Part shown: one piece after another, positions 1 through 41,459 of the stretch
How the letters are laid out: every line of letters begins with the position of its first letter
Position numbering within the stretch: position 1 is the first letter of the stretch
Virus record (IMG/VR): IMGVR_UViG_3300032277_000015
Span: 1-41,459 of that record
Source of the DNA: a virus
Lineage: Duplodnaviria; Caudoviricetes
Strand: one strand, 5' to 3'
Length of the DNA stretch: 41,459 nucleotides
Program-made: the position numbers and the translations under genes
The notes under the pieces: model-generated
What the model saw: the letters and a program-made list of their open reading frames with translations, nothing else
The model's database searches: none
What the model was told of the DNA's origin: nothing

Positions 1-3000
1 GATATTCTTTACCTTTTTGTATTTTAATAAGCTCGTCAGTAAACACTCTTAGCTTAGCGTCTTTGTTTACAAAATCATTTAATTCTTTAATATCTCTTTT
101 AGATAAACCTGGTATATCCATACCTTGCTTAGTCCAAGCGGCAACGCGCACTGCGTGAGAGTAAGTAAATTTACCAATACCAGTTTCTTTACTTAAAGTC
201 TTAGGTAGTGTTTTTAGTTTTGTTTTTAAAGCTACAAAATCATTTGCAGCAGATATCTTAGCTTGCGTAACTGCAGACTCAGCTCTATTGTAAGTATCGA
301 GCAAGTTTGTTTTTAAGAAAGCCATTTGAGCGTCTCCTTTTTTACCTTTACCTATCATTTTATATAGTAAACCTGTAAAGTCTTCAGCAGATGGTGGAAT
401 AAGAAAAGCATATTTACCTTTGCTTGCACCAACTGTTTTAGCTCTAGCTGCAGAATACTTTTTATAAGTTTCAATACCAGATGAATCCTCGATCATATCG
501 TTTACAATAGTATCAAAGGTTTGTCTTTTACTAGCTTTTGCTAATTGAACTTTAGACTTAACATCTATTTGACTAAGTACATTTTTAACCGCTTTAACGT
601 TTCCTGTATGATCATCTGCAAAATAAAAGTCGTTATAACCTTCAGCTGCTTTACCCATAATCCACCCAGCTTTAGCCTGTGGAGTTCCATCACCTAAACC
701 AGTTATGTTAGCAAGTGGAATATCTAATCCCATACTAGCTAAAAATTCTTTAATTGGTCCAGCTGCATCTGCAGGTCTTGCCGTTAAAACAAATACATCT
801 TTAGTTCCACGTTTGTCCGCTATGATTTTAGCTACATCCAATAGTGGTCCTTTACTTCCTTGCATTACTTTGCTGAACTCAGAGAAATCCCATTGAGCTC
901 CTTCAGCTTCCATATTAGCTGCTTCTTTAGCAAATGTAGCAGCATCTATTTTACCAGTAGTTCCATCAGGCATTGTATACAATACGTTACTTTTAGTTCT
1001 AGCCAATGTATCATCAAAATCAAATACTCTAATCTTCTTGACAGGTTGATCTAGTTTTCTAGCAAGTTCCAAAGACTTATCAGTTTTTTCTAAAGCATTT
1101 ATAGCTGTTTTAACACTAATAGGTCTGTTGTATTTTATAGCATCAGGTATGATTTTACTATCACGTTTTGAAGCCATAACTTTACCAGGAACTAGCTCTG
1201 ATTTTACTTTAACCTCTTCTTTGTATTCTTTTATAGACTTAACATCGTCAGCTTCTAATTCTACTAAACCATCACTTAAAGCTTCAAGAGGAGTTATTTG
1301 TTTTTTAGTTTTTATGTCATAGAAAAATACACCTTGCTCTGATAAATCAGAAACCATCTCTCTATATCTAGTTACCATTGGGTTATCTGTAGACTTGTAA
1401 TCTATACCCATCTTAGACTGTAGCTTTAAATTTCTAAGCATATCGTCCATTTGCTCTGTTATTAAAGCAGAGTCAAAAGTTTCTAATTCATTTAAAAACT
1501 CTTGTTTAGCTTTAGCATCCCCAGTTCTTGCGTAAGCGTAAGCAGCCACAGCTACTCTGTTTGCTGGTTTAGTATGCTCAAAAACACCTTTATCACCTCC
1601 AGGTTTTGTTAAGCCTAAATCTTCAAGCTCTTTAAAGCTAAACATTTTACCATCAACGTCTGTTAATACATATCTAGTTCCAGAAGCACGCTTACCTATA
1701 GCCGCCATATCAGCGAATAGTTGAGTAATTAAAAATCTTTTAGACGCAGGATCAACTTGTAATTCACTTATAATATTTACAAGATCTATAAGCTCTTTTT
1801 TAGTTTTGTTACCCTGTTCATAAAGCTCCTCAATAAATTCAAACTTTTGTTTTTGCGTTTTTTTATTAAAAACACCTTTAGGATTTGTCCACCAATTTTT
1901 TTGATACGTATCTGCTCTCAAAGGTATAGCTGGACCGTCAGGCGCTTCAGATAAAAAATTTTCCATTAAATCAGGCACGCCGGTCATTATAGCGCCTCTA
2001 GATTTACGAGTTCCTTTATAGTCTCTTTTTATTTCACCAATATTTTCTTTTTCTAAAACAAAAGAATTAGGTTGTGTTCCTATCAAAAAACCTCCAATAT
2101 TAGCTGGCTTAGCAAATGGTCCAAAAAACATACTTTTTAATTGCTGCTTAGTATAGCCCTTTTTTATCATTTCATCAGCAAGAACTTTGAAGGCAGTTCT
2201 AAGTTTGTTTAAACCTTCTAAACTAAACTCGTCAGCTCTGTAAACCTTATCACCGACTACTAAGTCAACGGTGTTGTAATCATAACCCTTGGTTAGATCT
2301 GAAGCTAAGCTCTCATCTATAATATTCTTTATTTCTTTAAAGTTTTTATCTGAAAACCTTTTAATAGCAACTTCTTCTCGCTGCATGCTAAACACATTAG
2401 ATACTTCTTTAATAACCTGTTTTATAGCTGGTGTGTCTAAACCCTCTACAGGATTTTCTTTAAAGTATTCGGTAGCTGCGCTTTTCCAAGGTTGCTTAAT
2501 ACTTTCGTCTTTTAACTTAGCTTCTAGTATATCGTTAAAACCTTTAGAGCTAGTAGCTTTCAAAAACTCATCTACCAAACCTGGTTTTATATTTGCTTCT
2601 GCTAAAAGTCTTTTACTAGCCATAGCTTTATTCTTGCCTGCTGCAACATCTTGCTTAACTTCTAAGCTTAAATCTGTGTCAGATCTTACAATTTCATTTG
2701 TAACTAACTTACCGTATAAACTAGCGATACCTTTTAACGCCTGAGCTTGTGGTGATCTAGCGTCAAATCCTTTAGCTTTCTTACCTTCAACAATTCCAAA
2801 CGCTTCTAAGAAATCAGCTTTACTAATTCCTTTGTTTAATTTAAACGGAGCAAGTCCAGCGCCTTTACCTAATCTAGCTTGTTTAGTATAAAAAGCATTA
2901 AGTAGGCTTTTTGGCACGCCAGTAGACGTACCTAAGAGCTTCTCTGTTGCAGCTTCTACAACTGCCCCTTCTGGTAATATCTTTAATAATTTATCTGCGT

Positions 3001-6000
3001 TCTTATTGACAAATTGCTGAATAGCTGTAGCATCACCTTTTGATAGATTAGCTGTTGGACTAGTTAATTTTTTAACTTTTTCTATACCAATTTCAGCTGC
3101 AATAATTTCAGGAGCTAAGTCACCAAGTTTTTTAAATGTTAGATTTTTAGGATCGATGCCTTTAATCTTCTCTTGTACTTGCTCTTTAATTTTAGTTACA
3201 GCTTCGTTTGAAATAAACGAGCTTGGTTTTATTTTTCTAGTAACAGGTTTTGTAGGTACTTCAACGTCTTGCTCTGTAGCTGTTTGGCGTTGCATTTTTT
3301 CAGTAACACCTTCTTGCGATTCAGATTGAATAATTTCATTATACCTAGGATCAGCTTCGTAAAACTCTTGTAATCTAGCATCAAACAAGCTTCTACCAGA
3401 AGCAGACTTTGCATTCAAATAACCCATGACACTATCGTTTCGATCTGGTGTCCATTTATCTATTAAGCCAACTAATCCTCTTTTTTCATCTAAAGCAAAA
3501 GTTCTAGCTATATCGTCAATAACGTCTTCGCTTAGGTTTATGTTACGCATACGTCTTTTAGCTTCATCAACTAAAGAATACGCGGCCATAATTGTAGCAT
3601 CTTTCTTTTTTTTAGGATCAAGAAGATCTAGCTTCATAGATTCAACTTCTTGATATACTCTCTTACTAGCTTTAGCCGAGCCATCTGAGTCTTTATTTTT
3701 AGTTTGTTTGTTTAACTCTAAGTCTATATTACTAACAAGATTTTTTTCTGCTGAAATAATCAATTCAGTTCCCGCCTCTAGGTCTTGACCTCCTGTCTTG
3801 TTTAACTGCTTAAGCTGCTTTAGCGTTATGTCTGGGAATTTTTCAGCTACATCTTCTATAGTTTCTCCCTCTTGAACTACATAAGTGTTATTGACTTCTA
3901 AATCATCATCAACAATCGCTCCCTTAGCTCCTTCTAATCTTACCTTGTTTTCAGCTGCTGACCAGCCTTTACCAGCGTCAGTAGACTTATTGTAAGCTAC
4001 TATAAAATCAAAAACATCTTTTCCAGTGTCAAATCTTAAATTTAAAGGTTGTTTGTTTGTTGGGTTTTTTAAGAAGTTCGATATTTTTTTGCCTATGTTT
4101 TTATACCAAGCCTCTTGCTTTGGGTTGTATTGAATATCGCCGCTAGAAAGGTATTCACTCATTAAAGGTATAACTTCAGACCAAGTGTCTTCTGCTGAAT
4201 ACTTTGAGTCATTAACGTATGACTGAAATTTGCTTAAAAACTTAGCTCCTCCACTTATTTCTTTGTTGTTAAGAAACTCTAGCATTAAAGATTTACCAAA
4301 CTTAATAGCAAGTTCTGGATTTCCTTTAAGAGCTTGCTCCCAAAAAGGATGCAATGTTTCATGTTTACCACTCGTATAAACGTTGTCTTCTGCAGACACT
4401 TGATCGTTTATCAATATAACTTTCTTTGTCACGCCATCTTCTTTAAATTCTAAAGATTGACCATAACCTACGTCTTCTATAACTTTTCCTCCTTTAGCTA
4501 TAATTTCTGCTTTTTTGACGTCTATTTTTTCTTGACTACCAAAAGGAAGAAACTCAACATCCATTTCAGCAGCTTTAGCTTTTGATCCTTTTCTGGAAAT
4601 AGATTTTTCAAGTTCTGGTTTTACTATTTCAGCCAGAGCCTCTCTTTTGTTTTCTATTTTTATATCAATATTTTCATGGAAAGCCTCGTCCATGTTTTTC
4701 TTTCTGTTTTGAAGATCTGCAATTTCTTGAAGTATTATAGCTGATTCAAGTTGAGTTTCTGAACTAACGCTGTTTGGTATGTTACTCATTTGGTTATTAA
4801 CAGCTCTAACGTCTGAGAGTACCTTAGAAACTTGCTCTTGAGTAACGTCTCCTTTAGCAACCATTTGATTCATTATTTCTTTAGAGCCATCTAAATCTAA
4901 ACTTATTTGGTAAAGGCTTTGTAATTGTTGCTCAGCTCTTCTAGGTCCAAGCCCTCTAAAGTTTAAATTAGCAAAAGCAGAACCTGAACCAAAAGAGGTC
5001 ATAGCTAAGTTTATAGAGTCTTGCATTGTCATGTCTTGCTGTAAGACATCTTTGCCAGCTATACTGTTTAAATAAGAATTTAAACCATAAACCTCAATAC
5101 CTTGTTGAGTGAACTCTTGAGCAACCTCAAAAACTCCATCAGCAACTACATTCACAGCTCCTTGCTTTGTAGGTTTCAATCTTTTTAGTGAATTGAATAT
5201 ATTAAATCCAGCTCCTGATACGCCTTTTTTGCTATAACCTTTTATAGCGTTTTTAATTAAACTACTAGAGCTAGCCGTTCCAAACAAGTTTTTATTTAAG
5301 TTATCTACATATTTACTATTTGGGGACAAAACGCTTGTTATAGAATATATAGCAGCTCCATATCTTGCAGCTAAATCTGACATTTCGTCAGCATCACTGG
5401 AATTTATACCAGCCTCTATAAATTGATCGTAAGTGTTTTGCTTTGTTCCAAAATAACCGCTAGCACCGTAGTAACCCATTGCTCCAACTGACGCTGCTGG
5501 TATTCTTATTGCAGAAGCTAGTTTTGTGATACCTAAAGCTTTAGAAGCACCGCCCGTTAAAGAAGTGCCTATTACATCATAAGCCATTCTACCTGAAACA
5601 CCCGCGAACTCTTGAAGAGATCCCATACCGCTAAAAGAAGATCCTGTTTTTTCACTTTCATCTAAAGATTTGTTTATTTTTTCAAACTCACCTTCACTAA
5701 CGGTACCTAGTATTACTTTATTTGTAACATCGTAAATAGCTCCAGCTTCGTCTTTTATATATGTAATACCATCTACTTCCGCTTCTTTTCCTGTTACAAA
5801 CTGATACCTAACATCTTCAGTCTCTCTAGATATGTCTCTTTCTTGCTTTACACTTCTTCCGTAAGTGTTGTCTATACCTAATAGGTCTTTAATACCAAAA
5901 GCTATTTCCTCAGCTCCACTCATATATCCTCTTGATGCTTTCTTAGCAGCTAAATACAAGTCTCCGTTTAAGTTTTCTTGTGATTTTATTTTGTTTATAG

Positions 6001-7423
6001 TTTGGTCTCTTTCTGCTTGATCTTGAATTTTAGATATAGATAACTCTGGAAAAGCTAAATCCTTATACTCTTTTATACTGTTGTAGTTATACAAGCCATA
6101 ACTATTTTTACCATATTTGTTGTCAAAGTAATTTTTAGCTTTTAATAAAGCCTTGTCTACGCTTTCTACATCTTTAAACTCTTCAGGGTTTTTCTTGATG
6201 TAACTAGAATATAGCTTTTTTAAATAATCAGCTTCTTGCTCTTCAATGTATAAGTCTAGATACCTTTCTTGTGATCTCTGTTGGTTAATAATAGAGTTTT
6301 TCAACTCACCCTGCAAAGACTTTGCTGTGTCAGGGTTTTCTTCAGAATCAATATTCTGTCTAATAGAGGTTTGCACTATACCATATCCTTGGTTTGGGTT
6401 CTCAATAGCATCTAAATAATCGTTACTATAACCTTTAGAATTCATGTAGCCTAGGAAATCGTCATAATCAAAGCCGTTGATGCTTTTTAATAAATCTGAC
6501 TTATAATCATAATTTACTTTGGAAATAGCAGCATCTTCCCTAAAATCCTCTTTATATTTACCAGTGTAAGGTTGATCTTTAAACTCAACATGTCGCTTAC
6601 TTTTGTTTAAATCTTCAGTAACTATATAGTCTGTTAGTTTTGAATCCAGGGTTCGTTTTTGGTGTTTTTTTATAGCTTTATCTTCAAAGCTGTCGTCAAC
6701 GAACTCGTCGTCTGGAGTAAATCTAGACTGAGCTCTATTTTTAAAAAATAACTCTTTTCTATTTAAAAATTCACCACTTTTTGTTTCGCCTTTAATGTCG
6801 TCTGGATTAAACTTAGAAACACTATTAACTTGGTCCTCAGTAACATTCAAGTAGTCACCTATGTTAAAATCTTTATAAACCTGTTCTTGTTTTTGTTTTT
6901 GTTTAAAAAACTTTTCTTTGTTAAAATCAGAATGACCAAATTCAGAGGCAATAGCATATTCCCCTGTCGAACCCATTTCATGTTGTTTCCATTCTTCAGA
7001 ACCTTTTGGCTTGTAGGAATAAACACTTTTTCCTTCGTCGTTTATATCGTATTTATAATCAAATTCATCGACAGATATAGATTCACCTGGTTGCGCTACA
7101 GCTGTGTATTTTGCGTATTTGATTTGTGACTCTCTAGCTTTATCCATTTCTTTATCAGTCATGCCAAAGCCAAAAAATCTAGGCTCTTGAGATGCTGATT
7201 CTCCACTTCCAGAACTTGAACTCTCGGATGCTACCGGTGTCGGTACTACAGCCGCATCTGTTTCCGCAGCACCGTTTGTCTTTACTTCTTCAATAGGAGT
7301 TTCAATTACTTCTTCAACTTCTTGCTGACCCCACTTGTTTTCTATTTTCCATTGTCTAATAAGCTCGGCTTTATTAGGGTTTGAATCTGGAATAGATGCT
7401 GTGTATTCTTGTAATTCGTTCAT
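1..7423 (-). CDS. Giant multidomain internal virion / DNA-ejection (polyvalent-type) protein, >=2474 aa, 3' end outside the window
   Basis: ATG at 7423-7421 after an A-rich leader (AAATTAAATG). Manually translated stretches in this frame are open (MNELQEYTASIPDSNPNK ... FTDELIKIQKGKEY at the left edge). The ORF track lists no stop-terminated ORF in this frame, consistent with run-off. Contains HETLH, LysM, sigma2-like, EHTKP and HAD motifs. Lies directly after the tail and ejection genes. Confidence 0.9.
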   Translation of the reverse strand, partial: MNELQEYTASIPDSNPNKAELIRQWKIENKWGQQEVEEVIETPIEEVKTNGAAETDAAVVPTPVASESSSSGSGESASQEPRFFGFGMTDKEMDKARESQIKYAKYTAVAQPGESISVDEFDYKYDINDEGKSVYSYKPKGSEEWKQHEMGSTGEYAIASEFGHSDFNKEKFFKQKQKQEQVYKDFNIGDYLNVTEDQVNSVSKFNPDDIKGETKSGEFLNRKELFFKNRAQSRFTPDDEFVDDSFEDKAIKKHQKRTLDSKLTDYIVTEDLNKSKRHVEFKDQPYTGKYKEDFREDAAISKVNYDYKSDLLKSINGFDYDDFLGYMNSKGYSNDYLDAIENPNQGYGIVQTSIRQNIDSEENPDTAKSLQGELKNSIINQQRSQERYLDLYIEEQEADYLKKLYSSYIKKNPEEFKDVESVDKALLKAKNYFDNKYGKNSYGLYNYNSIKEYKDLAFPELSISKIQDQAERDQTINKIKSQENLNGDLYLAAKKASRGYMSGAEEIAFGIKDLLGIDNTYGRSVKQERDISRETEDVRYQFVTGKEAEVDGITYIKDEAGAIYDVTNKVILGTVSEGEFEKINKSLDESEKTGSSFSGMGSLQEFAGVSGRMAYDVIGTSLTGGASKALGITKLASAIRIPAASVGAMGYYGASGYFGTKQNTYDQFIEAGINSSDADEMSDLAARYGAAIYSITSVLSPNSKYVDNLNKNLFGTASSSSLIKNAIKGYSKKGVSGAGFNIFNSLKRLKPTKQGAVNVVADGVFEVAQEFTQQGIEVYGLNSYLNSIAGKDVLQQDMTMQDSINLAMTSFGSGSAFANLNFRGLGPRRAEQQLQSLYQISLDLDGSKEIMNQMVAKGDVTQEQVSKVLSDVRAVNNQMSNIPNSVSSETQLESAIILQEIADLQNRKKNMDEAFHENIDIKIENKREALAEIVKPELEKSISRKGSKAKAAEMDVEFLPFGSQEKIDVKKAEIIAKGGKVIEDVGYGQSLEFKEDGVTKKVILINDQVSAEDNVYTSGKHETLHPFWEQALKGNPELAIKFGKSLMLEFLNNKEISGGAKFLSKFQSYVNDSKYSAEDTWSEVIPLMSEYLSSGDIQYNPKQEAWYKNIGKKISNFLKNPTNKQPLNLRFDTGKDVFDFIVAYNKSTDAGKGWSAAENKVRLEGAKGAIVDDDLEVNNTYVVQEGETIEDVAEKFPDITLKQLKQLNKTGGQDLEAGTELIISAEKNLVSNIDLELNKQTKNKDSDGSAKASKRVYQEVESMKLDLLDPKKKKDATIMAAYSLVDEAKRRMRNINLSEDVIDDIARTFALDEKRGLVGLIDKWTPDRNDSVMGYLNAKSASGRSLFDARLQEFYEADPRYNEIIQSESQEGVTEKMQRQTATEQDVEVPTKPVTRKIKPSSFISNEAVTKIKEQVQEKIKGIDPKNLTFKKLGDLAPEIIAAEIGIEKVKKLTSPTANLSKGDATAIQQFVNKNADKLLKILPEGAVVEAATEKLLGTSTGVPKSLLNAFYTKQARLGKGAGLAPFKLNKGISKADFLEAFGIVEGKKAKGFDARSPQAQALKGIASLYGKLVTNEIVRSDTDLSLEVKQDVAAGKNKAMASKRLLAEANIKPGLVDEFLKATSSKGFNDILEAKLKDESIKQPWKSAATEYFKENPVEGLDTPAIKQVIKEVSNVFSMQREEVAIKRFSDKNFKEIKNIIDESLASDLTKGYDYNTVDLVVGDKVYRADEFSLEGLNKLRTAFKVLADEMIKKGYTKQQLKSMFFGPFAKPANIGGFLIGTQPNSFVLEKENIGEIKRDYKGTRKSRGAIMTGVPDLMENFLSEAPDGPAIPLRADTYQKNWWTNPKGVFNKKTQKQKFEFIEELYEQGNKTKKELIDLVNIISELQVDPASKRFLITQLFADMAAIGKRASGTRYVLTDVDGKMFSFKELEDLGLTKPGGDKGVFEHTKPANRVAVAAYAYARTGDAKAKQEFLNELETFDSALITEQMDDMLRNLKLQSKMGIDYKSTDNPMVTRYREMVSDLSEQGVFFYDIKTKKQITPLEALSDGLVELEADDVKSIKEYKEEVKVKSELVPGKVMASKRDSKIIPDAIKYNRPISVKTAINALEKTDKSLELARKLDQPVKKIRVFDFDDTLARTKSNVLYTMPDGTTGKIDAATFAKEAANMEAEGAQWDFSEFSKVMQGSKGPLLDVAKIIADKRGTKDVFVLTARPADAAGPIKEFLASMGLDIPLANITGLGDGTPQAKAGWIMGKAAEGYNDFYFADDHTGNVKAVKNVLSQIDVKSKVQLAKASKRQTFDTIVNDMIEDSSGIETYKKYSAARAKTVGASKGKYAFLIPPSAEDFTGLLYKMIGKGKKGDAQMAFLKTNLLDTYNRAESAVTQAKISAANDFVALKTKLKTLPKTLSKETGIGKFTYSHAVRVAAWTKQGMDIPGLSKRDIKELNDFVNKDAKLRVFTDELIKIQKGKEY

Positions 7424-7428
7424 TTAAT

Positions 7429-8529
7429 TTAATTTAAGTCGTTATCATCTAAAAATTTCTGAGCCTTTGCTTTTTTAGCTTCTGCTAAATCAAACACAGC
7501 TGCATCTTCCTTAACTGTTGGAGTTTGGTTACTAGCAAATTTCAATAGATAATTATTCATAAAGTATTCTTTGTATTTTGATTCAAATAAAACTTTTTTG
7601 TCTTGTTGTAATGGTAGATCTTCTTCGTAACTCCAGCTTGATGCTCCAGCGTTAGCGTCCTGAGCCATCTGAGCGTCCTCTTCGACACTTGTGTCTTTAG
7701 ATATATAAACGTTCCAAGCAGCAACGGCTTCTTGCTCAGAGTCCATTAAACCAGCAACCTCGGCGTTTATAAACGGAGTAACCTTTTTTTCTATTTTTTC
7801 TAAGTCGTACTTAAGCACGTTTCTACCCTTGCCATTTCCTATGTCTACAATCTCGTAGTCAAATGAACCATCTGGATTCATCATCACATATTCTTCGCTA
7901 ATTTTAGCTGTTGCTAATAATTCTCCGTCTTCTCCAACCATTTCAGGGGAAAATAAACCTATTTCAGTTAACAGCCTTAGCATGTCTTTATTTATATCAG
8001 GTGTTGAAGCAATTAGTGATGTATTAGCTTTAAGTATTGCAGCTAGTGAAGAGTTGTTGATAACTAAAGGATTTTCAAAAGCAGGTCCTATAAATGTTAT
8101 TTGTTGGGAACCATCAGGCAATAAATCTAAATAAGCATTATAGCCGTCAGTTTTAGAAAAACCAGGTTTACCACTCATTAAGCTATTAGCGGCCGTATAT
8201 TTATAATTATTGTTTAAATCAAAATTAGGCTCTTCAGTAGTGCTAAGTTCACTGACAATTGAAGATAAAAAATCTAAAGATACTTGAGGCGCTTGTTCTA
8301 GCTGCTTTAATTGAGCTAGTTCTAATGCACAATGTTCTGATGTACACTTATTGTTTTCAATAGCCATTTTTATTTTAGCATATATTTTACCTGTGTTTCT
8401 ATAAGCGTTGTCTAGTAATTGAAAATTATAATCACTAGTGCTTGAAACAAACTCTTCACTATAAGCAATAGCATTACTTTGATTGAACTGCTTTAAGTAA
8501 AGGTTTTGAAGTAAGTTTTTGTTTTCCAT
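7429..8529 (-). CDS. Acidic 366-aa protein, probable internal virion/ejection protein
   Basis: ORF track. Position between the pilot-like protein and the giant ORF; function by synteny only. Confidence 0.5.
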   Translation of the reverse strand: MENKNLLQNLYLKQFNQSNAIAYSEEFVSSTSDYNFQLLDNAYRNTGKIYAKIKMAIENNKCTSEHCALELAQLKQLEQAPQVSLDFLSSIVSELSTTEEPNFDLNNNYKYTAANSLMSGKPGFSKTDGYNAYLDLLPDGSQQITFIGPAFENPLVINNSSLAAILKANTSLIASTPDINKDMLRLLTEIGLFSPEMVGEDGELLATAKISEEYVMMNPDGSFDYEIVDIGNGKGRNVLKYDLEKIEKKVTPFINAEVAGLMDSEQEAVAAWNVYISKDTSVEEDAQMAQDANAGASSWSYEEDLPLQQDKKVLFESKYKEYFMNNYLLKFASNQTPTVKEDAAVFDLAEAKKAKAQKFLDDNDLN

Positions 8530-8540
8530 GTTTTTTTATA

Positions 8541-9221
8541 TTAACCAAATGCACCACCTGAAGCGGCTCCTCCAACAGCATTAGTAACTCCACTAATCAT
8601 ACCAAGCGTGGCACTAGTTTCATCAGCCTGCGACTGCGCTCTAACTGATTCAGCCATTCCTAATTGACCAGCAATTCTATTTAATTGACCCATTTCTCTT
8701 TTTTCGTTTTCACTATACACGAATGATCTACCAGCAACATCAGCTTGCTGCAGTCTTTGCTGTTCAGACATTCTTTGCTGTTGAGCTCTTTGTTCTCCAG
8801 CTGCTCTTTTATCTTCGTTAGATTTTTCTTGTTGTTCTATACTAGCTGCAACACCTCTTTTAGATCTTAAAGCTGCATTTGCTAAAGCAGTCGCACCACC
8901 AGCACTCGCACCAGTAGCTCTTAAAGTGTCTAATGTGTTAGCTAAAGATATATCAGCCTCTTCTATCTGTATTTCAGCTGCCTTTGTTGCTACAGATAAT
9001 TGAGCCATAGGATTACTTATCATACTTGCAAGACTTTGAATACCTTCGTAAGGATTTATTACATCTTGTCTATTGGCTTCTAGCATAGCCATTTTAGCCT
9101 GCAGTCTTGCTTTCTCTCTTTCAGCTCTTCTTCTTTCTTTTTTAGCCGCGTTTCCGCCAATGATACCTCCAGCTATTGCTCCAACGCCTCCAATTATTGC
9201 TGCCGTTACTATTCCTGCCAT
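8541..9221 (-). CDS. Probable DNA ejection/pilot protein (T7 gp14 / P22 gp7-like character)
   Basis: Gly/Ala-rich hydrophobic N-terminus (MAGIVTAAIIGGVGAIAGGIIGG), Q/E/R-rich coiled coil and Gly-rich C-terminus. First gene of the ejection cluster after the nozzle genes. Confidence 0.65.
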   Translation of the reverse strand: MAGIVTAAIIGGVGAIAGGIIGGNAAKKERRRAEREKARLQAKMAMLEANRQDVINPYEGIQSLASMISNPMAQLSVATKAAEIQIEEADISLANTLDTLRATGASAGGATALANAALRSKRGVAASIEQQEKSNEDKRAAGEQRAQQQRMSEQQRLQQADVAGRSFVYSENEKREMGQLNRIAGQLGMAESVRAQSQADETSATLGMISGVTNAVGGAASGGAFG

Positions 9222-9670
9222 AGTTTTTCTTTTTTAGTATATTCTTCTATAGTTATAGAATACAATGATTCTTCTACTTGTTTCATGTCTTTGGTGTTCG
9301 TAGGGTTTTTGTGCACGTTTATAAAAACAGAGTCTTCTAAAGACCTTATAAGTCTTTTAGCGCCTTTTATTGATTTTTCATAGCAAGGTGCTATATGCTC
9401 CACGTCTTCCCCGTTTGTTGTAACTATTATCTTACCTTTCATTAAAAACCAAAAATGCTCTGTATGATGCATAGCGCTAACAATAACACAGTCTTTAGGC
9501 ATAGTTAGTTTACGCATATAAAGTTGATCTGAAAAGTTATTTTCTATTTTAAAAACATCATTATTAACTAAGTTTTTCCCATCTCCAAACACAGTGCTAT
9601 CGTTTTTATTAGCTATTAAAATGTTTTGAAAATCCTCTAGTCTTTTAGTGTAATTACTTAACTTATCCAT
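9209..9670 (-). CDS. Cupin-fold protein
   Basis: FSDQLYMRKLTMPKDCVIVSAMHHTEHFWFLMKGKIIV fits the cupin motif 1 pattern (HxxxH...GK plus beta strand). Confidence 0.6.
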   Translation of the reverse strand: MDKLSNYTKRLEDFQNILIANKNDSTVFGDGKNLVNNDVFKIENNFSDQLYMRKLTMPKDCVIVSAMHHTEHFWFLMKGKIIVTTNGEDVEHIAPCYEKSIKGAKRLIRSLEDSVFINVHKNPTNTKDMKQVEESLYSITIEEYTKKEKLWQE

Positions 9671-11382
9671 TAATAACCGTTATTAAAAATATAAGTTGTT
9701 CCTACTGAAAATAATTGCTTTTCACCACCTGGATCTGTTGTTGCATCTGTTGAAAAAGTAACATTAGCATAAAAACCTTTTACGCCTGATATTTGATCAC
9801 CAAAATTTATTTCTCTTTCTGAAACAACAGAATCGTTTATAAGATTTGCAACATATTTATTTTCTTTTCTATCAAATCCAGCTTGATATCTATTTAAAGG
9901 TGGATTAGAAATTCCATAAACAGCAAGATAATTAGCTTTAGCAACAGATAAAGATATGTTTAAATAATCATATTGCTGAACAACTATAGCTTGATTTACA
10001 GTTAATACATTTGTTGCAGTATCAAAACTAACTACAGTTGTTCCAGCTGGAACTCCATCACCAGTTACAACACCACCTACAGGTATTAAAAACACTGATC
10101 CATCGCTTTGACTTGGGTTTAGTGTTACAGTTGTTGGAGTTGCTTGCGCTAATGAAACTAATACATTTAAATTAGATACTACATATTCTCCTTCGTAATA
10201 GCTTTTAACTCCAGATGTATTATCAAAAGTTATAGAATTTGAAGCAGTTGTCCACGTAGCTCCTACAAGTAATTCACCTGTTCTATCGGAAACAAAAGAA
10301 TCCATTTCCCATCCACTACTACCTTCATAGCTGATAGCTTGAAAAGACTTAGAGTTTCCTGGGTTTTGATTAACAACAAAACTAATAGAACTATCAGATG
10401 TAATACCGTAAAAAGTACCTCTTGGTACAGAAGGTTCTCCAAGACTATTTCTTGAGTAGTGTTTAAATAAACCACCGTCTTTAGCGCTCCAAAAAACATT
10501 TCTTAAACTAAATATTTGTTCTGGCTTATAAGTAAAAAAGCTAACCCATCCAGATACTTTTTCATCAAAAGATAATGTAGTAGAGTTTCCGGTTCTTTGA
10601 GTTACTGGGTTTTGTTGCATTGAAACAACATATTGTGAATTATGTATATCATATCCTCCTACAACGTAACCATCAGCAGTACTATCATCTATAGAAATTA
10701 AAGTATCTCTGAAAAAATCTATCATACCATAACCCGATATTTCAGTTATTCCATCAGCGCTTAATCTAAGAATTACATTATTGTTTTTATCTGAAAAATA
10801 CTTTCTATAACCATAAACAGCAAAGCTTTCTGGATTTTTACTTATACCATATTCACCAGCGTAAGGCTGTATTGTTCCAATCACTAAGTTTGAATTAGTA
10901 ATTGAACCACCGCCTTCAGCTGAGTATATTGCATCTTTATCTATCAATGCTCTTGATACTTTGCTTTCTTGAAAAACAACAAGATTAGTATCTTCAGCAT
11001 ATAGCTTTTGTATAGAGCCATTAGAAGGATCTGCACTTTTTGTAATATCTTCAGCTACTGAAAATACATTAGAGTTATTAATACCTGTTCTAGAATTAAA
11101 TATACCTGAGTATATTAAAGAGTTTATTCTAAAAGAAGCTGATTCATCTTCTTCAACTAAATAAGCTTTAGCTCCATAGTCTACTGATGTGTTATTATAT
11201 CCACCTCTAATTCTAGCTTCTTCTATAGCCCAATTTTCATCATCAATAGTATTAGCAACTACTTTATAACCTCCTACATCTTCAGGTATACCAAAAGATC
11301 CATTCCATATAGGCTCGTCACTTTTATTGGTCTTCTTTAATATAAAAGAGTTAAAATATTTAACTTCTACTACTGCTCCCAT
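9670..11382 (-). CDS. Tail nozzle/stabilisation protein, C-terminal part (P22 gp10-like beta-propeller)
   Basis: Motifs LIYSGIFNSRTGINN, GSIQKLYAEDTNLVVFQESKVS, YAGEYGISKNPESFAVYG and GWVSFFTY recall crAss-like/Bacteroidota podovirus stabilisation proteins. Confidence 0.7.
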   Translation of the reverse strand: MGAVVEVKYFNSFILKKTNKSDEPIWNGSFGIPEDVGGYKVVANTIDDENWAIEEARIRGGYNNTSVDYGAKAYLVEEDESASFRINSLIYSGIFNSRTGINNSNVFSVAEDITKSADPSNGSIQKLYAEDTNLVVFQESKVSRALIDKDAIYSAEGGGSITNSNLVIGTIQPYAGEYGISKNPESFAVYGYRKYFSDKNNNVILRLSADGITEISGYGMIDFFRDTLISIDDSTADGYVVGGYDIHNSQYVVSMQQNPVTQRTGNSTTLSFDEKVSGWVSFFTYKPEQIFSLRNVFWSAKDGGLFKHYSRNSLGEPSVPRGTFYGITSDSSISFVVNQNPGNSKSFQAISYEGSSGWEMDSFVSDRTGELLVGATWTTASNSITFDNTSGVKSYYEGEYVVSNLNVLVSLAQATPTTVTLNPSQSDGSVFLIPVGGVVTGDGVPAGTTVVSFDTATNVLTVNQAIVVQQYDYLNISLSVAKANYLAVYGISNPPLNRYQAGFDRKENKYVANLINDSVVSEREINFGDQISGVKGFYANVTFSTDATTDPGGEKQLFSVGTTYIFNNGY

Positions 11383-11412
11383 ATGTTAATTATCACTTAT
11401 TTTTATTTTTAA

Positions 11413-14400
11413 TTACAATTCAACTTGCCAGTTGTATAAGTTTACAACAGACTGTGGTATAACTACACCACCGCCGTCCCATGGAGCGAGTCCAACAAAA
11501 ACATCATCAATAGTTGATCCAGTTTGTTGCCCAAATATACCATATGGAGGACCTTCTATTGGCGGGATTGCGGGTCCTAGTCTTCTTATATATTTACACT
11601 TTGATCGCCATTCAAATTCACATGCAGCTTCGGTAACTCCTCTTATAAGTCTAGCTCCAGTATTTGGATAAGCTATATTTACATCAGTACTACCTCCTAT
11701 TATTGTTAAATTATTTGTGCCTTCTAATCGTTTTATTCCACCTCCTAAACCAGCATTTGGTCCAAAACCATTATTATCTCCACCATTTACTAAAAAACTA
11801 ACACTAGTTCCATTTTGATAATCATTTCCTGTTAGAGGATCAAAAAAGCCGCCTTGATTAAAAAAGTATTGATTTGTATTTGTTGGAAAAGGCTGATAAT
11901 TAGGTAGTACAGGTGAGAGAGTTATACCATCGCCGTTAGTTGAATCCCAAGGTCCATTATATAGATAAAAACCAAGAGCTCCACTAGGACCCGCTGTTAC
12001 TTCAAATGTAGTATAATACTGAATTACAGTGTTATTATTAGAAGGGCCTCTAAGCCCGTCGTTATCATCTACAGTAGACGCTAGTGCATATGTTTTTACG
12101 TTTTCAACTGTTACACCATAATCTACTACAAAACTAACAGTTGCTTGATCAGCTTCATTACCTGCATCTTGAACAGTGATTGTTACATTATATCGATCTG
12201 TTGGAGTATTTTCACCTCCAGTATTTAAAACGTCTAACTCAAATTCTCCACTTGTAGGGTTTAGCACAGGAGTATTAGCAAATCCAAAATAACCATTATT
12301 TGTTACATTGTCTCCGTTGGAATTAGTTACTTCTGAAATTACAATATCATTGTTGCCAGGATTATTAGAATCAAAATTAAAAATACTTGACAATGAAACA
12401 TTTGCACTTCCATTTTTACATTTAAGAGTTGTAATAGGACCTGCTGCTGTAGTTTGTGTTTGAATAACTTGAGCAGCGGTTGGACTTGATATAGTTGGAT
12501 CTATATTTATTAAATTTAAGTTTAATTCAAAAACAGATTCTAAGTTATTTACTACAGCTTTAAGATCTATAATAAAGTTTCTTTCATTAGGATCATCACT
12601 ATAATAAACATTATTAAAGTAAGCCGGAAGAATTTTTATATTATAACCATTGTTACCTGCGCCACTTGTTTCAATTAATTCAAAATAATCAACATCTAAT
12701 GCACCGTTTAAATCTGATTGACTAATTATTTGTAAAGCAGAACCAAGAGGCGATTGAATAGACGTATTAGGTACTGGAGAATTAAAATTATCAACAATAA
12801 GAATAGTTGAACTAGAAACATTCGCATTTGCTAATAAATCTTCTTTAAAAATATCTGGATTAAAACCAAATAAAGAAGCTCCACCAGATGATTCATTTAA
12901 AACAGCATTGTTTAAATCTGATATAAGACCAGATGTAGATGTTTCCCAAAATATATCTAATAAACTTTCTTGAGGCTCTGTTTCGTAAACTGCAAGATAC
13001 TGAATACCTGGATCTGCATCTCTAGTAATAGTTATATCAGTGTTTATAACTGCATTTACAGCTTGATCTACTGTTATTGTAGCAAGATCGTTTACTAGTA
13101 TTACTTGCCCAGGACTTACGTTTACAATATTACTTAAAACTACACTAGTTGTTCCGCTTACAGATGTAATTATAGTTCCTTCTGGTATTCCAGTGCCTGA
13201 TACTACAGAGTTAGGAGTTGGAGGCGGTGAAGTAATTGTTTCAACTACATTTCCACTACTACCACTTGTAGCTACTGTAAAAGAAGCTAAAGAAGCTCCA
13301 GGTACAAAAGGCCCAGAAACTTTTAAATCTTCAGGAAAACCAGGTCCTGAAACAATATCACCTATAGCTATACCTCCAGGTGCAGTTGAAACATTTCCAG
13401 AAGTGCTAGATAACTTTAAAACACTTGTAAATTCACTAACACCTATAGTTGCTGTAACAGTTTGATAATTTGTTGTTGATATTTGACCTATTTGTTTATT
13501 TGTACTTATTCTAGCTATAAGAGGATTTGAATCTAAAGAATAAAACTGTGGAAAGTAATTTGGTCTTGGCACATCTTCTCCAACTGGACTATATTCAAAT
13601 AAATCACTTACTGTAGATATAGTTGAAACTGTGTCAGATGATCTTCTAGGATAATATTGAGTATTTGCACTACCTATGTTATTCGCTGTAATAGCTGTGC
13701 TTGTGTTTTCTACACGACCAAAAAGCTGAACAGAACTTCTAAATTGTCTTTGCTCAGGACCTACTTCTGATAAATCTCTAGGCACTTTATTTATATTATC
13801 GTTTATTAAAACCATATGAGATGTTTTACCAAGCTCTAAGGTTTGATCTTGTGGATATGAAGCCATAATTCCAGGTAAATAAACATTATAGTAATCTTGC
13901 TCTGTTTGCTTAATTACTATTTTGTAAGTGTACCAACCCAATGGATTATAGTTTAAACTAGTGGGATCTCCATCATAAAGTCCAGGAGTACCAGTTTGAG
14001 GGTTTTTAAACGAAGATATAGTTTCATTAAATAAAAGCTTTAAAGAATCTCCCGGCCAATCATTAGGCGCATAAAAACCAGACTTATTCTTATAACTTGA
14101 ATATATTGTATCTCCAGAAAAACTAAAAGTTCCAACCTTAACAGTGTCTTTGTTATTTGAAAGTAAAACGCTTGAAGTTCTACCGTATCTATCAGATAAT
14201 ACAACTCCTGCTTGATAGTTTCTATTTGTTTTTAAGGAGCTATTAGGATATTCTATTATACTAGTATTGTTTTCAGTGTCTCCACCAGCTTCGTATAATA
14301 CAATGTTAGTAGCAATTATATTTGTAACAGTGTTTGATAATGTAATTACAAAATTTCCTGAACTAGGAGGTGTTTCAGTTACAGAAGTTATTTGCGTGTT

Positions 14401-16317
14401 TGGAGGTATGTTACCTGTGCCTGATACTAAAGAAATAAAATCTCCAACACTTGGAGCTTCAGCACCTTTTTGTATTGTTATAGTTGTTCCACTTGCAGTG
14501 CCAACGCTTACATCACCTTCTTCTCTGTTTAAATTAAAAGCAGATTTATCAGAAACAGCTACATTGTAGTTTAAACTAGCAGGTGGTGTATGCTTATCTT
14601 GATAGTTACCATATATAACTCTATTTCCAGAAACTTCTTGAGCAAAAGCCCTTACAGGTATTTTGTCAAAAACTCTAGTGGTAACATTTTCTGGTAATGT
14701 TTTAAATGGCTTTTTTGATTGATAATTGTAAACAAAATAATTAGGATTGTTTGTATTTAATACAGCGTCATCAACTAAAGTTTGAGCAACACTTAAAGTA
14801 ATTGTACCCCCAGTAGAAGGATTGTTTAAGTTTGTAGGTACATAGTCTGTAACTTTTGGTTTACCTGTTATTCCAAAACCAGTTACTAAATCACCAACGT
14901 TAATTCCTCCTTGTAAATTATCTATAGCAAAAGATGTTGAGCCTGGAGCCGCGACTGCTCCATTAACCTTAAATGTTCCAGCTGAACTTGCTATATTACT
15001 AACAGGTAATGTATCAACCACTTTTATAGCTACAGCATCAGACTCTTTGTAAAGTATGTCTATATTTTTAATTTTTAAACTATCTTCAATGTCATAGTTT
15101 AAGTATGGTAAAGGTATTCTAAGCTCTATATCGTTTACTTTATTTTCAACAAAAGAAACAACTGTACTTCTATAAGCATCAGATTGATCATCTACTTCAC
15201 TTATATTATCTTGCTTTACATACATGAAATAACCATCTTGTTTTGGTATAAATGCTATTTGAGTAAATGGAGCAATTAATGAATATTCATTGTCTTCAAA
15301 TTGAAATCTATAACTAAACCTAGAGAATTTGTCTTCTAAGTAATCTGGATCACCAGCAAAGTCTGGATCGTAATAAGGGTTGTAATTTAATATTATTTCT
15401 GTACCCGCGTTTAAGTTTACAAAAACAGCAGAAGTTGCGGTTATTGTCCAATAAGGTGTTGCTCCAGGGGTAAAAGTATAACTTAAAACTTCAGAACTTG
15501 CGATTGGAATTATTAAGCCAGTTGAATTATCAACATATGCTAAAGAAGCACCTGTGGTGTAATTTCCACTACTAGTTACTATGTCTCCTTCAAAAGAAGT
15601 TAATTCTACTGTAGCTTGAGGCGTAGCTCCAATAGTGGTTTTTACAACTCCAGCTCCACCGTTTGGATAAAATTTACTAACAACGTCTTTCATTGTTGAT
15701 TCATAATTATCACCAGTAGATAAAAAACTTTCTTGATAAAGCTCCATACAAGAATATGGGTTGTATTTAGCTACAGATATTTGATCTTCAGTTGTATAAT
15801 ATGTTGGATTAGGAAGATTAGAAGGATTAGCTAAGTCTAAGTTGATTTTTCTTGGTTGATTTCTATTATCAGTCCAAAAAAGTAAATTCTCTAATACATT
15901 AACTCCATATATTGGATTTAATTGTGAGAAATTTAAAAAAGCTCCTTCAACTAAAAGTATTAAGTCATTTGATTGTACGTTACAAGCAAATATAAAATTA
16001 TTAGCAGTAGTGCTATATCCACCTGCTTTTTCAAGTGGAGTTGTTGGTGTTGGCCAATCTGTTAAAAATACATAAACTGTATTTAATTGATCGTTAGTAG
16101 CATATCCTATACAGTATAAGTTTGCAATACCTGTTCTTGCTTGAAAATCAAAAATCTTATTATTACCTAAAATGTTTTCAACTGATCCAACAGAATCTCC
16201 TTCTGATCTACTTACCTGAATATTTACAGCATTTCTGTATTCTCCGCTTGGTACTATACGAGCGTCCAAGTCTTTATTCATCTTGGACTTTAAAAAAGTA
16301 TTTAAAGCTTTAGCCAT
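11413..16317 (-). CDS. Tail nozzle/stabilisation protein, N-terminal part with beta-rich insertions, 1634 aa
   Basis: N-terminus KMNKDLDARIVPSGEYRNAVNI, LLFWTDNRNQPRKIN, FSYRFQFEDNEYS and QEVSGNRVIYGNY are motifs typical of this family. Follows the ring genes. Confidence 0.7.
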   Translation of the reverse strand: MAKALNTFLKSKMNKDLDARIVPSGEYRNAVNIQVSRSEGDSVGSVENILGNNKIFDFQARTGIANLYCIGYATNDQLNTVYVFLTDWPTPTTPLEKAGGYSTTANNFIFACNVQSNDLILLVEGAFLNFSQLNPIYGVNVLENLLFWTDNRNQPRKINLDLANPSNLPNPTYYTTEDQISVAKYNPYSCMELYQESFLSTGDNYESTMKDVVSKFYPNGGAGVVKTTIGATPQATVELTSFEGDIVTSSGNYTTGASLAYVDNSTGLIIPIASSEVLSYTFTPGATPYWTITATSAVFVNLNAGTEIILNYNPYYDPDFAGDPDYLEDKFSRFSYRFQFEDNEYSLIAPFTQIAFIPKQDGYFMYVKQDNISEVDDQSDAYRSTVVSFVENKVNDIELRIPLPYLNYDIEDSLKIKNIDILYKESDAVAIKVVDTLPVSNIASSAGTFKVNGAVAAPGSTSFAIDNLQGGINVGDLVTGFGITGKPKVTDYVPTNLNNPSTGGTITLSVAQTLVDDAVLNTNNPNYFVYNYQSKKPFKTLPENVTTRVFDKIPVRAFAQEVSGNRVIYGNYQDKHTPPASLNYNVAVSDKSAFNLNREEGDVSVGTASGTTITIQKGAEAPSVGDFISLVSGTGNIPPNTQITSVTETPPSSGNFVITLSNTVTNIIATNIVLYEAGGDTENNTSIIEYPNSSLKTNRNYQAGVVLSDRYGRTSSVLLSNNKDTVKVGTFSFSGDTIYSSYKNKSGFYAPNDWPGDSLKLLFNETISSFKNPQTGTPGLYDGDPTSLNYNPLGWYTYKIVIKQTEQDYYNVYLPGIMASYPQDQTLELGKTSHMVLINDNINKVPRDLSEVGPEQRQFRSSVQLFGRVENTSTAITANNIGSANTQYYPRRSSDTVSTISTVSDLFEYSPVGEDVPRPNYFPQFYSLDSNPLIARISTNKQIGQISTTNYQTVTATIGVSEFTSVLKLSSTSGNVSTAPGGIAIGDIVSGPGFPEDLKVSGPFVPGASLASFTVATSGSSGNVVETITSPPPTPNSVVSGTGIPEGTIITSVSGTTSVVLSNIVNVSPGQVILVNDLATITVDQAVNAVINTDITITRDADPGIQYLAVYETEPQESLLDIFWETSTSGLISDLNNAVLNESSGGASLFGFNPDIFKEDLLANANVSSSTILIVDNFNSPVPNTSIQSPLGSALQIISQSDLNGALDVDYFELIETSGAGNNGYNIKILPAYFNNVYYSDDPNERNFIIDLKAVVNNLESVFELNLNLINIDPTISSPTAAQVIQTQTTAAGPITTLKCKNGSANVSLSSIFNFDSNNPGNNDIVISEVTNSNGDNVTNNGYFGFANTPVLNPTSGEFELDVLNTGGENTPTDRYNVTITVQDAGNEADQATVSFVVDYGVTVENVKTYALASTVDDNDGLRGPSNNNTVIQYYTTFEVTAGPSGALGFYLYNGPWDSTNGDGITLSPVLPNYQPFPTNTNQYFFNQGGFFDPLTGNDYQNGTSVSFLVNGGDNNGFGPNAGLGGGIKRLEGTNNLTIIGGSTDVNIAYPNTGARLIRGVTEAACEFEWRSKCKYIRRLGPAIPPIEGPPYGIFGQQTGSTIDDVFVGLAPWDGGGVVIPQSVVNLYNWQVEL

Positions 16318-16323
16318 TTAATT

Positions 16324-17553
16324 TTAGTGTTTAATCCATTTAGATTTACCTCTCATTACTTGAGATATTTCGTCAAGCTTAATGTTTGATAATCTTATCT
16401 TAGCATTTCTTAGTTTAGCATATCTTTCTTTCTTTAATCTTTGAACTATATACTCTGGTTGATTTGCACGAGTAGATATTATAGCATGTAATATATGTGC
16501 ATATAAAGCTTCTTCTGCCATTTTAGGTATTCTAGTATCTGAATCATATGCTAAGCCATCAGATATGTATTCTAATACAATTAAGCGATCTACTAAGTGA
16601 CTAGAAAAAGACATTTTACCTTCTCTTTCATTTAAGTTAAAGTAACCGTTAATATTAGCTAATTGAGGTTCTAATCCATATAATCTTCCAAAATCTCTAA
16701 ATCCAATAAATTCACCGTTTTGATTAAAGTTAAAAGAAAATTCATTTATACCACCTAAACCAGAGTCATCAATTAAAAAATCTCTAGCATCACCAGTGTG
16801 CCATCTTTCTTGAGTAATCGATGTACCTTCAATATCTGAGCCAAAGTTATCTTGCGTTGGAACTCCTTTTTCATCTTGTATCTGCGTATAGTAAGGACTT
16901 ATTGTAAGATTGTTTGTAGGGTAGATAATATGCTTAACACCTAATTGATCGATCCAAGAAGCTCTAACATAATTAACGTAATCCTGAGGTAGTGCTAATG
17001 TTAAACTAGCAGGTATTGTTAATTCAGCTGATTTAATACTTTTCAATGTATCATAGCTAAACTCTTGTAAACCTCTTTTAGCAAAAAACAATACATCAGA
17101 TTTTTTAGCTGTTTGTATTAGCTTTCCATCACCTACGTAACCAACCATAAAGTTATCTATAGCATCATTAAGCGTAATATATGAGTAACTACCATAATTA
17201 TCTTCAACTATTTGACCGTATGCTTTTTCAGCTTCTGTACTACCATATAATCCACCATCTAGTTTTTTTAACTGAACAACTATATAAAGACCGGTAGCTG
17301 GAGCAACAGGAAATGTTACTGCATTATCTACAACTGTAAACGTTGTAATGTATTCTGAATAAGATCCAGGTAATCCAGTAGAACTTGTATATAGCTTAAA
17401 GTTGTTTAAAGCGTAGTTAATATTATTAGGATCAAAACTTCCTAAAACTAAATCTGTATCAAATGTAGTTTTAAAATCTAGTTTAGCATTATCACCTCTA
17501 AAGCCTTGAGCGCCTTGATAATATTGTTGGTTAGTTTCAGTTATTAAGCTCAT
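16324..17553 (-). CDS. Head-tail ring/adaptor protein
   Basis: Motifs AKRGLQEFSYD, LPQDYVNYV and LEYISDG plus a basic helical C-terminus; synteny between capsid and nozzle. Confidence 0.6.
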   Translation of the reverse strand: MSLITETNQQYYQGAQGFRGDNAKLDFKTTFDTDLVLGSFDPNNINYALNNFKLYTSSTGLPGSYSEYITTFTVVDNAVTFPVAPATGLYIVVQLKKLDGGLYGSTEAEKAYGQIVEDNYGSYSYITLNDAIDNFMVGYVGDGKLIQTAKKSDVLFFAKRGLQEFSYDTLKSIKSAELTIPASLTLALPQDYVNYVRASWIDQLGVKHIIYPTNNLTISPYYTQIQDEKGVPTQDNFGSDIEGTSITQERWHTGDARDFLIDDSGLGGINEFSFNFNQNGEFIGFRDFGRLYGLEPQLANINGYFNLNEREGKMSFSSHLVDRLIVLEYISDGLAYDSDTRIPKMAEEALYAHILHAIISTRANQPEYIVQRLKKERYAKLRNAKIRLSNIKLDEISQVMRGKSKWIKH

Positions 17554-17556
17554 TTA

Positions 17557-18333
17557 TTATGATTTTTCGTTAATTGAAGTTTCTTGAATATCTTGAGCAG
17601 CTGCTTGAATTATAGTTGGATTATTTATTATTACGCCGCAATATTTAAGTATTCTCATTATAATATCTGATTGCTCAGAAATATCTAAATCAAAGTTTAC
17701 TGATGAAGAAGAGTTGTAAACATATGAGTTGCTTGGTCCAGGTATAAATCTCCAAAAAGGAGTAGATGGTTCAAATAAAACATTTACAAGAACAGTATTT
17801 GGTTCTGGATTTATATTTAGCAACGCTCCTGTTGTTGCGTTTGTAACTAAAGAAGATGGACTAGTGTAGAAAATAGGCTGCTGTTTTGTTGGTTTTGTTA
17901 GCTTTGATCTTGTAATTTTATTATAATCATTTTTACTAACAAGTTGAGTTATTGAATCAATATTGCTATTACCTGTATAGGTAGATATAACGTCTCCTAT
18001 ATTATAAATAGTTCTATTAATTAATCCAGCCGCGCCATTCGCTGGATAATAAAAAGGTTGACCAGTAGCTGATTGAATATATGCAACCTCTTCTATAAAT
18101 GGAGCGAGTTTATACGAAATGTTTTTAAAAATATTAAAAAATTCAGTATCATTTTGAGAATTGTTTTGATTAAAGCGGTTAACTTGATTTCCGTCTGGAA
18201 AATATGATTGAAATATTTCACCTTGAACTTGAGCAGCTAAACTATTAAATTCAGCCGGTGTTACATAACCTCTTTGCTCTTTGTTTAATATAAACAAGAC
18301 TGTTTGATATACTGTATTTATATTTACCGCCAT
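17557..18333 (-). CDS. Head-tail ring/adaptor protein (tail tubular A / P22 gp4-like)
   Basis: N-terminus VYQTVLFILNKEQRGYVTPAEFN and C-terminal ILKYCGVII helix recall crAss-like ring proteins; synteny. Confidence 0.6.
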   Translation of the reverse strand: MAVNINTVYQTVLFILNKEQRGYVTPAEFNSLAAQVQGEIFQSYFPDGNQVNRFNQNNSQNDTEFFNIFKNISYKLAPFIEEVAYIQSATGQPFYYPANGAAGLINRTIYNIGDVISTYTGNSNIDSITQLVSKNDYNKITRSKLTKPTKQQPIFYTSPSSLVTNATTGALLNINPEPNTVLVNVLFEPSTPFWRFIPGPSNSYVYNSSSSVNFDLDISEQSDIIMRILKYCGVIINNPTIIQAAAQDIQETSINEKS

Positions 18334-18356
18334 TTTTATTTTTTATTATAATACAT

Positions 18357-18380
18357 TGGAGACCACTTACGTAGCCTCCA
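18357..18380 (-). other. GNRA-capped RNA hairpin in intergenic region
   Basis: Minus strand TGGAGGCTAC-GTAA-GTGGTCTCCA forms a 10-bp stem with two G-U pairs and a GTAA loop; no U-tract follows. Confidence 0.6.
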
Positions 18381-18401
18381 GTATATTAGTATTACCTGTT
18401 T

Positions 18402-19226
18402 TTATAGTTTTTTATCTATAGACTTATAGATTTCTACACCTTCGTCGGTTTTTAAGAAAGCCGCAAACGCTGAGTAAGGGTTTTCGTCAAAAGGAACATT
18501 CATTAGTTTTCTATCGTTTGATCCCCAAGTAAAGGTTCTTTGATCTCCTGATAAAACTATAATTCCAGCTTCAGATGCTTTGATAGCAAAGTTTCTTAAC
18601 TGTACGTTTTCATCGTTAGCTAAGTTAATAAAAAGTGCTGGACTGCTTTTAGCAAATAACAATAAATCTCTTTTAAGTTCTTTAGAACTCATTGTATTTA
18701 CTTGAGATCCTTTTTCAACACGTAATATAGCCTCAGCCTGATCTATGTCCATGTGTCTAGCAGCATTTAAAGCATCTATTTGAAGATCTAAAACATCAAG
18801 TTCGTCTTCTGCTACTTCTGTTGCACTAAACTCTTCATATATTTTGCCTTTTAAAGGATGATATAATGATAATAGTTTTTGTAAATTTTGTTGTGTTTTA
18901 GCAACTTTTAAATCTCCATCTCTGAATCTAATGTGACCCATCGTGCATTCCCCTTTTTGTTCATCAACTAAAGGTGAATCTTGATTAGTTGCATATCTTA
19001 TTTCCCTTTGTTTTCCAGTTTTTTCATCAAAGTATAATAAAGCATGTTTTCTTGTATGTCTACTTGGAATTGTTAAAGTTAAAGGACTTTTGTTTCCTTT
19101 TAGATAATAAACTCTATCTTTGATTTCCCACGTATTTTCTGTAGGTTTTACTGGAGTAGTAACTTGTGTTACAACTTCTTCTTGAGGTGCAACCTCAACT
19201 TGCTTTGCTTTAGCTTGTTTAGCCAT
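18402..19226 (-). CDS. Conserved phage protein downstream of the major capsid gene (structural or assembly associated)
   Basis: ORF track, 274 aa; position only. Confidence 0.5.
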   Translation of the reverse strand: MAKQAKAKQVEVAPQEEVVTQVTTPVKPTENTWEIKDRVYYLKGNKSPLTLTIPSRHTRKHALLYFDEKTGKQREIRYATNQDSPLVDEQKGECTMGHIRFRDGDLKVAKTQQNLQKLLSLYHPLKGKIYEEFSATEVAEDELDVLDLQIDALNAARHMDIDQAEAILRVEKGSQVNTMSSKELKRDLLLFAKSSPALFINLANDENVQLRNFAIKASEAGIIVLSGDQRTFTWGSNDRKLMNVPFDENPYSAFAAFLKTDEGVEIYKSIDKKL

Positions 19227-19254
19227 AATATAATAAAATTAAATAGTTTAAAAA

Positions 19255-19300
19255 TGTGACAATAGCCTTAGTATATAAATAGTAATGGGCTAATGTCATA
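19255..19300. repeat. TGTGACA inverted-repeat element, copy A
   Basis: TGTGACAATAGCC-N20-GGCTAATGTCATA; arms 11/13 complementary; homologous to copies at 37957 and 38379 in opposite orientation. Confidence 0.8.
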
Positions 19301-19301
19301 T

Positions 19302-19325
19302 AAAAACCCCCACCCGAAGGCGGGG
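19302..19325 (-). terminator. Rho-independent terminator after the major capsid gene
   Basis: Minus strand CCCCGCC-TTCG-GGTGGGG-GTTTTT, about 20 nt after the capsid stop codon. Confidence 0.85.
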
Positions 19326-19346
19326 ATTGTTATTAATATTGAGTAA

Positions 19347-20804
19347 TTACACTCCTTTGAATAATACAAAGTTGTTAGCAGCTTGAGTTACTAAACATCT
19401 TTCAGATAGGAAGTTTACTTCCATAGCATCAAGAGTTGAAGTAAACGCGCCACCAGCAGAACCAGTTAACCAAGACTTCATACGACGATCATCAGCTTGT
19501 GAAGCTCTGTAACGTACGTGTAAGAATGGTCGACGGATGTTAGTTCCTAAGATCTGATCGTAAACTGTAGAAGTTCCAGCTGGTACTAATACACCTTCAA
19601 CTGAATTGATACCGTCAATTCCTCCACGAGTAGAAGCATCGTTTAAGTATTTCCAGTCAGTCTTATAGAAATCGTAAGATCCTCTACGGAATCCGCTAAA
19701 TCCTAAATTCAAAGCCATTTCTTCTGAGTTCTCAAATAAACCAAAAGCAGTACCACCGGCAGTTCCACCAGAGATTGCAGCTAGCATATCATCAAAATCA
19801 AGAGCTGTTTGTCTTTGTAAGAATAACATGTTTTCTTCAATTGCTCCTTGAGTATCTAAGTTTTTAAGGATAGCATCAAATTCGTCAAGTCCAGCAGCAG
19901 CAGTAAATCCTACTTCTACGTTTCCACGAGCTTGAATAGCAGCGAATAAACCTTGTGATCCTGGAGATGCATTAGGTAAAGCTCCAGCAACTTGATTGTA
20001 CTCAGCTTCTACCATACTCATTTCTAGGTAATCTTCAAAACGTAATCTTGTTTCAGACTCAGCTTTTAAATACCATAAATATCCAGATGTTCCGTCTTCA
20101 GTTGCAACTTCAACCCATCCAATTTGTGCCATATCAGATCCAGAAATAGTATACTGGCTTCTAATGATGATTGGTGAATTAGAAAATTGAGTTAACTGAG
20201 GAGTTACACTAATTCTAGCTTGATTTGCACCGCCTACAGCAAAAGCACCATCAGTGCTTTGTCCTTTTTGGTAATCAGAACCATATACAAAGATCTTTAC
20301 TCCAACTCCAGCTAAAGCAGCTGCAAATTGAATTCCATCATAAGGTTGGAATATAACTGCACCAGCAGCAAGACCAGATCCAGCGTAAGCGCCAGAATCT
20401 ACGATGAAACCTTTTGATTCTTGACCAGTTACAGGGTTTAATACTACTATAGTGTCATTAATTGAAATAACATTAGTAACACCAGCCGCTACTGTAATCA
20501 AACTACGGTTTGTTCCACCAGCTTGATTAATTACAACAACTCCTTGGTAAGAGATGTGTAATCTGTTTTGTTCAGACCAAATTACTTGATCAGATGTCAT
20601 TGGCATTTCAGCGCCAACCATTCTTAAGAAACCAGATAACGTACGGTTTCCGTAACGCTCTACTTCTTGTTCATAAATCTCAGGCAAATATTGCTGAGCA
20701 AAAGTACCACCAGCTCCGGCAGTGTTAAATTGTAGGTAGTTAGAAGCAAGTAATTGCTGAGCCTGTGAAGGCACTAAACTACCAAATTGAGGAGTTAAAC
20801 TCAT
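19347..20804 (-). CDS. Major capsid protein
   Basis: 485 aa; follows portal and scaffold and has its own terminator. Motifs QQYLPEIYEQEVERYGNR, VIWSEQNRLH and GFRRGSYDFYKTDWKYLND. Confidence 0.85.
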   Translation of the reverse strand: MSLTPQFGSLVPSQAQQLLASNYLQFNTAGAGGTFAQQYLPEIYEQEVERYGNRTLSGFLRMVGAEMPMTSDQVIWSEQNRLHISYQGVVVINQAGGTNRSLITVAAGVTNVISINDTIVVLNPVTGQESKGFIVDSGAYAGSGLAAGAVIFQPYDGIQFAAALAGVGVKIFVYGSDYQKGQSTDGAFAVGGANQARISVTPQLTQFSNSPIIIRSQYTISGSDMAQIGWVEVATEDGTSGYLWYLKAESETRLRFEDYLEMSMVEAEYNQVAGALPNASPGSQGLFAAIQARGNVEVGFTAAAGLDEFDAILKNLDTQGAIEENMLFLQRQTALDFDDMLAAISGGTAGGTAFGLFENSEEMALNLGFSGFRRGSYDFYKTDWKYLNDASTRGGIDGINSVEGVLVPAGTSTVYDQILGTNIRRPFLHVRYRASQADDRRMKSWLTGSAGGAFTSTLDAMEVNFLSERCLVTQAANNFVLFKGV

Positions 20805-20818
20805 AGTTGTTTGTTTTT

Positions 20819-22009
20819 TTAGTTAAACTTTTTTGTTTTAATCTTTAGTTTTGAAGAATCAGCACCAGAAATAGCTTTAACTTTAAATCCATTAATAAAC
20901 ACATCACCTTGTGAAGACCTAGCTTTGGTGTCACTTAAGTTTTTTGATTTGTTCATAACATCTTTAACAGCATCCGCTTTTCCCTGCTCATAAAAATGAG
21001 AAGCGATTCTATCTACATTGTCAGCTGCATATATAGCTTTGTGATAACCTTTCGTATCATTAACATTACCATCAGAGTCTAGGAACTTCCCGACAAGGTT
21101 GTTAATATTTGATTGGTTTTCTGCAACTTTATCACGGTTTTGAATATTGTACTTATAGTTCTTATCACCGACTTTAATATCGAAACCTTCGAAATCATCG
21201 CTGAAAAGTTGTTTAGTACTTTCTTGAAACTGCTCATGTTGTTGCTTAGCTATTTCCTGCTGCTTGTTGTATCGGTTGAAAAAGTCTGTAGCTTTTTGAG
21301 TATCAGGATTTACGTTTGATCTCAACTTGATTTCATCGTAATACTTAATCTTAGTTTCCTCTAAAAAGCCTTTAGCTTTTGCAACTTCTTCTTTAAACGC
21401 AAGTTTCTTTTTGCGTATATCTTTTTCCTCTTCTAAATCTTCATCGTAATCAAAATCTTCTAAAAGAAGATCAACATCTGAATTATCTAAATAAGGTTTA
21501 TTTTTTTTGTAATACTCTTTTAATAAAGTTTTTTCATCTAAGTTAGAGTAGTCGGCATTAAGCCTTGTATAATCTTCAATTGTTCCACCAGTTTCCTCCA
21601 TGAAGCTAACTAGCTTTTCAATGTTTTCAGGTAATTGTTTACCTAAAACTTTTTCATCTCTAATAGCTTCTTTAACTTCAGCTTCTACTTTAGCTACTTC
21701 AACTTCTTTAATTGGTGTAAACTCTTTAGCATCTTCGATGGGCTCTTGTACTTGTTCTCCCACTTTAGTGCTATCTCCGGATGGTTCTTCCACAGGAACT
21801 TCCTTTGTTTCTCCGATTTGAATGGCATCTTCTTGTTCTTGTTTAGGTATTACTACTTTTGTAACATCTGGCGGTAATTCAACCAAAGGTTCTTTAATAT
21901 TAACTTTAACAGGTTGATCACTTGTTGGTGTTAATTTTTTTGGAGTTTTCTTTTTAATTTTAAACTCACCTTCCTGCTTAACAGGTTCATTTGTTTTTAC
22001 TTCTGACAT
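20819..22009 (-). CDS. Capsid scaffolding protein
   Basis: Acidic, E/K/P-rich disordered N-half and helical C-half (HFYEQGKADA); lies between portal and capsid. Confidence 0.7.
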   Translation of the reverse strand: MSEVKTNEPVKQEGEFKIKKKTPKKLTPTSDQPVKVNIKEPLVELPPDVTKVVIPKQEQEDAIQIGETKEVPVEEPSGDSTKVGEQVQEPIEDAKEFTPIKEVEVAKVEAEVKEAIRDEKVLGKQLPENIEKLVSFMEETGGTIEDYTRLNADYSNLDEKTLLKEYYKKNKPYLDNSDVDLLLEDFDYDEDLEEEKDIRKKKLAFKEEVAKAKGFLEETKIKYYDEIKLRSNVNPDTQKATDFFNRYNKQQEIAKQQHEQFQESTKQLFSDDFEGFDIKVGDKNYKYNIQNRDKVAENQSNINNLVGKFLDSDGNVNDTKGYHKAIYAADNVDRIASHFYEQGKADAVKDVMNKSKNLSDTKARSSQGDVFINGFKVKAISGADSSKLKIKTKKFN

Positions 22010-22040
22010 AATATAATATAATTAAATAATTGTTTACTTT

Positions 22041-24428
22041 CTACATGAAAGCCTGCATACCCATATCGGGTTGATTTTCAAAGTCCGTAGGTAAGCTGTC
22101 GTTTTGTCTTTGGCTTATCATTTCACTTTGTTGTGTAGCTTCCATTTTGCTACGCTTATCTTTTCTATCTTCTATAGCTGCTTCTTTCTGCTGTATTGCT
22201 TGAACCTCTAGTTGCTTTAGCTGCATATCGTATTCAAACTTCTGTTGCATTTTAATCTTCTCTAAATCAGCTGCTATCTGCATTTTGTTTATTTCCATTT
22301 GAGATCTAGCTTGTTCGTATTGAACTTTAGAGCCCGATATAGCTTCTTGCTTTTGAACTTCAGCCATAGCTGTTTTTTCAGCTGTACTTGCTTGAGCATC
22401 GGCTTGTGCTTGTATATTAGCTTGTTGATTAGCTTGATCTTGAATAGCTTTTTGCTTACGTTTAACTTTAAGCATTTGATTTGCTAACTTAAGATTTTTA
22501 ATTTGTCTTAAATCTATAGCATCTTCTAAGTCAATTCCACCTTGACCTAATGCAACCTGTATATTTTCTTCTAATTTAGCTTGCTCTTCATCATCTGGTT
22601 CTAACTCTAGGAATATACCAAAGTCATATAGGTTTAAATCAACAACCTGTTGTAGAGTTCTAACATTAAATGTTGATATAGAGTTTTTAAGAGATTCAGC
22701 TGTTAATGGAAAATATAAAGCATCTGCTATTTTAAGAGATACGTTTTCTGCTAGCTTTAATGTAAGGTATAAACTAGCTTGTTTAATATGTCTAGTTGCT
22801 ACATTAGATGCATTAGCTGCCATTTTTTGAAGACCTACTAAAGAATTTTTATCTTGTGAGCTTCCATCTCTAGCTTCATTTAACCCCGTTACATCACGTA
22901 TCATTTGTAAATAATATTGATACGTTTGTATAAGAGCTTGTATTTTACCAAGGCTACTAGAACTGTTTAGTTCTTGAATAGGTACTTTACCTGCATTCAT
23001 ATCACCGTCTTGAGTTAGTGATCTACCAACAATAGAACCTGTTTGAAAATACATATTTAAAGCCTCTGCAGGATTATAATTAGTTCCATTACCAAGATCT
23101 ACTTCAGCTAAACCGTCCATATCTAAGTAGACACCGTCTGGTACCATTCTAGACATTACCTGTTGCAGTTTAAGATGTGTTAGTTGAATCATGTCTGCAA
23201 AACCAACACATTTACTTACAACAGACTCTATGCGTCCTTTATACATTCTAGGAGCACATATAGTATAATTCATTTCAACTCTTGTAGTATCTGCCATTGG
23301 TCTAGACATATTTTCCGCTAAGCTCCAATCTAATATAGTGTTAGTACCTAAAACTTTAGCACCAGTGTATAAAACTTCTATTGATCTAGATACTCTTTCA
23401 AAGTTGTCATTTTCAGGTGGATCAAATGTATCTGGCTTTTCTAAAGCTTTTAATAAACCTGAATCTGTTTGCTTTATTTTAAACACTTGATTGTGGTAAG
23501 TTTTATATTCAAAGTACATAACTTGTACAGTGTTTTCGTCGTAATTACCCCAACCAGTTATATATTGCCTATTACCAGGTGTTTCTTGTATTCTTTTTAA
23601 CTCCTCTTCTGATATACCAGGAAACTCTTTTTTAAGTTCTGGTATTGTTATAGACTTTACTTCGCCTACATAATATATATCTTCAAAGTTTGGATCTTCT
23701 GTATATGAGTAAACCATATAAGCAGGATCTACATAATCAACAGTAATTCCTTCAGCTGTATTAAAATTAGTTTTACCTGCAGCAATACCTATAGTTGTAA
23801 GATCCATGTTTAATCTACGTCTTACAAGATCATATTTGTTTTGAGCAAATACAGTTGATATAGCTTCTTCTTCTGCTATTTCAATTGATTGCTTATAGCT
23901 TAATTGCATATGTAATTCTAACTCTTCTTTAGATCCTGGAACTACAACACCACTTGGCGACTGATATAAATCAATACCTAAAGTTTGCTTCAAGCCATCT
24001 AAATATTCTTTAGCAACCATATCTTCTTGAAGCTTGCTAGCATATTCAGTTCTTCTTTTAACTGAGCTAGGATCTTGAGAGTAAGCTTTTATGTCGTAAG
24101 ACTTTTGTGATATACCATTTACTACGATGTCTACAAACTTAGACAAAATTGGTACTGGCTTCCAGTCTAAATTTAAATAAGACAAATCACCATTTATAGA
24201 TAATTCATCTTTGTATTTTTGCACAGGCTGCTCACCTCTAGCGTATAGTCTTAACGAATGAAAGTTGTTCCAATTAGTTAGATATCTGTTACCTCCAGTT
24301 CGCCCTTGATCAAACCACTCATACTCTATTGCTTGAGCAACTTGAGTTCCGTATTCCCAGCTAGCTTTTTCAGCATCGCTTACTACTTGGCTTGGAAAAG
24401 CGCTATTGGTGTTAGTGTATATACCCAT
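22041..24428 (-). CDS. Portal protein
   Basis: 795 aa with LNLDWKPVPILSKFVDIVVNG, MIRDVTGLNEARDGS and a Q-rich coiled-coil C-terminus; immediately after terminase. Confidence 0.85.
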   Translation of the reverse strand: MGIYTNTNSAFPSQVVSDAEKASWEYGTQVAQAIEYEWFDQGRTGGNRYLTNWNNFHSLRLYARGEQPVQKYKDELSINGDLSYLNLDWKPVPILSKFVDIVVNGISQKSYDIKAYSQDPSSVKRRTEYASKLQEDMVAKEYLDGLKQTLGIDLYQSPSGVVVPGSKEELELHMQLSYKQSIEIAEEEAISTVFAQNKYDLVRRRLNMDLTTIGIAAGKTNFNTAEGITVDYVDPAYMVYSYTEDPNFEDIYYVGEVKSITIPELKKEFPGISEEELKRIQETPGNRQYITGWGNYDENTVQVMYFEYKTYHNQVFKIKQTDSGLLKALEKPDTFDPPENDNFERVSRSIEVLYTGAKVLGTNTILDWSLAENMSRPMADTTRVEMNYTICAPRMYKGRIESVVSKCVGFADMIQLTHLKLQQVMSRMVPDGVYLDMDGLAEVDLGNGTNYNPAEALNMYFQTGSIVGRSLTQDGDMNAGKVPIQELNSSSSLGKIQALIQTYQYYLQMIRDVTGLNEARDGSSQDKNSLVGLQKMAANASNVATRHIKQASLYLTLKLAENVSLKIADALYFPLTAESLKNSISTFNVRTLQQVVDLNLYDFGIFLELEPDDEEQAKLEENIQVALGQGGIDLEDAIDLRQIKNLKLANQMLKVKRKQKAIQDQANQQANIQAQADAQASTAEKTAMAEVQKQEAISGSKVQYEQARSQMEINKMQIAADLEKIKMQQKFEYDMQLKQLEVQAIQQKEAAIEDRKDKRSKMEATQQSEMISQRQNDSLPTDFENQPDMGMQAFM

Positions 24429-26639
24429 TTAACTTATTATTTTTGATGTGACACCTTTGTTGTCATATTTTTTAATTCCTAAATCTACAGCTTCTCTTCT
24501 AATTGGAGCCGATGGAGCGTATCTATGTTTATTGCAAGCCATTAAAGCAAGTCCAGAGCTAATAGAAGCATCGTGCTTTGTTCTGTTGTTTATATTAAAC
24601 TTTGCCCAGTCTTCCAATGTTCTTTGAAAATACATATCACCGTAACCTGTTGTTTTTAAACCTACAAAATCTTCTATATAAGATTCAATCGCAGCAGCGT
24701 GAGCTTGTTTTACGTCTTCACTTGAATTTGGTATTCCACCTAATTCTTTTTCTGTTACTGATAGTTTGTTGTGTTTTCTGTCTGGTCTATTTATAGAGAA
24801 CTTTCTATAACCTCTTCTTTTTAAATGATATAATAATCTAGGCTTATTATTCTCTGCTAATATTGGCATACCATAAAAAACCAAAGCCATTAAAACATCT
24901 TCAAAAAATATTTCAGCGGTTTGTGGTCTAGCTATATATTCTAAAAAGAAATGATTTGGAGGCACGTCCTCCATGCTAAATTTAGTTAAACCGTGTAAAG
25001 ATCCATTTGATCCTCTTTTATCAACTGTACCTGATATATCATAGCTATCACAGCCAAAAGCTCCACAGTGTTCATTGCCTGGATATTTAAGTCCACCCTT
25101 TATTATCACACGATTTTGGAGATTTAAAGGTGGAACCCAAGAAACTCTGAATCTACCGCTTTTATTTGGTACAAATATAACCTTTGAGTCTTTAACTCCG
25201 TTTTCCCATTGAAAGCTTCCTTGTGTAACTGATATTGAGTTTTTAAGATCTTCATTAAAATCTATTTGCTCATATATCTTTGTTAAGTTAAATAAAGATT
25301 CTTTAGATTCATCTCTAAACGCATGCTTAGTTGTGCGTGGAAATTGTCTGTAAAATTCATTTAAACCGTCTTGATCATTTTTAAGACCTTCAACTTCATT
25401 ATTCCAATACTCTATTACGCCTTGTGTTATAGCGTCTCCAAAAGGCCCTACTACTTCTTTTTTTGGTGTATTGAATACAGGAAAGCCATAAGAATCAATG
25501 TATCCTTCGTAGTTCCATTCCATAGGTATGAACAAAGAATATAATCCTGAGCGAGTTTGTCCATTGGCGTTTCTTTGTGTAACATCTGAATCATTGTAGA
25601 GTTTTTTAAAATTATCGCCACCTTTATCTAAAGAGTTTGATGTTGATCCCATCATACACTTACCTATTATTCTAGATCCAAGTCTTAAACAGGTTCTCGT
25701 AACTCTCCAGTTGTTTAATATATTTGTAGGTCTTTCCCATTTTCCACTTTCATCGTGAACTAATAGTTTTAGTTTTTCACCATCATAAGAATTATCACCT
25801 GTATTTTTCCAGTCTATTGTTGTGTCAAGACCTGTGATCTCTTGTAGCTTTTCGTTTGAGTCGAGCTTGCGCCTCGTGAATTTAGAGGCTGGTACACGGT
25901 AGGCAAGTTCTGTTTTTGGTCTGTCCATACCGTCTTGTATAGGTTTAAAGAAAAAGGGATAGTTGACTGATATTGGGACAACTTTGTCAGTAAACATTTT
26001 CTTTGCATCGGGTCCAGATTTGGAGAGGATGCCAAAGCGCGCATCTGTAGATATTGTTGCTTGGTTAACCGTCTCCCCGCTTGCCATGAACGAAAAACCG
26101 GATCTTCTGTTTTTAAGATAACACATCCCATAGCAACGTTTGTCGGCTTTACAAGCTTCCCAGAATATGTAGAATAATCTGTTTGATTCCCTAAAGTCTG
26201 GCTGCCCAACGTCAATTTTGCTCCACTGCAAGTACATATAGTTAGTACCAGTAATGTAAGTAGCCAAACCCTTATTATAGAACCAAAAGCCTTGTTCTCT
26301 TCTATTAAATTCTTCATCAATGTAATCATACCATTTTTCTTTAAAGTCCAAAGGGTATTCTTCCCAATCAAATACTGATTTGATTTTACTAAGCTCCTTT
26401 GGGTATTCAGTGTGCTTCCACCTGTCCTCTTCAAATGTATGTACATTTTCAGCTTTTGGCAAAGCTATTTTTAAATCTTGTATTTCATAAATTTCACCTA
26501 TCTCGCCGGTTTTACTTATAACAACCATATCGTGTTCTTGGTTGTAACCGTACCCCCACTTCTTATACCTATTAGTTCTTTTTAAAACTTTAGGTTTAAT
26601 GTGGTCTTTAAGTATTTTATATAAAGTCTGCTCGTACAT
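24429..26639 (-). CDS. terL: Terminase large subunit
   Basis: Variant Walker A YLKNRRSGFS, Walker B LLVHDESGKW, coupling motif GSTSN, RNase-H-like nuclease AFGCDSYD ... HDASISSG. Confidence 0.9.
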   Translation of the reverse strand: MYEQTLYKILKDHIKPKVLKRTNRYKKWGYGYNQEHDMVVISKTGEIGEIYEIQDLKIALPKAENVHTFEEDRWKHTEYPKELSKIKSVFDWEEYPLDFKEKWYDYIDEEFNRREQGFWFYNKGLATYITGTNYMYLQWSKIDVGQPDFRESNRLFYIFWEACKADKRCYGMCYLKNRRSGFSFMASGETVNQATISTDARFGILSKSGPDAKKMFTDKVVPISVNYPFFFKPIQDGMDRPKTELAYRVPASKFTRRKLDSNEKLQEITGLDTTIDWKNTGDNSYDGEKLKLLVHDESGKWERPTNILNNWRVTRTCLRLGSRIIGKCMMGSTSNSLDKGGDNFKKLYNDSDVTQRNANGQTRSGLYSLFIPMEWNYEGYIDSYGFPVFNTPKKEVVGPFGDAITQGVIEYWNNEVEGLKNDQDGLNEFYRQFPRTTKHAFRDESKESLFNLTKIYEQIDFNEDLKNSISVTQGSFQWENGVKDSKVIFVPNKSGRFRVSWVPPLNLQNRVIIKGGLKYPGNEHCGAFGCDSYDISGTVDKRGSNGSLHGLTKFSMEDVPPNHFFLEYIARPQTAEIFFEDVLMALVFYGMPILAENNKPRLLYHLKRRGYRKFSINRPDRKHNKLSVTEKELGGIPNSSEDVKQAHAAAIESYIEDFVGLKTTGYGDMYFQRTLEDWAKFNINNRTKHDASISSGLALMACNKHRYAPSAPIRREAVDLGIKKYDNKGVTSKIIS

Positions 26640-26914
26640 TATTTAGATCTCCCTTCCGCAAAGCCTCTAAAAGATTTCTCTTCTTTAACCTCCACTGGTT
26701 TTTCATTTAACATATTCTCTTCAGCTTCTATTCTATTTAGTATTTCAAACGCATCAAATATAGCTAGCTTTTTTGTAGCTGCAGCGTTTTTTAATCTATC
26801 TGCTGATATATCATCATCTGAATCAACAATAGCTTCTTTAGCTACCTTGATTAACTCCTCCACTGCTCTCTGCCCAGCTTGGATTATATTCAACTTCGTT
26901 TCCTTGGTGTTCAT
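26639..26914 (-). CDS. Probable terminase small subunit
   Basis: 91-aa helical protein translationally coupled (TAAATG overlap) to terL; synteny. Confidence 0.5.
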   Translation of the reverse strand: MNTKETKLNIIQAGQRAVEELIKVAKEAIVDSDDDISADRLKNAAATKKLAIFDAFEILNRIEAEENMLNEKPVEVKEEKSFRGFAEGRSK

Positions 26915-27464
26915 ATTTAATTACGATATCATTAGATTTCATACAGTATAATCTTTTACCGTCAACTAAAAACTCCCATTCTCCATTCGGCGTATAACCA
27001 ACTAAGTCTCCTGAGTTGATTCCTAGCGCGTTTAAGGAGCTATTGTCATATTTTAATATACCAACAAGGCTTTTTTCTTTATCTAACGTTAAAGACTCTG
27101 TATCTTTTATAGGTGAAATAAAGCATCTGTCTCCAAAAGACTTCCACTTGTCACCTTTATTATATAAATAGATTTGATCTATAGCGCAAAAATGCAAATC
27201 ATCTTTAAACCAAGATCTACTTTTCTTTTTTTCTCCTTTCATGTCATAGAATATTCTAAACACGTTCTGATGTATAACAATTATATCACCAACATCAATA
27301 CCAGTATTAAAAGCTTTAGGTGTTTCTATTACTCTAGCTAATCTATTTACAAACTTAAAGTCTTCAATTTTTGTATTTAAAACTAGCTCTTTATCACCTA
27401 CTTTTATTTTGTTACTGTATTTTTCGCCTAATGGCTCTACTATAAAGTCGTATAAACTTTTCAA
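26838..27464 (-). CDS. Tandem GroES-like (co-chaperonin fold) protein
   Basis: C-half KSFGDRCFISP...GINSGDLVGY...EFLVDGKRLYCMKSNDIV follows the GroES pattern. N-half (MKSLYDFIVEP...GIDVGDIIV) looks like a second, more diverged copy. Confidence 0.65.
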   Translation of the reverse strand: MKSLYDFIVEPLGEKYSNKIKVGDKELVLNTKIEDFKFVNRLARVIETPKAFNTGIDVGDIIVIHQNVFRIFYDMKGEKKKSRSWFKDDLHFCAIDQIYLYNKGDKWKSFGDRCFISPIKDTESLTLDKEKSLVGILKYDNSSLNALGINSGDLVGYTPNGEWEFLVDGKRLYCMKSNDIVIKYEHQGNEVEYNPSWAESSGGVNQGS

Positions 27465-27688
27465 TACTCTAAGTCATATTCAACGGATATTGCCATGTTA
27501 GAGTTAAATTTCTTCCATGGCATTACTTCGTTATTTTTCTTAATGTGAATATTGTAAGAGTTATCTTCTTCGTCAAGAAGTATATGTGAGATCTCGTGGC
27601 CACCATAAACTTGTTGACCTACTGAATAATGCATAGCATCATTTTTGTAGTCAGAACCAATACTTATTTTTCTTACAATAGATGACAT
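27461..27688 (-). CDS. Hypothetical protein (75 aa)
   Basis: ORF track 27461..27724; likely start at the ATG ending 27688, just after the upstream stop (MSSIVRKISIG). Confidence 0.65.
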   Translation of the reverse strand: MSSIVRKISIGSDYKNDAMHYSVGQQVYGGHEISHILLDEEDNSYNIHIKKNNEVMPWKKFNSNMAISVEYDLEY

Positions 27689-27689
27689 C

Positions 27690-27941
27690 CTAAGCTTTTT
27701 TAAGATTAGACTCATCTTTATCAACTTCTGTGTATTCTCCAGTTGTTAGATCAATATCAATAGCTCCGTACTCTTTTTCGAGCTCAGCTTTTAAATCTTC
27801 TACAACTTTATTAGCATCTGCTACTTGGTGTAATAGACTATGCTTTTGAGATTCTAAAATACCTATTTGATTAACAATTGTCATTAATTCTTTTTGACCT
27901 TTGTTAATATCTTCTAATTGTTTGTCTGTAATTTTTGCCAT
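27690..27941 (-). CDS. Small coiled-coil protein (83 aa)
   Basis: ORF track; (TAAAT)n leader; heptad pattern. Confidence 0.7.
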   Translation of the reverse strand: MAKITDKQLEDINKGQKELMTIVNQIGILESQKHSLLHQVADANKVVEDLKAELEKEYGAIDIDLTTGEYTEVDKDESNLKKA

Positions 27942-27994
27942 TTAATTTAATTTAATTGTTTTATAAATATATAGTTACATTTGTTTTAGTAAAT

Positions 27995-28243
27995 CTACTC
28001 TTCTGTAAAGTCTTCATATACATCTGCATAATCAGCAGGTAAATAAGACTCCATTTCAGCTACTTGTTCTTCGCTTAATTCGTTTTTATAAAAATCGTTT
28101 ATTAATACCCATTCAAAATGTTTTTTAATCTTTTCAACACTTTTACCCTCACTAATTATAGATAATTGATATGGTACAGCTGAAGTAATAACTTCTTTAT
28201 GACTGTCTGGAGTGTTTTCTGATGTTACTGCGTTTTTATACAT
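27995..28243 (-). CDS. Acidic hypothetical protein, possible tail-fibre assembly factor
   Basis: ORF track; directly downstream of the tail fibre; function by position only. Confidence 0.5.
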   Translation of the reverse strand: MYKNAVTSENTPDSHKEVITSAVPYQLSIISEGKSVEKIKKHFEWVLINDFYKNELSEEQVAEMESYLPADYADVYEDFTEE

Positions 28244-28249
28244 TTTTAT

Positions 28250-30304
28250 TTATTTTAATAATTCTATTTCTGCTTTCAATTCTTGTATTGCTTTAACTAA
28301 AATCGGTACTAGTTTGCCATAACTCATTTCTAATTTTTCCGGGTTTTCGCTATAAACTAATCGCAAAGTATCATTGTCTAGTTCTTTAACTTCTTGAGCT
28401 ATAAAACCAAAATCTTTTTTACCTTTGTTTGCTGAATAAAATTCTACATCTTCATTAACAACTTCTCCGTTTTCATCAATTTCTACTTCTCCGTTTTCAT
28501 CAAAAACTGGTTGTTTTTTTATTTCAACTCTATTGTCCCAAACAAATTCTCTTGGTTGCAAGCTATCAATAAAATCTAATCCGTATTCTAAATCTTTTAT
28601 TTCTGATTTATCTCTCTCATCAGATAAAGATGTAATTGTTGTTACGGCACATCTTAAAGCTGAAACACTTGAATCACCTAAAGTTATCTCATTACTCACA
28701 GTGTTTGCGCTTGGCGCACTAAGTGAACCAATTAAAGTATTATTTACCCCAGAAGTCAAGGTTTCTCCAGCTCGAAATCCTACGCCAGTGTTATAATCAC
28801 CAGAGGTGTTTTGCAAAGTTTGTGTCCCTACTGCTGAACCATAATCACCTCCACCACCACTCGACCTATAACCAACACCAACGCTTTGTGTCATCCCGAA
28901 AAAACCAGCTTCCATACCAATTCTAACACATTGACTTCCAGAACTTGCGTATCTACCAGCCGCTCTACCTACTGAAACATCATAGTTTCTTCCTTTTGCC
29001 ATATTTCCTATCGCAACTGCATCAGTACCATTTGCAAATGCAGAAGTTCCAATGGCTACACTATCATTACCACTAGCTTCGCATTGAGCATTTGTTCCAG
29101 TAAAAGGAGAATCTCCTCCTAAAGCTATTGACAGTGTACCAGAAGCTACCGCAGCGTTTCCAGAGGGAGTTAAGGTTGATACAGAGGCCATTGAATCAGA
29201 ACCTGTTCCAGATACTAATCCAGCTCCACCACCACCAGCAGCAGCTAAAACAATACCTCCTGAAGCAGTGCTATAAGTTAAAACGTGACCATCTGTGCTT
29301 CCTAAACCTGGCATTCTTAATAAATCGTTTGTTGCATTACCTAACGTTATCTCGTTATTAGCACCAGCTGCGCTAGGAGAAGCGTTGTGACCTATTAGAA
29401 TATTATTACCACCTGTAATTAAATTAGTTGAGCCACTGTAGCCAGCGCTAGCTCCAATCAATGTGTTAGAATCTCCACTTAAAGAAGCATATCCAGCTTC
29501 ATAACCAACAACCGTGTTGTGGCTACCTACGTTGACTGCGTATCCAGCTGACCAACCTAAGTATGTGTTTTCAGTGCCAGTAGTTTGAGAATATCCAGCT
29601 TGATGACCTAACGAAACAACACCAGCAGCTTGATTATCTTTAGATGCTTGATAACCTATAAGAGTAGTCTGCTGTGCGTCACTACGTGAGCCAGCTTCAA
29701 AACCAACAGTTGTAGAGCGATCAATAGTACCAGTACAAAATGCGGAAGCGCCGTTACCTATAGCCACAGAATCTTGAGCAGCTGCGCTACCACCCATAGC
29801 TCGGTAGCCAACACTAGTACTTCTATATTTACTACTTGTACTATCTGCAGCTTTATAGCCAATATGCGTACCGCCAAATGCATTACCGTTGGCTTTGCTT
29901 GCTTCAAAACCTATAGCAACAACACCTTGCACTTGAGTAACTGAAGTTTGACTAGCTCCATAGCCTATAATAACGTTCTCATTAGCGTTTGAATTACCGC
30001 TATCACTAGCAAGGGCGTTCACCCCTATAACTACGTTTTCTGTAGCTGTTGTCATAGAATTAGCAGCACCACTACCTATTACAATGTTACCAATAGGATT
30101 ACCAGTTAATCCAGCTGGTATGTTTATAAAATACGCAGAATCCCCGTCTATTAGAACGTCAGTTAGTCCATTTAAGTCGGTAGCACCGCCACCTAAGTTG
30201 CCTGGGTCAATACGAACATTATCCGTTCCATTATATCCTACAACAAACTGTACATTTGCTGGATCTGTTTGTTCTTGAAATTGTGAAAATTTTAAATTTG
30301 CCAT
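28250..30304 (-). CDS. Tail fibre/spike with YadA-head-like G/A-rich repeats and C-terminal intramolecular chaperone (peptidase S74)
   Basis: Many ~14-aa N[TV]x[IVL]GxxA repeats; cleavage motif SDERDK followed by GFIAQEV and YGKLVPILVKAIQELKAEIE coiled coil. Confidence 0.85.
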   Translation of the reverse strand: MANLKFSQFQEQTDPANVQFVVGYNGTDNVRIDPGNLGGGATDLNGLTDVLIDGDSAYFINIPAGLTGNPIGNIVIGSGAANSMTTATENVVIGVNALASDSGNSNANENVIIGYGASQTSVTQVQGVVAIGFEASKANGNAFGGTHIGYKAADSTSSKYRSTSVGYRAMGGSAAAQDSVAIGNGASAFCTGTIDRSTTVGFEAGSRSDAQQTTLIGYQASKDNQAAGVVSLGHQAGYSQTTGTENTYLGWSAGYAVNVGSHNTVVGYEAGYASLSGDSNTLIGASAGYSGSTNLITGGNNILIGHNASPSAAGANNEITLGNATNDLLRMPGLGSTDGHVLTYSTASGGIVLAAAGGGGAGLVSGTGSDSMASVSTLTPSGNAAVASGTLSIALGGDSPFTGTNAQCEASGNDSVAIGTSAFANGTDAVAIGNMAKGRNYDVSVGRAAGRYASSGSQCVRIGMEAGFFGMTQSVGVGYRSSGGGGDYGSAVGTQTLQNTSGDYNTGVGFRAGETLTSGVNNTLIGSLSAPSANTVSNEITLGDSSVSALRCAVTTITSLSDERDKSEIKDLEYGLDFIDSLQPREFVWDNRVEIKKQPVFDENGEVEIDENGEVVNEDVEFYSANKGKKDFGFIAQEVKELDNDTLRLVYSENPEKLEMSYGKLVPILVKAIQELKAEIELLK

Positions 30305-30317
30305 TTATGTGTTTATT

Positions 30318-30476
30318 TTATTGCTGCTCTGTTATAAGAAATGTTGGATTTGCTCCTGACTCGGCTATAAGAAAATCTCCATTTTCCGCTAGTATTTCGA
30401 AAAAAGGAGTTGGGAAACCTGCGTTACCTGTTATGCCTCTAGGTATTGAATTACCTATACCTGTTCCGATTCCCAT
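30318..30476 (-). CDS. 52-aa protein (not in ORF track), possible fibre adaptor
   Basis: Manual translation MGIGTGIGNSIPRGITGNAGFPTPFFEILAENGDFLIAESGANPTFLITEQQ*; fills the gap between two genes. Confidence 0.7.
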   Translation of the reverse strand: MGIGTGIGNSIPRGITGNAGFPTPFFEILAENGDFLIAESGANPTFLITEQQ

Positions 30477-30477
30477 A

Positions 30478-31032
30478 TTATTTTGCTGCTATTAGTTTCT
30501 GGACCGTTGTTGTATCTGTACCGTCGCTAGCTAGTACATAATCTACAGTTACAGGCAAAAATCCACCTGCTTGTAAACCATGAAAAGCAACTGCTTGAGC
30601 CGCGGTTGGTAGTCCAGGTGTAGCTTCTATTCTAAATACAGCATTAGCACCACCTCCTGTTATAGTTATTAAATCTCCATTTAAATAACCTGTTCCAGCT
30701 ACGTTCACTACTACTGTTTGTACAGCCCCACCGATTTGTGTTATATCTACTGTTAAATTAATACCGCTACCTGTAGTTGTTGTAGCAACCCCCGCGGCAT
30801 TTGCATAACCTGTACCTGCTGAGCCTGAATATCCAGGTGAAGAAAAACCATTTATAACACTTGCTCCAACAGTTCCTGCTGGTATAACGACCATTACATC
30901 TCCAGCTGTGGTGTTATCTCCTATGTATATAATAGAAGAATCCAAATTAGTTGCTGAACCAATAGTGTTATCAGGTGTTACTACTTGAAAATTGTTTGTA
31001 GCAAAATCAGGTTGATTACCAAATTGTCCCAT
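30478..31032 (-). CDS. G/T/A-rich beta-strand structural protein
   Basis: AGTGY repeats (SAGTGYAN, VAGTGYLNGDLITITGG) typical of virion appendage proteins; upstream of the fibre. Confidence 0.55.
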   Translation of the reverse strand: MGQFGNQPDFATNNFQVVTPDNTIGSATNLDSSIIYIGDNTTAGDVMVVIPAGTVGASVINGFSSPGYSGSAGTGYANAAGVATTTTGSGINLTVDITQIGGAVQTVVVNVAGTGYLNGDLITITGGGANAVFRIEATPGLPTAAQAVAFHGLQAGGFLPVTVDYVLASDGTDTTTVQKLIAAK

Positions 31033-31042
31033 ATTTTTTTAT

Positions 31043-31495
31043 TTATTTATTACTTATTGATTTATATTTCTCTGCGCCACGTGATCCAAAATAAGCCACA
31101 TATACAGTTGTTGTTAATGTTTTTAATAGATTTATCCACTCTTGCTCTACAGTAAAATCTATATAGCCATGACTATCAACCCATATAAAAGCTATAGTCA
31201 TTATTGTTAGAAATATTAAACTCATTGGTCTAGTGTTTTTACTAAGCCATGAATCTGAAGCCATGTCGCTTTCCCAACGCTTTGATACTTCTTGAGCTTC
31301 AATTATATCTTGCTCTATTAATTTTAAAGCTGTTTCTTTGTCAAGTGGAGGTAAAGATTCATCTTTATTGATTAAATTCTTTACAACACCTAATAAACCC
31401 TTGTCTGGCAACACATCTCCTATTGAATCTAATACTCCAGATTTACCAAGTAGAAACTGACCGACTTTAGTGTCTTTAAATTTTTTTTTAGGCAT
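31043..31495 (-). CDS. Holin (GTA 3TM-holin-like)
   Basis: RWESDMASDSWLSKNTRP, hydrophobic helices and YFGSRGAEK resemble the 3TM holin family signature. Confidence 0.7.
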   Translation of the reverse strand: MPKKKFKDTKVGQFLLGKSGVLDSIGDVLPDKGLLGVVKNLINKDESLPPLDKETALKLIEQDIIEAQEVSKRWESDMASDSWLSKNTRPMSLIFLTIMTIAFIWVDSHGYIDFTVEQEWINLLKTLTTTVYVAYFGSRGAEKYKSISNK

Positions 31496-31796
31496 TCTTA
31501 TAAGCCTCGTCTTCCCAAGGCAGGTTTTTTGCTCCTTCTTTCATTTTAGATCTTGGGTACGTTTTCCCTTTCCAGTATACGTTTTTGTCATCGTAATCTA
31601 GATCACCACGCTTCATTTGGTCTATATGAACCATTTCGTGGTCTATAACATCTTGAGTCTTTGAAGAATCTACCTCTTTATTTATAATAATTGTGCCGTT
31701 GTTATTAGCTTTACCCATAACACCTTCTTCCATATCCACGTGGTATATTGGAGTATTGTTGCAATTGTATGGAGGATTAGAAAGTTTAAAAGCCAT
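31488..31796 (-). CDS. Small zincin-like metallopeptidase
   Basis: GTIIIN strand, HEMVH (HExxH) and downstream PWEDEA. Confidence 0.65.
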   Translation of the reverse strand: MAFKLSNPPYNCNNTPIYHVDMEEGVMGKANNNGTIIINKEVDSSKTQDVIDHEMVHIDQMKRGDLDYDDKNVYWKGKTYPRSKMKEGAKNLPWEDEAYKNA

Positions 31797-31798
31797 GT

Positions 31799-31954
31799 TT
31801 ATTTTTTATAAGGAAATATTTTGTTTAATGCTCCTTTTCTAGCAGCACAACCACAAGGGACATTTAGCCCCTTGCTCATTGTGTCTACCATTTTCTTGAT
31901 ACCAGTAGCTTTAGTAAACTTCTCTACGCTGTCTCCTAAACCTGTTGATTTCAT
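31799..31954 (-). CDS. 51-aa protein with GLGD...CGCxxR motif (not in ORF track)
   Basis: Manual translation MKSTGLGDSVEKFTKATGIKKMVDTMSKGLNVPCGCAARKGALNKIFPYKK*; fills the intergenic gap. Confidence 0.75.
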   Translation of the reverse strand: MKSTGLGDSVEKFTKATGIKKMVDTMSKGLNVPCGCAARKGALNKIFPYKK

Positions 31955-31957
31955 AAA

Positions 31958-32362
31958 TTACGGAGTGTAAATACAAGTTGTGTACTGCGCAAAAGTTGCA
32001 GGTTGTGTAATAACAACACGCCCTGAAGCTCCTGATTGAGCAGCTGGTACTTGCAATAAAGCTGGTACTGCACCTAATGTAGATACTACACCTCCTGGAT
32101 TAGCTGTTAAAGCCGCGTTGATTGCATTTGTTACATCTAATTCTCTTGAAGCTGATGTAGCTCCTCCGCCTGCGCCACCTGTTACACCTGGTAAAGCTAT
32201 TGTGTAAAGTGAAGTTGCAGTAGAATCTGTTTTTAATATTACTGTTGTAACGTTTGCTGCGTTTGTCACAGACTGAATTCCTGCAATTTTATCAATTGCG
32301 ATTAATGTTTCAATGCCATCTCCTGCTACAGGACCTGCATTTACTTTTAAAAAATTTGCCAT
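31958..32362 (-). CDS. A/T/G-rich protein, probable virion structural/decoration protein
   Basis: ORF track; composition only. Confidence 0.45.
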   Translation of the reverse strand: MANFLKVNAGPVAGDGIETLIAIDKIAGIQSVTNAANVTTVILKTDSTATSLYTIALPGVTGGAGGGATSASRELDVTNAINAALTANPGGVVSTLGAVPALLQVPAAQSGASGRVVITQPATFAQYTTCIYTP

Positions 32363-32428
32363 TTTTGTTAGTGTTTAAGTTAGTGTTAGTGTTAGTGTTT
32401 GGCTAAGGTTTATACAGTCCTTTCTGTT

Positions 32429-32797
32429 TTATTTCATAAAGTCTTTTTTACCTGGCTTGGTTTTTGACTTATCTCCTTTGTTTCCACCTAATACAACTTT
32501 GTCGTATTTTTTCATAGGACTGTGACCCATTTGCATTGCAGATGCTTTGTCATCAACAGGCATATCTTGCATCAAGTTTTTCTTTTCTTGCTTAATGGAT
32601 TCCATTTTCATAGGTGAATGACCCGCATGCATAGCTGATTTTGAATGTTTTGACATCCAAGAACCCTGCATTTTCATAGGTGATTTTACTTGTTGTCCAT
32701 AACCTTTATTAAGGTTTTTCATTGCAGACCCTTCATGACCCATTTTCATTGCTGAATCTTTGTGTCCCATTTTAGCGGGTGATTTTCCGTAAGGCAT
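32429..32797 (-). CDS. K/M/H-rich low-complexity protein with S[PA]xKM repeats
   Basis: SPAKMGH, SAMKMGH, SPMKM x2, SPMKK. Confidence 0.7.
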   Translation of the reverse strand: MPYGKSPAKMGHKDSAMKMGHEGSAMKNLNKGYGQQVKSPMKMQGSWMSKHSKSAMHAGHSPMKMESIKQEKKNLMQDMPVDDKASAMQMGHSPMKKYDKVVLGGNKGDKSKTKPGKKDFMK

Positions 32798-32815
32798 AAT
32801 TGTGTTTTTAGTTAG

Positions 32816-33058
32816 TTAGTGTTTTTTTTCGTCGTATTTTAAGTCACCAGCTAATCTTGAAATATGCTTTTCGTCAGCTGTCATTTTTTCATCGCTATGA
32901 CCGTGTTTATTGTCATATAATATATCTTCTTTAAGATACTTCATATGCGCTTCATCATCTTTTTTAGTAGCATCGTAATTACTACTTGTTACTTTTGTAT
33001 GAGCGTGTGAAAACTTAGAGTTTCCACTATAGTAACCATAGTGTCCTTTGTGTTTCAT
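32816..33058 (-). CDS. His/Lys/Asp-rich small protein
   Basis: ORF track, 80 aa. Confidence 0.65.
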   Translation of the reverse strand: MKHKGHYGYYSGNSKFSHAHTKVTSSNYDATKKDDEAHMKYLKEDILYDNKHGHSDEKMTADEKHISRLAGDLKYDEKKH

Positions 33059-33064
33059 AGTTAA

Positions 33065-33634
33065 TTATTTTTCATATTGTTCTCCTACATTCATCCAATC
33101 TCCCAAAATGGTTTCGCTATCAGTAGTAAACCCTTTTTGTTCTTGATCTTGATATAGTGTTCTGTCTCTATATTTACCTTCTTTTTTACGTATGTATTCT
33201 TTTATAGTTGTAGTACCTTCAGGGTCTCTAGCAAAACCAGGTTCAAAGCTTGCTAAATACTTTTTTTTGTCTTTTTCTATTTTTTCAACTTTAGCTCCAG
33301 GGATAGTTGTTTTTAAAGTTTGCTTATTCGTAAAATCTTTACGGTTTTTTAATACAACCTTAGCTGGATCAGGAGTACCACCGCCACCAAACTTAAAATT
33401 GCTTTCTGGTATATTAATACTAGTGTCAATATCTTTGCTTCCAAAATCAAACGTTTTTTTAGTTTCTGGAACCTTAGTTACTTCTTTTTCTTCTTCTTCT
33501 TTTTTCTTTGTTCCTTGCGGTATGTTTATAACACCAGGTTTTGGTGAAACATATTTTATGCCGTCTACTCCAGAGTAATAGTTACCGTTTAATGGAGATT
33601 TAGCTGAAAAGTTTTTTTGAAATGGTGAACTCAT
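33065..33634 (-). CDS. Lys-rich hypothetical protein (MSSPF start)
   Basis: ORF track, 189 aa. Confidence 0.65.
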   Translation of the reverse strand: MSSPFQKNFSAKSPLNGNYYSGVDGIKYVSPKPGVINIPQGTKKKEEEEKEVTKVPETKKTFDFGSKDIDTSINIPESNFKFGGGGTPDPAKVVLKNRKDFTNKQTLKTTIPGAKVEKIEKDKKKYLASFEPGFARDPEGTTTIKEYIRKKEGKYRDRTLYQDQEQKGFTTDSETILGDWMNVGEQYEK

Positions 33635-33637
33635 ATT

Positions 33638-33841
33638 TTATTTATTTGAGCATCCAAAGTTCTTGGCATAATTAGCCATCTTAACAACTTCTTCGCTATA
33701 TTTATCTTTCTTTGACATTACGCTTGAAGCAGCTGAACAAGCGTCTTTAAACCCATTCTTTTTAGCCCAAGCTGTAAACTTACCTTTGTTCTCTTCTTTG
33801 ATTTCAGGAAATGCACCTATTTTATAAAATGGAGAATTCAT
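33638..33841 (-). CDS. Small basic protein (MNSPF start; KGKFTAWAKK ... ANYAKNF)
   Basis: ORF track, 67 aa; stop/start coupled to the upstream gene. Confidence 0.65.
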   Translation of the reverse strand: MNSPFYKIGAFPEIKEENKGKFTAWAKKNGFKDACSAASSVMSKKDKYSEEVVKMANYAKNFGCSNK

Positions 33842-34041
33842 TATTTGTAAACTTTAGCTTTTTGTGTAATTGGTCCAGCTTTATATTCACATGGGTATTT
33901 AGATACTTCCATGCCTGTAATACCTGAGCTTGATCCTGTACCCATTGGAAAACCTGCTTTACTTAGTGGTCCGTCCCATACAGCATTTTCACCTACTTGT
34001 CCTTCTAGCTTTTGATTAGCTAATGTTTTAATGTTTTTCAT
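33841..34041 (-). CDS. Hypothetical protein (66 aa)
   Basis: ORF track; tightly packed in the operon. Confidence 0.65.
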   Translation of the reverse strand: MKNIKTLANQKLEGQVGENAVWDGPLSKAGFPMGTGSSSGITGMEVSKYPCEYKAGPITQKAKVYK

Positions 34042-34044
34042 AAT

Positions 34045-34443
34045 TTATTTTTTATATCCTTCTGTTCTAGCTTTTATAACATCTGCTTGTGTAATTTTTC
34101 CATCTCCAGTTTGATCTTCAAACATAAGTGGAGCTCCTACGGAGTTTTGCATAGTTTGTTGCGTTCCAAAGATTCCTTGAGCGTTTTGTTGCGCTTGCTG
34201 ATTAAAAACCGGCTGTGCCTGCCCCAGAGTGTTAGCTGGAGCGGGTGGTATGTTTGTCATTTGTTGAGCTGGTTGTGCAACTATCTGCTGAGCTGGTTGT
34301 GCAACTATCTGCTGAGCATTCATATTTATACCTGAAGCTTTTGACATTGACTCTGCTATATGATTGGGATCATTACTAGATTGTTTATTTACAAACTCTT
34401 CATCTCCTTTAAACACCCTATTGTCTGTACCTTTTTTTCTCAT
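34045..34443 (-). CDS. Q-rich protein with C-terminal EF-hand/dockerin-like loop
   Basis: QQIVAQPA x2 and DQTGDGKITQAD. Confidence 0.6.
   Translation of the reverse strand: MRKKGTDNRVFKGDEEFVNKQSSNDPNHIAESMSKASGINMNAQQIVAQPAQQIVAQPAQQMTNIPPAPANTLGQAQPVFNQQAQQNAQGIFGTQQTMQNSVGAPLMFEDQTGDGKITQADVIKARTEGYKK
34265..34317. repeat. Exact 24-nt tandem repeat (2.2 copies)
   Basis: TGAGCTGGTTGTGCAACTATCTGC x2 plus TGAGC. Confidence 0.9.
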
Positions 34444-34444
34444 T

Positions 34445-34891
34445 TTATCTGTCTTTATCTTTGTTTACGTTTTTAATAGAAGTTATAAGAACTTTGTCTG
34501 TATACGTCTTACCCTTCATAATACTGTTTCTGTGGTTACTCACAGGTAAATCATCTTTGCCTAGTATAATTCTATACATATGCTTAATAAGATGCTTACA
34601 CTTAAAAGAAGTTTTATATATATGATACTTCTGAGTTGTTCTATTTCTATGTCTCCACACAACTATCCAACCTTCTTTAAGTAACCGATTCCAGCGGCGG
34701 TTATCCCAACTATAGGAATAACTACCAGCTTCGAAATCTTTTTTTGTAAACATATCCATGCAGTCTAAGTAAATTAATAACTCCAGATCAGCATCGTTAA
34801 GGTTGTTGTTTCTGCAAGCCCATTTACGTATTATACGATAATGTTTAAACAGATTCATATTTTTTATATCATCTGCGTCTAGCCTTTTCAT
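34445..34891 (-). CDS. Winged helix-turn-helix (MarR-like) protein
   Basis: LNDADLELLIYL...FTKKDF...RRWNRLLKEGWIVV...IYKTSFK matches the wHTH helix/wing layout. Confidence 0.55.
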   Translation of the reverse strand: MKRLDADDIKNMNLFKHYRIIRKWACRNNNLNDADLELLIYLDCMDMFTKKDFEAGSYSYSWDNRRWNRLLKEGWIVVWRHRNRTTQKYHIYKTSFKCKHLIKHMYRIILGKDDLPVSNHRNSIMKGKTYTDKVLITSIKNVNKDKDR

Positions 34892-35151
34892 AAAACAACA
34901 ACAACATCTTGCGCTTTAATAACGTGATATGTTTTTTTGTCTATCTCTATTTTGTGCCCAGCGTGTCGATCAAAGAAGATTTTATCACCTTCTTTCAATC
35001 CTTCGACTTGTTCACCAGCAGATAATATATCAGCTTCTGTGTAACGTATGTCTTCACGTTGGTTCTCTGCAAGAAGTAAACCACCTTTTGTTTTAGTGGT
35101 TCCTTCTTTTATTTTATTTATTATTAAATTTCTACCTATCGCTTTCATCAA
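34888..35151 (-). CDS. groES: Co-chaperonin GroES
   Basis: Mobile loop TKTKGGLLL, GLKEGDKIFF, YHVIKAQDVV; 87 aa. Confidence 0.9.
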   Translation of the reverse strand: MMKAIGRNLIINKIKEGTTKTKGGLLLAENQREDIRYTEADILSAGEQVEGLKEGDKIFFDRHAGHKIEIDKKTYHVIKAQDVVVVL

Positions 35152-36685
35152 TTCTTAAATTATTGATTACACAATCAGTTGATAATATAGTTGTCGCTAC
35201 TGAAGCTGCGTTCTGAAGAGCGCTCTTGGTAACTAGTAGAGGATCAATAATACCTGAGTTAATCATATTTACCATTTTTCCTGTAACCACATTTAAACCT
35301 CTTCCTTTAGCTTTGGGCAGTTCTACGTCTGTTATTCCAGCGTTTTCTAGTATTGTTTTAAACGGTGCTTTAATTGCTTCTAAAAGCAGCTTTTCACCAT
35401 CTGACCTTGGTACTATACTTTTTGCAGCGTTTAACAGCGCTATACCACCTCCAGGAACGATACCTTCTTTAATAGCAGCTTTTGTAGCGCAGACAGCGTC
35501 TTCGACTCTATCTGTTTTTTCTTTTAATTCAATATCAGAATTAGCACCTACTTTTACAATTGCTATTTTAGCAGCAAGCATTGCTAATCTTTTTTCAAGT
35601 TTAATTACTTTGTGAGCTGGGTTATCTAGTGACAATTGCCTCTTAAGCTCATCTATAATATCTAACACTTCTTGTGAAGCTTCTCCAAATTGAAGTATAG
35701 TTTCTTCGTGAGTTGTAACGCTTTTAAGACATGTACCTAAATGCTCTACTTGGATTAAATCCATATCATCACCTAAGTCTTCGTTTATAATAGTAGCTCC
35801 AGTTAATAAAGCTAAATCATCTAAAACTTCTTTTTTGCTAATACCGTAAGTTGGTGCATTAATTACATTAACTTTAATATTGCCTTTGTTTTTATTCATA
35901 GCTAAAGCAGATAAAACACCTTGTTCTAAATCGCCGATAATCAGCAAAGGTTTATTGTTTTTTATTACATACTCTAGCACTGGTTGTATTTGTCTAATTG
36001 TATCAATAGGTGATTCAACTAACAATACTAATGCATTGTCAAGCTCGGCTGACTTGTTTTGCTTATTTGTTATAAAGTGAGAGTTTGTAAGACCTTTGTC
36101 ATATTGAACACCATCTATAACTTCGACTTCTGTTTTACCCTCTGCTGAGGTTTCCATCATTACAATCCCTGTATTGTCTACAGCTCTAAAAGCGTCAGCT
36201 ATAATGCTACCTAGCTTTGGATCGTTATTTGTAGATATAGTAGCAATTTGATCGATCATACTACCTTCTACAGGTACTGATGCAGATTCTAAGTAAGTGA
36301 TTACTTTTTCTACAGCTTTATTGATACCTTCTTTTAACTCTCTTGAGTTTGTCTTATCTGAAACTTTATAAGCTTCAGTTAATATAGCGTGAGCTAATAC
36401 AGTGGCCGTTGTTGTACCATCACCTGCTTCTCTTACTGTTTTTCTTGCTGCTTCTTTTAAAAGCGTAGCACCCATATTTTCTACTGGGTCTCGCAAGATT
36501 ATTGAATCTGCTACTGTAACACCATCTTTTGTAATGATTGGTTTTCCAGTATGATCCTCAAGCATCACACATTTTCCGCTAGCCCCAAGTGTGGAGCTAA
36601 CAGCTTTTGTGAGCTTTTCTATTCCTTTAAATACATTAACTCTAGCGTCTTCGCCGAAGTTAAGGTTTTTGACAATTGCGTCCAT
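35132..36685 (-). CDS. groEL: Chaperonin GroEL (Cpn60), phage-encoded
   Basis: ITKDGVTVA, AGDGTTTATVLA, RVEDAVCAT, GIVPGGG, GIIDP; 517 aa with no GGM tail. Confidence 0.97.
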   Translation of the reverse strand: MDAIVKNLNFGEDARVNVFKGIEKLTKAVSSTLGASGKCVMLEDHTGKPIITKDGVTVADSIILRDPVENMGATLLKEAARKTVREAGDGTTTATVLAHAILTEAYKVSDKTNSRELKEGINKAVEKVITYLESASVPVEGSMIDQIATISTNNDPKLGSIIADAFRAVDNTGIVMMETSAEGKTEVEVIDGVQYDKGLTNSHFITNKQNKSAELDNALVLLVESPIDTIRQIQPVLEYVIKNNKPLLIIGDLEQGVLSALAMNKNKGNIKVNVINAPTYGISKKEVLDDLALLTGATIINEDLGDDMDLIQVEHLGTCLKSVTTHEETILQFGEASQEVLDIIDELKRQLSLDNPAHKVIKLEKRLAMLAAKIAIVKVGANSDIELKEKTDRVEDAVCATKAAIKEGIVPGGGIALLNAAKSIVPRSDGEKLLLEAIKAPFKTILENAGITDVELPKAKGRGLNVVTGKMVNMINSGIIDPLLVTKSALQNAASVATTILSTDCVINNLRIDESDR

Positions 36686-36717
36686 ATTTGATTTAATTTA
36701 ATTTAATTGAGTGTGGT

Positions 36718-37008
36718 TTATTTAAAGGTTTTTACTACTTTAGGTCCGTCGATAAATTCAACTTTCTTTAAATAGTGCGCTACTGTTTGATCGATAGCTG
36801 TTTCAGCTCCTTCTAAAGTTTCACGCCTGGTTACATCATGCCATGTTTCTGTATCTTTGATGTCTTGGTACTCTGTTTGGTAAAAGCCGTTTACAAGCTG
36901 GACAATTCTCCAGTTTTCTTTATTAGCTATGTGTTTCCATAGTTTAACTTGGCTTTTGCCTGGTTGTGGGTGACTACTCCACGATTCAGTCTGGTAAAAT
37001 AGTGTCAT
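36718..37008 (-). CDS. Hypothetical protein (96 aa)
   Basis: ORF track; A-rich leader. Confidence 0.7.
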   Translation of the reverse strand: MTLFYQTESWSSHPQPGKSQVKLWKHIANKENWRIVQLVNGFYQTEYQDIKDTETWHDVTRRETLEGAETAIDQTVAHYLKKVEFIDGPKVVKTFK

Positions 37009-37095
37009 TGGTTTTGGTTTTAAATTACTATTGGTTATATATTATATACTCACTTGGTTTTAGTGAGTTTTACTTATTCTTATTCTAGCCATTTT

Positions 37096-37662
37096 TTAAG
37101 CTACTTGTATTAATCTATATGTAACATTTACTACAAACTGCGCAACAGGAGTTAAAGTTACAACTGGATTAGCACTTAATGTAGTTGTTAGATTTATTCC
37201 TGCTGAAGATCTAAAAGTTCCAGCTATAGGTGTTGCGATATACGTTTCAGCTGTTGATAATTCACCGGTTGGAAGATTAGCAAATGGTATTTCTACTCTA
37301 TGCTGTGTTGATGCAAAACCTTGGCCGTAAAAAACTCCACCACCTGTTGCTGACCAATTATATGTATTACCAGCTCCTCCTGTATTAATCGATGTTCCAG
37401 TTATACCTAGTATTTCGTATATATAACCAGTGACCGAAGGTAGTATTGTAACTGGTACTGTACCTAATGTAGCTAGCTGAGTGTTAGTAATTGTAACTAC
37501 TGCTGTAACTACGTCTGGTGAGTTTGCTAAACCTATTATATCGCCAACTGAAAAATTTACAGTCCTTGGATCGTCGCTTGTATTTGATAAAGGCATCGAT
37601 GTACCTAATATTAGATCATTAGATTTAGCCGTTGCGCTTGGATAACTTCTTGTGTTTGCCAT
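37096..37662 (-). CDS. Thr-rich beta protein, probable virion structural protein
   Basis: ORF track; composition and N-terminal MANTRSYP...NDLILGT...TVNFSV anchor-like segment. Confidence 0.5.
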   Translation of the reverse strand: MANTRSYPSATAKSNDLILGTSMPLSNTSDDPRTVNFSVGDIIGLANSPDVVTAVVTITNTQLATLGTVPVTILPSVTGYIYEILGITGTSINTGGAGNTYNWSATGGGVFYGQGFASTQHRVEIPFANLPTGELSTAETYIATPIAGTFRSSAGINLTTTLSANPVVTLTPVAQFVVNVTYRLIQVA

Positions 37663-37665
37663 TTT

Positions 37666-37914
37666 TTATTTGTTTTTTGTAACTCTGTTTGTTTCTGGAT
37701 TATATGTTGCCGAGGCGGAAGTTTCACCTGCTCTATCTAATGCTCTTTCCTCTGCTGTCATACGATTTCTAGCTTCTCCTTTAGCTGTCAATGTTCCATC
37801 AGCTGCCATATCGCCACGTTTCTTTAATAACGCTATAGCAAAGCCTCTATCTCTGACCTGAGCCGTGAGTCTATCGACTAATTGCCCGGAACCCATAAAT
37901 CGTTGTGTTTCCAT
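37666..37914 (-). CDS. Hypothetical protein (82 aa), first gene of the minus-strand arm
   Basis: ORF track. Confidence 0.65.
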   Translation of the reverse strand: METQRFMGSGQLVDRLTAQVRDRGFAIALLKKRGDMAADGTLTAKGEARNRMTAEERALDRAGETSASATYNPETNRVTKNK

Positions 37915-37916
37915 AT

Positions 37917-37932
37917 CTATATATACTTACAC
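37917..37932 (-). promoter_or_regulatory. Candidate late-promoter motif GT[AG]A-then-AT-rich (also 37041-37055, 27967-27980, 18381-18397, 11383-11398)
   Basis: Minus strand GTGTAAGTATATA, AAGTGAGTATATA, ATGTAACTATATA, AGGTAATACTAAT and AAGTGATAATTAA in intergenic gaps upstream of late genes; short and AT-rich, so weak. Confidence 0.35.
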
Positions 37933-37956
37933 ATATCACTGTTTATTTACTAATAC

Positions 37957-38003
37957 TGTGACATAAGCCCCTTACTAGTATATATTAATAGGCTAGTGTC
38001 ATA
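37957..38003. repeat. TGTGACA inverted-repeat element, copy B
   Basis: TGTGACATAAGCC-CCTTACTAGTATATATTAATA-GGCTAGTGTCATA. Confidence 0.8.
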
Positions 38004-38177
38004 CTTTTTAAAAAAATGTTACATATTTGGGACAGTTGTGTTATATTTCTCCTATAGAAACATAAATCTCTAGGAAAATTTCCTTTTTTTAGCCACCCCC
38101 GGCGTCATTTTTCAACGTTTTTTCATATATATCGGGAAAATTACAATGATATTATCTAAACATTTACAACTTTTTTT

Positions 38178-38218
38178 TACAAACTAAATACGAAGTATAT
38201 TGGATAATAATAATGTAA
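38178..38218 (+). promoter_or_regulatory. Repeated early promoter-like motif, copy 1
   Basis: TACAAACTAAATACGA-AGTATAT-TGGATAATAATAATGTAA; 19 nt before ATG 38238. Confidence 0.75.
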
Positions 38219-38237
38219 GTAACAAACAATAATAACT

Positions 38238-38375
38238 ATGAAACGAATTAAATACATACAGTCAATCGAATTATTTCTAATAAAAAACCCAGAAGTAATT
38301 GTGCAAGATGTAATGCCAGAATGTATACTCGATGAACTGTATTACTTTCAAAGATGTCAATACAAACTGTTGTAA
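38238..38375 (+). CDS. 45-aa early protein (not in ORF track)
   Basis: AATAACTATG leader; MKRIKYIQSIELFLIKNPEVIVQDVMPECILDELYYFQRCQYKLL*. Confidence 0.6.
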   Translation: MKRIKYIQSIELFLIKNPEVIVQDVMPECILDELYYFQRCQYKLL

Positions 38376-38378
38376 AAG

Positions 38379-38426
38379 TGTGACAATAGCCCCTTACTAT
38401 ACTTAGCTTAATACCCTAATGTCACA
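38379..38426. repeat. TGTGACA inverted-repeat element, copy C
   Basis: TGTGACAATAGCC-CCTTACTATACTTAGCTTAATA-CCCTAATGTCACA. Confidence 0.8.
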
Positions 38427-38448
38427 GTTTTTAATAACAAATAAATAT

Positions 38449-38489
38449 TACAAACTAAATACGAGTTATATTGGATAATATAAATGTAA
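38449..38489 (+). promoter_or_regulatory. Repeated early promoter-like motif, copy 2
   Basis: TACAAACTAAATACGA-GTTATAT-TGGATAATATAAATGTAA; 31 nt before ATG 38521. Confidence 0.75.
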
Positions 38490-38520
38490 CTAAATAATAA
38501 TAACAATTAAAATTAAAACT

Positions 38521-38685
38521 ATGTTAAATAACTATCAATATAAAACTTACTTTAAAATACAATATTGTCATAATACAAATACTTATAAATTTACAATATT
38601 AAATCAAAGTAATGATGAAATACTATACAATAATAATTTCAATAATATAAAAGAAATAAATAAAATTATTCAACAATATAAATAA
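38521..38685 (+). CDS. 54-aa N/K/Y-rich early protein (not in ORF track)
   Basis: MLNNYQYKTYFKIQYCHNTNTYKFTILNQSNDEILYNNNFNNIKEINKIIQQYK*; fills the space between promoter copies 2 and 3. Confidence 0.55.
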   Translation: MLNNYQYKTYFKIQYCHNTNTYKFTILNQSNDEILYNNNFNNIKEINKIIQQYK

Positions 38686-38686
38686 T

Positions 38687-38727
38687 TACAAACTAAATAC
38701 GATACGTATTGGATAATAATAATGTAA
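38687..38727 (+). promoter_or_regulatory. Repeated early promoter-like motif, copy 3
   Basis: TACAAACTAAATACGA-TACGTAT-TGGATAATAATAATGTAA; 33 nt before ATG 38761. Confidence 0.75.
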
Positions 38728-38760
38728 CTAATAAATAATAATAACTTAAATATAATAACT

Positions 38761-38988
38761 ATGCAAAATTTACAATCAAAAAGATTTGTGGTAAGAAAAT
38801 CACTCATCGGCAAAAATCAAATCATCGAAGTCACTTTTAAAAATGGCAAATCATTCACTTACAATCACGATATTGTATATGAATTAATGAAAGACAAGTT
38901 AAATTCTATGAATTGCTTCGAAAAGTATAAATCTTATACATCTTCAACTTCAGTTCCTGTAGTTCTTCGTGACAAAGTAGTAATATAA
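38761..38988 (+). CDS. 75-aa early protein
   Basis: ORF track; ATAACTATG leader. Confidence 0.75.
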   Translation: MQNLQSKRFVVRKSLIGKNQIIEVTFKNGKSFTYNHDIVYELMKDKLNSMNCFEKYKSYTSSTSVPVVLRDKVVI

Positions 38989-39080
38989 ACTACTTGTCAT
39001 GACAAACTGTCACATTGCGAGTAATACCTCGACTATAAATAAAACAAATAAATAATTATACACCTATAAAAATAACTTAT

Positions 39081-39179
39081 ATGAGAAAATTCTTTCACAC
39101 TATTGTATTCAAAATCAGTAACTTTAAAGTATCTGACTATGTAGAAATTGGTTCCGCTCCAAATGAAACTAAGTGGTAA
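39081..39179 (+). CDS. 32-aa peptide (not in ORF track)
   Basis: A-rich leader; MRKFFHTIVFKISNFKVSDYVEIGSAPNETKW*. Confidence 0.45.
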   Translation: MRKFFHTIVFKISNFKVSDYVEIGSAPNETKW

Positions 39180-39236
39180 ATCAAAATGGTGACTATCCGA
39201 ACCATGAAGTGGGCTTTCAAACTGGATAGAAAATAA

Positions 39237-39312
39237 AGACATAACGGTTTCACTCTGCATTTTGACTACGTGAGCTCTACTTTGTGAGGTGGTTCGATTC
39301 CACTAATGTCTA
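39237..39312 (+). ncRNA. tRNA-like element (acceptor stem and T-arm intact; D and anticodon arms non-canonical)
   Basis: AGACAT pairs with ATGTCT; T-arm GGTGG-TTCGATT-CCACT sits directly 5' of the acceptor 3' strand; 76 nt. Confidence 0.5.
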
Positions 39313-39351
39313 CAAACAAAATACGATTATCTTTGGATAATATAAATGTAA
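39311..39351 (+). promoter_or_regulatory. Repeated early promoter-like motif, copy 4
   Basis: TACAAACAAAATACGA-TTATCTT-TGGATAATATAAATGTAA; 26 nt before ATG 39378. Confidence 0.75.
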
Positions 39352-39377
39352 TTAATAACTAATAAAAATAAATAACT

Positions 39378-39497
39378 ATGTGTACTAAATCTTATACTCT
39401 ACTAAAAATCTCGTGGAATCTTTTCGATACTGACTTTGATAAATTAAATGACCAACAAAAATCTAAAGTAATCGATATCTACTACGATTTCTACTAA
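39378..39497 (+). CDS. 39-aa early protein (not in ORF track)
   Basis: AATAACTATG leader; MCTKSYTLLKISWNLFDTDFDKLNDQQKSKVIDIYYDFY*. Confidence 0.6.
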   Translation: MCTKSYTLLKISWNLFDTDFDKLNDQQKSKVIDIYYDFY

Positions 39498-39508
39498 ACT
39501 AAATAACT

Positions 39509-39721
39509 ATGCGAATAATTAAACACTTTAACCCACACTTCCCAGAGCGTGAAACTTACAAATGTACTATACGATACACTACTAAGTTCGGTACGCTAGA
39601 TGAAGTAAATCAGTGGCGAGATGACCAACTAAAAAACGAAGATTATTACAAGTCGCTTGAAGAATCAAATACTAAAGCGGCAGGTGTATTCTACCAAACA
39701 TTAACTTATAAAGGCGATTAA
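39509..39721 (+). CDS. 70-aa early protein
   Basis: ORF track; AATAACTATG leader. Confidence 0.7.
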   Translation: MRIIKHFNPHFPERETYKCTIRYTTKFGTLDEVNQWRDDQLKNEDYYKSLEESNTKAAGVFYQTLTYKGD

Positions 39722-39722
39722 T

Positions 39723-39917
39723 ATGAATAAAAATTTAAAAAACGTAGTATTTACTACAATGATAGGACTATGCACTTTTCAAATAGGTAAAATAGTAAAT
39801 GAAAATAAAATTAAAGAAATAACAGAATCTTATGTTTTACGCACAGAATCAGGTGAAATGCTTGGTTACAATATAGCGATTCTTGACGATGAAAGACTTT
39901 TCACTTATGAAGATTAA
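39723..39917 (+). CDS. 64-aa early protein with hydrophobic N-terminal segment
   Basis: ORF track; VVFTTMIGLCTFQIG. Confidence 0.6.
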   Translation: MNKNLKNVVFTTMIGLCTFQIGKIVNENKIKEITESYVLRTESGEMLGYNIAILDDERLFTYED

Positions 39918-40041
39918 GAAAAATAAGCGTAAATTTAGTCACTATAAGATTAAATTAACAGAAATTGAAGCGATCGAGCGCGAATGGACTATGAGATATA
40001 ACTCTGAAATACCAAAGTGGCAACAAGAAATGTACACTTAA
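39907..40041 (+). CDS. 44-aa basic early protein (not in ORF track)
   Basis: MKIKKNKRKFSHYKIKLTEIEAIEREWTMRYNSEIPKWQQEMYT*; its stop abuts promoter copy 5. Confidence 0.55.
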   Translation: MKIKKNKRKFSHYKIKLTEIEAIEREWTMRYNSEIPKWQQEMYT

Positions 40042-40082
40042 TACAAACAAAATACGATTATCTTTGGATAATAATAATGTAA
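40042..40082 (+). promoter_or_regulatory. Repeated early promoter-like motif, copy 5
   Basis: TACAAACAAAATACGA-TTATCTT-TGGATAATAATAATGTAA; 17 nt before ATG 40100. Confidence 0.75.
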
Positions 40083-40099
40083 CAAATAATTAATATACT

Positions 40100-40300
40100 A
40101 TGCAACAAATTAAATTTATCAACTCAACAACTATTAAGTTAAACAATGTAACTTACAAAGGTTATCCTGTTGGCGAGTTACCAAAACGCTTCGCGTTTAT
40201 CTATGACGAAGACAAAGATCAAGAAGGTATCACTGAGTGGTTTAACTTCAAAGGCTTAACTTATGTCGAGTATAACCCTTCAATCTGGTCTTATGTCTAG
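40100..40300 (+). CDS. 66-aa early protein
   Basis: ORF track. Confidence 0.7.
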   Translation: MQQIKFINSTTIKLNNVTYKGYPVGELPKRFAFIYDEDKDQEGITEWFNFKGLTYVEYNPSIWSYV

Positions 40301-40526
40301 TCCTAAAAACATGAAAGAATTATGCCTCTATGTAAAACAGGCAAGAAAAAATCGTGCGCGAGGGCATAGACTCAAGCACTCACATGAGGTGTGTAGCGGA
40401 TTGACTGACAACGAGTGGAATGCCGTTGTTACAAGGCAGAAAACATCGTTCGCCAAAGGCAAGTCGTTCGCTTACACTGCTCGGTGGAATGACTACAAAG
40501 TAAACTATAAAACAAACAAACTATGA
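40293..40526 (+). CDS. Basic early protein (~77 aa)
   Basis: ORF track 40263..40526; likely start at the ATG overlapping the upstream stop (40293). Confidence 0.6.
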   Translation: MSSPKNMKELCLYVKQARKNRARGHRLKHSHEVCSGLTDNEWNAVVTRQKTSFAKGKSFAYTARWNDYKVNYKTNKL

Positions 40527-40810
40527 AACTAATAGAAGTAAACAACAATGGAACATCTACGTTCTTATTAAATGACGGGCGTGAAATAAAGTCTTATCAA
40601 TCAGGTTATATAAGAGTTAATAACTTTTACCACGATAGACTGTATCAAATAAACAAAAGAATTGAAGTTAGAGACGAATACTGGACAGGTTATTGGCACG
40701 GTAAAGGCTATACTGATAGAGTTATAAGCAGTTACAAGCGTATATTAATTCCAAACGAAATAGATCGACTAGAATATATTATTAACTGGGTAAAGAAAAA
40801 TGTAAAATGA
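40523..40810 (+). CDS. 95-aa early protein
   Basis: ORF track; ATGA coupling. Confidence 0.7.
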   Translation: MKLIEVNNNGTSTFLLNDGREIKSYQSGYIRVNNFYHDRLYQINKRIEVRDEYWTGYWHGKGYTDRVISSYKRILIPNEIDRLEYIINWVKKNVK

Positions 40811-40941
40811 GAAATATAAAACTTAACGACTCAGAGTGTATGTTTATATACTACACATTAAGAAAATACGCCAATCAAACAGAAAATTTAGATGACGATG
40901 ACAAAGAAGACATACACGAAGTAGCAAATAAATTCAAATAA
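40807..40941 (+). CDS. 44-aa acidic early protein (not in ORF track)
   Basis: ATGA-coupled; MRNIKLNDSECMFIYYTLRKYANQTENLDDDDKEDIHEVANKFK*. Confidence 0.6.
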   Translation: MRNIKLNDSECMFIYYTLRKYANQTENLDDDDKEDIHEVANKFK

Positions 40942-40942
40942 T

Positions 40943-41143
40943 ATGACAGAAAAAATAAAAGACTTTGTAGAACACGAGTTAAAAATGTTAGATAAAGGTA
41001 TCGTAGCTACGCCTACAGAAGATTATCTTGAAAACTTTTCAAAAGCTAACAACGGAAGTAATGACTTCTTACTAATGCAAATGGCTAAAAACTTAGGCTA
41101 TAAAATAGCCTTATTAAATATGAAAGATAGATTTTATGAGTAA
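40943..41143 (+). CDS. 66-aa early protein
   Basis: ORF track. Confidence 0.7.
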   Translation: MTEKIKDFVEHELKMLDKGIVATPTEDYLENFSKANNGSNDFLLMQMAKNLGYKIALLNMKDRFYE

Positions 41144-41363
41144 AATGAACGAAATAGATGAGATAGCTCAGTATCAAGCTGATGTTATACTAGAAACCCT
41201 GAAAGAACAGGTGGAATGGTCCATAGCGGACTATGATTTAAGCGGTGATGACTATTATAATCTAAGAGATTACACTGTCTACCAAACTGTAATTAAATTG
41301 CTAGAACAAGTGGATCTTGTAGATGTTGATAATTACAAACAAAATACGATTATCTCTGGATAA
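41136..41363 (+). CDS. 75-aa acidic early protein
   Basis: ORF track; 3' end overlaps promoter copy 6. Confidence 0.7.
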   Translation: MSKMNEIDEIAQYQADVILETLKEQVEWSIADYDLSGDDYYNLRDYTVYQTVIKLLEQVDLVDVDNYKQNTIISG

Positions 41364-41374
41364 TATATATGTAA
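41334..41374 (+). promoter_or_regulatory. Repeated early promoter-like motif, copy 6
   Basis: TACAAACAAAATACGA-TTATCTC-TGGATAATATATATGTAA; 19 nt before ATG 41394. Confidence 0.75.
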
Positions 41375-41393
41375 CAAATAAAAATAATAAACT

Positions 41394-41459
41394 ATGTATT
41401 GTAAATGTGGAAATGAAGTACACCCTGTGAGGTTGGAATTAGGTTATAAAACGTGTGTT
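41394..41459 (+). CDS. Partial ORF, DksA/TraR-like C4 zinc-finger protein
   Basis: MYCKCGNEVHPVRLELGYKTCV, truncated at the window edge; resembles CxxCGxxIxxxRLxxxxxxxxCVxC. Confidence 0.5.
   Translation, partial: MYCKCGNEVHPVRLELGYKTCV

What the first reader, a model, noticed from the sequence alone, without database searches (positions are those of the whole stretch)
1..7423. Giant virion protein looks like a self-processing polyprotein: zincin protease plus four [K/M]ASKR motifs at domain borders
Seen: this >=2474-aa ORF, absent from the ORF track, has a HExxH motif (HETLH, 4349-4363, aa ~1021). It is preceded by a VILIN strand and followed by a distal Glu helix (WSEVIPLMSE, ~4154-4183). 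Downstream, [K/M]ASKR recurs at 3659-3673 (KASKR), 2609-2623 (MASKR), 1163-1177 (MASKR) and 524-538 (KASKR), with varied synonymous codons, so the conservation is at protein level. These sites divide the protein into modules: protease+LysM | sigma2-like | His-Me-finger-like | HAD | C-terminal part. A fifth ASKR with Pro before it (1736-1747) lies inside a module. Established: zincin-like metallopeptidases occur in large phage/plasmid polyvalent proteins and have been proposed to release fused domains. Inference: after ejection into the cell, the protease cuts at [K/M]ASKR and releases separate host-takeover effectors.
Basis: partly seen in the sequence, partly recalled or inferred. Interest (0 to 1): 0.9.

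Follow-up and report, generated by a model that had tools for sequence, protein, structure and literature searches.

The report
Phage polyprotein linkers track own protease
A giant protein of an uncultured marine bacterial virus carries a zinc-protease-like domain and the same short tag at four joints between its modules, and in relatives the tag usually changes when the protease type changes, so the protease likely cuts the protein into separate parts at these tags, probably after it has been packed into the virus particle.

Summary
Observation confirmed: HETLH and five ASKR copies lie where stated (0.05 expected). The family has 245 non-redundant homologues. The motif generalises to [K/M/R]-x-S-K-z and is enriched about ten-fold over shuffles at four module borders. 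The fifth, internal PASKR is not conserved (1 of 198).

Main new result: the motif follows the protease, not its own neighbours. Protease types are swapped between lineages. The last residue of the site 1,280 aa downstream is basic when the protease has Asp 8 residues before HExxH (24 of 27 versus 4 of 65; later-fetched set 22 of 27 versus 2 of 30). That class changes 24 times on the tree of its flanks and 8 times on the protease tree; all 23 neighbouring positions follow the flanks. Codons are not homogenised, so this is not a DNA repeat.

Against: no cut is shown; AlphaFold puts the sites in or at the start of helices; no solved zincin matched clearly; counter-examples exist. HAD is a Pnkp-type phosphatase, sigma2-like is weak, His-Me finger unconfirmed.

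Self-processing of such proteins was proposed in 2017. The scan saw this motif before in other genomes, but no visible note reports the protease link.

The parts
2..7423 (-). Giant ORF, at least 2474 aa (about 3000 aa in close relatives), last gene of the late/structural operon
   Evidence: same position as elemoE gp18 and phi38:1 gp101, annotated as structural proteins
4589..7423 (-). N-terminal variable part (aa 1-945); no motif peak, no family match
3899..4588 (-). Zincin-like metallopeptidase domain (aa ~946-1175)
   Evidence: AlphaFold block pLDDT 90-97 over aa 946-1095 with strands, HExxH helix and distal Glu helix; Pfam Peptidase_M78 in 10 of 129 members, best E 5.5e-7
4385..4387 (-). 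Asp1013, 8 residues before HExxH; best marker of protease type for a basic last motif residue
   Evidence: top of 965 column tests
4349..4363 (-). HETLH zinc-binding motif (H1021, E1022, H1025)
4175..4177 (-). Glu1083, predicted third zinc ligand
   Evidence: invariant in 129 of 129 aligned rows
3755..3883 (-). LysM domain (aa 1181-1223), lineage-specific insert
   Evidence: Pfam E 4.5e-8
3659..3673 (-). Site A, KASKR (aa 1251-1255)
   Evidence: motif in 48 of 145 windows versus 8.3 by shuffling
2624..3658 (-). Module 2: helical sigma-region-2-like domain plus a conserved domain of unknown family (aa 1256-1600)
   Evidence: Sigma70_r2 in 4 of 91 members, best E 6.1e-5; profile to 8b3z E 0.039
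2609..2623 (-). Site B, MASKR (aa 1601-1605)
   Evidence: 44 of 95 windows versus 4.3
1178..2608 (-). Module 3: hypervariable cassette with conserved E1949-H1950-x-x-P and a downstream Arg; enzyme-like, family not identified
   Evidence: no Pfam, PDB or Atlas match
1736..1750 (-). Internal PASKR (aa 1892-1896); not conserved, probably chance
   Evidence: 1 of 198 proteins; inside the folded module
1163..1177 (-). Site C, MASKR (aa 2083-2087)
   Evidence: 68 of 139 windows versus 4.6
539..1162 (-). Module 4: helix plus HAD phosphatase of the T4 Pnkp 3'-phosphatase type (DFDDT); optional in the family
524..538 (-). Site D, KASKR (aa 2296-2300)
   Evidence: 86 of 162 windows versus 8.8
2..523 (-). 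Start of the conserved helical C-terminal module (about 660-810 aa in complete homologues); no conserved motif peak

Best explanation
This is a giant modular protein of a marine podovirus-like phage, likely packed in the virion and injected, whose built-in zincin-like domain likely recognises and cuts the [K/M]-A-S-K-R tags found at four module borders, which would release a sigma-like module, a variable enzyme-like cassette, a polynucleotide-phosphatase-type HAD domain and a C-terminal helical module as separate proteins. Shown: the motif, its border positions across the family, protein-level selection on it, and its co-variation with the protease type. Inferred: physical recognition, cleavage, virion location and timing. 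Protease domains are exchanged between lineages, and the downstream tags are then re-tuned to the new type; proteases with Asp at -8 go with a basic last residue. Cleavage after packaging is favoured, because cutting earlier would separate the cargo from whatever part directs packaging (by analogy with N4 vRNAP, whose C-terminal region is required for encapsidation).
For: Border enrichment: 86/162, 68/139, 48/145 and 44/95 windows versus 8.8, 4.6, 8.3 and 4.3 by shuffling; rate 0.0088 per residue inside versus 0.00042 outside. No peak upstream of the protease or in the C-terminal module. Extra cassettes carry an extra copy (L006, L133) and some HAD-less proteins keep two copies about 30 aa apart. 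Sites change in step within one protein: same class in 67/76, 81/90, 47/58 and 53/58 versus about half expected. Link to the protease at site D: 24/27 versus 4/65; 22/27 versus 2/30 in 79 later-fetched proteins. In 134 proteins the class changes 24 times on the flank tree and 8 times on the protease tree; 14.2 of 18 independent pairs agree, none oppose, median p 1e-4; all 23 non-motif positions around site D follow the flank tree as well or better, while motif positions 0, 1 and 4 follow the protease. IQ-TREE on 58 rows: 9 of 9 pairs. Among pairs with at least 80% identical flanks, the motif class differs in 214 of 227 when the protease class differs and is the same in 289 of 315 when it is the same. 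L008/L014, nested in the Asp clade, have Arg there and SK[L/I] at all four sites. No codon homogenisation: 385 of 739 versus 405 expected. A protease-like domain is present in 218 of 222 long proteins found through their C-terminal part.
Confidence: 0.74

Rival explanations
1. The zincin-like domain binds the tags without cutting, for example as a clamp that holds the modules inactive in the head or hands them through the tail in order.
For: It explains the co-variation equally well. EExxH variants keep their motifs. N4 vRNAP with HExxH is not degraded as a recombinant protein, and that paper has a section on autoinhibition by the C-terminal part. The sites are modelled in helices.
Against: The catalytic Glu, second His and distal Glu are invariant in 129 of 129 aligned rows (rows were picked for having HExxH or EExxH, so only the distal Glu is an independent result). 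L149/L150 with QEVGH have no strict motif (one event). One domain clamping four or five dispersed sites is less simple than serial cutting.
Confidence: 0.14
2. A different protease (another phage gene or a host enzyme) cuts the tags, and the embedded zincin has another target such as peptidoglycan or host proteins.
For: Peptidoglycan digestion has been suggested for such domains (bioRxiv 2020.03.07.982082 and 2026.04.10.717836, passages). LysM sits next to the domain here. A small stand-alone HExxH gene lies at 31488-31796. The N-terminal part may mark host range, which could co-vary with a host protease.
Against: The motif follows the embedded protease tree. LysM is found in only about 4 of 245 proteins. 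Trees of other genes were not tested.
Confidence: 0.07
3. The tags are DNA micro-homologies used for cassette shuffling, or generic helix-start linker sequences with no recogniser.
For: Cassettes do vary between the sites. Three of four sites in this gene share nearly the same codons. The sites sit at helix starts.
Against: Codon sharing within a genome equals that between genomes (0.539 versus 0.544), and Ser uses both AGY and TCN. A natural replacement seen in other populations (1727-2296) does not end at the K/M-ASKR sites. Neither version explains tracking of a domain 1,280 aa away.
Confidence: 0.05

Closest known systems
Phage-type polyvalent proteins with a zincin-like MPTase (Iyer et al. 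2017, PMC5512222; passages read)
   Same: Very large multidomain protein in the late operon, embedded HExxH plus distal Glu, unrelated enzyme-like domains, proposed autoproteolytic release in the head or after injection.
   Different: In that paper's main text 'linker' and 'sigma' do not occur and 'cleavage site' occurs only in a reference title; no target motif was seen in the passages read. No LPD Pfam hit here; only a weak Atlas neighbour with LPD38 for the C-terminal part.
crAss-like phage cargo proteins, phi14:2 gp65-gp66-gp67 (bioRxiv 10.1101/2020.03.07.982082; passages)
   Same: Bacteroidota podovirus cargo with a zincin-like domain, fused in some phages into a polyprotein that is presumed to be cleaved; the window also encodes a crAss muzzle C-terminal domain.
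   Different: No RNA polymerase domain was found here; the cargo is a sigma-like domain, a variable cassette and a HAD phosphatase. No cleavage site is given in the passages read.
Elemovirus gp18 (YP_010109083.1, NC_055854.1), 3694-aa structural protein
   Same: Same gene position; homologous zincin (E 2.8e-12 to the family profile; BFVD probability 1.0 but E 0.039).
   Different: Different downstream modules and no xSK motif; three R-x-Q-[A/K] copies lie downstream of its protease (0.78 expected, pattern chosen after the fact).
Coliphage N4 virion RNA polymerase (PMC13434306; passages)
   Same: Giant ejection protein with an internal HExxH domain.
   Different: Packaged unprocessed (Iyer passage) and not degraded as a recombinant protein; carries an RNA polymerase.
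IrrE/ImmA-type peptidases (Pfam Peptidase_M78)
   Same: Small zincins; 10 of 129 family members match, best E 5.5e-7. That they cut one substrate at a defined site is partly recalled; the abstract listing says IrrE cleaves DdrO.
   Different: They act in trans on repressors; the window's own domain does not match the model.

Membership tests
Zincin (gluzincin-type) metallopeptidase / MPTase | HExxH on a helix that follows a three-stranded sheet | tested here: met
   AlphaFold model: strands ending in VILIN, helix aa 1018-1031 with HETLH, pLDDT above 90
Zincin (gluzincin-type) metallopeptidase / MPTase | Conserved Glu on a downstream helix as third zinc ligand | tested here: met
Zincin (gluzincin-type) metallopeptidase / MPTase | Structural match to a solved zincin | tested here: inconclusive
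Zincin (gluzincin-type) metallopeptidase / MPTase | Zinc-dependent peptidase activity | not testable with these tools
   needs an assay
Phage-type polyvalent protein | Large protein joining unrelated catalytic domains around an MPTase, encoded with virion genes | tested here: met
   follows terminase, portal, capsid and tail genes
Phage-type polyvalent protein | Presence of named LPD domains | tested here: inconclusive
   no Pfam LPD hit in the window protein or 15 homologues; weak Atlas neighbour LPD38, score 0.93, 138 shared features
Phage-type polyvalent protein | Packaged in the virion and delivered to the host | not testable with these tools
   inferred from gene position and 'structural protein' annotation of the syntenic genes
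Self-processing polyprotein | A repeated site at domain borders that is matched to the embedded protease | tested here: met
Self-processing polyprotein | Sites lie in flexible, accessible linkers | tested here: inconclusive
   low confidence at B and C, helical with pLDDT 70-86 at A and D
Self-processing polyprotein | Cleavage demonstrated | not testable with these tools
   needs proteomics or an in vitro assay
Pnkp-type HAD phosphatase | DxDxT motif and HAD fold closest to T4 Pnkp 3'-phosphatase | tested here: met
Sigma-70 region 2 | Sequence or fold match to sigma region 2 | tested here: inconclusive
   4 of 91 members, best E 6.1e-5; window protein none; profile to sigma 8b3z E 0.039; domain not folded alone
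His-Me finger nuclease | Beta-beta-alpha-metal fold with catalytic His | tested here: inconclusive
   EHxxP and a downstream Arg are conserved, but no HNH-type family among 95 members, no PDB or Atlas match; the resemblance is recalled

The most novel reading that the evidence does not exclude
A widespread family of marine phages injects a polyprotein that is cut by its own zincin at a readable site code. Protease domains are swapped between lineages and all downstream sites then re-evolve to match, with one residue before the HExxH helix (Asp1013) setting the preference for a basic residue. This would be a tailed-phage counterpart of RNA-virus polyprotein processing, releasing a sigma-like transcription factor and RNA-repair-type enzymes at entry.
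Probability: 0.5. Interest if true: 0.88.

Novelty: new variant of a known kind. Interest (0 to 1): 0.74.

Why it matters
That the metallopeptidase domains of giant phage and plasmid proteins cut their own chain was proposed in 2017, and in the passages I could read no target site is named. This family gives named sites, a matched protease and natural specificity swaps, so the idea can be tested with two constructs and a gel. The tags also mark module borders in otherwise unannotated 3000-residue proteins, which makes the injected cargo (sigma-like domain, variable cassette, Pnkp-type enzymes) accessible one piece at a time. The family is common: 561 to 587 matching stretches per viral-contig scan and about 2300 estimated pattern-bearing stretches in metagenomes.

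Tried and rejected
tblastn of the whole protein against GenBank phages: no match. Full iterative MAFFT timed out and was redone with a fast mode. Foldseek against PDB gave nothing at E<=0.001 for either model. VIA on the protease model was filled by small glyoxalase-like matches; VIA on the long model tested only the HAD part, so the sigma-like and EH modules were not tested by fold. Complex prediction of the protease with zinc and a 34-residue site C peptide gave no verdict (score 0.01, mark 0.32) and is not used either way. Pfam, PDB-sequence, Atlas and homologue searches did not identify the EH cassette. NCBIfam gave nothing significant. DNA-repeat explanation rejected. Internal PASKR rejected as a conserved site. 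No motif peak upstream of the protease. The genome scan gave 15 short contigs in bins of many unrelated taxa, so no host can be read from it. phi38:1 gp101 and phi13:2 gp127 have no HExxH and no motif. RNA runs hold only small shares as contigs and say nothing on expression. Literature: nine searches listed no paper whose title or abstract start describes such a site code; two of them returned mostly unrelated papers. Bayfield 2023 and Yutin 2021 main texts have no hit for protease, zincin or cleavage. Subscription papers and all supplements were not seen and could bear on the novelty claim.

Full report
Setting. The window is a 41-kb piece of an uncultured podovirus-like phage with terminase, portal, capsid, tail, GroES and GroEL genes. 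Its terminase is 63% identical to MW202828 and 44% to Flavobacterium Elemoviruses; the other hits are Cellulophaga, Tenacibaculum and Maribacter phages, so a Bacteroidota host is inferred. Public runs holding the gene are marine, seawater and microbial-mat metagenomes. The giant ORF (7423..2, minus strand, open at the edge) is the last gene of the late operon, in the position of elemoE gp18 and phi38:1 gp101, both annotated as structural proteins. Virion location is therefore inferred, not shown.

Observation. All coordinates are right. ASKR occurs five times against 0.054 expected, and any 4-mer reached five copies in 1 of 1000 shuffles. Independent runs confirm the sequence over long stretches.

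Family. Scans with the C-terminal 387 aa and with more distant members gave 166 non-redundant long proteins from 224 loci and 79 more from 219 later loci. Most are 2100-3500 aa and share the order: variable N-terminus, protease, module 2, variable cassette, optional HAD, conserved C-terminal module. Of 222 long proteins with the C-terminal module and an intact start, 184 have HExxH, 13 EExxH and 4 HExxxH; 17 of the other 21 still match the protease profile. E1083 is invariant in the 129-row alignment. AlphaFold gives a confident domain with the zincin order of strands, HExxH helix and distal Glu helix, and 10 of 129 members match Pfam Peptidase_M78. Fold searches did not give a clear solved match.

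The motif. Across the family it reads [K/M/R]-[F/A/E/S/R/Q/Y]-S-[K/R/Q/N]-z. It is found in 48 of 145, 44 of 95, 68 of 139 and 86 of 162 border windows, against 8.3, 4.3, 4.6 and 8.8 by shuffling the same windows, and it is about 20 times denser inside the windows than outside. The windows and the pattern were set after looking at the alignment. There is no peak upstream of the protease or in the C-terminal module. Extra cassettes come with an extra copy (L006, L133), and several HAD-less proteins keep two copies about 30 residues apart. Of 208 proteins, 26 have no strict match in any window; several of these show a shifted or altered form. The internal PASKR has an equivalent in 1 of 198 proteins, itself.

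Protein, not DNA. Where two sites of one gene share a residue they share the codon in 385 of 739 cases, against 405 expected from codon usage. Identical tetrapeptides are no more alike in DNA within a genome (0.539) than between genomes (0.544). Cassette shuffling through DNA micro-homology is therefore not the cause.

The motif follows the protease. Close relatives with nearly identical C-terminal halves carry very different proteases. The last motif residue changes in step between sites of one protein (67 of 76, 81 of 90, 47 of 58, 53 of 58; about half expected). It is basic when the protease has Asp eight residues before the first His: at site D 24 of 27 versus 4 of 65, and this column ranks first among 965 tests. 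The rule, fixed before the later scans, held in the new set: 22 of 27 versus 2 of 30; these are relatives of the first set, not a fully independent sample. In the 134 of 245 proteins that have protease, HAD, site D motif and enough C-terminal sequence, the class changes 24 times on the tree of the flanks of site D (shuffled mean 39.7) and 8 times on the protease tree. On average 14.2 of 18 independent pairs agree and none oppose. All 23 neighbouring positions fit the flank tree as well or better, whereas motif positions 0, 1 and 4 fit the protease tree better. An IQ-TREE run on 58 close rows gave 9 of 9 pairs, and a tree-free count gave 214 of 227 and 289 of 315 (pairs are not independent). 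Other protease clades go with other endings: T with the AEVG type, G with six of ten EExxH rows, L/I in L008/L014, where Asp is replaced by Arg. A five-residue patch that tracks a domain 1,280 residues away, while both its flanks do not, is best explained by direct recognition.

Limits. Asp-8 changes only four times on the protease tree (two supported pairs), so it marks a clade and is only weakly tested as the determinant. That residues just before the HExxH helix shape the prime-side pockets of zincins is recalled, not tested. L337 (non-Asp protease, ASKR at three sites) and L061, L287, L289, L371 (Asp, FSKV at site D) break the rule. AlphaFold on aa 1238-2420 puts the sites at module borders but in or at the start of helices, with pLDDT under 50 at B, about 54 at C and 70-86 at A and D. 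Cargo proteins are thought to unfold partly during ejection (PMC10172136, passages), which could expose such sites, but this is inference. Recognition without cutting remains possible: recombinant N4 vRNAP is not degraded.

Known versus new. Iyer et al. 2017 (PMC5512222, passages) proposed that MPTases release fused domains, and the phi14:2 preprint (passages) presumes cleavage of fused crAss cargo. Neither passage set names a site. Nine literature searches listed no description of such a code; subscription papers and supplements were not seen. Within this scan, border motifs in this and similar families were noted several times on other genomes; a word search for a protease-side link returned nothing. 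The repeat by other agents is not counted as support.

Verdict. The feature is real. It works most likely like a self-processing polyprotein (0.74) and belongs with the phage polyvalent proteins as a new variant with an identifiable, protease-matched site code. Cleavage and timing remain to be shown.

Noticed in passing
window 38178-41364 (+): Six exact copies of a bipartite element TACAAACWAAATACGA-N7-TGGATAAT (0 in 100 shuffles), each upstream of small plus-strand ORFs; promoter-like. At least 146 stretches in viral contigs carry it, and 5 of 5 such contigs tested encode this giant-protein family. A candidate target for the sigma-like module; untested.
   Followed up: partly
L064:9431-9883, L383, L020 and others: A P-loop kinase (AAA_33, E 3e-16 in L064) is inserted within the HAD module in some homologues, giving a Pnkp-like kinase-phosphatase cassette.
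   Followed up: partly
L006:8348-8833, L133:7988-8512, L018, L024: Optional 160-175 aa cassette with weak DUF6934 similarity, inserted after site B; in L006 and L133 it is bounded by motif copies on both sides.
   Followed up: partly
window 31488-31796 (-): Small stand-alone 102-aa protein with HEMVH and weak peptidase-family matches (M91, DUF6782, M76, all below cut-off).
   Followed up: no
window 34888-36685 and 26838-27464 (-): Phage-encoded GroEL (phrog_5725) and a GroES-like gene before the terminase (phrog_13932), as in Elemovirus and phi38:1.
   Followed up: no
window 9670-11382 (-): Tail-region protein with a crassvirus muzzle C-terminal domain (PF25729, E 1.9e-7).
   Followed up: no
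L225 (elemoE gp18) aa 1683, 2079, 2302; L001 (MW202828) aa 1584, 2446, 3045: Possible lineage-specific equivalents: R-x-Q-[A/K] three times downstream of the elemo zincin, and F-[S/Q]-L three times in MW202828; patterns chosen after the fact, weak.
   Followed up: partly
window 1727-2296: This 570-base part of the variable cassette is replaced by 552 other bases in contigs of two other runs: polymorphism inside the cassette, not at the motif sites.
   Followed up: no
L149, L150: Protease has QEVGH in place of HExxH and no strict motif is found downstream; one event, consistent with joint decay.
   Followed up: no
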